A stretch of DNA of 53,281 bases, the filler included, from Streblomastix strix (lineage: Eukaryota), in assembly GCA_008636045.1 (NCBI GenBank). It is 2 parts of 2 records of this genome, joined end to end, with 100 filler letters (N's around TTAATTAATTAA, not from the genome) between each part and the next. Parts side by side here need not be neighbours in the genome. Positions count along the whole stretch, not along the records: positions 1 to 26,600 come from SNRW01000161.1; 1 more part is not named here. The stretch is one strand, 5' to 3'. Shown piece after piece: positions 1 through 53,281 of this stretch. The notes beneath the pieces are model-generated. The model saw nothing but the letters and a program-made list of their open reading frames with translations, ran no database searches and had not been told where the DNA came from. Numbering within the stretch: the stretch's first letter is position 1; every line of letters begins with the position of its first letter. Both the position numbers and the translations under genes were made by a program.

Positions 1-50
1 ATCCTATAACAGAAACTTACCAATATTTTTTGTATAGAGTATATTTAGCG

Positions 51-1263
51 ATGAGTGACGTTCATACATTGCGTACCTTGTTTTTCGTAGGCGATTTTTC
101 TGCTGTTCTCAACTTGATAAGCAGAAAAACACTTACACCAGAGCCTGGATCTGAGGACGAAGAAATCGCCACCTTAAAATGGCGTAGTCTTATCGCATAA
201 GGTCATTTACAGTAAGTTATTAATGAGCTCTCAGCAGCATCAAATGAAGCATCAAATGTGAAGTCTGCTACACTTTTATTGGCTCAATTCATTGCTGCGA
301 AGGATGAAGATGGTCAAGTTCAGATTTTAGGTTAGATGGAAAGTTCTGATGAACAGTCGAACAATTCTCTTTCACTAATTATGACTTCATAGATATACAT
401 AAGCACAGGATAATACGAGGTTGCATTACAGAAACTACTTGATCTCCCTATTCAATCGCTGGAAATGTACATAATTGATTTATATTGTTTTATTGAATCA
501 TTTTCATCTTATATATTTTTGGATTGGTTTAGACTTTCAATTGAGATTACATGTCTTTTGGCCATGGATGCTGTTCCAAATGCATCAAGAGTTCTGGAGA
601 ACATGAAGAAACTAAATCCTGAAGCTGCACTCACGCAGCTTTCATAGGCTCTTATTGATTTTCACACCGTATACGTTTTATTAAATAAATTTGTTTAATT
701 AATTATTATCATATTTTTCTATTTTTTTATTAAGGGAAATTATGAAGAAGCTTAGCAGATTTACGAGGACTTAACAGCTAAAGTGTGTGAAAAAACTATC
801 CTTTATATATTATTTCCACATCTTCACTATTAAATATTAATTTTCACTTTTTATTTATAATATTCAGTATAACAAAACACCATTTCTGTTACATTAATAT
901 GCAGTTGCGCTCATTCATTTGGGGAAGTATTAAGATGCCCTTGATCTCCTTAATGAGTCAATTGCCATGGTTCTTATTTATTTTTTAGCTTTCTATTTAT
1001 ATAACTTATGTATTGTTACAATTGTTAATCATGTTATTTTTTTATAGCAATCATACAACCCTCTAGCCGTTTCTACGCTTATTGGATTATACAGTCGGTT
1101 GTCATTATGCGCTGGGTCAAATGCTGACGAAGAGAAAGATTAGGCAACTTATATAGCTAGAGCATAGGACTTAGCACTTAAAGCTATGCAACAATACCCT
1201 ACAGCTTCTTTTGTGCGCGAAATTATTACTTTTTAGAGCAGTATACAAGCAGCATTAGCGTGA
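51..1263 (+). CDS. COPE: Coatomer (COPI) epsilon subunit, 5 exons (introns ~467-532, 669-734, 783-867, 970-1047)
   Basis: With TAR=Gln: MSDVHTLRTLFFVGDFSAVL...LKWRSLIAQG...CLLAMDAVPNASRVLENMKKLNPEAALTQLSQALIDFHTGNYEEAQQIYEDL...LIHLGKYQDALDLLNESI. This follows the TPR pattern of epsilon-COP. GT-AG introns keep the frame; TGA at 1261. Confidence 0.85.
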
Positions 1264-1484
1264 TGATAATAATTTGAAATTGAATAAACGAGTTTTAATC
1301 TCATTATTAATAAAGAATAATACATTTCACTCTCAAATACTAAATAAACACTTTTATTTATTTCACTCATATTTTTAATAATAGCAAACATTCAGTCAAT
1401 TCTGTAAGTAATAAAAAAGAGATCATTATTTGGATATTTCCATAAAATAAAAAATAAATATAAATAAATATAGTTATATGACAT

Positions 1485-4400
1485 TCACTAGCGCTTGCCG
1501 CGCTTTGTATGAGTTTCGTTTGTTATAATATAATCAGATTATGGATTAAGTGAATCTATTGGTAATAAAGCATTAGGTGGAGATTAATATTGTTTTGATG
1601 AAGTGTGAGTTGAAGACTAACTCATAGGAGAATATGTAGGGGTCGTTAATAATGATTAATTTGCTTGCTACTGAGAAGAGTTTGTAGTTTAATTGTCTGG
1701 CTGGTTATGATTTGAAGAATTTGGAAAATTGTTTTGCTGAATTAATGAAGGTTAAGAGTTGGACAATAAAGATTGTTGCTACTGTTATGAAGCAAGTTAA
1801 GAAGAAGACACAAATATTTTTGATGAATATATATGCTAATTTTTTAGTGGAGACTGCTGAATTAATGAATTAGTCTGGGGTTTCTAGTTTCCGTTAGAAT
1901 TAGAGATACTGTTACTTCCTCCTCCATTCCAAGTCTGTTATTCTTTTGATTGGTTATCTTTACCAGATTATGGGGTTCCTAATCCTGAAATACTTCCAAT
2001 GTGTTTGTGACCTTGCGATAAGATAGATACATTGGAAAGGGGTATTGGCTAGATATTATTATTATTTGAATTATTCTAATTAAAGCTATTCTGTAAGCTG
2101 TTAATACTGTTTGAGAATAATCCTTATACTCGATCTCTTTCATTATTAATACTCATACCACTGCCAAAATAGTTATTTGCCCCATTAGCATTCAAACTAC
2201 TACTACTCATTTACAGTGAGTGCTACAAAACTTGCACATTCTAAGGATCTGTTGGAATCGAAATCATTTTAGGCTGAGAAGAAAACAAAGGTTCCTATTT
2301 TTTGGGAGGATCACTGATAGATGGTGAATCCTTGGTGAATGGGAAGCCAGAATGGCCAGGTTTCTCAGATGAACGCCCTTCTCTGTCTCTTTCTCTGTTA
2401 CTTCGACGCATCTCACCGAAATCAGGCAAAATTTATTGAGGCCATTGATAGAGTGATGAATTTTGAGTTTGAGATGATTATAAAGAATTATTAATCTATG
2501 ACAGCCATATCTGTGAACCATCCATATCTCTTATATCACGGTCTCTTTCTCTACTCCGACTTCCAGCGACTCTTTGGTTTCCTTTGAAATGTCCAAGTGA
2601 TGATGATGATTTAGAGAGGGCATTCATTTGATTTGGTATTTGTATAGGCATTTAGCTAAATTGACTATATTATGGTGAAACTGGGAAAATATTTGAAGGA
2701 GGTTAACTGGGTTGTAATAGTAGTTATGCATTAGCATTGTTGTTATTGCTATTTTGAATGATTGATGAATTTGAGTTTATGTTTGATTGTGACGTACTTA
2801 AACCCAATTTATTACTATTAATACTAGAATTACTTGTTTTCAAAATACTTTGATTGCTTGTGTTTTAATTATTTAATTGTTATGATTGAGGAACGAAAAT
2901 AAATTCATTTGAAAGTGCTTTTAAACTTCTTTATTTAATGTTCTAGGTAGTAGAAACAGCAGTTTGATATATAGATTAACTTGATTATTAATATTGTTAT
3001 TGTTGCTAATCACTCAAAATACTGTTTGGGAATTGAATACTATTTTCATTGGGTAATTATTGTTAATTATGTTATTATTGATTCTCGGGTGATACAGATG
3101 AGTTTTGTGGAGATTACGAACCTTAAGATGATTACTATTACTATTATTATGAAGTTGATGGTTAAGATTATTAGAAATAGATAGATTGCGCATTTTATGA
3201 GGGTGAACCTTGCTGAGAATTAGATTAATTCTACACATTCGTAGGTGAAGTTTTGAGAGATTGATATATTTTGTACGGTTTCTTGAATATACTGAACTGC
3301 TTTGACTGAAATTGAGATGCAGATAGTGGTGGGAGAGAAGAAGTAGATATGGATGTTATTGAAGATGGCTATTAATTAGATGGTGAAACAGAAGGTAAAT
3401 CTTGCTGGGTATATACCAATTATTAAGATTGTTATTAGAGTTAATTAGATTGATTGTTTGACTGGAGGATTTAACTATTTGAAACTGATTATGGTGTTGA
3501 TGGATAAGAATTGAAAGGAGGTGGAACTGGCGAATTTTATTAATCTGGTGACTATGCATTTCGTGGGTATTTTTAAGCAGGTGAAAATTGTATCTATGAC
3601 TAATTTGCAATTAAACTAAAATTTTTAACTGAAGAAGACTTAGCAATTGATGATGTAGATGATTATTAAGGAGGAAGAGGCGGTAATTAAGCAGATGCCT
3701 GTTATGCAGCCGAAGGTTAAGTGATTTAATTGATCTGAGATGATATTTATTGGTCTAGCTGTATTTATTAAAGCTATGGAGTTGCAATTTATTGAAATTG
3801 AAGTTGATTTGGAGTTTCAGACAATTAATAGGGTGACAAAGGAGGTTGTATTTGTTGCTATGAAAATTATTAATATGTGAAAAAGTCGTTGTTCAGAGCA
3901 TACATATTCGGATTATTAAGCAGACTTACATTCATATTATTATACCCATTATAGCCGTTGTAATTATTGTAGCTGTTATTATAATCCATATTCTCATTCT
4001 AATTCATTTAATTCAGGAAATATTCTGATTCAGGTGATTGAGAAGGAGAAACATTATAATTCACTTACTATTATTAAGCTGGAGATGGATGTCTCTATCC
4101 GAGTCTATCATATCCTTCATCCCAATTCTATTACACCCCAATTTATAGCCCTATTCTTTCTCTTTCATTTCTATCTTCGTTATTTCTCCCTGGATACATC
4201 AATGTTTACTATTATGGTAACAAACCTTATTATTGCATTTAGTTCATGTTCATATTTAGTTACTACTATTATAATATATGGTTTCTTTTATTTGACAGTT
4301 AAAGTTATAGTTCATGTGGATTAGGTGGTGAAGAAATAAGAGGAAGTTTGTGTGGAGGAGGTTCGCATAATAATTTTGATGATTATTGTGTTTGTTTAGA

Positions 4401-7075
4401 TTAATAAGATGGCGCATATAAATTAGATGCAGATGTTGGTTGAGACTGTTTTTATGGAGGATTCTATGAATTTGAATATTAAGAAGATATTATTAATTAA
4501 GGAGATGATTATTAATTATATAAATTATTTTATGAAGATGATTGCTGTTATTATATCAATGATGCAGCCTGTAAAATAGGAGGTAATGAAGTTGATATTT
4601 TGGGTGATTATGAAGTATTTGTTAATAAATATCCCAATGATGATTGTTTATTCGGTGTTTGTGGTAAAGATGAAGTTACTAAAGGGGAATGAAGTGATTA
4701 TTAATGCGACTATTAAAGTTATTATTATGATTCAGAAGTTGTAAGAGAAGTTTAAGGGTTGTTTTTCTCCAAATTTTCAATGTCTTGTTTTGCTATTTAT
4801 GAGTTTGATTTGTTTGTTTATTTCTTTTCTGATCCATCATTATTTAATACTGGAGAAGATTCAATTTATTTATTTTCTAAGTTTTCATTTGTAATTATAT
4901 CTTAAGATTTTATTTATATTTCGATAATTGACGTGGACGTGGAGAGCGAGTTATCACTATTTTAAGTCAAACCATCTAATTTTTCATTGGATATTTCCTG
5001 ATTTTGTGGGTTTTATTCATTTTTAAATTCTTTTTCGTTTTACGGTTTTTCTTTTAAAGTTTCATTATTAATTAATTTATTTTCTTCATACATTTTTAAT
5101 ATTTCATTTTTTTGAGATTCTAAATTTTTCTCCTTTTCATATTATTTTTCGTTTTTTTCATTATCTTTCTTTTTCTCTTCTTTATTTTTCTTTTTCTTTT
5201 CACTTTTCTTTTCTTTTTCAGGATTCTCAAAATTAGAGCTTTAAAATATGTTTAATTCAGTTGATTGTTAAGACTAAGAAAATGATTAATTGTGAGCATT
5301 TGCTTATTTTTCTAATTAAGCCTAATCATTTTCATGATTTTATTACTTCAAGCTTTTATCTAAATCTTACTGATCTTTTATTTCGGATTATTCTGATGTT
5401 TAGCTTTGTTCAGTTTGTTCTTTAAGTTTTGATTGTTGTTTCGCCTAAATTTGTGCTTTATATTATTGTTGTAATGCTGAAGTAGATGTTTATTATTAAA
5501 GAGATGATGAAGATTTGGATAATTGCTTCTGTGAAGATGATTGATTTGGCAATTGCTGAGGTTGAGTCTATTACAACAATATTTATTACTATTTAACTTT
5601 GTTTGATTTTTTATGTTTAGATGAAGAAGTTTAATTTTGCATAATAGCACTAGTATTATTATAGTTATTTTTTTTATTATTATTATTTTGATCATTATTT
5701 TCAATAGCATTTTATTATGAAAGAATATTCTAAGTGTGTTCAATAATTAAAGAAACTGGAATCGATGGCAACGAACTAGATAGAGAAACAATTTGAGATG
5801 TAGAAATATTTGGAGAAGATTGTTATGTTGATGAAGAAGATGAAGAATGTAGTAATTATGACGAAGATAAAGAATCCAACGATGCTTGCTTCTATAAATC
5901 ATTTTATGGCATTTCAGAGCAATTTTCTTTTTTCTATTAATTTTTGTTCTTTATATTAATTTGTTCATTATTTTATTTAATATTTTAATTATTTATATGT
6001 TAAATAATTGTTTTTTCACTTTGCTTTTCAATTATTTACTCATTCTATTGATTGATTATTTATATATTATTATTTTCTTTATTTTATTATTCATTGCTTT
6101 GTTTTATAAATTACTCTTAATTTTAATTTTCATTATTCTATTATTAAACATTTTTATCTTTATTTTCTTGTTTAATATCAAATTATTCAATACTTAATAT
6201 ATTGTGTGCCTTTTCAATTATTTATTCATTTGTTATTTATTCATTCATCTATGCTTTTATTTAGTCACTTATTTATTCACATAATTAATTACCAATTTAA
6301 TCATTTACTTTCTCATTAATAATTTATTCTCAAATTTAACCTTTCATCTATTCATTCATTTCATCATTAACAGTAATAGTTGAATTGCGTTCGAAGTTAA
6401 TTGAAGGAAGATGAAATTACAAAAATAATGGATGGTTATGATTAAATGAATTCATAGGAAATGGTAGTGGCAAATTTACTGGTGCACTCAATGGAAGACT
6501 TGCATGCTGAGAACTATGTGGTGGAAGATTATTCTGCTATGATGAAGAATGCTGATTCTATTGGTAATGATCTTCAACATCTATATCATCCATTTCTCCT
6601 TCTTCTCGTTCAATATCATTTATATTCATATTAAAGTTATTCATGTGAATATTTCTGTTATGAAAATATGGATTATTTTTGTAGTTGCCAGACTATGAGT
6701 TATGAAGAGGACTATATTATGCAAAATATGGTTGGTTATTAATATTAATACTAGTCAATTAGTTCACATTATTGTACTTGCTATATTTTTAACTGATATT
6801 ATCATTGTACGCATTATATTCATTTGATGAAAATAATTTTTATGCTTATTGTGGTAAAACAATAGGAGAGTTAGATTATTACTGTAATGGTTGAGCTTAT
6901 GGTACGGATGATGCAATTACTGGGGGAAGTGGATAATCAATGATAGACATGTTTGATTCTTGTTAATTTTGTATATTCGATTATTATTGAGATTCAAATT
7001 ATTATTGAGGAGAATTGCTAGAATTGGATGCAATTTGTGATCTAAATAAATTTGCATTTGCTGAAAGGTTTGAAG

Positions 7076-7171
<96 letters not shown>

Positions 7172-10100
7172 ATTATAATTATAATTACAGATTAAACTGT
7201 TTTGAACCTGTAGATTAAAGTAATGAAATGGAAGAATTTTAATTAAGAAATGGTGATTGTTTCTATTATTGTTGAAATTATTATTATTACTAATTAAAGT
7301 CATAAATTGCTTATTATGATAAATTATTGTCATTGTTATATAAGTTAAAATTGTGGTTATAGTTCATCGTTACTTAATTATTTGGGTCATATTCTTATGT
7401 GTCATCTTACTGCTATTAATTTTGTTAATGATACTATACTAGCTTTTGACTTATCTTTAAAATATTTGTTTATTGAAGTTATATTTACTGTTACTATTGC
7501 ATTTCCTGTTATTTTTAATAATTCTGGCTAGTAAATAAAGAAATTATTGGTATTTCTGATGTATTAATATGGGAAACATTTTTGTTCAAATTAATATTAT
7601 TTTTATTCATGTTATAATCATTAATTTCATATTGATTGCTATAGTTATCCTACATAATTATGTTACTGTTTGAAGTTCGTAATTTCGCTTATTATGTTTA
7701 TTAAATCTACTATTAAGAATTTTATGACTATTAAAGCAAAGACTGTGAATTAGACAATATTGAAGATGCATTTTATGATTATCTTCTCGATTAAGTTGGT
7801 GAGAAAGGTTCAATATTTGGATTAAGCCACAATCGAGGTATAAACGGAGTTGATTATTGAGAAGGAGGTTATGAACTAAATTAGATCTGAGATAAATGTT
7901 TTTGTAATGAACGTGAAGGAGAAAAAGAATTAGATGTTATTGAAAGTTTTATTTATTTGTTGGATGTATGTTTCTATTGGCTATCAGATGAATTGAAAGA
8001 GAATATTGTTCTTGGATCGGAGAAAAATGGAGTGTTTTAGAAGAATTAATTCATTTTTATTCTATTATTCATAATTTCGGTAGTGTTCTTAATTATTATA
8101 GATAATAATGAAGGATATGTTGAGGATTATTTTTTATACTCAACAAATTACAATTTTTTTTCTTCCTTCTTGTCTACATTATTCTCAATGTTTTTTTCAT
8201 CAATATTTTCTTTTTTCGTTTTATCATATTTCTCTTCATTATAATTGTCTATATGCTATTTGACATCATTTATTTGAGGTGAAGATTTCTAAGATAAAGG
8301 AAAATTTGATGATATTTTTGTATATTAAGATTAAAATAATAATGAATTTGAATTATTATCACTAAAAATTGTTGATTGATCGTTTGAATTTATATTACTA
8401 ATATTATTATTTACATGTTAATGAGTATTTGGTAGAGGTGGAAGAGAATTAATAGGAAATTATTATTATAAAGGTTATAAAGATTATTATGATTAAGTAC
8501 ACATTGAATATTATTAAATAACAGATGAAGAAGGCTAAGTTTAAGTAGGAATAGACGATTTACCTTATGATAAAGATGACGTTGATGCTAATCGAGAAGG
8601 AGAAGGGGAAGTTGATTATGAAGATAAAGATGGAGATTGAATTTGAGATTACTAATTTGAATTTGTTTGAATTTTGCTATTTTAAATTTTATTGCTGAAT
8701 TTCAATTCATGTTATTTTGTCTCTAATAACTTTTTTGCATACCATTTAAATTTTTCTTTAATTTGATTGTAACAAAAGCACGATCTAGTGACATTATTAC
8801 CTATATCTAGTGGATCTTCTATTATAATGCTATTTTCACTAGTTTAATATGAAGATGATTATTAAAAATTAATTTGTTACAATGTTGATTAAGATACTTA
8901 AGATTAAAATTAACTATTATTTGATGTTAAAGGTTATGAAAGTGATTAAAAAGCAAGAATTGCTTGAGAAGGAAATTGTTATTGAAATGTAGAAATTTGA
9001 TTTGTTTGATATGATTCAGATTGTATTAGCGGTGATTAATGAAGCAAAGATGTTAATTAATTTGAATTTGCAAAAGTCTGCTATTTATGCTGTTGTTAGA
9101 TTTATTACCAGGAAGTTGATGCAATTGCAGCCATTCTTTCGTTCATAAGTCTGCCATATTCATCAGATGAAATATATCTGCCTTAACCTCTGACGGAAAT
9201 GACATAATTGATTGATTTAAATCTTAAATCTTTTTCTTTTAATTTAGGTTACGCAATTTCTTCTTTTAATTCAAAATGTTTATCTAACTTTTCTTCATGC
9301 TTTTCAATTTTCTTTTCTACTTATTACTCATTATTTAATATTTATTATTCATTAGCTTTTTCTTAATTATTAATTTTTCTTTCTTGATTTTTATTAATGT
9401 CAATTTGTTATTCATTATCATTCAATTCTTCCTTCTTATTATCTATTTCTTCTTATTTCTATTCCTCTATTTACTTTTTTTCTTCATTAATATTCTTATT
9501 TTAGTCACAATTATTACTAATTTACAGTTTTTATGATTATATTTATGTTTAGTTTTATTTTTCTTAATTAAATTCAGTGATTTTCAACTCGTACTTTTTA
9601 GTATCATTTTCATTCTTTATAAAAGGCTATGGCAACTCATCGCATTCACCATACAACTAAAAAAACCTAATTAATAACTCACCGTATTCCACCTAATCAT
9701 ATTTAACTCCAAAGTTTCTTTCATATTACTGCAGATGTGATACTACCAGCAAAGCGAGACCATAACCCCCCATACCTCCTTTATACGGCTCATTAAGGCT
9801 ATTCTGAGCTAAGAATTGCTTTATGCATAATATAAGAGGCCGAGCTGCTGGGTATATAATCATTAAGCATCGAAGGTAGTCAGTGTTGATTATTCCTAAT
9901 TATGTGTATATGAGTTGGATTAAGTATTAAATAGGATAAATAAAAAAATTAGAACAAGAAAATGTAAAATAAAACAGAAAGTTTATATAAATATGAATTT
10001 AAATTAATCATTCATTCTACAAATAATATTATTTCTCATTCTTTCCATTATTTCATACCAGTCAAAGTTCCAAATCCAACATCCACATGAATATCAGTAG

Positions 10101-11922
10101 TCATATTCTAATTATTATTCTAATTATTACTTATGTTCAATTTAGTATCTTCACTATTATTAATATTCATATTCCCAGGAGTATCAACTATCTTAATAAT
10201 AGGAACGCGAGCAGTGCTTATGTAGTTAACAGTCCCAAAATATTTGCCTTAATTTAATTTGTCATTCAATTTCATCAAGAATTTTTTCTGCTCATCTTCT
10301 GGTATTATTGGTGAAGCAGGAAGTGTGAAATGAGGTGAAATGGAAATATCGTTCGAAAGTTGTAGGTAATCAAGTTGATTATTATTATTAATGAATTGAT
10401 TGTTTGTTTGTTTATTTTCATTGATTTTCTTTTTCTTTCTATTATTTTATTTTAATTACTATTTTTAACCATTTTTCTCTTTAATTTTTTCTTTTTAGAT
10501 ATCTTTTAAATCCTATTTTTTGTTTTCATCAATAAAGACATCTGCTATAGTTGGATTTTATAGATGAGATTAAATCTAATTAAAATTTATTTATTTCTAT
10601 TATTATCTAATCTAATTTTATAAATTTTGAAATTTGTTATTATTTTGTGAATTTGACAATTATTAATAAGACTGAGATAGCAAAGCAGGTAAATTGTTTG
10701 CTGAATGCGAATATTAAATGTCAATCTGAGATTATGATTATGAATAAAATGAAGAAGTCAATATTGGTTATGAGAAGTCAAGCATTTTCTATAAACTTGG
10801 TTTAAGTTGAACTCGAAGCAATGAATTTATCTTCTATTATGCTTCATTAGTTTGAATCAAAGTGTTTCCGTTTTGATGAAATGATGTTAACGAATTTTGA
10901 GACGTTTTCAAGTTGTCTTTCTGATTTGGATTTAAAGCATTACTTCTTTCAATTCGTTCATTCCAAGCTAAATTATTTGCTACTTAAACTGTTTGATATT
11001 GTTAACGATGGAATTATTGTTATTTTTCTTCAATTTACAGTGCAATGCTAATGTTGCAATCACATTAACGTTTGAAATTGACATTTCCGCATACTTTACA
11101 CACTGAAATGTTATATTAATCATCTTTTTCTTATTATAATTATTATAATTCCTATTAATCATCTTCATTTAAAGAAACTCTTTACAGCTTAATTTTTAGT
11201 TACCCCTTTTTCTTTTCATTCGCTATTTATCTCCAATTGACTCCAAGAAACTATTTTATTCCCATAATTGTATCCATCTTCTTCTATTTGAGTATTTCTT
11301 TTAACAATGATCTGTTTATCAACAATGATGATGGATATTTACTCAATCTTTCTTTCTCTACACTTAATACTTAATCAAACAAGTCCCCATACCACAGCTA
11401 GAATAAACTCCGGATGATTCGCTAAACACGTAAGATAAATTCACACTATTCTCCTGTTATCACTACAAGATCAACATCGCTTTATGGAAGTGACAGAAAT
11501 GATGAGAAAGATCCATATATAAATAATACTAATCCTTGTTGGTATGGCATATCCGATTGTTGTTCAACATACTCAATACAATTTCGAATACGTTCAACGA
11601 GGATAAATCGAGAAATGCACTCAGATTTGGACAATTGCATAAGTTGAAAATATTTCTACATCTCAGACGAAAGTTGTGCTTCAATAGTTCTTTCAATATT
11701 ATCTTTATCCTATGTTTCTGGCAAAATATTATTGGTATTCATAAGATTCAAAGTTTTAATTTTAGTTTCGTATGCATTTGAAATATCTATATTATCTCTA
11801 TATTCCAAGAATCTATAAAAAAACGATTTATTTGTCAGAAAGAATTTTGAGCGAGGAACTGCAAATGCGAATGGATATTATTCATTGAATTTAAACTGCT
11901 AAAGAATCGGATTATCTATCAT
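1485..11922 (-). CDS. Giant Trf4/PAPD5-like non-canonical poly(A) polymerase / nucleotidyltransferase (~3,420 aa, intron 9896-10058) with long Q/S/N/P-rich low-complexity regions
   Basis: Motifs YGSFSSFLSLPQSDVDLVV (~11470-11520), ISTARVPIIKIVD (~10200), IHVDVGF, RPLILCIKQFLAQNSLNEPYKGGMGGYGL (~9760-9845), YGELLIRFFQLYG and the PAP-associated IEDPLDIGNNVTRS (~8785-8825). The splice junction, IEDP motif, poly-Q tract and TGA at 1485 all share one frame. I did not check every codon of the tail. Confidence 0.8.
7077..7169 (-). repeat. (TAA)31 trinucleotide tract encoding poly-Gln inside the Trf4-like gene
   Basis: Pure TTA repeat on +; in frame with the flanking ...LQLQL-Q31-SSNLSANAN on the - strand. 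Confidence 0.9.
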
Positions 11923-13436
11923 TTACTGAATAGTTAAAAAAAATAATTAAAATTAATAATTTATTGAAGTATAAAACATGTTTTATTTAATATCTGTAAT
12001 AAAATCGATAAAATTAGTATTATTATGCATTTAGCGATGTAGATAATGTACTAAATTATTTGTACAATTAAATCTCTTTGTATAAAACAAATAATTAAAT
12101 CAAAAAGTAAGCTGGACATTTGTAGGTTTGTAAAACAGTTTTTCGGTCTTGTTTTCGTTTATTAAGCAGTTTTTTTGTTGTTTATTATCAGAAAAAGTAG
12201 CTAAAATTTTAGTTGAATATGCATATATATAATAACTAGCAATATGTGTTAAGTAAATTGATAATACAAGTTTAGTGCAATTACACACATAATACCTCAC
12301 CAAAACTGTTAAATTAATTATTTTTCTTAAGGTTATTATGTGATTTTAATAAATAACAATTAGTTTAGCCAATTATATTTAATAATTTTACTGCCACTAT
12401 TTAATCTAATACACTGTTCGAATATTCATGAATTTTATTGATGATTTACGTAATTTTATTGCAAATATCATCATTATATAATCTTATTAAATTGTTGTCT
12501 TATCTTTTTCCACGAGCCTGAAATTAATATATTAACATTTTTCTAATTTTGTACTAAATATTAACAACTAAATTCGCCAATTTATTTGATATATTTTAAA
12601 TAATATAGCTAGGGCGTCAATAGGGTATTTCATTTTTTTCCAGTGTTTTGCACATTTTTTATTGATTTTCTGTATAATTTGCTATAGATTAGATAATTTT
12701 GAGCTTATTAACTTTGAGCAAGTCTGAAATATTTGCCCTTCTGTTTACGAAATCAAATTTTTAGCGTGTAAATTTATTGCAAACGAGTTTTTAGCGTTTC
12801 CCATTTTTGATAGGGTAATTCATAAAAAATTGATGTTTTGATAAGTTTGATGTGATTTTGTTCGTAATTATTGTTGGTGAAGCTCAAAATCTAGCTCTTA
12901 AAGCTGTTTGAAGCCGAAATTTTCGAGTTTTATCTTCGTTTTAGTATTTTCGTGTTTTAGAGCTGTTACGTAAGATAATTTTAATATGATGTATATAAAA
13001 TAAATGAAAATATTATTGTCATTCAGTATTTACACTATCAAATTATAGTAACAAGATCATATTTTGATCCGATTTCTAAGCCAAAACAAAAATAATTTTT
13101 CAAATCCTATAATAATTACTGATCTTGATCTGATCTGATCTTGATCGGATCGTCAACTTCTCCAAATTTATTTATTAAAATTTTTTATCTCTAGAATCCG
13201 ATCTCGATCTGGCGGTTTAAAACTAATTTTAGAAAAATATGTCAATTATCGGTGTCGAACCTAAAACCTTAAAATTTTAATACTGACACATATCCACTAC
13301 TCTACAAGTTCGTGCACTAAAGAGTAAGCTATTAAAGTTAACACAAAAATAATATTTATATATATTAATGATCAAATTTAGCTGAAAATTGATTTATAAT
13401 TTAAAAATTCGGGTCTTCGATTTTTTTTATTTATTA

Positions 13437-13784
13437 TCAATTATCAAATTCTTCCTATATCATATCGTCATCTTTGTCTTTTGATATTAAATAATGAAAT
13501 TCTCTATAATCTTACCAATATTATTAGTATTCAGATCTTTTTTCGTAAAGAACAAGCATTTTAGGTTCTATAAGATCAATATATATGTTATATTATATTG
13601 GTTTTGGAAATTGCTTTGTAAATTATGTTTCTTTTCTCATATTTTAATCTCTTTTCTTCTTAATTTCTTCTAAATCTACTTAAGAATCGTATTTATGATG
13701 GTTTTCAATTTCTACAGCTATGCTAATTTAATTGTTTGTCGACGATGATGATGTTGAGGTCATTTCTTTTTGGTTGTCTTTCAT
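13437..13784 (-). CDS. Small hypothetical protein (115 aa) of the element, divergent from polB
   Basis: ATG 13784 to TGA 13437 is open with TAR=Gln: MKDNQKEMTSTSSSTNNQISIAVEIENHHKYDS...DDDMIQEEFDN. Confidence 0.55.
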
Positions 13785-13998
13785 AAAAAATTTAAATGTT
13801 TAATTAAATAAATAAGTTTAATAAAATTAAAAATAAAAATAATAAAAAATATGTTAAATAATTGAATAAAAAATAAATTAAATAATTTAATAATTAATAG
13901 TTATTTTTTTAAATTATTAAATTATATCTTAGTTAAAAATCTTTTTCTTGATCATTTTAATTTAAATAAAACATACCCAAAATTTTAAAATTGCATCG

Positions 13999-16900
13999 AT
14001 GGCATGTAATTATACTAGATAATAAGTGAATGAAATTGCTGGATTATTTGGGTGTAATTATTCAAGAATTAATTTATAAGCTGGTTAATTCTTAATATAA
14101 GTCTTGTTTTAAGAGTATTGCGTTGAAGAATCATATAATTACTCCCCTTAATTGATTTAGAAAATTATTGATGCAATATAATTAAAGCTTCAATAAGAAT
14201 AATAAAGAAAGTAAAAATTACTTGACGATTTTTATCAATGGGCTAATGAAGTAACTTCATAAGAGATAGAGTAATTCATAAAACCATCAAATGAAAAGGA
14301 AAAGGAAAAAGAAAAGGAAGTTCCAAAATAAATAACTTAGGAAAAAGAAAAAGAGGTTCCTTAGAAAAAAATATAAGAAAAAACTGAAATATAATTAAGA
14401 ATAGAAGAACATAATAGAGAAATTGAGGATTTACCTGCTGAATTTTTTGAAAAATTTACCAAACATGGCATAAGTTAGATGGAAAAAGATTTGCCAAAAG
14501 AATATGATAATCTGTAAGTTGCTGTTAAATAACCAATTGCAAAATAAAAAGTAAAAATAAAATAGTAGCGGTAAAAATAAAATCTAAGATTTGAATTAAA
14601 TATCCAGTTTATAGATCTAGTCTTTCACCATAATTTGTTAAAGAATCATTGAAAAGACTTGGTAAATAATCTGAAGAACTCTCAAATTATGCAGCATTAG
14701 AATTATGGTTGTTATAATTATAAACATTAAATTAATATTATTCTAAACTATCAACTGAAGCTCGAATTATTGGATTTTTAGATTATTCTATTCCGGATTA
14801 ACATTATGAACCAGATCTGAGTTTCTATTAACCATTATCATCAGAAGAAATATCAGATATTCATGATAGAATTGATAATCCACAAAGCAATAGTGAAATT
14901 AAAATATAAAAGGAATAACTTAATGATAAATATAAAAAAATTTACTAAGAATTTAATGATATTCCTGAAGAATAATTACAAACTTTTAAGATGGCTGATA
15001 AAGAAATAATTGCAGAAATATATCATTTTAATGATAAATAACTAAAATAAATAAAAATCGAAAGCTTAATTGACGAATAAGATAAATCACTTTTATTAAC
15101 TGAGCCAGTTAATTTATTGCAATTTTTATAATATTTGAGATCTGCAAGAAGATAACAACAACAGCAATTAAAAGAAATTAAAGGGAAAACTGATTAAGAT
15201 GGAAATGAACCAACACATACATATATAAACAATTAAATAACTTCATTGGAAGATATTCAAAAATTTATTAAAGAAGTTTTTGAAAAAGAAGAAGAAAATC
15301 ATTTTAAAATTGCTGTTGATTTCGACCATATAGAAGAATATTAAGATGTGACTCCTGAATGAGAATAAATATTAGAATATAATTCAAAATTTCCAAGGAA
15401 AAATTTAACTCTGTTGAATATTAAATCGCTTATTACAAGTTAAGAAGATATTGACACTTACGATAAATATATAGGAACAATAATTATCAATAATTAGGAA
15501 CAAACTGAAGAATTTATAAAACATCATTTTATTGCAGTATTCTCAATGATTGTTATAGCATATCGTATTCTATTTGCAGGTAAAGCTATTCCTGAGTTAT
15601 AGAAATTTATTAAACGACGTGAAGTTCATTGTGTTGAATCTCCAAATCCAATTAATTATTTCATTGAAGCATTATCATATTTATCAATGCCTGATTCGGA
15701 AACTAATCGTTACAGATCTTAAAATAGAGTTGCTGAAGGAATTAGATTTATAATTTAACATTACAGTTTATCTGGCAATTCTGCTAAGTGTAGAGATGTT
15801 TAAAATTTTCTTAATGATTTTAAAAGATTTGATTTACCAGCTGATGGTGAGAAAATTGCAAAAAGAATGAATATAAATATCTGTGTCTATGCTTATAAGG
15901 AAGATGAATAATGTAACTCTTTCTACTTAGATCATGTAATAAAAGCATTGAATTATATCTTAGACGAAAATGAAACTCAAGTATAAGAGCAAGATCCATA
16001 AAATTTTAATATACTACTTCTTCAATTTAAAAATCAAGCTCATATATTATTTGTTTCTGATCCAGAAACATTAACAGGTTAAAGATATTGTCCAATATGT
16101 AAGATTCATGGTATTATAATAAAAGATAAAAATTGTCATTCAGCAAGAGATTTTGAAAGGCATGTTGATAAATATAAGTTAAATAATGGCAAGCAAGTTC
16201 TTCTATCATCATCTCAAATACCATTTGCTCCACACATTTTTGGAAATTAAACATATATTCATCTATTAGTTAATGAAATGCTCGATAAATTTAAACCAAC
16301 TTAATATTATATTACGTATGATTTTGAGACTGTTGAGCGAAATATTAATAAATACTTTGGTAAAAATAGAGATGAAAAAGATGAAACTGGTTAAAAATTG
16401 AGTAATTCATTTTAAAATTCCATATTTGAACCATTATCAGTTGCAACTACAATTTAATATAAATCTGGAATTAGAACAATCTATTACGATCTTCATTAAG
16501 GACCAAGTTTCATTGAATAATGGTTAGAAGAAGTATTTAAAGCTGCTGAATAAATTAAGTATGATAATATGTATAATGATGATCCTGAAGTTCCATATGA
16601 AATTCCTGTTCCAGTTATTGGTTTAAATTCTTCTCATTTTGATATGATATTTGTATTACCATATCTTATAAATAAAGATTGGCACATAGTTTAAGGTGGA
16701 TATCTTGGTGATTTCTCTCATATTAAGCGCGTAGAAGTTATGCATAAAATAAGTAATGTTAAGATATAATTCTTAGATATTGGTATGTTCATGACTAAAA
16801 TGTCATTAAAAGAAGTTGCTGAATCATTTGGTGCAGGAAATAAATAAGATTTGAAAGGAATATTTACTTACAATGCATTCAAATACGATAATTATAATGA

Positions 16901-19208
16901 AATATTATCAAAATCTGAACCATTTGCATAAACTGATTTCCTAAACTTACTCAAAGAATAAACCTTATCTGATAAAGAGTACAAAATTTATCTCGATGAC
17001 TGCAAAAAATTTAAAACAAGATAGGAATATCTGTAGTATTAGAATGAATAAGATACAAAAATAATGATAAAACCTATTGATAAACTAATTTAAATGAATT
17101 TCAATAATGGCATTGATATGTTTAACTATGTTTCAGTGGCAAGTTGTGCAAATGCTATCAAATATAAGATTGCTTGTGATGATTTCTATTTAAATGCTCG
17201 TTATGAAAACAAATCAGATATTTTTCTTATTAATTATTAGACATTCAATTTAACTGAATAATACTGGGGAATTAAAGTAAAAAATTATAAAAAATATGAT
17301 ATTAAAGCTGGAAGAGATATCAAAAATAACGTGAATTTATCTGATTATGAGTACTTCAAATAATTACTTGAAAATGGATCTTGTTGGTTCTGTTAAGCAA
17401 GATTTACTAAAACTAATCTTCCAACTCTTGATAAAATTAATAATAAACTTGAACATTCGAAAGATAACGTTAGATTAGCATGCTTATATTGTAATATAGC
17501 TAGAGCTAATAGAGTTGATAAAATATCTCGATTAAAGATATAACTTAAAAGATATTATTTAGCAAAATAATTTCCAATGCCAATTACTAATGAGGAAACA
17601 TATCATGAATTAAGAAATGGAATTAATGGTGGATTCGCTTATGCTTTTCATAGATATAATATTTCAGGAATTACACATATTAATAAACTAAAGCTAGAAG
17701 ACTCAACGTTTGACGACGAAGGTAGGCATGGTAAGGTAATCAGTTATGATTTAGAACATATTATGACTCACATTATAGGATTTGATTTCAATTCTTTTTA
17801 TCCATTTGTCTACAGTGAACATTAACATGAATTAATTAGAAATACAGGTCATTAGATATATACCCCTAGGTATGAATTACTTAGAATTAATTGTGTAACT
17901 GAAAAAAAAGAATTGGGATTAAATATTATAGATAACCAATTAAGATTCTCTTTATAAAAATCTGATATTGATAAAGTAACAATGTTCGTAGCATCTGTTA
18001 AAGGTCATATCAATGAAGAATATCTTAAGGATTTTATTAATTGTCCTCCAATAATTTGGAAGTACAAATATAAATGCTTGGAATTCGTGATTGGTAAACT
18101 GATGTATGAGCATTAATTGAAAAATAATTTTCTAAAAGATAGAAATGAATGCAAATTAACAGTTTTATTATCAAAAATGGGTGAATATATGGATTTTTAT
18201 TCATAATGCTTATGGTTTTTTATTGATGATTGTCATTTCATAATTGATGATATCAAAAATATTAAGACATTCTTAAAACATATAGGATTTGCACCATTTG
18301 TTAAGCATTTCAGTAAATAAAGTCTCTCAGCAAAATTATCAAAAAATGCTGGATTAGATTAATACAGCAAAATAATTATGAATTCATCTTATCGTTCTGA
18401 TGGTATGAATTAAGAATATTTTACGGATGTTAAGATATGTTATAGAGATGATACATTTAGAGTTCATTTATATGACAAATTTAAATTTGATCGTAAGTTA
18501 GGCGATAATAACTATGCTGTAGAATATGAAAAATAGAAATTTTGTTGTAAGACTAGCTTATAAGTTGCATTTGCTGTATTAGATTGTTCCAAATATTGGT
18601 TTATGAGCATTTATAACAATTTCCTTTGCAAATGTATTGATTAATAACGTTTTAATGTTGTTTACTGTGATACTGATTCAATGATGTGTGCTGTTTCAGA
18701 TGATTCGAATTAAGATTATCGATAAGGATTCTCTGCAATAATTATTGATTAAAAATTTTATGATGAAAACTTCTATAAATTTTTTCCAGATCCTAATAAA
18801 GATATCTATAATGAAAAGAAATTACTTGGAGTTGCATATGAACATTGTGGTTCAAGTATGATTGCATTAGCACCAAAGAATTATTGGTTAGATTAGCCGT
18901 TTGATAAGAAAGAACCTGAAGTAATTATATTGAAAGGATTAAATTTAAAACTCAATCCACAAATTAATAAAGAAACATATATATAAAATTTCAAAGAAGG
19001 AACTGTCGTATAAGGTAAAAATAAATCTTTAAGAAAATATATAGAACATACTGATAATAATGAAATACTTAGTTGAATGAGTAGAATTGAAACATTTAAG
19101 AATGGTATTACTGGAACTCATACTAAAATGATATGCTTAGCAAATGGTTGTTGTTGTCCATTTATATAAAATCTTACAGCTGAAAATTATAGTATTGAAA
19201 ATCTATGA
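13999..19208 (+). pseudogene. polB: Protein-primed family B DNA polymerase (Polinton-type) with long N-terminal region, Zn finger and internal HNH; disrupted
   Basis: ExoI YITYDFET (~16310), ExoII GLNSSHFD (~16620), GINGG, motif A GFDFNSFYP (~17780), motif B KIIMNSSYRSDG (~18370), motif C YCDTDS (18663). Frameshift near 14560-14590; in-frame TGA at 14592, 15360 and 19074. Confidence 0.9.
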
Positions 19209-19253
19209 ACTATAGAAATAATCCTTTAATTTTATTTTTGATTTAATTCAAAC

Positions 19254-20672
19254 ATGTTTGACAACTGCGATGATTTTGGTGTTCCACGTAAAGGTGGTTA
19301 TTACTTAAGAAAATCATAAAAAAGAACCGAATAAGAAATTCTATAAGAATTTTTAAGTAGATATTCTGATAATTCTGATGAAAATCGAAGATAAAATGAA
19401 GTTGATAAATTAAAATTTATTGAAGATATGGCAGATCTAATGAACCTAGGAATTAAAGAGATACTTGATAAAAATAAATCATTAAATTTTGAATATTTCT
19501 TAGAAAAATTAAATTTACATGAATAGTATGAAGAATTACCAGTTATGAATAAATTTACAAATTTTATTAAAATTGGAGGTAAATCATTAACTAATTGGTA
19601 TAATGAATATATTGATATATTAGTTGCTAGGGGATAAAGAAGAAAACATATTAGAGAAGATATGAATGAAGGTAGAAGATAATTGAGATAAATTGTGGAA
19701 TTTCAATTCAAATCAAAGCAAAAATTAATTGAAAGAGCAAATCAAATTAAATTGCGACCATAAAATGATATCGATGAAAGAATAAATGTTCCTGATTATC
19801 ATATCAAATAATTACGGAAGAAATTTGGAAGATCTAACTTATCACAATACACTGATTCTTTTGAAATTGATTTAGTATTCTCGATGAATCCACTAATAAA
19901 ACACGTTAGTTAAATTTATTTATTCTGCATTAATATCTATACCAAATATCTTGTTGTATATCCTATTCGTGAAAAAACAGCAGAAGAAATTCACAATGCA
20001 TTAATGATTATAACAATTAATTTCAAAGTAAATTATATCAGAGGTGATGGAGAAAGAGGATTCACAGCAGCTAAGTTAATATAATTTTATAAGAATAATT
20101 AAAATTCTTTAATACACAGTTTCTTCATTGATAATGCAGCTGCTCCATTTACAAATCATAATAGAGTAGTAGATTCAGTGATAAGAACTATAAGAAATGC
20201 ATTCGGATTAAATGAAAGAGCATTTTTAAACAATAATTTAATGCAATTAATGGTTGAAATTTATAATAAAACTCCTCACAGCGTATTTAATAACTACTTT
20301 ACTGCAGATTAAGTGAAATAAAATGAAGATCTTGAAGAAATATTCATCAGAAAACATAATAAATAGTTACATGAATAAAAGAAAGTATAAGTACTTGAAG
20401 GATTACATAACTTTTAGCCTTTAAATATTTTAATGATTTATGTTGATTATTCTCGTACAGAACATTCATTTGCAAAATAAAGAAGAAATTTCAATGAATT
20501 GGCTGAATTTGTTAGTTATGATCATGGAAATGTTTGTTGTAAACCATTAAAGCTAATTAAAAAATTATATAGGATTGAAATTCCAATATATTACTGCAAA
20601 TATGTATGCAAAAATATTGAAGAATTATTTTCATCCAAATTTAAATATTATCGATAAGTATTCTTTATTTGA
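19254..20672 (+). CDS. Retroviral-like (rve / c-integrase) integrase, 472 aa, open frame
   Basis: FEIDLVF...YLFCINIYTKYLVVYPIREKTAEEI...IRGDGERGF...HNRVVDSVIRTIRN...YNKTPHS, the rve core pattern; ATG 19254 to TGA 20670. Confidence 0.85.
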
Positions 20673-20741
20673 TTAATTTTCTATCAATAATTTTTTTATT
20701 TATTTTTAATTTATTAATTTTTATTTATTATCAAATTACGT

Positions 20742-21086
20742 ATGCAAAAAGAAGAAATTTAAGAATTAATTATTTAAACTTTGGATGATTTATAGGCGAT
20801 ATCAATTAAAAAAGATAAAGATAAAGATAATGTCAAAGTTGATTCTCGAGGAAGAAAACATAAATATTAATCTGAAGAAGAAGCAAGAGAAAATCAAAAA
20901 TAATAGAGCAAAATAAGTGCTGCAAAGGCATCATTAAATATAAATATCTTAACATTGGACACAGATAAAGCAAATTTATTGAGAGATTCTTATAAATTAT
21001 GTCTGTAAAAAGTTAGAAAATATCATCAAAACTGGATTTAGGAGAGATTTCATCAAGAATTTTGCGTGCTGTATCATCTGGATTGA
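20742..21086 (+). CDS. Small basic protein (114 aa), possibly DNA-binding
   Basis: Open frame containing DSRGRKHKYQSEEEARENQKQQSK, an RGR motif followed by a charged helix. Confidence 0.55.
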
Positions 21087-21153
21087 TGTCAGTTTTATCT
21101 AAGGTTTGAACTAACAGTAATCAATTTATTTTTATTGAAAACACCGAATTAAA

Positions 21154-22479
21154 ATGTCTGACGGGGACTTACATATGTTAGATGTTGTCTTGAAACATGA
21201 TAAAACATTGTTTGGTTCAAATCGTACAAATACTATTGGAATTGTGGAATAAATCACAAACATCAATAATTAAATCAATAATATATCTTATGGGCCTGCT
21301 GGTGATACTTATTCAAGACCTTAGATTGATGAATTATTTGATGGCGAAGCTGACAAAACTGATCTTGATGAATATTACACTAAATCTGAATTTTATACTA
21401 AGGTTGAAGTCTATAATAATACAAAAGTTGATGAATTTCTTGATGAAAAAGCTAATGTAGGTACTTCATATTCAAAATCAGAAGATGATGCATTATTATT
21501 ATTGAAAGTAGATAAAACTGATTTTGATGAATATTATACAGCTGGATAGGTTGATGAAATGCTTGATGAAAAAGTTGACAAAACGTAATTGATTGATTCA
21601 TATTCAAAATCTGATGATGATGCATTATTATTATTGAAAGCTGACAAAACTGAGTTAATTGATTCATATTCTAAATCAGAGGATGATGCATTATTGTTGT
21701 TGAAGGCTGATAAAACATAATTGATAGATTCTTACTCTAAATCTGAAGATGATGCACTATTATTAGCAAAAGCTGGCAAAAACAGACTTTGAAAACTTTG
21801 TAGATCTGTACACAGCATAAACTATAACAGGATAAAAATAATTTGGAATAATTAGTGTATCTAGCATATCAAAACTTATTAAAAATGATGCATCAATATA
21901 TTACTTGCAAGTGGTGGTGATATATTAGTAATCTCTTTGGTTACATAACAATAATTATAAAAAGTCAGAGATATTGCATCAGAAAGATCAAAAGGTCATG
22001 TATTCGATAAATTATATGATATGAATGATTGGATGGCAGTTCCTGATAATGTTGCAACTTTGGTTATTGGAGATAATTTATATATAATTGATTCATCAGT
22101 TATGGATTATTGGTGGGATGGAACTTAACTTAGAGAATTAGAAACTTAACTTCCAGATTTAACTAATGTTGTCACAACACTTGGTGAAGCTACTGGAAGT
22201 GGAAATGCAATAACTGATCTAAATATAACTGGAAATATATTGACTCCAGCCAAAAATAAAAATTTCGTTGATTTAGAATACAATCAAACAATAAAATGTA
22301 TGTTTCTGCAAGTATGTCAACAATATATGTTAATATTACCATTTCAGTATGAGCTAATAAACTGGAATTAACAATATATGGCTGGAGGATTGCGCCATAA
22401 GGTTGATATCACTGATCCAATGAAAACGATAATTAAATATTATTTTTGTTTGATTCCAAATAATGACAGTATTTATTGA
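21154..22479 (+). pseudogene. Tail-fibre-like structural protein with 22-aa repeats; frameshifts near 21780 and 21900
   Basis: Repeats DSYSKSEDDALLLLKADKTQLI, then FVDLYTAQTITGQKQF, LLASGGD, GDNLYIIDSSVMDYWWDG, GSGNAITDL and FVDLEYNQTI. These motifs recall phage fibre shafts. Confidence 0.6.
21466..21780 (+). repeat. 66-bp coding tandem repeat (3 adjacent copies plus 1 upstream copy)
   Basis: GATTC starts at 21595, 21661 and 21727 (period 66); a related copy starts at 21466. Confidence 0.85.
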
Positions 22480-24093
22480 CGAAAAATTACTTGAAACTGC
22501 TGGATTAACTGATTTTCCAGAGTTATATGCTTATTTTAAAGAACTGGAACCAAAATCAAGTGAAGAATAACCATAATCTGTACCAATAGTTGAATAAACA
22601 TTATAAGATTAAGTTAAATAGAATGCTGCAATAATTAATGATGAAGAAAATGAATTTGTACTTCTACCAATTGAAAATATATAACCAAAAGTTGATTTAT
22701 AAGATGGACTTGAGAAAACAGAAGGTTGTACATGGTTGGTAAATTAATCAATGAAATAATTGAGTGTTTCAAAATAGAAAATTACTTACAATTTCTCAAT
22801 AAAAACAAAAAATATTTTCATAGATACATATTTGAAAATTGGCCTGAATATGCATAACTAAGATTGGAAGATAAGATTATTATAATAGTTGGATCAGATT
22901 CATTATAGGAGAATAATATATTCGGATATATTGATTAAAATGATCTTTATATTTCATTAGATGGAGATGAAGATATATAATCTGATATTACAATTATTTT
23001 ATCAGGTATTTATTATACAAAATATACACCAATTAAACAAGCACCATATGATAGCAGCAATGATAATAAATTGGACATTTAAGATTCATGGAATGAAATT
23101 GCTAAAGGAGGAGAATATAAGACATAAACTTGAGTATATGATACTGTAAAGCGTTAATCAAATATACTTGAATAAATATCATTAGGACCTGAATCTGCAA
23201 AATATAATTGACTAAGTAATTATTTATTAATTGATCCAGTTTCAATATATAGTTTTGATAGAGCAATGTTTTATTTGGTTGATGGACCACAGATAACATT
23301 TAATTTTAAATCTAATGTTAGTGATAATGCATTAAATTACTGTAAAGTTTTTCAAAAGTTCAATACTAGATTGCTGACATAAAAAACTAAATATTTTACT
23401 GCACATCTTTGTTAATAAGAATTTTATGCTCATATGGATGTGAAACCTAACGGATATGCCGATATATTTAATTAAAATAAGATGGAAGTGAAATTTAATG
23501 GATAGCCTGGTAATAGGGATGTAGAATTTGCTGGTACATATATTAATGATACTTATGTAAATCCTGATTCAACAGATTTTGAAGCAGCTAATAAAGCTTC
23601 GTCAAGAATAGATGAAGTGATAGCATAACAAGATAGTAAAGTAAAAATAGCACCATTATTTACTGATTACGCAATAACTGATTTCATAAATTAAGTATAA
23701 TTTGCTGATGATTTTAGAAACGGATAGATTGAAATAATTAATGAGGGTTATGTACCACCAACAATAATTAAAGACTGTACATTGTATCGAGTAAATGATA
23801 GAGTGAACAATTTAATTGTATTCAATTTTTATATTGAATAGTTTAATAATAATAACATAAGTCCAAATTTAATGCTTTATTGGTTACCTGATGAAATTGT
23901 TCCATTAACTAATAAATATTTCCCTTCATCATGCTATATAACTGTTCCAGCTTAATCATATTTTTATAAAAGATCATCAAGTTATGCAATGATAGATTCT
24001 GGTGATAAAGGGCTATATATTCATCTAAGTGATCCAGTATAGGATGTATAACGTGGTAAAGTTTATTATATTAGTGGAAGTTATTACATTTGA
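22463..24093 (+). pseudogene. Beta-rich putative virion / receptor-binding protein; frameshift near 22750-22780 and in-frame TGA near 23130
   Basis: Long TAR=Gln frame with recurring module endings ILSGIYY, FAGTYI and YISGSYYI-stop, suggesting repeated beta-sandwich units. Confidence 0.45.
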
Positions 24094-24174
24094 ACTCATT
24101 TCATTCGCAATCTAAAGAGATAAGTTTATAGTAATTTATTTTTGTTAAACCGAAACAAAAATACAACTAAAAAG

Positions 24175-24498
24175 ATAGCCATCGGAATCTTTCATAAAAT
24201 AAAATAATTAGCATCAAAAGTTGGCAAAGGATTACAATAGGTAAATGATAAAGTTGTTAAACCTGTAGTTCTTCCAGCAATGAAGTAATTTAGTGGTATA
24301 ATTCCTGTTGGAGGATTGATTAGAAAAGGAATAGAAACTGGTTCATCTGCACTTGATGCATTCTATGGATAAGGTTCATAATAAAACTTCAAAAAAAATA
24401 TAATGATTTACTAGAAGATACATACTTAAGAAATTTATCAATTGATTAACTAAGTCGATTAATAAAACTTAGAGGCAATTAATGAAACTTAAAAATGA
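24175..24498 (+). CDS. Small protein with N-terminal cationic amphipathic helix (candidate membrane-penetration protein); ATG absent, ATA at the expected start
   Basis: IAIGIFHKIKQLASKVGKGLQQVNDKVVKPVVLPAMKQFSGIIPVGGLIRKGIETGSSALDAFYG, immediately upstream of the putative MCP. Confidence 0.45.
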
Positions 24499-24556
24499 AT
24501 CTTAAGAATGACTAATGACGAAGTTAAGAGATTATTTTTTTCTTTCACAAATCAAC

Positions 24557-26269
24557 ATGATTCGTTTTCTAGCTAAAGCAATCTAAGTTCAAGGATTAAT
24601 TACAATTGAGTCATATCTTGAATCAAATGCAGTGTCTCCTTTCAAAAATGATGGAGAACATCACTATTCATTTAAGGAAATTAAACCAGAATCATAGATG
24701 TCAGCATTATTTGATAAAGAAATTATAGTAAGTTTATCTGACAGTGATCATGATATTACTCAGATATAGAATTCATTCTTATCAATTGTATTGACTGCAA
24801 ATCAATAGTTCGATAATAAGTTCGAATATTTTTATAATGCATATAAGAATGGAGTAGTTTTATTTGTAAGTTTGAAGTCAGAAAGTAATATAATTCGTGA
24901 ATATACTGTTTATCATCGAGGAAGAACTATTGATGGAAGCTTATTGAATGATGCAACAACTGAATCATTTATTTATAATACTATCAAGCCAAAGTCAGAG
25001 AAAAATAATAGAAAATATATTCATTCATTGTATGAAAATATCCATAAATTCGATACATCAGCATGTAGAATTTAAATAACAATGAGAGAAATTGAAGAAG
25101 CAACTGGAACATAAACAAATATACCATATTTGATGCCAGTTAGATTCAGAATTCCAGTTCTTTTTGATGATATACTTATATTCTCAGCATTTACAGATTA
25201 TCCTAATGGAATGTTTGCAGATCTTAAGATTAAATTCAAAATAAATTCAAATGCATTCGTATTTGCTTAAGTTAATCCAACAAAATCTTTAGTAAAATAT
25301 TATACAATGAATAAAGATGAGCTGTTGAGTTCAGAATAATAAAAATTGATAGATATTGATATCTTCTTCCGTAATTTGAGCTTAGCATTCTAATATACGA
25401 AATAATTTACATAACTTTGATGTACAGCAGATTTAATAACAAGTATCAAACCTGAAGAATTAACTTAAAGTGGCTAGAAAAATTTAATATGCGATATTAA
25501 TCCAGTAATAATTTCAATAAAAAATTACGTAATAACTGAAGTTACAGCAAATATTGCTGGATATAAAGCAAACGATACATGTTTGGCAAGAGTTAGAGAC
25601 TTCTTTACAACTAGAGCATTTGTAGTTCCTGCTTAGAGTGTTGAAATATGGCCATTCCCAACTTCTGCAACACATACAAGAATAAGAACTTCTTAAAATA
25701 TTCCATTATCTCATGTTACAGATATTGTATTATTATTCCCTAAAGATGCAAGATGTACTACATGCTTTGAAAATCTATGTTATTAAAATATGTAGTTGAC
25801 AACTTGTTGAAGAAATTTCCCAGATATACCAATGAATACTACTGATTAATAATTCTTCCATTTATAATAGAATGCTAGTACCTTAGATCAATTATTTGAA
25901 GCGAATGATGAATTTGAAGATGCATTAACTACTCCTAGAAATACTGCAACTAGAAGACCTAATCCTCATATAGATTTAACCTCATTCATGATTTCATTGT
26001 AATGCGAGAGAAATAGTAATGGAACTCTAATTTTAGATGGACTTGATGCAATGAATCAAAAAAGTTCTGTTGAATTAAGAGGTGCACAAATTTATCAAGG
26101 AATTACTGATAGTTATTATAACGTGGATACAAATGGAAAATGACCTCCTCCACCAATTCTATGTACAGTTCCTGATACATTCTGGTTACTTAGTCTTAAT
26201 CAAGGTGGTTCAGCCCATTATGATACAACACATTCATTTGATGAAGTTGTAGAAGAAATTGGAGTGTGA
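24557..26269 (+). pseudogene. Putative double jelly-roll major capsid protein (~570 codons) with three in-frame TGA stops
   Basis: Beta-strand motifs DITQIQNSFLSIVL, IIREYTVYHRGRTI and FRIPVLF...FTDYPNGMFADLKIKFKIN occur in the order expected for a DJR N-terminal roll. Size and position fit. TGA at 25418, 25808 and 26141. Confidence 0.55.
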
Positions 26270-26324
26270 TTATGAAATTAAAAAATAAATGAATTAATTA
26301 ATTATTTTTATTTTTATCTCAAAG

Positions 26325-26600
26325 ATGTAAGTTGCAGAAAATAAAAAGCATTTCATTATATCTGCAGATCTTACATAAAATGAATAGCATTCATTCCAAA
26401 GAAGATTACCTGTAGATTTCGTAAATTCATAGAATGAAAGAAAAATATTGTTTGTTTAATTTACAATTCCATGGAAAGTTAAGAAATGTTTCTATGATTT
26501 GAATTAATAAGAAGATCATGAAACAACTCCTATTTAATATATGAAGATATCATTTCATTCAACATTAGTTTAAGAAGAATAATATAATGAATAATATGTT
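26325..26600 (+). CDS. Putative minor capsid (penton-like) protein, N-terminal part only, cut by the gap
   Basis: MQVAENKKHFIISADLTQNEQHSFQRRLPVDFVNSQNERKILFVQFTIPW resembles the F-x-I-S...F-x3-LP...V-x-F-x-IP start of Polinton/PLV pentons; it follows the putative MCP. Confidence 0.4.
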
Positions 26601-26700
26601 NNNNNNNNNNNNNNNNNNNNNNNNNNNNNNNNNNNNNNNNNNNNTTAATTAATTAANNNNNNNNNNNNNNNNNNNNNNNNNNNNNNNNNNNNNNNNNNNN
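26601..26700. other. Assembly gap / contig spacer: 44 N + TTAATTAATTAA + 44 N
   Basis: Symmetric N runs around a linker that has standard-code stops in all six frames; artificial. Confidence 0.95.
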
Positions 26701-29700
26701 ACAGAAGAAGTGAATCAAGAGAACGATCAAGATCAAGAGTTTTTTCAAGATCTAAAGACTACTAAGATCCGATAGAAACTAGAATGGATGTTGATAGGAA
26801 TTAAAATGGATTTGAAACTAGAAACGAACCAAGAGGCAGAGCACGAGGAGCATATAGATGAAAGGAATATAGTTATTAAGGAAGGGGATAGAACTATTAA
26901 GACAGAGATCAATCGAATTAGGAAAGATATAGAGAAGCATAGAAGTATAACCCATATACAAAATAGATCTTCAGTCAGACTAAGAATCCAATAAACTGAA
27001 ACAGGAAGCACTAATATGATAATAGGAATTGATGAAAAGGCTTGGTCGAAAATCCAAATGACGTGCGGATAAAACGCACACAGGTGCAGAAAGATACACT
27101 TGAACACCATAGTGACAAAGACTCAACCTGGACAGAAGATGTAACCGTTAACACTTGGTAGCAACAGCACAACCCAAATAGCTTGTTCAACAAACACAAC
27201 GAATATAATAGGTACAAGTAATACCAAAATAATAGACCCTAGTTCAAATACCAAGATAAAGAAAGGGAGAAAAGACTAACCACCGAATCAAGATGACATT
27301 GACGAATAAGAAATAAAACAAGAAAGACTAGCTACCTTATAGAGAGAGAAGGAACAATACAATATATCTGATTCGGACAATGAGTTGCAACAAATAATTG
27401 AAGAAATAGATAATAACAATTTAGCACCCAAGTAAGCACAGAAATAATTATAGGAGATGATTTAACAATCAATCTTTAAATAAACAGCATAATTATAAAT
27501 ATATCAATAGATTGCTAATATTTAAGCTTAATAAAAGATAAATTTATCAACATAAAGGATGATTAGCACTAGAATGAACAAAGACAAACCTAGTAGCTAA
27601 ATACAAAGACCTGAAATACCAACTTAGGAAACTATTCATAGAGGAAGAGATAAATAAAGATAATAAAAAATGGAGAGAGAAGTATAAATGATACATGCAA
27701 GTTTACAGCTTTATCAATAATGATACAATACTCTCAACAACAAAAATGTTGATTTATACTGATATACAGGGAACTGTTGGATAGCTAACTGGTTTGTAGC
27801 CGAGTTCTGGTGCCCAGAACCCAGGCTTAAATGCAGGGCTGAAGCCAATTGAAGCGAGGTCAATATCGGCCAGTAATAGTAAAAGAACGGAATCTTAAAT
27901 GAATGAAGGTCATGACGATAATGCTGAAGATAAAGAAGACGAGTAAACCGTTAAAGCAACACTAATCCAAAACAAAGACTGTAGAGTTAATATAATCTCA
28001 TAGCCCCCAGTTTAGGAGAATCTGAGTTTATAATTATAAAATATTCAAGGCTTTAATGCTTTGAGTTAGATAAATAAAGATAATCGAGGCCCTGCACCAG
28101 TTGGAGTACAGGAGAAACCTAAGAAAGGGAAAGGTAGTAAATCAAAAATTTTAACAAAAAGCCTAATTGCCGTTAACGAACCAAGCTAGGGCAGCAATGC
28201 CCAAACTTCAACTTGAATAGCTTCCACAGTTCCAAAACCTAATGTTGCGCCAAAATGAAGTAGGTAAATAGCCGAATAAGTTAAACCCGAGTCAAAAAAT
28301 TCAAACGGTGAGGATAAATGGGAGTAGAGTCCCTTTTCTGACAAGTACACTCCAACCATGGGAGATCAACGTTAAAATCTCCCTATGGAACATAGAAGAC
28401 GAGGGCGCTTGTGAGGACAGCATTTCAGGAGATGGAGGAAAGGATTGGAGAATTGAAATATAAAGAAAAGGAGAATGGAACGGGAGGAAAAATTAAAGGA
28501 TTTTATATGCATGGAAACAGATAGGGAAAGAAGATTTCATAAACTCTGGATTTTTTCTGAGATTTAAAGATTAAACCAGTTAATAGAGATTAAAGGAAAA
28601 AGAAATGATAGTCCCATTTATTGGAACGAAAAAAGAGAAGGAAGCTTTCCAAGATATGTTGAAAGAAGAATTGGAAGAAGGAATAGTAATACCAATTTAA
28701 TAGGATCAAGTGAAATGGTGGAACCATACATTCCTGATAAACAAACTCAATAGGACATGGAGAAAAATTCTGGATGCTAGTAAGTTGAATAAGGAAATAG
28801 AGAATTTACACTTCAAGATGCTTGGACTAGGGGAAGTACAATACTTAGCAAACTAAATGGATTATGTAACATCCATCGACCTCAAATCAGCATTTCACCA
28901 CATCACAATATCTCCATACTCAATACCATACCTAGCATTTAATTTTAATAATAATAATTTCGCTTATAAAGCAGTGCCTTTTGGGACTAAAGACAGTCCA
29001 ATCTTCTTCGCAGAAGCAATAGAATCAATCCTTAGATAAATAAGAATACATTCAGAAATTAAAATTATGAACTACTGCGACGATATACTTCTAATCCATC
29101 AGGATAAACAAATTCTTAAAACACAAACAATAGAAATAATGAAAACACTGGAACAGTTCGGATGGACAATTTCAAAAGATAAATGCGAAATAGATTAGAA
29201 ATTGATAATAGCATTTATGGGATCGATAAAGAACCTGAAGGAAATTAATATATGAATGTCGGAATAAAGAAAGCTGAAAACGATACATGCATTGAAAGAG
29301 TTGTGTAACGCAATATATGTTAATATATACATAAAGATATGAAAACTAGTAGCGCTGATAGGTAAACTGAACTTCCATAGACTCCGGATAAGAGAAGCGT
29401 CTCTATATCTAGGAGAATTGGACAAGGCGAAGACGCAAACGTTAAAGACAAAATCTTAGGACGAAACGATGATAGTGAACAGGGGAATAATCAGAGAATT
29501 GAAATTGTGCATAAAGAGAATAGGGGATAACCAACCAAAGTCAGTGATTAATAAAATATTATCATGTATGATAACAACAGACTCATCACCACAGGGCTGG
29601 GGAGCGACACTGATATACGATAATCAAATAGAATTTATATAACATGACTTCTGGAGCGAAAATGAAGAAGAAATGACAAGTAACGCTAAAAAAATAAAAT

Positions 29701-29955
29701 ATATCTATTACAGGCTACTCCGTTTCGAGCAAGTCATCAAGATGAAGCAAGATCAGGCAATCTTGATACGTTCAGATAATACAACAGCAGTTTACGATAT
29801 TGGGAAATGGAAAGCGAAGGAATCCCTGAGAGGCAGAATAAAGCAAGTATTTTACCTAGTGAAAAGAATTTAACTACAAATTATAACAATCTATATCCCA
29901 GGAATATTGAACTCAACATCGGACTCACTCTCGAGACTGAGCAAATATGGGGGCT
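26701..29955 (+). mobile_element. Degenerate, truncated DIRS-like retrotransposon (gag-like low-complexity region plus RT-RNase H)
   Basis: Purine-rich upstream frames interrupted by TGA, then RT/RNH. No tyrosine recombinase or methyltransferase ORF seen downstream. Confidence 0.75.
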
Positions 29956-30002
29956 ATAATGTCCGCATTGCGATCTTCTTTTAAAATAGATGTAATGATT
30001 GA
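28482..30002 (+). pseudogene. DIRS1-type reverse transcriptase-RNase H
   Basis: GGKIK...WKQIG, WRKILDASKLN, SIDLKSAFHHI, VPFGTKDSPIFF, NYCDDILL, TTDSSPQGWGA, IRSDNTTAV and IPGILNSTSDSLSR. In-frame TGA near 29253 and 29340; the RNH Glu position reads K (SNAKKI). Confidence 0.85.
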
Positions 30003-30147
30003 AATTTTATAATAAAAAATAGTACAATATTAATTAATCAATTTTCTATAGGAGTTGTGAAATACATTTGATGAATTTTCTTTGATATTGATTTGAAATT
30101 AATTTAAATCAGGTTTTCCTTTGTAAATTTAAAAGATTATTTATTGA

Positions 30148-32055
30148 ATGATGGATAATCTTTGTAAACACGCAAATATATTATAATATAATAATAATCA
30201 AGATGAATATATGACCGAAAATGGAGAACTTAAGCTCGAAAATAATTTTTAAAATCTCGGCGCTGCCCATCTTAACATTGTAAATATTTCATCAAATCAT
30301 AATTAGTAATAAGATAAATAATTAGATAACAACAAAATTTCATAAAATTTAGATAATTTTACAGGTGAAATTCCCGATAGTTAAATTTTACTTTAATAAA
30401 TCAATTCACCACTTGAAATGCATGATAATATTAATAAAATTTGTACAATTAAATTGCAATCATCTTATTTAAACGATTAAATTTCATCAATATAAAATTC
30501 AACATCATAAACATAAAATATTAATAGTATTTTGAAAATTCTCCAATAAATATCTAATGAAAAAGTTTAAGATTTAAAATTATTATTGGCAAAATAACTT
30601 CATAAACATATAATTGATCTAGAAGATGACTAATTTGAAGTTGAGATTAATAAGGAAGTTTTCAATGAACTTAAATAATAGATTGGGTATATAACTAATG
30701 AAGTTTAATATGAGATTTTAACAATAACTGAAACAATTGCAAAAAGAGGTACTGAAGCTGATCTTGGATTAGATGAGAATAAATTTGTTGCTCATTTTCA
30801 ACAATCAGGGTTATCAAAAGCAATTGAAGATCTTTTTCTTCTCTAAATTTAATTATTGTAGAAAGGCAATTAAAAGCTTTGCAATTACTCTGAGATATTT
30901 CTTTCTCTGTTACAAACATTTGCGTTAATAAACCAAAATATCCAATTAGACAATAAATTATTAGACACAATATAATAGTTTTTCAGTGCATATTTATCCA
31001 ATCTAACAAACAATCTTGAAGCTTCATTTAAAGATATAAATACAAATGGTCAAATAATAAAAACATTAAATACTGAGATTGAGAAATAAATGATTGAAGG
31101 ATCTAGAATAATCAAAGCATTATAAGGAATCGCTTATTAAGAGAATAACAAATCAACATTTGTGAATGTATTCAAGATTCACATAATTCTCTCACGTTTG
31201 TTTCATATTCAATGTCCATAAGAACTGTAATGCCCAATGAACCTCAAAATTCCCAAGTCAAAAGCCATGTTTGAGCTCAAAGCAGCTGTTTTTAAGACAT
31301 TTGCTGAATTGATGAGAAGAGATGAAAGCTAATACATATAATAGAATTATTAAACATTGAAGCATATCGCTCCACTTATTATCTAATTCTCTAAAAATCA
31401 GTTAATTCAATAAGCATAAATTAGATAAATAAACTATTCATCATTTCAGTCCAATTAATCATTTTGCAATATGTCTTTGTCTATAACTACTTATTCTGTC
31501 TACTTGTTGGATTCGCTTCTATTTGAAAACATGAAACAATGCGAAGAGTCAGTAAACACCCCAGGACCAGTAAATGCACTTATTTAATTGACCAAATATG
31601 GGAAAAGAAGAACGGAAAATAAAATAAACAAATACGATGCAATGTATATAAGATAGTTAAGCAATGACTGCCTTGCCTGTATCAGACACTTTGGTGGGGA
31701 ATAAATGTGGAATCTTCTTATAATATAATATGGATTTATTTAAGCTTAAATTGAATGTGTGAGTATTTGTGGAGGATGTGAGGATGAATATATAATAGCG
31801 AATTAGATGAGACTGATGAATATCAAATACGCATTTGATGATCTGAGAAATGATATGGAAGATAAACAGATTAAATCTGATCTGGAGAAAGTTGAGGAAG
31901 AAATAATTGAAGAAGAAGGAGGATTGGAAGAAATCGATTCAAACAAGTTACATACCCAGCAATTAAAGGAAGACGGAATTTATTATTGGGCCAATTAAGC
32001 CATGGATTCTGTTTTAAATACTAAGAAAGATATCACGAACGAGGAAGATGAATGA
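30148..32055 (+). CDS. Hypothetical helical protein (~635 aa, intronless) with a C-terminal domain shared with the genes at 44101 and 52291
   Basis: Single TAR=Gln frame, ATG 30148 to TGA 32053. C-terminal part reads CLACIRHFGGEQ...SICGGCEDE...EEEIIEEEGGLEEIDS...WANQA. Confidence 0.7.
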
Positions 32056-32752
32056 AAAGAGTTAAAATTCATAAAAAATGTTCTAATAAAAATTTATTAA
32101 CTGAAATAATTATATTTCATCATTTGTGAATTAAATCAAAAATAAATCTTAAAAAAATATTAATTAAACTAATCTAAAATATGATGTTGTATTTTTTATC
32201 AAATGTCTAACTATTGAGTAAAAAAATAATAATTGAAGAAGTAAAAAAATAATAATTAAAGAAGTAAAAAAATAATAATTGAAGAAGTAAAAATAAGATA
32301 AACTTTTCAAAATTAAAATTGCTAATCCAAAGAAATTATTGAAAGAATAGAAATAGAAAACTATTATAAATTAAATATTAAAAACAAATTAAGAAATAAA
32401 TCAATATTTAAAAATTAATATAAATAAATATAGAAAAGAATTCCGAATAATTAAGATTAAAAATATAATAATTCATTATTAAATTTATTAAAATTAATAA
32501 TATCTAAAATTTAACTAATATTCGCAAAATATTGTTATGCTATTCCGTTTATGTTAAAAAAGATTAATGTTTATATCTAATATTAATAGATAAAAAATAA
32601 GAATTTAAATAAAAAATATTAGATTACTATGGAAGGAATTATATAGAAATTAATTAATATAATTAAGAAGAAAATTAATAATAGTGTAAGAATATAATAA
32701 AAAATCTAATTTAAATGAATAAAAATTAAATAAATTTAATAAAGATAATATC

Positions 32753-35700
32753 TCATTCATTAATTTTTAATTAATTATTAAAAAGATTGAACGGTGGATG
32801 TAAAGAATTAAATCTAATTTAATCAAATGTTTTCCTTATGCGGATTATAGCTTGTTTCAGATATTCTTTCTCAAATTCATCAGCAAAATCTTTACTCACG
32901 AAAAGAGAAGCTGATGAAGGAAGTGAAAAATCATCAAGATTCTGAATTAATTCACAATCTTTCTTTGTTAAGCGCTCTAACAGAAACAATGCAACGTTTC
33001 GATCATATTTAATATAATGAATTTGAAAAAGATCTTTGTAAAAGGAGACGCAATCACTTGATGAAGGAAGAATATTTTACAATTCTTTATAATTGATTAA
33101 ATTTTTAACTTTATCTCTTCTTCTTTGTTGAACTGTATCATTTGAATTAATGCTATCTTCTTAATTTTATTCAATCATTTTTTCTGCTAAGATGAATCGT
33201 TTATAAATTGAATGGTGGAATTTAATTAGTTGTTTAAGAATTTAACAATGATCAATTTTATGTGATTATTCTGTTAAAAGCTTAGGACTTAATTTATGCA
33301 TTATATTTTCTTCATCTGCAAAATGTGTAAGAATACGCAAAAGAAGAATGTCTTACATTAATTCGACTTTTCCGCTAAATTAACTTTCACCAATTAATAA
33401 ATTTAATCTTGATGATTTGATATTTTTCTCAAAATTACAGCTTAGTTAAGGTGAATATCTTTTCTTATCTTTGAAATATTGTAGGAATTGAATTCTCAGT
33501 TCATCCATTCTTTATGCAATCAAAGACATGGTTCTTGCAATCATTCTGTGAGCTTCATCAATTCGCGGTACATCCATCATCAACGTTTCATCAAATTTAA
33601 TTTCATCATGTGGTTAAATACGATTAGGAATTGATTTGACTATTTGTTTCATCCATTCAGTATATAGCGAGACTTCTTTCAAATTCGTTGGAATAGGCTT
33701 GAATATAACATAACAAACAACGGAAATTAATATAAATACGCCAATAAATATTCCTAATAGCATATTTGAAGCTAACGAATAGAAACTATTAAGATTATTC
33801 ATAAGATAATTGGCAATCTATTCTTGACCAAATATTAGATCGTTTTAAGTTGATTCTATAATATATCGAAAATTTTCATCTTGATATGACAAATCGCTTG
33901 GATTCTTGTTCATCAAATTTAAAACACTTTATTGGAATTTGTTCTGAAGAAATTCAAGTCCATCGAAAGGAAATTATAATCCAGGAATTCGGTCTGTGTT
34001 ATTGCATCGTGTTTCTCCATATTCTTCAGGTTCGTACATATTCTCATCTAAAAGCTCATCTGATGGAATAAGACAGTTAGTTTTATCTGTAATAATCTTA
34101 TTAATGAAAGTATCTTGATTTTGAGCTCGAGGACAATCAATCTTATCTGTAAGTGGATCTCCTGTTTTTCCATATTATTTCGATCCATACAAGAATATCG
34201 AGTTATATTAAGAATAAACATCATTTAACTTAAGAATTATATTTCTCATTTCTGAAGAATTAGTTCCATAACTATTATCATTAAAAATATATGAATGTAC
34301 AAATTATGGATGAAGAATAAGGTCAGGATTTGCAGCATTGTAGAATGTATTGGAAACATATAAAGAGCAGAAGCAGGATATAAGGATCATATTTTCTTAA
34401 TTAAGTTCGTTGATTATTATTTATCCAACTTTTTCATTAATTATATACATTTCTACTATTGATATAACAAAACTTGGAGATATAATTAATACCGTGATAA
34501 ATGTTCCAATAATAATTCGGATGTATATTTGAGTAGGAATTATTTAGGATGATTTCTTCAGTTATATTTCAACATCATCATCTCGTTGTTATGCTATTTA
34601 TTACTTTTCAAGTTCATCTATATCATCAGCATTTTCTGGTTCTTTATTATTCTATTTGTTATGAGAATCATTTTATTGATGAGAAGCTAACTTTTCAGAT
34701 TGAACTAACGCTTTTTTATGTTATTTAAGAGTATCAAATTAAAAGTTCCTTCTGTTTTTCGACAAATGTGTTCTTTCATAATCATGCTTATCTAGAATTT
34801 AAACATTGAATTTGAGTAATATTTCTTTCTTTTATTCAAAATTCAGTTCAGATTTTAATTATTTTGAAGAAAAATAGTTTTAGTTCTCTATTTAATTTTC
34901 CATTATTTAGTTTTATTAATCTAAAGAAGGTAGCATATTATTATTTTTCATATTTTTCATCAATTCATTTACAATTTCAGTAATTTAGTTTTCATTCATA
35001 TCTTTAGAGATGTTTTCATTTGATATTTCATCTTAAAATTTTATAAGTTATTAATTAGGTGAGTTATCTGCTGTAATTGGTATGCTTTATTACTGAATTT
35101 CATGATTTGAATATTGATCTGTTGACGACGCAGAAATTTATCTATGCGGGGAATTAATATTATTATGAACATCTTATTTTATATTATTCATATTATTAAC
35201 TTAGTTACTTTCTTCATTAAACCGATTATTAATGTTAACATTACCAAATTGATCTTCAAGTTTGTTGAATAGTAAACTTGATTTTTCAAAAGGGATTGTG
35301 CATAATTCGTGAATGCATTCTTTTCGAATCTTTTTTGATTTAACGATTTTGACTCTAAGTGTGTTTATGAGACCAATTAAAAGAATTACTGCACAAGCTA
35401 CTAAGCAAATTATATTAACAATTCTTCCATAATATGAATTTTGACTTACACGATCAATAGCAGAACTGCATAAACTTTTAAAGATCTCAGTTCCAACTAA
35501 TGGAACGTTGAATACTAATTATACAAGGTGCTTTTTCATTGTCAAGAATGGTGTTCTGATATCATTATCAATTGTGCTGATATTATTAAAGTCATCTACC
35601 ATTAACATGATAGAATTTTCAATCTATCCCACGAAATTTGGAAATGTCAATAATTCAACATTTGATTGTGTGATGTTGCATTATGGATTTGTTTATTTTA

Positions 35701-38700
35701 ATTCTTCTGATTCAAACTTAAGCTATATATTGTTCCATTCAATATTCTTTTCTTTTAATGTTGGATTATTATACCACCAAGTGAAAAGTTATTAGAAATC
35801 TTAATTAATTTAAAAGAGAGTTTAATTCAATGTGTTGTATGCAACATTATATACATGTTAATAATTGATATTAATTTAATCCTGCATTAATAATAATAAA
35901 ATAATTAAATAAATATTAAATTTCAATAAAAATATCAATAATATAAAATTAAATTTTTAAATATAATTCCTATATCATACATCATTATCAATGAGCAATA
36001 CATAGAACATATGATAAGTTAATACATCAAGTGCTTGACATATACTCTCGGCTATTTAAATAGCACGAATTCCTCCATGAGTTTAGTTAATTGAATCAGA
36101 GAAGCGATTAATTGTGAATATGTAAGCAAAAATGATTAGTGCCATGAATACGAATAATGATAAGTAGAGCAAAGAAACAATAATTTGCATTGATTTATCT
36201 GTGAGTTGCTTATCATCAATTGTACTTACATTCATTGTACTTTTTGGATCTCTATTAGAAGCATCCTTATATTACTGAAGGTATTGTTCAACCATTCCTC
36301 CATTCCCTTTAAACTTCTTTCTCACTAATGATGCCAGGAAATCATTTTATAACGTTTTTTATTCGTCCTGATTTCTGTAACTCTCTTAATTTCTTGGCGA
36401 TTGATCTTTTTGTTTGTCAAATGTTAGTTTATTACGTCGTATTCGCTCAGACAGTGCTAACACCTGCTCTTCAATGCGATCAGCCTCAGAAAACAGACAT
36501 TCAGATGCTTATGTATCATTGTATAGGTCTTTCACAAGCACAGATACGTGTCTCAGTATTGATGGGTTGTTTGGATGGTCATCAAGGAGCTTGAAATATG
36601 CTTCCAATGCTTTTAGGGTTTTGTCTGCTGCTCGCTCGAAATTGAACATTATTCGATCGACATCTACATTTCTTCTCATGATTAGTTGGACTGTCTGGAG
36701 TAAGTAAGCTTTTGCCAGTTCATAATTGGTTTATCCAAATTGCAGTCTTACTTGCATTGAATGTGCACTTTTGTGTTGAAATTAATATTTAATATAAATA
36801 TTATAATTAAAAAAAAATAATAATTAAAAAATAATTTAACTCTATTCAATTCAATTTTAGTAATAAAATTATTATATTTTCATACTTTTCAACTTATGAC
36901 GAAATACTTAATGCACCAAAACCAACTTTGACTTGGTTTTATTAATTCATATCTTCCTCCTCAATGTCCTTAAATACAATAAATAAATTATTAATATATA
37001 ATATAATATTTTAAATTAATAAAGAAAATAAAATAAAATTCATTCAATAATAACATCAATTCATATTTAATTACACACCCTCATCATTCTGAATATTATC
37101 CATCTGTTCGTCCATCCAGGAAACATCTGAGTCGCCCTTCGGAGCAAACTGATCACTTTATCTCGACTAGGTTTGAACTTCTGCATAAAAAGAGCTGCAG
37201 TTACATTCATTTCAGCTGAATATTCAAATTCGTTATCTTTCAGTGCTTTCAGCAAGACAGCTAAAGTGAAAGATCTAATCCTTGCATTCACTGATATCTC
37301 TTCCAACTGCATGTACCGCATCCCCTTTTCAAGCTCAGAAGGTGTTTTGAAGTCTTTAAACACTGAATGAACAACAGATGGTGTTGCAAGAAGAGGTGAA
37401 AGTGACCATTAAATGTTTGGATGCGAAATTCGGACAACACCAGATGGAAGGCGGTTATATAAAACTGGTTGGCTTTCTTTAATTGCAGAATTTCTGGGTG
37501 TTGAATTTTTAGACTGATTTCTTGGAGTTGATACTTTTGATTGAATTTTTGGTTGATTCACTTTTGGCTTTATTCCATTGGTAATGTTTTGTTTTTATTA
37601 TTCAATGGTTAATTAATTTTCTTTTTATTTAGGTTGAGATTAGCCTGATTTAGAAATTAAAGCTTAATTAGAATCAGATTTTACTATTATTTATTATTTA
37701 GGTTAAGATTATAATGTTGGAGATAATAATCTTTATTTGGATATTGATTTAACTATTACTTATTAATTAGGTTGAGATTATATTATTGGAGATAATAATC
37801 CTTATTTGGATATTGATTTAACTATTATTTATTAATTGGGCTAAGATTATATTGTTTGTGATAATAATCCTTATTTGGATATTGATTTAACTATAACTTA
37901 TTATTTAGGTTGAGATTATATTATTGGAGATAATAATCCTTATTTGGATATTGATTTAACTATTACTTATTAATTGGGCTAAGATTATATTGTTTGTGAT
38001 AATAATCCTTATTTGGATATTGATTTAACTATAACTTATTATTTAGGTTCAGATTATAATATTGGAGATAATAATCCTTATTTGGATATTGATTTAACTA
38101 TTACTTATTAATTAGGTTGAGATTATGATATTGGAGATAATAATCCTTATTTAGAAGTTGATCTTACTATTACTTATTAATTAGGCTAAGGTTATAATGT
38201 TGGAGATAATAATGCTTTTTTTGAAACTGATTTAACAATTCTTATTGGTTGTTGCTTTGGTTGAATTGCAACAGATTTGACTTTCTCAACATTTGAAGGT
38301 TATTTAATTAAAATTATATTCTGTAATTTGTTTTGTTTCAATGAATTGGGATTAAAACCATCATCAATTGTATTGTTAAATGATTTTAATGCAGGTGGCT
38401 CAATTGAATAAATTATTGATTAATTAATTTATTTCTTTATTAATAGGGCTCCAACAATAAATGGTCTTAATTTCACTATATTACAATTTCTTTCTTCTAT
38501 TAATGTTTTCTTTCGTAATTATTAATATGTTTTATATCTTTCAAGTTTATTAGGAGATTCCTGAATTAAAAATTAATTGATGTTTGAATTGATTGATTTT
38601 GCATTATTGTTTGATTATTAATAATCTTTTGTTTCAGATTCATTATTTGTTTAATTGATTTGATTTTTTGCATTTAAATTAATTTAAGGTTTCTATTAAT

Positions 38701-40017
38701 CAATCTTGCTAAGTCTGCATTATTAATGGTATATCACAGGATTAATATAGTTCATATTAATGCAATCATCTTCTTCTTTTGTTACATTATACCATTCATA
38801 TACTGGTTTAATTATCCATCTTTTTATAGCTGATTTCTTCGCTAGAATAAAACCAATCCATCCAAAAAGTATAACGAATCCAAACATTGATAAATATAAG
38901 ATCATATTAGCTCCAATAACCTATAGCCAACCAACTAATTTAATTCCCTTTTCTATGTTCAGATGTCCTAAATATGCCAATTTATTTAAACCTGATAGGC
39001 AGATTGATGTTATACCACCTGAAGATGCAATGAGTAATAATTCACTATGAACTTAGTTACCAAAAGTCATAATGTAAGGTTGATCCAATATTACATATAT
39101 ACCAAGACCAATGAATACAATAATCTGAATAATAGATGATGCAATTGGTGAGATCTCAACAATGAATGTTTATAAAACAACAGTCATTCCAGTGATTAGG
39201 AAACAAAATGATGAGAATATTCCTTTTCTTTAATCATTAACTTAAGGTTTCTCCAGATCTGTGTGGAATATGAAGAATGTGAATAGGCTTCCATAAATAA
39301 GGAGAATTATGATGAATATTAATCCAATAATAGTATAGATAATGCTGCTTGGTTTATAGTTGCAATGACTCAAATTCAGCGATGGATTTAAATCATCTTT
39401 ATTTTTACTTAATAAGCAAAGTATTGGTTTGGCCAATATTGAAAGCATTGGTGTTGATATTGCGTGTATCACAATTATGCAGAGAAGTTTAACTATACTC
39501 TGAAGTTCATCTGGAATCTTGGTCTCTTTGATAAATAGCAAGAATGCAGAAAAATGATGAGCAATTGTTAGTACTATAAGAGATGTAACAATTGCGTAAA
39601 TAACGATGAATGAAATATGTGATTGAAGATAGAATGATGGATCGAAGTAAAGTCTATATGAGATAAATAAGATCAATATTTTAATAATAAATAAATTAAT
39701 ATGGAAAATTAATGAATATTTCAAACCCAATAACTTTCAGAACGTAATTAAATCCAGTAAAACTAACATCTGATCGTTTGAGAGGAAGAAAATACCACTA
39801 GAACGTCTAAAGGATTAAAATACTGATATTGATTATATTTGAAAGTGAGCTACAATGCTAAGATGCACAAAAATAAGAAAAAAAAAGTGAAATAATAAGA
39901 AAAACAGTGAAATAATATTTCTTACCATCTTAATCGCATAGAAGAAGGAGAATAATCTGGTTAATAATAAAATAATGCAAAAATAAAACGAATGGATGTC
40001 TTTGGCATACTTTTCAT
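32753..40017 (-). CDS. Large multi-transmembrane protein (TmcB/TmcC-like architecture) with C-terminal hemerythrin domain; several introns; start may lie further upstream
   Basis: N-terminal TM bundle (~38800-39800), TPR-like block (RRATQMFPGWTNRWIIFRMMR; LLDDHPNNPSILRH), further TM hairpins (~36100, 35400, 34400, 33750). C-terminus has hemerythrin motifs IDEAH, HFADEE, HKIDH and HYIKYD; TGA at 32753. Confidence 0.7.
37670..38240 (-). repeat. 69-bp (23-aa) coding tandem repeat, ~8 copies
   Basis: GATAATAAT recurs at 37722, 37791, 37860, 37929, 37998, 38067, 38136 and 38205. The unit encodes about QPNQQVIVKSISKQGLLSPIIQS. Confidence 0.9.
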
Positions 40018-40867
40018 CAAATTATGAGAAATGTGTATAAGTTAATTGACTGTTTAGGATTCCTTTTTGAGACATTTATTTGAACTCTGACACTCTATTT
40101 CTTCAAAGATAAAGAAAATATATGAAAAATTGTAAATTAAATGAAAAAATATATAAGTTTGAAGAATTATTACATGTATTAAAAGATTACATTTTCCAAA
40201 GGCTATTTGGCGAAGATTTTAAAATTATTTTTGGACTAAGTTGGATCTTTCTAATAATACATATTTTTCTACTAGATATTGTTATTTATTTGAAGGAATA
40301 ATTATTTTAACTTGAATATATATAATCACGGATAAGATAATATATGACGGTTGCTATTCGAGACTGTTTGTTTTGATTGAATTAGTTCTCAGCGTACAAT
40401 GAATAAACTTAGTAAATAGTATAAAAATATTTTTAAAATAATTAATTTTATTTAAAAAACAATAAAATAAAAGGTAATAAAAGCAATACCAACGAGATCT
40501 GATGCTTCAAATTTTATTCCACAAGGAAAACTAATTTCATTTTAAAAAATATTATTTTTAATTGTATAATTATTATTATGTCAATTTATAGAATCAAAAT
40601 TAAAAATTTATTCTTTTTTTATAAAAAAAGATCTGTTTAATTCAAGCAATAATAACTGCTTAGATTCTTCAATTTGTAAACATCTTTTGATTCATAATTG
40701 CATAAGTATAACATTAATGCTTCTTCTTATTAAAGCGCTTTTAATAATTTAATATTTACACTATTAATTTTACTATTCATATTCAACAAAATAAAAAAAA
40801 TTTAAAATTAAAATTGTTCTGAGTAATAAAAATTGAATTTTAAAATATTATTCGTGTATTTTCATAT

Positions 40868-43007
40868 TCATTCAGTATTTAATTATTCTTAATTGAGATG
40901 TTTATTAAGTTCAGTAATCATATGAATACAAACAATACCAAAAGTTCTAATTTCCTATTAAGCGCTTTTATGTTCAATATTTCCATCTATTGTTTTTTCT
41001 TATCTTTCTTCCTTGTTCTATAAATCTATTTTATTCTACGTTTCAATTTGCTATCCTTTTTCATAAATCATCAACTAAACTATACGATTAACATACTCAA
41101 TAGTTCTTTTCAAATCATTCATTTTTTCATTCATATTTTATTCTTATAGTTGTTTTTGATTATTTATTATTTTTCTGTCTTTGTTTTCAATTCTAGCTTC
41201 ATTAATGATATTAAATTATTCTACATCTGAATAAGCAAATGAAATCAATTCACTTTTTGAAGCTTCATATTCTTCTTTCTTGTTTCCTATCAATGAATAA
41301 GTTGGAAGTCTAATATACTTTTTAATCTGTTAATTTTCTTTGTTTTATTTTTTAAATTTATCTATTTATTGTAGATTAATATTTTAAATTGATGAAAAAT
41401 TAATATTTCTTCTAATTTTCTCTTTAATAAAACTTATTTCTTTATTTTACTCATCAATATCCATTAACCAATATAATTCATTCAGAGCTTTCTAAATATT
41501 CTATGCAGATTGACTATATACATTATTAATTGAGTTACAATCATTTTCTCTAAGTCTTAAAAGCTCTTTTAATTCAATAAAGCATCTGTTCGATACAGAA
41601 TTGATATCAGATTGATGATAAATGTTGAGCTTTTGAAGTATCACAGGGAAATAATGAATAATTTCTTATATTGATAATTTTTTATTTTCTTATTCTTATT
41701 ATATATTTTTATCAATATTTAACTCTATGCAATTCATGGTGTGTTATTCGATCAATTATTCAGTAACTTCTTCTATACTGCTTTTCTTTTCTTCTTCGTT
41801 TTCATCATTTATTTCTTCAATTAATATTTTCTTATTTATCTGTTTCTTATTATCAATTCCATTTTCAATACCATTATCAAATTAATCACTATTATCATCT
41901 AAAGACAATTTTATTGGGTTGATTGAGAAATCATATTCTTCTTCATCCTTATCAGAATAAGATTAAATTTCATAACTTTTTGTTGGAAGGTGAATTATGT
42001 TTGGTTTATGAATAACACTATTCTAAGTCTAATCTTATGAATTATTTTCTTTATAATCTCTAATTTTAGTATAATCATTATTCATTAAAAGTTATAATGC
42101 TGCATTCCGAGCTTTTTACTTTCTTTATACCCTCTCATATTCATGTAAATAATCTTTTATTCTCATTTCTTATGTGCAATTTTCATCATTTTCATTTATT
42201 ACTTTGAATCTTATTTATTGTAGAATTAAATTATCAATTTCAATTTTATTATTTACTGGATTTTCTTTATATTGGGTTTTTATTGCAGAATTCATTTATG
42301 ATTCAGGTAGCGTAAATTATGTATTTTCTATACTTGTGAAAATATCATCTCCGAAAGAAATTGATATGAAGATGTAGATTAGTAACATCTTACATAGTTC
42401 AGATGTTAAAATTGCTTCATTATTTATTTATGAGTTTGTTTCAGAGATGATATTGAGTTATGAAAATGAATGTAAATCTAAGAATAAATGTTAAGGATGC
42501 ATTAAATGGTCAAGTTCAATTATTTCTTAAATTAGTTTATTCTGAAAAATATTATGAAAAATTATTTACAAAGATAAAAGTAAAATTATACAAATAAAAT
42601 TCAGCATACTTTTCCATACCACCAAGGTATTCTGCTTTTCTCCAAATATCTTATTGATTAATTCTATGTATCTATAACAAATTTTTAATTTCCCAAAGTT
42701 GTACTTTTAGACTATTGAAGAAATTTCGAAAAAACTAATATTTAAAATAAATATTTTTAAAAATAATATTATTTCAGATATTATCCATATAAAAACATAA
42801 AAAATATTATTATTACAAAATTAAATATGAATAGTGAAAAGTATACATTCAAAATTTTCATCTAATGATGGTACAATATTGAACAGGTCACTATTTAAAG
42901 ATTTAATGGAAAAAAAAGAAAAAAAAGTTAGACCTCATTACGCTTTGATGCACCTGACTGTGTATTATAATATCAGATAATTCAGTGTCAATAGATTCTG
43001 ATGACAT
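40868..43007 (-). CDS. Hypothetical coiled-coil-rich protein, at least 4 exons
   Basis: MSSESIDTELSDIIIHSQVHQSVMS|DLFNIVPSLDENFE|FFSKFLQ...PWWYGK|NKLIQEIIELDHLMHP..., joined through in-phase GT-AG introns. Long E/K/Q-rich last exon ending at TGA 40868. Confidence 0.55.
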
Positions 43008-44100
43008 CACTATAAATATAAATCAAATAATAATAAAGTATAATAAATTGGGATAAATTTAATAAAACTGAAGAAAAAGTAGAAAAATAGTGAAAAAGCG
43101 TAAATTAGACAGTATTTATCTATATAAATTATTAAATTTGCATTAAAAAAATAGTAAAAAGAATAAAATATATTAAAAATTAAAAAATTAGATTATAAGT
43201 CATGGTTTCTCCCAATTTAATACGAGTTCTTGAGATAAAAATTCAAATGCTAATAAAAATATGATTTAGAGAAAAAAATAATAATAAATATATAATTTAT
43301 ATTTATAGAACATAATAGTTTACCATATATTAAAAAAATTGGATTATTAACAAAAAGATGTGCATAAATATTATTTTTATAATTTTATTGCTTAATTTAA
43401 CTTAGATAAAGTTTAAATGGCTCAATATTAATCATCAAAAATTATTAATAAATATTTTAAAAAATATTTGATGAATAATGAATGAAATGTCTGAAGCAAG
43501 AAAGCAAATTTACGACGGATTTTCTACAGCAATACCTACCATTGGACTAGATTACTACAAAATAATATAATAAATTTATCATTATCTCTATATTTTGCAT
43601 GTTAAATAAAATATTATCATGGTATACAAGCTTTAAAATGTATATTATATTTTTTTTACACAAAATGTTTTAATTCTCTTGTTATAAAATATTTTTTTTT
43701 TAAAATTGAATATTATATTAATAACTTTAATGTTTAATTATTTTTCATTTATTATTAATATATTTTTCAATTTGAATTCTAAAGATTATTCAATAATTTA
43801 CAGAATTTTCATCATTTTTAGATTTATGTATATATTGCACATTAATTTGTTATTCTAATCGCATATAAACATGTAAAAGTTCACATGCATATTAATTTCA
43901 ACATAATAATTAACATTAAATAACTTAATATCATTATTTAAAAATTTTTTTTTATAAATTATTTTCTTTTTGAAAATAAATATCATAGCCTGTAGATAAA
44001 TCATTTTGAAGATAAATACGATCCATGTTTGGAATTTATGGTTTACATGTTATTTTTTAATTTGAATAATTAATGATATTATTTTTGTTCTATTATTATT

Positions 44101-44847
44101 TCTATATATACTACAAATTAATAATTGGATTAATAAGATTAATAAATTTAAGATCTTACAACAGATTTAATTTCATTAGCATAATAATATGAACTAAATA
44201 AGAAATAAAATTTGAACGAATAAAACCATTAATAATAATCTAATTCTTCCATTTCTCTATCAAAAGTTTTTTCTTCTATTGATATCCTAATAAATCAAAT
44301 CAAGAATTATTGTAAAAAAATAATATAAATTCCAAATCTTCTTCAATCTCTCGCTATACTTATTAGTTATAAACGCAAATTGAGCATCAACAAAGAAGAA
44401 GATTAATAGTGCCTTCTGCTTAGAGGTATATATAGAAATTGTCTTTCGTTGATTCATTGTTATGGTGATGAATCAGACCAATATGAACTTGTGGGTATCA
44501 GATATTCTAGAGTGGTGGCCATTTCCATTAGTACTGCAGGTGGATCTGGTGAAGAATAAGATCATGAGATCTGGAATGGGCTGATTTGCATCGCCAATTT
44601 CCTCAGTTAACTTCGTCAAGGAAGAAATTATCACCCATTTTATCCATCCTTCCCACCACAACCAGAACTTGCTTATGGATCAGAAGAGTAATTTGAGGAA
44701 GAAGGAGGAAATGAAGAAGTTGAATCATAATTATTTAATAAAGGATAGAATGGTAGAATAATGGATGAAGCAACCAGGACTATAGGATGGAAATTGAGCT
44801 ACTTTATTGACAGTAGCAACAATAGACCATTTTGGTATTATTTGTGA
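44101..44847 (+). CDS. Member of the uncharacterised multicopy family (paralog of 52291-52974); start codon not located
   Basis: IPNLLQSLAILISYK...CLSLIHCYGDESDQYELV...SISTAGGSGEEQDHEIWNGL...PSFPPQP...SEEQFEEEGGNEEVESQLFNKG; TGA at 44845. Confidence 0.7.
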
Positions 44848-45017
44848 GTTTTATCATTTTCACACTTGCATACTAATTTGTTGTGTAAATAAATAAGTCA
44901 AATTAAGGTTAAAATGATTGACAATTTATTTATTTATTTATTTGAATTTCGACAATTTTATTTTTAATTATTTGTGTAATAAATGAAATGCAGTTCAAAA
45001 CATATCTTGTATTTGTT

Positions 45018-48000
45018 TCATTTCTATTATAAACCATAAAGCACTTTGGCAGCTATAGCAATTTCACTGTTCCTATTGCATGATAATTACTTTAAAAGAA
45101 TAGATGAAATGTTTTATTCAATTTAAGCTTTAGTTTCTTTTGATCCACGTTTAACAAGTATAAGAACAAGATGTAACGCTTAAATGCATGCTTTTTCTTG
45201 ACTTTTGTTTCTCATATGTTGGACAATTTCTTTTGCAAAGTCGTTGGACAAAATAAATCTATGATTGTCTACAATAAATATATAATAAAAAATGAATATT
45301 CAATACAAGTTAATAAAATGTTAATATAAACATTCAAATTTTGCAAGTCCAGAGATTGCTAATAGTGATCTACAACTTATTTTTTCGTCAATGCTTTATT
45401 AGAGAATTTTCAGACGGTCAATAATAGAAACACTGTATTCTTATGGCATTGGATATGCTTTGAAGTGGAAGGCAGTTGCAAGTGCAATATTATCTTTAGC
45501 ATTACTAGAAATACCTTCTTTTCTATAAAATTCAACAAGTTATTAAATTATTCCAGCTTTTTCAATTTCATTTCTGAATATATTTATTTATCCAACTTTT
45601 AGATTCGCAGTTCCAGATTGAATAAGTCTTTCAATTATTTCAGATACGCTTACAATTACTTTTTGATCTTAACTATTCAAATGTTTAATAACTATTTTCA
45701 CAACTCCTCTTCTAAATAATTCTTATAATTAATCATCTAAACATTCATTCGCAATCACACGCATCGATTCAATCTGATTAAAAAATGCTTCATTTGTTTA
45801 TGATTATTCAATGATAATTATCAATTAATCAATAACGCCTCCTTTATTCATATATTATGGAACCAATTGAGGATTTCCTTCAATAAGCAAAGAAATTACT
45901 TAACAAATGGGATCGGAAACAGCTGCCATTCCATCTTCATGTTTATTAATTCTAATCAATATTTGACAGATTTCCTATAAACATCCTTATTCTGCAATAA
46001 ATCCTCTTTCTTCAGAACTTTTATCGGTCAACTGTTGGATTAATGTTGCAATGTAATTCATTACACCTTAATGCATAATCCATGATATTATCTCGTTTGA
46101 ATTCATTCGGACTTAATAATCGGTATGCTTTGCCAGTTATATAATGATGTTCATTGGAATAAGCTATTTTACTGCATTACGTGTTTCTTAAGTTCCAAAT
46201 ATGAAAAGTTGCTTAAGAATTTATGTGCATCTGATTTTATTGCCTTTATTTTGACTGATATTTAAAAAAATAAATAAAGGAAGAAATTTACTTATTCTCA
46301 ATATTTAATTATTAATGCAAACTTAATTAGACTCAAAATATCAGAAATGATGTTTGAAGACAATAACATAGGATGATTTTCTGAATTTTCATATAAAATT
46401 AATATATATTAATATATTTAATAAAAATTTTTGATTATATTTCAAATAAAATATAAAATAATTATAATAAACAACTAAATAATAAACCTTTGCATTACAC
46501 AAGTCCACCAATTGAAAACAATAAACTGCCATTTGATTAGTATTCAGAATTGGAAAGCATCTCTTTCAAGCCATTAATGACATCTGATCTGATATCTAAA
46601 GGAAGTGGAGCGGCTCTGAAAATAAATCCTAAATTTAATATTGCTTATTTATTAATGTTCTTATCTTTATAACTATTATTTTTCAATATTCTTGTTAATC
46701 TATTGATTGTTCCATCTTCTTTAAATTGCTTCAAGCAACTAATTGGATATCCTGGTCTAGAGACATTTCTATGATAATTAACAATACTCTATATAACAAG
46801 TAAGCATTTATTGATGATTTATTCATTTTAGCTTTCAAATATTCTGTTCATAACTCCAATAATTCCTTTTTCAAATAAATATTGGTTTAGATCTCTGTAG
46901 GTAGAAACAATATTAGAAAGTGGATATAAATGATTGATATTGAGTTTATTTAGAGGAATTGTGCTTAGAAATATAATCATAACATTAATAAACTCTTTCT
47001 CTTCTTATGATAATTACATCTATGGTTAGTTCCATATAAGAATAGATGAAGCGACTTAAAATGCTTTGATTACTGCAAATTCTGTTTTGATATTTCCATC
47101 TTTCCCATGATCTATAATATTACAGACATTTTTCAATACATCTTGTTTAATAATTGTTGTTTGATATTCCAGTGGGTTGTTTATTGTTCCATTAATAATA
47201 TTATTGAATTTTTCCATGTCTTCCTTATATGATATCCATGATAATAATTCTTTGGCAGTTTTAGATTCAGATTCATTTTAATTTTATGCGATTATCAATA
47301 ATTCATCAAAATTAACGTTGTTTTGAATGGAAGTACGAACATCTTGATCTGCAAAATTTGCAAGATTCAAAAGAAATTAAAGTGCATTCTTTCTCAAATC
47401 TTGAATATCAGATCTATTATTCATTAATTAAATAAATAAAAAATAAAAGGGAGTAATTAAAAAATAAAAGGGAGCAAATAAAATTAATAAGTTACTGAAA
47501 GAAAATAATTTTTTTAATGCAAAAATATATAACATTAATTACCTTAGAAATTGAGGTATTTGTTGTAGGAATTCATTTTAAAGAATGAGTGAATGATTTT
47601 CTGATAAAAATATATAACAATTTAATAGAATATAAAAAATATTTAATTAGATTTTTTCTAAATTTTTAAATATGTATAATAATATTATTAACAAATTTTA
47701 TCAAACATTTACATCTTGCAACTGTTGACAGAGCTGATAATGAATCTTGTTATAATTATTCCTCATTGCCTATTAATTATTTTACAATATCTTTCAGATG
47801 AGTAACAACAATATTCATGAATTCAGGAAGTACAACCCCATTATGTACCCAACCAATTGTCAAAGCAGCATATGTTTTTACTTATTAAGTTATGCCTTTA
47901 ACAAATCCATCTTCAAATAATTATTTTATAAACCCAGCTTCATATAGAGCAGATTTCATAGGAATAAGATTAATTTATTAATAAAAGTTGCTTTCTTTGA

Positions 48001-49759
48001 AAGCAATGTTTTTGAGTATTTATGATGTTATTTCAGCTACTTCTTATGATCTACTCTTCAAATTCCTGATGATTAATTGTGGAACATGAATAGCAATTAT
48101 TTATTTGATTAATGAATCTGGACAAAGCATTGAGAATAAATTCAGAGATTTCATATGAACAGGTTAAACTGATTCTATTGGCAATGTTTTTCCAATCAGA
48201 AATTGGAGCTCTCTTATTATTTCTATATTCCATGCATCGTCAGGAATTGCATAATCAGATAATATAGAATTTATAACATCGCAAATATCAAGACTTAAAA
48301 TAACAGTATAAATAATAGGTTGATTACGAGTCCATTTCAGAATTTAAGTGAGTTCTTCTAAGATTCCTTTCAATTTTGGAATAGTGCTTGGATCATATAT
48401 ATTATCAGATATTTCCATTTTAAGGACATCAACTCTATTAATGAATTGATCATATTATTAGTTACTTTGAGGAAGTACTGGAATAATTTCATTATAAATA
48501 GCAGATGATTGATCAGACAATAATGAAGATAAGTTGGTGCTCAATGAAGAAGAAATATCCGAAACATATAAAGTAGATAGTTATTATGAATTTGAATTTT
48601 CTCTTTGATCGATTGGATTAGTTAGGTTGAATGACGATATAAATGACCTAGAAAGTGATTATGATAAAGTTGCATATTTCTACTTCTACTGTTCAACACA
48701 TGCTGCAATCTCTGGTATGTTAAGAATATCATCTGCATTTGGTCGTTATGCGGCATCCTGTGTTTTATAAAGTGAATTAATAAGCAAAATAATATAGAAA
48801 CAAACTTTGTTTAGAAGAGAGAGTATTAAATTTTTTGCAGATTCATTTTTCAAATTTACGAAAGGAGCAGGATCTTGATTTGTTATGGATTAGACGAGAT
48901 TTATTTCGCTTTTTGTATCAAAAGGATGCCGTTATTCAACAAGAATATATAAGAGTATGCCAATGCTCCATAAATCTACTTTCTCTGTGTAACTATAAAT
49001 TGAAAATTATTATTAAAATTTAATTAATTCAAAAACAATATAATTATACGTCCAATTCTATAACATTTCAGGAGATAAGAAAGATCTGGTGCCAGCAACA
49101 GTATGCGCATAATTTTACTCATCTAATATCTTCGATATTCCAAAATCACCAATTTTCAGTCGACTATTATCTGAAAAAAAATTTAAGAAATTTTATTCTA
49201 TAATAAATAATTAATTTATCATACTAGATAGAAATATATTGGCTGGTTTTAAATCCCTATGTAAAATCTATTTGCTGTGAATGAATGAAATACCAGATGC
49301 TAGCTGTGCGGCGAATTCAAAAAATATCTATTAAAAAGTATAAAAATTGAAGAATTTTAATTATCATTCAGCATTCATACTTCATCTGTTACAACTTTAT
49401 GTTCCTTCTGTAAATTATCAATGAATTATTAAAGATCGCCCTTCTCACAATATTCCATCACAATGTTGATTGTATTTTCTTTAATAAAATATCCGTAACA
49501 GCGAACAACAAACTCGCTCTTTAGTGACTTCATTATCTTTATTTCGTTTTTGGCTGTTTCCAACTCAGAATCATTTTTGAATGTAATAGTTTTCACTGCA
49601 ACTTATTTTTATGAGCGCAAATGGCGAAATATTCCTGCGCGTCCAAAAGCCCCATGACCGAGATCTTTGACTTCCACAACTATAGTTTGGAAAAATATTG
49701 TGCAATTAAATTGAAAAATTAAAAAATTAAGAAGGAATACAATGCGACTCGTCAAGCAT
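45018..49759 (-). CDS. NEK-like Ser/Thr protein kinase with long ARM/HEAT-like repeat C-terminus, multi-intron
   Basis: LGHGAFG, VAVK, IVMEYCEKGDL, ILHRDLKPANIFL, LKIGDFGISK, AGTRSFLSPE, VDLWSIG and QRPNADDIL. Helical repeats (e.g. AALTIGWVH, ALATAFHFK) continue to TGA 45018. Confidence 0.85.
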
Positions 49760-50040
49760 TTACTAAAATAAAAATTCCATAATTTTTTTTACTGCTATTT
49801 GATATTATGAGTAAATTTTTTTAAAATTTTATTTTAAAATTAATTTATATTCAAATTAATATATTGTTAAAATTTTTAGAATGAAAAAATATTTTTAAAA
49901 AAATAAAATGTACAAAGAAATATTTTTCCTATTATAAATGAATGTAGAGGTAGTTAAATTTCTATCCCTTTTCATTTATATATTAATTTGCACTGTGAAA
50001 AGCCTTTGGAACACTATTTTGTTAATTTTTATCTATTTCT

Positions 50041-51469
50041 TCATGCAAATACATCAAATCCAAACATTTTGGGGATATCAAGAACTCTTTACTTTCTGTC
50101 CAACATCGCAATCTCTGCAAAATCATCAGCATCTAATTCAAAATCAAATACTTCAAAATTCTCCTATAATTAGATATAATAATACAAAATAAATTGATAT
50201 ATTAATAAATAAGTTAAAATAATATAATAATACTTTTATCCTCACAGGTGTGACAGTCTTTGGAAGAACTGAGATATTCGAATTTCGTTAGAATCCCCAA
50301 CGAACCAATATCTATGGAAAATAATGCAGATAATATTATTATAAATATATCAATAAAGAATAAAATATAATGGATAATAATCATATTTATTAATTATATA
50401 TTTTTAATAATAATACTTATGCAATTGATTTCATGTGCTTTGCTGCTATTTTAATTAATACTGGATCAGTAAATGGATCAATTTCCCCAACTTTCCCTCC
50501 TTTCAAAAGAGGAGAATATACAGTTACCTTATAAATATAAGATATAAATAATAAATGATTAATAATATTAACAATAAAAATAATTTAATAAATATTTATA
50601 TTACAGTTAATAATATTAACAATAACAAAAATTTCATAAATATTAATAAAATTTTAACTATTGTTAATATTTGTGACTTTATTATACAAACATGAATTCC
50701 TTTCTTTTGGCAGAAATCAATCAGTCCATTCTGCTGGTTATATGGATGCAATTCAACCTTTATAAATATAATTAATTAAATATAAAATATGAAATTAATA
50801 GAAACTTGATTTTTTTCCATTATAAATACCTGATTATCTTCTGGTTTGATCTTAGCAGCAGCATACAGATCATTCAAGAGTTGGACATTGAAATTTGATA
50901 CTCCGATATGCTTTGCAAGTCTCGCTTCTTTAATCTTCTCCATCTATCAAAATAATTTAATAAAATAATTAAATTCTATTTAATACTAATTATCTTACCA
51001 AATTGGATGATGTATGAGAAAGAGATCAAGAAAATTTAATTATAAATCTTTGAGAGTTTAATAAAGCTCGGGTAAAACTACTTTTCCATGATGATGAGGT
51101 CCTGATAGCTATAAATGGAAAATATTATAAATGAATAAACAATATTTAGTAATAATAATTAATTATTAGAAAAATTCATTAAATATCAACCTTAGAAGTC
51201 ATAAAAAGATCTTCGCGTTTGTATTTCCCAGATGCAAACGCTTCAGTAAAAGCAACACCTATCTCTTTCTGGTTCTCGTAAGAAGAGGCAAGATCAAAAT
51301 ATCTATAACAAATTTCTAGCGCAATTTTTATTGCCCTAATAAAAGTAATATTCAGATATTTTATATAAATATAATTTGCAAACTATTCTACTACGTCTGG
51401 AGGAGATTTACATGTTCCAAATCCAACAGCTTAAAGAGGATTACCGTCTGCAAATTTTGTGAAAGCCAT
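50041..51469 (-). CDS. Aldo/keto reductase, multi-intron; possibly disrupted at 50944-51000
   Basis: VGFGT, FDLASSYENQKEIG, REDLFMTSK, LDLFLIHHP, IGVSNFN, NQVELHPY, VYSPL, VLPKTVTPVRIKENFEVFDFEL; TGA at 50041. Confidence 0.85.
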
Positions 51470-52290
51470 TCTGAATATAAATAAGAAATAAATGTATTAA
51501 CAACACAAAATGTTAAATAAAAAGCAATGTTAAAAAGAATATATATATTAAAAAGAAAAATATTAAATCCGTAACAGGAATATTTGCGATTTTTAGTTTT
51601 TGAATTCGTTAAGTTTATAAGAACAATAAATATTAAAAAAAAGATTGAATTTAAAATATATGGAATAATAGATGCAAAAAATATAATAATTCAATTATGG
51701 TTTGCACCTTATCGAGAGTGAAACGCTCTTTAAATTCCAAGTTTGAAACTCAATTTTGCCTAAATACTAAACATAAAAATAATAAAGACACAGTTATTTC
51801 ATTTATCATTTTAAAATTTTATTTAAATTTACATTCAATATTATTTAAAGTTGTTAAATGATACGCATTTATAATATTACAAAATGTGACTGAACGACAA
51901 AACATTACACTAAGTTTATATATGCTGACTAATGAATTTAATCTATATAACTATCTCTCAAAAAATATACTTATTTCTAATTATAATCATTTCTTAATTA
52001 CTCGTTCAAAATATTTCTCATAATATCACTTCTTACAAGTGCTACAAATAATTAAATATAATTTTTACAAGTTTTTATAAAACTTCAATATTTTGATCAC
52101 TTAATTTCATACAAGTTTCATCATAAATTTAATCATATTTATCAAGGAAAAAACGAGATTTTTTCCTTAAAAAAAAAGCTCTTCTCAGCCATTCCAATAT
52201 ATATTGCACACAAAATTTCCTACTTTTTATTATTTCTTTTATAAATTTTTATTTTTTTATTCTTTTTTTTTATAAAAGAATCCAGATAAA

Positions 52291-52974
52291 ATGCAACCAG
52301 AATAAGAATTCTATGAAACAGCAAGAGCCATAGTTTCCTTCACTGATTCATACACATAAAACAAACAAAAAATAGAAAAAGAATAGTCAGATTCTGAGTG
52401 CACAACTTCTCTTACTGCAATTGTTTCTAGTCTAGAATCCCTTTCATATAAAATCCAAAATAATGATTCCTGTAAATCAATGATTCAGATTCCAAAGCTT
52501 CTACAATCACTCTTTGCAATTTCATTATACAAAATCGGTACTCACATTGATGTAGATCGGCAGAGATTGGAAGTCAGAAGTTGGAGTAGATGGTGTCTTA
52601 GTTGGATTCAATAGTTTGGAGATGAATAAGTCCAAACAGAGCTTGTTAGATAAGGATATGGAAGAGTGATGTCTATTTCATTCTGCACAGCTGGAGGCAA
52701 AGGTGAAGAACAAGATAAGGAGATCTGGAATGTATTGCGTAGCATATTCTGGTCCCTCAGAGATCTATATATAGGGAGAAATGATTGGTAACCATCCTTC
52801 CAACCACTTCCATTACTTGGTCGAAGATCTGAAGAGCAAATAGAAGAAGAAGGAGCAAATGAAGAAATGGAAGCTTAAATGATAAATAATGGATTAGGTC
52901 GTGGTATCGATAATTGGGCAAACAAAGCGAAAGAAGTGATACAAAACCACTTCATTCACAAGCGTAAAATATGA
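52291..52974 (+). CDS. Member of the uncharacterised multicopy family (227 aa, intronless)
   Basis: MQPEQEFYETARAIVSF...IPKLLQSLFAISLYK...WCLSWIQQFGDEQVQTELV...SFCTAGGKGEEQDKEIWN...PSFQPLP...SEEQIEEEGANEEMEAQMINNG...WANKAK; ATG 52291 to TGA 52972. Confidence 0.8.
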
Positions 52975-53281
52975 CCAGTTTTGCATGTTCGGTTTTTTTT
53001 ATTTTTCATTTTTAAACAACAGTTATTCATTTCATACTAATTAGTAGTATCTGTTTTTTAATTATTTAATTTTATTGTAAATAAACTGTTATAATTATCC
53101 AATGTTTGTAAGAGATTGTAATTTTAATTTCGCAGCTGTTTTATTTACCGAATGTCATCAAAGATACACAAGAATTCAACAGCAGCAATGAATCATTTCT
53201 CTCCGATTATTTGTATCAGGATAACAACTTCAATAAGAAAATAGCTGAACTCATTCACATAAACTGCCCCGATTATCTCAA

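Follow-up and report, generated by a model that had tools for sequence, protein, structure and literature searches.

Sequence evidence for a decayed Polinton-like endogenous virus of Streblomastix strix with genes in the TAR=Gln code

Our analysis indicates that a locus in the 53,281-nucleotide stretch of DNA studied here (the window) is very probably a decayed chromosomal copy of a Metamonada-group Polinton-like endogenous virus of Streblomastix strix, with genes written in the TAR=Gln code (TAA and TAG read as glutamine), and that intact members of the family likely integrate, copy themselves and build capsids. Its gene set, a gene order in common with other S. strix copies, its code, its decay and its membership in a published family of major capsid proteins (MCPs) are evident. 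The original prediction had an anaerobic protist carry an endogenous element of Polinton type, with jelly-roll capsid genes in this code, and this was borne out.

Positions 1 to 26,600 of the window are one S. strix contig that ends inside the element, leaving the right part of the element outside the window. What had been taken for a gap after this contig is a linker joining two contigs and no scaffold gap (P0050, from this locus, sits on a 26,600-base contig). We rejected the sequence past 26,700 as part of the element. Between 13,437 and 26,600, table 1 gives just one ORF of at least 100 aa, while table 6 opens an array on the plus strand from 14.0 to 26.6 kb (PolB, rve-like integrase, small basic ORF, two fibre-like genes, amphipathic peptide, MCP and a cut small ORF). 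The longest table 6 frame reaches 1,237 aa, and 200 order-2 Markov shuffles of the region gave no frame beyond 595 aa; the expectation that standard ORF calling would miss the array proved right. The genes were also expected to lack introns, and none are needed, because the intact relative P0095 aligns in a single colinear stretch across 14,970-19,190; we also rejected introns as the cause of the gene breaks. A same-strand array had been claimed, which holds for the genes at 14.0-26.6 kb but not for the ORF at 13,437-13,784. The features are as follows.

13040..13220, no strand: GATC-rich patch with short direct repeats, candidate (unproven) left terminal region
13437..13784, minus strand: 115-aa ORF open under table 6, function unassigned, putatively part of the element from its position
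13999..14652, plus strand: charged ORF (ATG at 13,999; 28 TAR and 2 CAR codons), likely PolB N-terminal extension, out of frame with the main frame
14595..19208, plus strand: protein-primed family B DNA polymerase (PolB), broken
19254..20672, plus strand: rve-like integrase, 472 aa, open frame
20742..21086, plus strand: small basic ORF, likely DNA-binding, containing an RGRK motif
21154..22406, plus strand: fibre-like gene with 22-aa repeats (66-nt tandem array)
22463..24093, plus strand: second conserved gene, beta-rich, ~540 aa, probably another fibre or a spike
24175..24485, plus strand: small, predicted membrane-active protein, amphipathic basic helix at the N-terminus
24557..26269, plus strand: double jelly-roll MCP, 570 codons, broken
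26325..26600, plus strand: first part of a small ORF truncated at the end of the contig, likely a penton-like minor capsid protein with a single jelly-roll
26601..26700, no strand: artificial linker (N44, 12 bases with stops in all frames, N44)

The polymerase matches PHROG 1907 (E 1.9e-10) and PHROG 1035 (E 1.1e-8), aligns at its motifs with 10 homologues from one search, six of which carry the S. strix name, and is colinear with P0095 and P0100. Its sisters, including P0094 at 58% identity, pass Pfam DNA_pol_B_2 (PF03175), and on these alignments we consider the pPolB trait of Maverick-Polinton elements present. The protein reads in order as a putative terminal-protein-like position, a vOTU-like Cys/His motif, exonuclease motifs, an endonuclease VII/HNH insert (~17,380-17,490) and palm motifs A (17,784), B (18,369) and C (18,669). 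In the sequence alignment, the Cys of the vOTU-like motif is kept in 7/7 and the His in 6/6 homologues that cover the motifs; the decayed copy retains the His (16,041) and lacks the catalytic Cys, with Tyr at that position (15,657). In-frame TGA codons interrupt the polymerase at 15,360 and 19,074, and the junction between the upstream charged ORF and PolB is covered by no homologue. A PolB scan of IMG/VR gave 63 loci whose similarity is confined to the surroundings of the endonuclease insert, and we set these aside.

The integrase shares 49% identity with the C-terminal part of P0097, a sister that itself matches rve (PF00665) at E 0.0019, below the cut-off; the integrase has no family match of its own in Pfam or PHROG searches. 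Two Asp motifs are present and the third catalytic position is Asp both here and in P0097, weakly suggesting the rve-type integrase of Maverick-Polinton elements. Its open frame fits neither a decayed nor an intact copy strongly. Pfam gave no meaningful match for any ORF of the element, the minus-strand ORF matched nothing in Pfam or PHROG, and PDB sequence searches gave nothing meaningful for MCP, PolB or integrase.

Searched by tblastn against a database of 18 loci, the small basic ORF finds L064 and L065 (E at most 0.002). The fibre-like gene, recognised by tblastn with its sister P0055, contains TGA codons at 21,790, 21,886 and 22,350 and a frame change near 22,293, where ~465 residues of P0055 are absent. 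P0055 in turn matches the T5 L-shaped tail fibre entry 8hqz_d (E 6e-5) and the tail-fibre PHROG 10305 (E 5e-4). The gene that follows is 78-82% identical to P0055 and 25-49% identical to other copies, always lies between fibre and MCP, and is broken by a frame change near 22,800 and TGA codons at 23,131 and 23,209. It has no family match in Pfam or PHROG, and what we take to be a head-domain pattern makes a second fibre or spike likely. The amphipathic helix of the next gene has a hydrophobic moment of 0.63, ranking 13th of 3,911 windows in the element, and its gene changes frame near 24,390. Homologues adjoin the MCP in L069, L072, L079, L081 and the S. strix copies, and the predicted membrane activity resembles that of adenovirus protein VI and adintovirus cupiennin-like genes.

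The MCP, interrupted by TGA at 25,418, 25,808 and 26,141, is 83% identical across 287 aa to KAA6401509.1, which Bellas et al. (2023, PMC10120064) list among their confirmed MCPs. All 64 capsid homologues from one search carry the S. strix name. In a structure model of the sister MCP P0001, which is of low confidence (pLDDT 39), the four best VIA matches (Z 5.3-6.1) are to the MCPs of ASFV (p72), mavirus and faustovirus and to an orf D13-like one, and they involve the first barrel alone. Foldseek returned no match at E 0.001 for the P0001 or L071 model; the tables of Bellas et al. (2023) give a Foldseek match of a sister MCP to the Sputnik MCP (E 2.6e-12). With these models, we assign the double jelly-roll MCP trait of Maverick-Polinton elements to the locus. 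We rejected a linear plasmid or capsid-less element because an MCP is present.

An HMM of five relatives ranks the cut ORF after the MCP first among 1,068 window segments, a weak match (E 0.023), and a small jelly-roll ORF likewise follows the MCP in L068, L070 and L071. The L071 model (pLDDT 74) is a beta-sandwich whose penton and turret matches (Z 6.1-7.1) tie with unrelated beta-sandwiches, and its best BFVD match is an adintovirus protein (E 1.6e-3). We regard the cut ORF as a candidate penton-like minor capsid protein. A homologue search with the 91-aa ORF found nothing among seven candidates, and the small jelly-roll family did not align with a second beta-rich ORF (221-233 aa) of L074 and L075.

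Intact members would insert by the integrase, replicate by the protein-primed polymerase and likely assemble fibre-bearing icosahedral capsids. The vOTU-like domain, which Krupovic et al. (2024) give as the releaser of the terminal protein, would free the terminal protein that primes replication; the single jelly-roll protein would close the vertices, the fibres may bind a receptor, and the amphipathic peptide may breach a membrane. We consider it unlikely that the family is instead a capsid-bearing, non-infectious transposon that spreads within the genome through integrase and PolB and has no packaging ATPase. Such a transposon would fit the high copy number (820 S. strix MCP matches in the tables of Bellas et al., 2023), the lack of an MCP relative among 25 and among 66 pattern matches in IMG/VR, and the lack of an ATPase or adenain gene from the candidate left end to the contig end. 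No ATPase-like Walker A was found in the element, 18 short loci or 288 fetched proteins (four pattern matches all lie inside capsid homologues), and no adenain/Ulp1-type protease matched among the ORFs scanned with Pfam and PHROG on this contig, which lacks the right part. However, an ATPase could lie at the right end, outside the sequenced contig; S. strix copies and distant relatives alike conserve the MCP, the fibre, the amphipathic peptide and the small jelly-roll as a set; and near-intact sister MCPs, up to 99% identical, are present.

At the left, eight GATC fall in 13,000-13,200 against ~2 per kb elsewhere, and a 16-nt tandem lies at 13,119-13,151 inside the patch. We found no second end to pair with this patch and no long inverted repeat matching the left end in the window, and no terminal inverted repeat or target site duplication was seen, with only one element end falling in the window. 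Assembly contigs aligned over the locus, which do not cover the right part, gave no clear left edge.

Judging from its frames and residues, the copy is decayed, a point that the original prediction missed. It carries 10 premature TGA codons and at least three frame changes, and most genes are broken. Its MCP has 25 of 220 otherwise invariant residues altered, versus 0 of 194 in P0001, P0068 and P0085, and its end branch in a quick tree is 0.14, versus 0.0015 for P0001. By the same test, some annotated sister MCPs are equally altered, among them P0029, of a distant subfamily (60/254), and P0022 (23/217). Caution is due with the database gene models here, which splice past decay stops and fuse viral genes (P0050, P0055). 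It is very improbable that the copy is intact and that its stops and frame changes were introduced in assembly, by the collapse of many near-identical copies, even though Bellas et al. (2023) document such artefacts in short-read EVE assemblies, the best sequencing run has only 45% of the sampled words, and summed contig depth across PolB and integrase runs up to thousands. In one sample, possibly the source, the window's letter at the PolB stop at 19,074 occurs in contigs of summed depth ~19, akin to several single-copy flank bins (12-21), and other copies differ there; a 422-base contig of depth 15 in that sample matches 13,473-13,894 exactly. Collapse, moreover, mixes sister alleles and would not alter 25 of 220 residues invariant in all sisters.

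Codon content and conserved columns establish that the element's genes use TAA and TAG for Gln. Under table 6, 213 of 258 Gln codons are TAR. In two capsid columns where 98% and 96% of 46 distant relatives have Gln, this copy has TAA and TAG, and across the capsid no residue stands opposite TAR codons as often as Gln (27% of 913 cells, versus 3.5% opposite unrelated codons). At family-conserved Gln columns, 15 of 19 Gln codons are TAR, more than decay could account for at 14% protein divergence. PolB counts against this, with Gln second to Lys opposite TAR codons (10% vs 18% in four distant homologues). The rival view, in which TAA and TAG are stops acquired by decay once the element had inserted into an AT-biased genome, is virtually refuted by the column test, and although the copy is decayed and AT-rich and its TAR share exceeds that of four host ORF stretches (83% vs 70%; Fisher p 9e-5), the 213 TAR codons stand against only 10 premature TGA, the excess parallels a lower GC3 overall (0.15 vs 0.20), and the MCP frame of L073, a metagenome locus of S. 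strix type, holds 14 TAR and no TGA.

L073 is the sole TAR-coded locus among 18 from metagenomes. The other 17 have CAR-coded MCPs (16 without in-frame TAR, one with a single TAR), and 13 of the 14 CAR-coded loci with a visible MCP stop end on TAA. Because 17 of 18 metagenome relatives keep the standard code, recoding likely came after entry into the host lineage. A standard-code ancestor would have entered the oxymonad lineage, its genes would have shifted to TGA ends, and AT pressure would have put TAA and TAG at Gln positions. In a host with the standard code, TAR-coded genes would yield truncated products, and the family's spread is therefore likely confined to TAR=Gln hosts.

In a quick tree of 45 rows (10 S. 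strix copies and 34 of 150 listed representatives, picked as full-length), a branch with SH-aLRT 100 separates the 11 S. strix MCPs from the rest, placing this MCP, by sequence, within the S. strix clade of the S. strix/Metamonada cluster. The lineage had been called probably undescribed, and this did not hold: Bellas et al. (2023) already describe S. strix EVEs read with the host table, and the close match to a described element that the prediction itself had named as removing its novelty was found. Polinton-like S. strix EVEs in the host code have been in print since that paper, and this copy is a fossil. Against the S. strix EVEs of that study, it has the host, MCP family and TAA/TAG=Gln table in common and, as they are described there, differs in nothing at the family level; this copy is decayed. 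Bellas et al. place S. strix MCPs in a Metamonada (MMN) group with Trichomonas vaginalis, whose Maverick-Polinton MCPs are ~32% identical to those of S. strix among the matches listed in their Table S5. Both share pPolB and integrase. The T. vaginalis elements use the standard code. Unlike them, for which KilA genes are reported, the element has no KilA-N match in Pfam, and none of 50 MCPs scanned with Pfam matched DUF4106, the T. vaginalis MCP family.

Animal Mavericks, Polintons and adintoviruses (Polintoviricetes) resemble the element, as described by Starrett et al. (2021) and Krupovic et al. (2024), in a pPolB, an rve integrase and a double jelly-roll MCP; they also have an OTU-like domain at the PolB N-terminus, a single jelly-roll capsid protein and membrane-active accessory peptides, for which the element has putative counterparts. 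The element differs from them in an MCP without sequence relation, long phage-like fibre repeats, the lack of adenain and FtsK genes as far as it is sequenced, and a penton-like protein that in its relatives has just 130-180 aa. The metagenome relatives (L064-L081, P0095, P0099-P0101) have MCPs 26-44% identical and a PolB that shares the endonuclease insert and Cys/His motif; their neighbouring genes include a small jelly-roll, an amphipathic peptide, an RGRK ORF and a fibre, in variable order and strand.

The copy provides a gene-by-gene map for a group that a 2026 preprint lists as still ungrouped, with a candidate penton, a candidate entry peptide and a putative vOTU domain, and its standard-code relatives indicate the direction of recoding. 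It is quite improbable that an unplaced lineage of code-locked viruses remains active in the S. strix family, with near-identical intact capsid genes, a minimal stand-alone penton, a protein-VI-like entry peptide and packaging without a recognisable A32 ATPase or adenain. If true, it would be a natural experiment on recoding after a host jump, with its standard-code gut-metagenome sisters as the "before" state.

The element predicted between 13,437 and 26,600, an endogenous Polinton-like virus written in the host's code, is real and was correctly recognised. Under table 1 the interval holds one ORF of at least 100 aa, and under table 6, where TAA and TAG read as Gln, a plus-strand array opens, bearing out the claim that standard-code calling misses it. 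The longest table 6 frame is 1,237 aa; across 200 Markov shuffles the longest reached 595 aa. Nor does the array need introns, in line with its description as intronless: an intact relative aligns colinearly with 14,970-19,190 in one stretch. The features discussed below are:

13,040-13,220: candidate left end, a GATC-rich patch identified by composition
14,595-19,208, plus strand: PolB, a single frame with TGA at 15,360 and 19,074
19,254-20,672, plus strand: integrase, an open frame with 49% identity to the rve-matching part of the database protein P0097
24,557-26,269, plus strand: major capsid protein (MCP), with three premature TGA
from 26,325, truncated at the contig end: small ORF, candidate penton by a weak HMM match

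The locus is 99% identical to the database protein P0050, encoded on a 26,600-base S. strix contig, and the host genes to its left encode coatomer epsilon and a Cid1-type poly(A) polymerase. The host Cid1/Trf4-like poly(A) polymerase at 1,485-12,030 (minus strand) has very long Gln/Asn/Ser-rich extensions, with ~37 consecutive TAA codons at 7,076-7,187.

PolB matches PHROG 1907 (DNA polymerase, E = 1.9e-10) and PHROG 1035 (endonuclease VII, E = 1.1e-8), its sisters P0094 and P0098 score above the Pfam DNA_pol_B_2 cut-off, and its exonuclease and palm motifs can be aligned with 10 homologues. Upstream of these lie a Cys motif, found in 7/7 covering homologues with Tyr replacing Cys in the window, and a His motif kept in all six homologues that cover it. 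Polinton polymerases carry terminal protein (TP) and vOTU domains at the N-terminal position (Krupovic et al, 2024, bioRxiv 2024.03.18.585575, in the part available), and we infer by analogy that this PolB has putative TP and vOTU domains in the same place. Family searches with the integrase itself gave no match; the homologous part of P0097 matches rve below the cut-off (E = 0.0019). In both proteins the third catalytic position is Asp, not Glu. Other copies likewise have PolB next to the integrase, as their fused gene models show.

Restricted to proteins of 504-2,000 aa, a search with the MCP found 64 S. strix homologues; a wide library gave 545 representatives at E 0.001. Over its first 287 aa the MCP shares 83% identity with KAA6401509.1, an S. 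strix protein in the confirmed MCP set of Bellas et al (2023; PMC10120064), who matched a sister MCP to Sputnik by Foldseek (E = 2.6e-12). Our predicted structure of the sister P0001 was poor (pLDDT 39); Foldseek with this model returned zero matches at E 0.001, but the four top-ranked VIA matches are all capsid proteins of the double jelly-roll type (Z 5.3-6.1; rmsd 4.5-6.2; 152-190 aligned). An HMM of five small MCP-neighbour proteins from metagenome loci placed the ORF at 26,325 at the top of 1,068 segments of the window, though with an E-value of only 0.023. One of the five was predicted to form a beta-sandwich (pLDDT 74). Its matches to chains of EhV-201, STIV turret, PBCV-1, mavirus penton and Sputnik (Z 6.1-7.1) score no better than those to unrelated sandwiches, and its top BFVD match was an adintovirus protein (E = 1.6e-3). 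We regard the small ORF as a likely penton. Two metagenome loci (L074:2924-3622 and L075:2400-3062) carry, beside the small jelly-roll, a second beta-rich ORF of 221-233 aa; a Pfam search with these ORFs gave no match. They resemble the classic Polinton minor capsid protein, and these relatives may thus have two such capsid-type ORFs.

An amphipathic peptide encoded 5' of the MCP has a hydrophobic moment of 0.63 (rank 13 of 3,911), and homologues lie beside the MCP in 4 of 18 metagenome loci. It may resemble adenovirus protein VI. Adintoviruses carry membrane-active genes (PMC8502044, in part). P0055, a sister of the repeat gene, matches a phage tail fibre. Fused models of other copies show the same succession of fibre, second gene, peptide and MCP.

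No ATPase-like Walker A motif was found in the sequenced part of the element, the 18 loci or 288 fetched proteins, and no adenain match among the element ORFs scanned. Because the contig ends inside the element, absence from the full element does not follow. The window contains no TIR partner; its two contigs meet at 26,601-26,700, a joint made of two N44 blocks around twelve bases that place a stop in every frame.

TAA/TAG (TAR) supply 213 of 258 Gln codons in the element (3,980 codons) and 463 of 661 in four host ORF stretches. Third-position GC is 0.15 in the element versus 0.20 in the host stretches; we read the element's higher TAR share as AT pressure rather than special selection, since it accompanies this lower GC3. 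S. strix sister proteins are themselves table 6 translations and thus give no independent test of the code, so we aligned 46 distant capsid relatives to the window MCP. Opposite its TAR codons, Gln is the commonest residue (248/913 cells), and two columns with Gln in 98% and 96% of relatives carry TAA and TAG in the window. The same test on PolB was weaker (four distant homologues; Gln 10%, Lys 18%, background 2%).

This copy is decayed. It contains 10 premature TGA and three frame changes demonstrated by tblastn, with an additional one inferred near 14.6 kb. In a quick tree the MCP terminal branch is 0.14 versus 0.0015 for P0001. At residues invariant in 12 sisters, the window MCP is altered at 25/220; the same test gave 0/194 in P0001, P0068 and P0085, while eight further sisters had 1-9 changes, P0022 had 23 and the distant P0029 had 60. 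Stops in such copies can be assembly errors, as the available part of Bellas et al (2023; PMC10120064) notes. This worry is countered by a summed depth of ~19 for the window letter at stop 19,074, similar to several flank bins, and by a 422-base contig that exactly matches the window, both from one sample that is possibly the source and hence not independent. The database gene models P0050, P0055, P0037 and P0052 splice around decay stops and join the fibre, peptide and capsid genes, yielding spurious proteins.

The predicted novelty does not hold: the element is a decayed copy of a family that, with its recoding, is already published (Bellas et al, 2023; PMC10120064). According to this paper, EVEs of S. 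strix follow the code table of their host; it lists 820 MCP hits, with 16.4 in a column we take as per cent of genome; its Table S5 and Dataset S1 maps may already contain the same gene anatomy. In the literature searched, this was the only paper found that links Streblomastix with polintons or capsids, and none of the titles listed was devoted to S. strix elements. Elsewhere, as far as the accessible texts go, Metamonada elements are still ungrouped (2026 preprint 10.64898/2026.06.19.733378), the T. vaginalis MCP falls outside the maverick-polinton clade (preprint 10.64898/2026.10.13.758929), parabasalid polintons are linked to gut giant viruses (egovirus preprint 10.1101/2024.03.23.586382), and one giant virus genome is described as using code 6 (PMC13524828).

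The second contig holds other features. At 28,065-30,002 (plus strand), an RNase H-like frame comes after a broken reverse transcriptase gene (PF00078, E = 2e-20). By its motifs this resembles a DIRS-type retroelement; it does not belong to the Polinton. The host multi-membrane protein encoded at 32,753-39,736 (minus strand) combines a TmcB TPR domain (PF25474, above cut-off) and a 23-aa tandem repeat (37,677-38,246) with a hemerythrin-like domain at its C-terminus (TIGR02481, E = 1e-5, below cut-off); it is possibly an oxygen or redox sensor in this anaerobe. Three loci (30,148-32,055, near 44,683, and 51,862-52,974) share a 58-nt acidic motif (repeat family D9) and seem to be a host-specific gene family; Pfam gave no match for the two members searched.

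A metagenome scan yielded 217 pattern matches and 18 loci of 1.3-4.4 kb each; since Gln was absent from the patterns, they could also pick up recoded relatives. MCPs use CAA/CAG in 17 of the 18, with TAA as the MCP stop in 13 of the 14 such loci with a visible stop. The exception, L073, is TAR-coded and of S. strix type. Abutting its MCP is a standard-code ORF (L073:705-1079, minus strand) that by eye resembles a bacterial glycoside hydrolase, a junction that is possibly a chimera or a host transfer. In L069 a gene that by eye is HNH-like (901-1527, minus strand) directly precedes the MCP. In a quick midpoint-rooted tree, a branch with SH-aLRT 100 separates the 11 S. strix MCPs from 34 other relatives. 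The simplest reading of these sequences is a single recoding within the oxymonad lineage, limited by protein databases called with table 11, which hide other recoded lineages. Host restriction would be expected, because the genes would be truncated in standard-code cells.

What the first reader, a model, noticed from the sequence alone, without database searches (positions are those of the whole stretch)
21154..24093. Bacteriophage-style fibre genes inside a eukaryotic Polinton-like element
ORF 21154-22479 has YSKSEDDALLLLKADK coiled repeats plus QTITGQKQF and GDNLYI...DYWWDG motifs, which I associate with phage tail-fibre shafts. ORF 22463-24093 looks like repeated beta-sandwich heads. Inference: virion attachment fibres, possibly acquired from gut phages and recoded to TAR=Gln, implying an extracellular particle stage.
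Basis: partly seen in the sequence, partly recalled or inferred. Interest (0 to 1): 0.72.

Follow-up and report, generated by a model that had tools for sequence, protein, structure and literature searches.

The report
Broken protist-virus fibres with phage parts
These are two broken genes of a virus integrated in the genome of a termite-gut protist, predicted to build the particle's attachment fibres; the first shares a sequence module with bacteriophage tail fibres, a kind of sharing already reported for such viruses.

Summary
The window is Streblomastix strix DNA (TAA/TAG = Gln). The two genes lie between the integrase-like gene and the major capsid gene of an endogenous Polinton-like virus. 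The quoted motifs are real, but neither gene is an open frame. Fibre 1 (21154-22406) has two frameshifts, a stop and a ~1.4 kb deletion; fibre 2 (22463-24093) has a frameshift and two stops. Intact relatives support the fibre reading. The fibre 1 shaft folds as an in-register homotrimer (0.72, best control 0.00). Its 70-residue GDNLYI/DYWWDG module is up to 54% identical to a module of tailed-phage fibre genes (1,706 clusters). At least seven divergent tip heads sit on a conserved shaft. Fibre 2 is predicted as three heads; two match the receptor-binding fold of lactococcal phages (Z 9-10), which virophages and adenoviruses also use, so only the shaft modules point to phages. No donor, receptor or particle is shown, and 'recoding' only reflects long residence. 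Phage-like fibres in Polinton-like viruses are published, and this scan noted a similar fibre in another genome. Verdict: new variant of a known kind, modest interest.

The parts
15546..19076 (+). Family B DNA polymerase of the element (main open frame; upstream part from about 14650 is interrupted by stops)
   Evidence: PHROG 1907 DNA polymerase E 2e-10; frames
19254..20672 (+). Likely retroviral-type integrase
   Evidence: 472-aa ORF; no Pfam or PHROG integrase hit; label from recalled acidic motifs and position
21154..22406 (+). Fibre 1 pseudogene (intact relatives about 900-1,150 aa)
21154..21770 (+). Fibre 1 N-terminal segment and first block of 22-aa YxKxExD shaft repeats
   Evidence: PHROG 5004 E 1.4e-5; relative models as in-register trimer
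21776..21895 (+). Module B (QTITGxKxF ... LLAGGG), in a shifted frame; a paralogous copy in relatives matches gut-phage proteins
21955..22164 (+). Module A (GDNLYI-x6-DYWWDG, 70 aa), shared with tailed-phage fibre genes
22291..22295 (+). Junction of an internal deletion (467 codons of P0003 absent: second repeat block and most of the head)
   Evidence: tblastn of P0003 and P0011; sequence
22293..22406 (+). Last 37 codons of the tip head (head type 4), with a stop at 22350
   Evidence: 75% and 68% identity to P0011 and P0064
22463..24093 (+). Fibre 2 pseudogene: conserved N-terminal segment and three predicted heads (about 22676-23022, 23194-23547, 23659-24090)
   Evidence: 82% to P0184; model; folds; heads 2 and 3 alike by hhalign
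24166..24480 (+). Small basic, amphipathic-looking frame before the capsid gene; candidate membrane-lytic core protein
   Evidence: translation; function recalled by analogy, untested
24569..26220 (+). Major capsid protein gene with three in-frame TGA
   Evidence: by eye the same family as KAA6394011.1, which Bellas et al. Table S3 matched to the Sputnik capsid protein
26601..26700 (.). Assembly gap that cuts off the element; a reverse-transcriptase retroelement follows
   Evidence: N runs; Pfam RVT_1 E 1.5e-20 at 28197-29252

Best explanation
21154-24093 holds two broken genes of an endogenous Streblomastix Polinton-like virus that, in intact relatives, are predicted to encode the particle's attachment fibres, with shaft modules likely borrowed from tailed phages. 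Fibre 1 is predicted to be a long parallel homotrimer: a conserved N-terminal segment (inferred capsid anchor), two blocks of variable-number 22-residue repeats separated by phage-derived modules, and one exchangeable ~110-125-residue tip head. Fibre 2 is predicted to be a shorter spike of three receptor-binding-fold heads behind its own conserved N-terminal segment. The heads would bind surface glycans or proteins, most likely of the protist host, before uptake (inferred). Shown: homologies, architecture, head diversity, breaks. Predicted: trimer, folds. Inferred: virion location, receptor binding, direction of transfer, a past or present particle stage. This copy cannot make either fibre as the sequence stands.
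For: All 120 listed relatives of each gene are S. strix proteins. The genes sit just upstream of the capsid gene. Trimer of P0012 185-510: score 0.72, best of 3 controls 0.00; runs agree in at least 88% of contacts; pLDDT at least 72; residue-to-same-residue contacts; the mark was reached by 21 of 30 solved homo-pairs and 0 of 23 single chains. Module A occurs in 24 viral contigs. Of 19 contigs examined, 18 carry tailed-phage structural genes, and in 14 the module-bearing protein itself hits a PHROG tail family. A profile of 57 phage and prokaryote modules scores the window at 87.6 bits and 92 of 121 S. strix sequences at 40 bits or more; reversed controls reach 1.8. Module B matches a gut-phage protein at 54-57 bits, no reversed hits. 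PHROG 5004 in 15 of 15 relatives and tail-fibre PHROG 10305 in 7 of 15. Fibre 2 model pLDDT 73, pTM 0.74; heads match bIL170 head Z 10.2 (rmsd 2.9, 106 aligned), PSA gp15 Z 9.7, TP901-1 RBP Z 9.6 (rmsd 2.6, 99 aligned); the whole protein matches a phage minor tail protein, E 6e-7. At least 7 head types among 34 heads, 22% mean identity between types, while module A stays up to 93% identical across types.
Against: No particle, transcript or binding data. The fibre 1 head model is weak (pLDDT about 55-79; best Z 6.3, tied with an unrelated adaptor domain at 6.1). The trimer job held three copies, outside the tool's two-copy calibration; it did not use the alignment, may pass by likeness to solved fibres, and module A (residues 323-414) is not among the confident contacts. 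Fibre 2 has no sequence match to phage families or solved structures, and its fold is matched as well by the virophage protein Zav_19 (Z 9.7). The module A tree is a quick, unrooted tree of 70 columns with no resolved sister. Relatives are gene models from a fragmented assembly, so some shaft-head combinations could be chimeric.
Confidence: 0.82

Rival explanations
1. The fibres bind bacteria, not the protist: phage-type heads attach particles to the Bacteroidales ectosymbionts or other gut bacteria, which carry the virus to a new host cell.
For: Heads have the fold of saccharide-binding phage RBPs. S. strix carries Bacteroidales ectosymbionts (PMC12483993, passage). In vitro precedent in virophage DSLV2 (PMC12724248, abstract and discussion). 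Module A occurs in 8 Bacteroidota genomes among 54 loci.
Against: No binding test. The phage-like sequence lies in the shaft, not in the heads. The same head fold binds eukaryotic receptors in adenoviruses and reoviruses (established knowledge).
Confidence: 0.15
2. They are virion fibres or capsid decoration inherited within the double-jelly-roll viruses; the phage likeness reflects an old shared pool of fibre modules, not a transfer from gut phages into this lineage.
For: Fibre-head fold in Zamilon and Noumeavirus capsids (bioRxiv 10.1101/2023.01.23.525297, abstract and one section). Phage-tail repeats and BppL_N are widespread in Polinton-like viruses (PMC12220804, passages). Only the top 150 of 1,706 clusters were seen.
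Against: Module A keeps 49-59% identity over 70 residues to phage copies, too high for a very old split. Among the top 150 clusters only one is of the S. strix type. This rival probably holds for the heads but not for module A.
Confidence: 0.2
3. The element now spreads only inside the genome or is extinct; the fibre genes are decaying leftovers with no present particle stage.
For: In this copy both fibre genes, the capsid gene and the polymerase region are interrupted; one break is confirmed in a separate assembly; many relatives are truncated or fused.
Against: Full-length open relatives exist (11 fibre 1 proteins with N-terminus, module A and head; P0184 and others for fibre 2), with conserved shafts and divergent heads. 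This rival is true of this copy and open for the family.
Confidence: 0.3
4. The stretch is a contaminating bacteriophage or prophage fragment from the gut community joined to protist DNA.
For: Phage-like modules; the source is a single-cell metagenome.
Against: The frames read only with TAA and TAG as Gln. Neighbours are a Polinton-type polymerase and a double-jelly-roll capsid gene. Host genes flank the element (coatomer epsilon, poly(A) polymerase). No baseplate, portal or terminase hit.
Confidence: 0.01

Closest known systems
Bacteriophage-like fibre proteins of Polinton-like viruses (Bulzu et al. 2025, PMC12220804; passages read)
   Same: Long modular proteins with phage-tail repeats and BppL_N-like motifs, inferred trimers for host attachment; Trichomonas elements carry phage-tail-repeat proteins.
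   Different: No S74 chaperone or collagen Pfam hit in 17 relatives; an unnamed phage module at 50-59% identity; a panel of exchangeable heads; a second three-head protein. S. strix is not mentioned in that paper's main text.
Ltf of Gezel-14T / PgVV (bioRxiv 10.1101/2022.07.28.501842; passages read)
   Same: Phage-fibre-like repeat protein of a Polinton-like virus, found in purified particles.
   Different: Ltf has T4 gp36-like repeats; here the repeats are YxKxExD-type and no particle has been seen.
DSLV2 virophage tail proteins (PMC12724248; abstract and discussion read)
   Same: Adjacent fibre genes beside capsid genes, related to phage tail proteins.
   Different: Three genes forming a T4 gp37-like heterotrimer; here two genes, a predicted homotrimer and RBP-type heads.
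Fibre-head / RBP fold: lactococcal bIL170, p2 and TP901-1 RBPs, Listeria PSA gp15, Zamilon Zav_19, Noumeavirus NMV_189, adenovirus knob, reovirus sigma1
   Same: Fibre 2 heads 1 and 3 match at Z 8-10.
   Different: Those have one terminal head per chain; fibre 2 is predicted to stack three. Identity is 9-15%, so no lineage can be assigned.
Metamonada-group endogenous viruses of S. strix (Bellas et al. 2023, PMC10120064; passages and supplement search)
   Same: Same capsid family and same use of the host code.
   Different: The word 'fiber' does not occur in its main text or held supplements (one file was cut when stored).

Membership tests
Maverick-Polinton / Polinton-like virus (Metamonada group) | Double-jelly-roll major capsid protein | tested here: met
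   24569-26220 matches by eye the S. strix protein that Bellas Table S3 assigns to the Sputnik capsid fold; not folded here
Maverick-Polinton / Polinton-like virus (Metamonada group) | Family B DNA polymerase | tested here: met
   PHROG 1907, E 2e-10
Maverick-Polinton / Polinton-like virus (Metamonada group) | Integrase | tested here: inconclusive
   No profile hit for 19254-20672; motifs recalled
Maverick-Polinton / Polinton-like virus (Metamonada group) | Packaging ATPase, penton, terminal inverted repeats | tested here: inconclusive
   No Walker A in the element and no long inverted repeat, but the element is cut by a gap at 26601; penton candidate not tested
Trimeric viral fibre | Parallel homotrimeric shaft | tested here: met
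   Predicted only: 0.72 against 0.00, in-register contacts, for fibre 1 relative P0012; fibre 2 trimer not tested
Trimeric viral fibre | Distal receptor-binding-fold head | tested here: met
   Fibre 2 heads 1 and 3, Z 9.0-10.2; fibre 1 head only Z 6.3 on a weak model
Trimeric viral fibre | Present on particles and binds a receptor | not testable with these tools
   No particles or binding data
Caudoviricetes tail fibre (strict sense) | Sequence homology to tail-fibre modules | tested here: met
   Module A, module B, repeats
Caudoviricetes tail fibre (strict sense) | N-terminal baseplate-attachment domain within a tail gene cluster | tested here: not met
   No such PHROG hit at the N-terminus or among neighbours; phage proteins with module A have it. 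It works like a tail fibre but is not one.
Pfam-defined fibre domains of Polinton-like viruses | PF12789 PTR, PF13884 S74 chaperone, PF01391 collagen | tested here: not met
   No hit at E 0.1 in 17 relatives or the window pieces
Pfam-defined fibre domains of Polinton-like viruses | PF18338 BppL_N | tested here: inconclusive
   4 of 17 relatives hit, 1 above the curated cut-off, over 12-17 residues

The most novel reading that the evidence does not exclude
The many endogenous copies in S. strix form a library of interchangeable fibre tips on a phage-derived shaft, and at least some tips bind the Bacteroidales ectosymbionts that coat the protist, so that this eukaryotic virus reaches new host cells by riding on bacteria in the termite gut.
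Probability: 0.12. Interest if true: 0.78.

Novelty: new variant of a known kind. Interest (0 to 1): 0.4.

Why it matters
Whether Maverick-Polintons of gut metamonads still make infectious particles is open. A conserved-shaft, variable-head fibre pair is what an attachment organ under receptor-driven selection looks like, and the ~115-residue heads can be expressed and tested for binding without culturing the protist. The case also gives sequence-level, not only fold-level, evidence of module exchange between tailed phages and a eukaryotic virus, and it exposes an unnamed phage fibre module with about 1,700 clusters and no Pfam or PDB entry. The general idea is already in print and this copy is dead, which limits the interest.

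Tried and rejected
Table 11 gives only 4 ORFs of 100 aa or more; table 6 was used. No whole genome is held, so copies were studied through database proteins. tblastn of module A against cultured phages found nothing, from the window or from a phage contig. PDB sequence searches gave nothing credible for fibre 1, fibre 2 or module A. A viral-contig scan with full-length fibre 1 found no relative. The capsid protein found no relative in viral contigs and one metagenome record without fibre genes. A scan with the fibre 2 alignment could not run. The ESM Atlas gave only Preaxostyla clusters and one weak lead at 0.80. The monomer model of fibre 1 left the shaft unfolded (mean pLDDT 42), so its Foldseek hits were not used. 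hhalign found no link between fibre 1 heads and fibre 2 heads, nor between fibre 2 head 1 and heads 2 or 3; one reversed control reached 22%. No RNA holder was listed. No listed contig covered the fibre 1 breaks at 99% likeness. The careful tree did not finish and test_one_clade was not run. One collection scan for module B was not run, so its spread among phages rests. The S. strix genome paper is not held. Literature searches: 'Streblomastix + Polinton' 1 paper, 'Streblomastix + capsid' 3, 'DYWWDG' 0, a five-term search on hypervariable Polinton fibres 0; subscription journals and bioRxiv supplements were not searchable.

Full report
Setting. Under table 11 the window has 4 ORFs of 100 aa or more; under table 6 it has long host-type and virus-type frames. 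All 120 listed homologues of each gene in question are Streblomastix strix proteins (120 of 286; 120 of 182). Around them lie a family B polymerase (PHROG 1907, E 2e-10), a likely integrase (label recalled, no profile hit) and a major capsid gene that by eye matches the S. strix protein assigned to the Sputnik capsid fold in Table S3 of Bellas et al. (PMC10120064). That paper reports that S. strix endogenous viruses use the host code (passage). The element is cut by an assembly gap at 26601-26700 and followed by a retroelement.

Observation. The quoted motifs are present, but the two 'ORFs' are pseudogenes. Gene 1 has two frameshifts around QTITGQKQF, lacks residues 462-928 of its closest relative P0003, and ends with a 37-codon head remnant that holds a stop; it ends at 22406. 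Gene 2 is 82% identical to the intact 543-aa P0184 but has one frameshift and two TGA. The capsid gene has three TGA. Bellas et al. warn that such breaks are often assembly artefacts (passage). Here a separately assembled 332-base contig matches 22610-22941 exactly and spans the gene 2 frameshift, so at least that break is real. The others are not bridged by a listed contig. A run from a second study holds related copies, mostly 90-95% alike.

Fibre 1 in intact relatives. The order is: conserved N-terminal segment, repeat block 1, module B, module A, a short further module, repeat block 2, more module B-like units, a conserved linker, and a head of about 110-125 residues. In the 11 relatives that have N-terminus, module A and a full head, the two blocks hold 5-12 and 7-19 repeat motifs. 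A pattern cut 35 heads from 121 proteins; at 50% identity they fall into 8 groups, one of which is a frameshifted copy and was dropped, leaving 7 types in 34 heads (12, 10, 5, 3, 2, 1, 1), with 73% mean identity within and 22% between groups. Among 19 proteins with both parts, module A is 80% identical for same-head pairs and 73% for different-head pairs, up to 93% across head types. This fits head exchange on a constant shaft, with the caution that these are gene models from a fragmented assembly. Three copies of P0012 residues 185-510 fold as an in-register trimer: score 0.72, best of 3 controls 0.00, runs agree in at least 88% of contacts, pLDDT at least 72. The mark was reached by 21 of 30 solved homo-pairs and 0 of 23 single chains, but the calibration held two copies and a pass may reflect likeness to solved fibres. 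The repeats and module B-like units make the confident contacts; module A does not appear among them. The monomer model of P0064 folds only the head, whose best matches are fibre heads at a weak Z of 6.3, tied with an unrelated domain.

Phage link. A pattern for GDNLYI-x6-DYWWDG hit 24 viral contigs. The match extends over 80 residues at 35-49% identity to the window (20 of the 25 phage copies aligned). I scanned selected proteins of 19 of the 24 contigs: 18 carry tail, baseplate, head or terminase genes, and in 14 the module-bearing protein hits a PHROG tail family. A profile from 57 phage and prokaryote copies scores the window piece at 87.6 bits; reversed controls reach 1.8; best ungapped identity is 54% for the window and 59% for a relative. 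The module occurs in 1,706 clusters at E 0.001 or better; among the top 150 one is of the S. strix type and nine others looked up are unnamed metagenome proteins. In bacterial genomes it was found at 54 loci, by record title 40 Clostridia-type, 8 Bacteroidota and 6 others; I did not check that these are prophages. This fits gut anaerobes but the collection is rich in them. A quick tree (91 rows, 70 columns) keeps the 34 S. strix rows together (SH-aLRT 99) without a resolved sister: one origin is not ruled out, no donor is named, and direction is inferred from distribution only. Module B matches one gut-phage protein over its full length at 52-57 bits and others in part. The repeats match PHROG 5004 in 15 of 15 and tail-fibre PHROG 10305 in 7 of 15 relatives. 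tblastn hits to cultured phages are weak (37 records at E 1 or better, 13 named tail fibre, none with another function, best E 8e-5).

Fibre 2. The model of P0184 (pLDDT 73, pTM 0.74) shows three beta domains. Domains 1 and 3 match receptor-binding heads: bIL170 Z 10.2 (rmsd 2.9, 106 aligned), Pa223 tail needle 9.9, Zamilon Zav_19 9.7, PSA gp15 9.7, TP901-1 9.6, Noumeavirus NMV_189 8.1, then reovirus sigma1 and adenovirus knobs. Foldseek on PDB gave no hit at E 0.001 but the same kinds of protein below it. Domain 2 is assigned by its strand pattern and an hhalign match to domain 3 (65%, E 6e-5). The best viral-model match covers most of the chain (Microbacterium phage minor tail protein, E 6e-7, TM 0.40). 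Among 7 chosen full-length relatives the N-terminal 60 residues are 57% identical and the domains 33-40%. No sequence-level phage match was found, so a phage origin of this gene is not shown.

Code. TAA/TAG make up 15 of 17 Gln codons in fibre 1, 32 of 36 in fibre 2 and 50 of 58 in the polymerase, against 64-78% in eight host frames. The fibre genes look like the rest of the virus. A standard-code gene needs only a TGA stop to be read in this host (established knowledge), so no special recoding step is implied.

Mechanism and standing. Most likely the intact genes built two trimeric surface appendages, a long one with an exchangeable tip and a short multi-headed one, anchored by their conserved N-termini and binding cell-surface receptors; anchoring, binding and the particle stage are inferred. 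Phage-like fibres in Polinton-like viruses are described (PMC12220804, passages), one is confirmed in particles (bioRxiv 10.1101/2022.07.28.501842, passages), virophage tails related to phage tails bind bacterial LPS (PMC12724248, abstract and discussion), and the head fold is known from virophage capsids (bioRxiv 10.1101/2023.01.23.525297, abstract and one section). I found no description of these S. strix fibres or of module A, within the library's limits. Verdict: a real feature, broken in this copy, a new variant of a known kind; interest 0.4.

Noticed in passing
window 24166-24480 (+): Basic, amphipathic-looking small frame directly before the capsid gene, with a frameshift near 24390; resembles in position and character an adenovirus protein VI-like membrane-lytic protein (recalled, untested).
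   Followed up: no
window about 26325-26600 (+): Frame just after the capsid gene, cut by the assembly gap; candidate penton.
   Followed up: no
window 26845-30002 (+): Retroelement with reverse transcriptase (Pfam RVT_1 E 1.5e-20) and weak RNase H hit; only 44% of its Gln codons are TAA/TAG and its GC is higher, unlike host and virus genes.
   Followed up: partly
L001:7462-7632 and L080-L110: The gut-phage contigs closest in module B (many about 185 kb) give long frames only when TAG is read through, in 11 of 16 loci tested; probably TAG-recoded phages. Coincidence with the host's code is unexplained and may be chance.
   Followed up: partly
L002-L079, P0242-P0391: Module A is a large unnamed phage fibre module (1,706 clusters) with no Pfam or PDB match, mostly in anaerobe-associated sequences.
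   Followed up: partly
window 20900-21106 (+): Remnant of a further conserved viral gene upstream of fibre 1, partly deleted and frameshifted relative to P0020 and P0023.
   Followed up: partly
window 37552-38310: Tandem array of 69-nt units inside a host membrane-protein frame.
   Followed up: no
window 31897-31954, 44683-44740, 52831-52888: Three dispersed copies of a related acidic coding motif, suggesting a host multigene family.
   Followed up: no

Follow-up and report, generated by a model that had tools for sequence, protein, structure and literature searches.

The closest described relatives of the locus analyzed here are the major capsid proteins (MCPs) of Maverick-Polinton elements in Streblomastix strix, which were placed by Bellas et al. 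(2023, PNAS, PMC10120064) in a "Metamonada group" seeded by a newly found T. vaginalis Maverick-Polinton MCP. According to that paper and its supplement, the S. strix elements are written in the code of their host, in which TAA and TAG stand for Gln, and 820 S. strix MCP matches falling into one cluster are reported from the 152-Mb assembly (Table S4). For one of these proteins, KAA6394011.1 (EZS28_010462), Table S3 gives a Foldseek match to 3j26_A at E 2.6e-12 across residues 28-557; in Table S5, a T. vaginalis contig matches an S. strix MCP with 32.1% identity (527 residues, E 9.8e-71); and the text treats Pfam DUF4106 as the MCP of T. vaginalis. Two S. strix gene models considered below, EZS28_001536 and EZS28_007111, were not found in the available part of the supplementary tables, and in the text and supplementary tables, to the extent available, the fibre-like, 543-aa, and small-ORF genes that accompany the MCP are not characterised.

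Here, one window of DNA from the termite-gut protist S. strix was analyzed, that is, the whole stretch of 53,281 nucleotides (filler included) taken from assembly GCA_008636045.1, in which two contigs are joined by a linker (Table 1). The best explanation of the frame at 24557-26269, to which we assign a probability of about 93%, is an inactivated MCP gene of an endogenous Maverick/Polinton-type DNA virus of S. strix, with a predicted double jelly-roll (DJR) fold. Such a gene would use the host code, with TAA and TAG read as Gln and TGA as stop, and would have been interrupted by three point substitutions that turned two Gly codons and one Arg codon into TGA. Judging from the fold family, the protein of an intact element would form pseudo-hexameric trimers that tile an icosahedral capsid.

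Table 1. Coordinates of features in the window, counted along the whole stretch
Feature	Position	Strand	Details
Predicted double jelly-roll major capsid protein pseudogene	24557..26269	+	570 codons (TAA/TAG = Q), terminal TGA 26267
In-frame TGA, codon 288	25418..25420	+	Gly in 19/19 aligned relatives; related DNA copies GGA
In-frame TGA, codon 418	25808..25810	+	Gly 13/19, Asn 6/19 (one subgroup); related DNA copies GGA
In-frame TGA, codon 529	26141..26143	+	Arg 11/19, His 7/19, rest Ile/Lys; related DNA copies AGA
Family B DNA polymerase frame with endonuclease VII/HNH-like insert	14991..19076	+	phrog_1907, phrog_1035
472-codon open frame, integrase candidate	19254..20672	+	D..D..(E/D)-like pattern by eye and position
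Fibre-like repeat protein region	21154..22479	+	ORFs 21154-21792 and 22021-22479
Decayed gene homologous to P0285, an intact S. strix protein of 543 aa	22463..24093	+	One frameshift, two TGA
Small open frame (the "amphipathic ORF" of the initial annotation)	24094..24498	+	First ATG 24280
Linker at the end of the 26,600-base contig with the element	26601..26700	.	N44-TTAATTAATTAA-N44; two contigs joined, linkage across the linker not implied

The frame of ~570 codons proposed in the initial annotation was borne out when TAA and TAG are read as Gln: it has 570 codons and, translated with X at the three internal TGA codons (P0001, the query used for relatives), matches 166 database proteins at E <= 0.001. 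On the plus strand it contains 23 TAA/TAG codons and three internal TGA codons (NCBI table 6), and under table 11 or the standard code it is interrupted by 27 stop codons. Frames of at least 150 codons number 112 in the whole window with TGA as the sole stop, versus a single one with the standard stops; the G+C content of the DNA is ~25%. Within the capsid frame, Gln would be encoded 23 times by TAA or TAG versus 8 times by CAA or CAG, and two nearly invariant Gln columns among 58 relatives (20-86% identity), Q286 and Q360, are occupied by TAA and TAG in this copy. These conserved columns, together with the codon usage, indicate that the reassignment of TAA and TAG to Gln is valid for the viral gene as it is for the host.

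At the level of sequence comparison, the similarity of the capsid frame to other proteins is far above chance: besides the 166 database proteins, a profile run against 1.84 billion cluster representatives recovered 544 relatives at E <= 0.001 (180 of them at E <= 1e-30), many being full-length proteins of 540-620 aa encoded on metagenome contigs. The best 120 of the 166 proteins, with E values reaching 0, are all named "hypothetical protein EZS28_..." and come from Streblomastix strix. The nearest is P0002 (EZS28_007111), an intact protein of 570 aa with 85.6% identity over 570 residues. In a comparison by eye, the published KAA6394011.1 (PMC10120064, Table S3) groups in alignment A1 with P0005, P0007, and P0008, a subgroup that shares 69-70% identity with the capsid copy. 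A ciliate Tlr element, suggested by the genetic code, was rejected because all named matches (the best 120 of 166) are from S. strix.

Between ~13.7 kb and the contig end at position 26,600, all likely genes lie on the plus strand. The polymerase was recognized by a match to phrog_1907 ("DNA polymerase", E 1.9e-10) at residues 799-1224 of the frame 15363-19076, with an insert at residues ~546-728 that matches phrog_1035 (E 1.1e-8) and phrog_1271 (E 0.0012); no Pfam match was obtained at E <= 0.01. This is a family B polymerase, presumably of the protein-primed subtype. Its main frame has 1237 codons and is preceded by an N-terminal piece of 123 codons in the same frame, from which an in-frame TGA at 15360-15362 divides it. 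The 472-codon frame that follows produced no match to Pfam (E <= 0.1) or to PDB sequences (E <= 1) and is possibly an integrase of the retroviral (rve) type, given its position and the motif read by eye. The fibre-like region is homologous to the N-terminal part of a protein model from a sister element (P0286) and contains a tandem repeat at 21465-21781 (plus strand; 66 nt, 4.8 copies) that encodes 22-aa units of the type "DKT.LIDSYSKSEDDALLLLKA". In the homologue of the 543-aa protein, the frameshift lies near 22792-22819 and the two TGA codons, at 23131 and 23209, occupy positions where P0285 has Trp. The small open frame could encode a minor capsid or membrane protein.

The capsid frame had originally been placed between an amphipathic ORF and a penton-like ORF, an arrangement that does not hold, as both lie upstream of it (24094-24498 and 22463-24093, respectively). 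Downstream of the capsid gene are ~330 AT-rich bases without a convincing frame, and then the contig ends. The gene order is alike in the sister element as represented by P0286 (fibre-like gene, 543-aa gene, small ORF, MCP), and on three contigs that carry homologues of both the MCP and the 543-aa protein, the locus tags of the two differ by 1-2. Pfam searches of the frames in 13720-26600 detected neither a packaging ATPase of the FtsK type nor a protease of the adenoviral type; because the contig stops ~330 bases after the MCP, both may lie past its end. A scan of 12000-33000 for inverted repeats yielded just short AT-rich pairs with 70-92% complementarity and no convincing terminal repeats, the right end of the element being off the contig. 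The neighbouring virus genes are broken as well, which makes it most likely that the insertion as a whole is a fossil in decay; the S. strix genome has hundreds of copies, of which this is one.

Several other features were observed in the window. Beside the element, at 1485-12099 on the minus strand, are host genes with very Gln-rich frames (166-192 TAA/TAG codons each and a long poly-Gln run) that contain Cid1-type poly(A) polymerase domains (PF22600, E 1.4e-10; PF03828, E 2.9e-5). The second contig begins with a retroelement remnant (26701-30002, plus strand; G+C 0.30-0.35) in which 28065-29255 matches a reverse transcriptase (RVT_1, E 1.9e-20) and 29469-29999 weakly resembles RNase H; it is probably frameshifted, as the matches are spread over overlapping frames. 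Further along, at 37061-39736 on the minus strand, a frame of 891 codons without a family match has hydrophobic segments at its N-terminus and about ten near-identical repeats of ~20 residues ("QPNQQVIVKSISKQGLLSP..."). The primase/polymerase gene of Yaravirus has been reported to cluster with Streblomastix and Phytophthora sequences (bioRxiv 10.1101/2020.01.28.923185), which would suggest that the S. strix assembly contains further genes of viral derivation.

The interruption of the capsid frame by three TGA codons with no frameshift was confirmed: the stops are located at 25418, 25808, and 26141, and the ungapped alignment with the intact P0002 over 570 residues shows the frame to be free of shifts. 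A reading of TGA as a sense codon was rejected, given that relatives carry Gly, Gly, and Arg or His at the three sites (GGA, GGA, and AGA) and that the terminal TGA position is shared by the intact copies. The 24557-26269 segment was compared with contigs from three termite-gut metagenome runs (X1-X3) at a likeness of at least 85%. The aligned contigs are short (~120-360 bases) and 85-99% alike, most being sister copies at 85-95%, and speak to individual sites rather than to the locus as a whole. These sister copies have G at both 25418 and 25808 and A at 26141. The presence of many sister copies in three separate metagenome studies indicates that the capsid family is widespread in termite-gut samples. 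In run X1, a minority of the depth carries the T of the window at 25418, the other base being found in 427.6 of 444.7 reads; at 25808, the other base accounts for 5356.2 of 6749.1 reads and the remainder has the window's T. The T at 26141 was absent from every aligned contig of the three runs, so that this stop is vouched for by the assembly and is possibly erroneous.

A tree was built from 54 family members, namely those of 500-640 aa among P0001-P0121, with P0062 excluded. In this tree, the capsid copy pairs with P0002 as its sister, but 0.172 substitutions per site fall on its private branch and 0.0018 on that of P0002; terminal branches have a median of 0.079, and by this measure the capsid copy ranks 44th of 54. 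At columns with at least 90% conservation, the capsid copy departs from the consensus at 21 of 227 and P0002 at 0 of 219. Of the "recent decay" that had been suggested for this gene, the decay stands, with TGA where relatives have Gly, Gly, and Arg or His, but its recency is doubtful in view of the long private branch and the departures at conserved columns. We thus regard the frame, from sequence comparison, as an apparently inactivated capsid gene copy whose decay is probably not very recent. As such, it would be a clean example of how an insertion decays, combining nonsense codons and a long private branch with zero indels.

The alternative that survives best, although we consider it very improbable, is that the capsid gene is intact and that the three TGA codons are errors of an amplified single-cell or metagenome assembly, or chimeras of collapsed repeats. 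Hundreds of near-identical family copies do invite mis-assembly, and both the lack of indels relative to P0002 and the failure of the T at 26141 to appear in any aligned metagenome contig are compatible with such errors. However, part of the depth in run X1 retains the window's T at 25418 and 25808, the private excess of amino acid changes (the 0.172 branch and the 21 departures in 227 columns) goes beyond three isolated errors, and the neighbouring genes are broken too.

The deposited annotation of the locus bears on a second alternative. The model EZS28_001536 (P0062, 704 aa; window 22021-26140) is identical to the capsid locus in all aligned blocks, skips the stop-bearing segments, and continues into the upstream genes, taking in part of the small ORF at 24094-24498; its source contig is given as 26,600 bases long, the length of the first contig of the window. 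It is the deposited model of this locus, a chimera created through invented introns. The model of the sister element, EZS28_000180 (P0286, 1636 aa), is likewise chimeric, and both models splice together the fibre-like gene, the 543-aa gene, the small ORF, and the MCP while skipping stops and frameshifts. If these models were taken at face value, the locus would be a spliced host gene, a domesticated fusion of viral parts in which introns remove the stops, exactly as publicly annotated. We judge this even less probable than assembly error, given that the gaps in the model delete parts of the capsid core that are conserved in 19 relatives (for example, residues 258-291 and 391-439) and that the model fuses four genes which stand alone intact elsewhere (P0002, 570 aa; P0285, 543 aa). 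The public annotation of this locus, and likewise that of the sister element, therefore joins several viral pseudogenes.

The assignment of the pseudogene product as a capsid protein relies on its predicted structure and on the published family, because the capsid frame had zero matches in Pfam and PHROGs and a profile search with 58 sequences found no match to the capsid family among PDB sequences. Pfam DUF4106 was matched by none of the 58 family members (alignment A2) at E <= 0.1. The description of the protein as highly divergent accordingly applies with respect to Pfam and PDB sequences and does not extend to the literature, where this family has been published as a DJR MCP (PMC10120064). 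An AlphaFold2 model built from the 58-sequence alignment has a mean pLDDT of 87.7 and a pTM of 0.89, with residues 1-16 alone under 50, and is predicted to comprise two eight-stranded jelly rolls, one after the other, in a single chain. The three segments that had been likened to conserved DJR strands, NSFLSIVL, IIREYTVYHRGRTI, and YPNGMFADLKIKFKIN, were located at residues 72-79, 112-125, and 215-230 and overlap the model strands E74-85, E113-120, and E223-229, respectively.

Compared against the PDB with Foldseek, the model gave 175 matches at E <= 0.001, the first being the Sputnik MCP (3j26_A, E 2.1e-13), accompanied among the top matches by the MCPs of SGIV (Singapore grouper iridovirus), PBCV-1, faustovirus, EhV-201, and mavirus, with E values spanning 2e-13 to 1e-10. 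Against BFVD, the matches were to capsid proteins of adintoviruses, NCLDV, and virophages (E 3e-15 to 1e-12), and further to those of ascovirus, ASFV, and adomavirus. In VIA-align, the highest score belongs to PBCV-1 (8h2i_bC, Z 19.3, 341 residues aligned, rmsd 4.1 A), followed by SGIV iridovirus (Z 18.7), Vp54 (5tiq_B, Z 18.6, with model residues 14-559 aligned onto the whole chain, 17-437), faustovirus (Z 18.2), ASFV p72 (Z 17.3), mavirus (15.7), vaccinia D13 (15.5), Sputnik (15.2), adenovirus hexon (13.2), and PRD1 P3 (11.1). All 50 of the 50 matches listed are DJR capsid proteins or of the D13 type (Z 19.3-11.1), and residues ~14-560 of the model match DJR major capsid proteins alone, among the matches listed. 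The initial call of a DJR MCP fold is thus upheld by a model of pLDDT 87.7 that matches the DJR capsid proteins of PBCV-1, virophages, adenovirus, and NCLDV; a confident structure other than two jelly rolls had been named as the outcome that would speak against the call, and AlphaFold2 with Foldseek and VIA-align gave a DJR instead. The least probable alternative, that of a DJR protein with a role outside the shell, such as a scaffold like poxvirus D13 (D13 chains, Z 14.3-15.5), is extremely improbable, given that true capsid proteins score higher (Z 15.7-19.3), that virophage and adintovirus capsid proteins top the Foldseek lists, and that the element, a small Maverick-type insertion with a polymerase, is unlike a poxvirus genome.

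The genes upstream of the MCP are less explored. The model of the intact 543-aa protein P0285 is of moderate quality (pLDDT 63.4, with 205 residues under 50), and its Foldseek comparison with the PDB yielded no match at E <= 0.001 and no penton match, producing local matches only, over ~116-121 residues, to receptor-binding heads of lactococcal phages. The VIA-wide comparison with 48,161 chains returned none at Z >= 8 and four at Z >= 5, the best of which, at a weak Z of 5.9, were a phage tail needle and a Listeria-phage receptor-binding protein; residues ~101-543 also aligned at Z 5.6 to single-chain C1q/adiponectin head trimers. Leads from the ESM Atlas, all under the 0.9 threshold, were phage fibre or tail proteins. 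The model contains three putative beta-sandwich domains (~76-190, ~267-360, and ~404-543) with weak similarity also to reovirus sigma1 and adenovirus fibre knobs (Z <= 5.9). Going by this model, the product of 22463-24093 could be a vertex, attachment, or receptor-binding protein rather than a penton.

Upstream of the MCP there would thus be a fibre-like protein of 22-residue repeats and a 543-aa protein with heads resembling either C1q/TNF or the receptor-binding heads of phages, weak evidence that hints at a fibre-and-head attachment apparatus. A speculative reading, which we hold to be rather unlikely, is that the Maverick-type viruses of S. strix have an adenovirus-like attachment apparatus in place of a plain penton and were active very recently or still are; the latter part would follow from copies close to a "master" sequence, such as P0002 with its terminal branch of 0.002.

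Set against the published family, to the extent that the paper and its tables are available, the capsid copy is an ordinary member, with nothing new in fold, copy number, or code; because the capsid family, its fold, the 820 copies, and the host code were already published in 2023, the locus adds little to the biology. It does show that a reading of bare sequence can recognise a capsid gene in a non-standard code. With the published S. strix MCPs, the capsid copy shares the organism, the TAA/TAG = Q code, the protein family, and the match to Sputnik 3j26_A (E 2.6e-12 there versus 2.1e-13 here), and it differs from them by its three nonsense codons.

T. vaginalis uses the standard genetic code. 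The model for its MCP, DUF4106, differs from the S. strix family in that 0 of 58 members match it at E <= 0.1, whereas in PMC10120064 the T. vaginalis Maverick-Polinton MCP belongs to the same MCP network group as the S. strix MCPs. The virophage MCPs of Sputnik (3j26_A) and mavirus (6g45/6g44) are double jelly rolls of similar size (Foldseek E 2.1e-13 and 5.1e-11, respectively, with TM 0.45-0.51; Z 15.2 and 15.7, with 402-413 residues aligned), but their sequence identity is 7-11% with no match at the sequence level, and the S. strix elements further differ in encoding a family B polymerase and in being present as many integrated copies. The MCPs of NCLDV (PBCV-1 Vp54, SGIV, faustovirus, and ASFV p72) score highest in structure (Z 17.3-19.3), aligning across both jelly rolls over 341-385 residues at 5-9% identity; these proteins belong to giant-virus genomes, whereas the S. 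strix elements are integrating elements of 15-20 kb.
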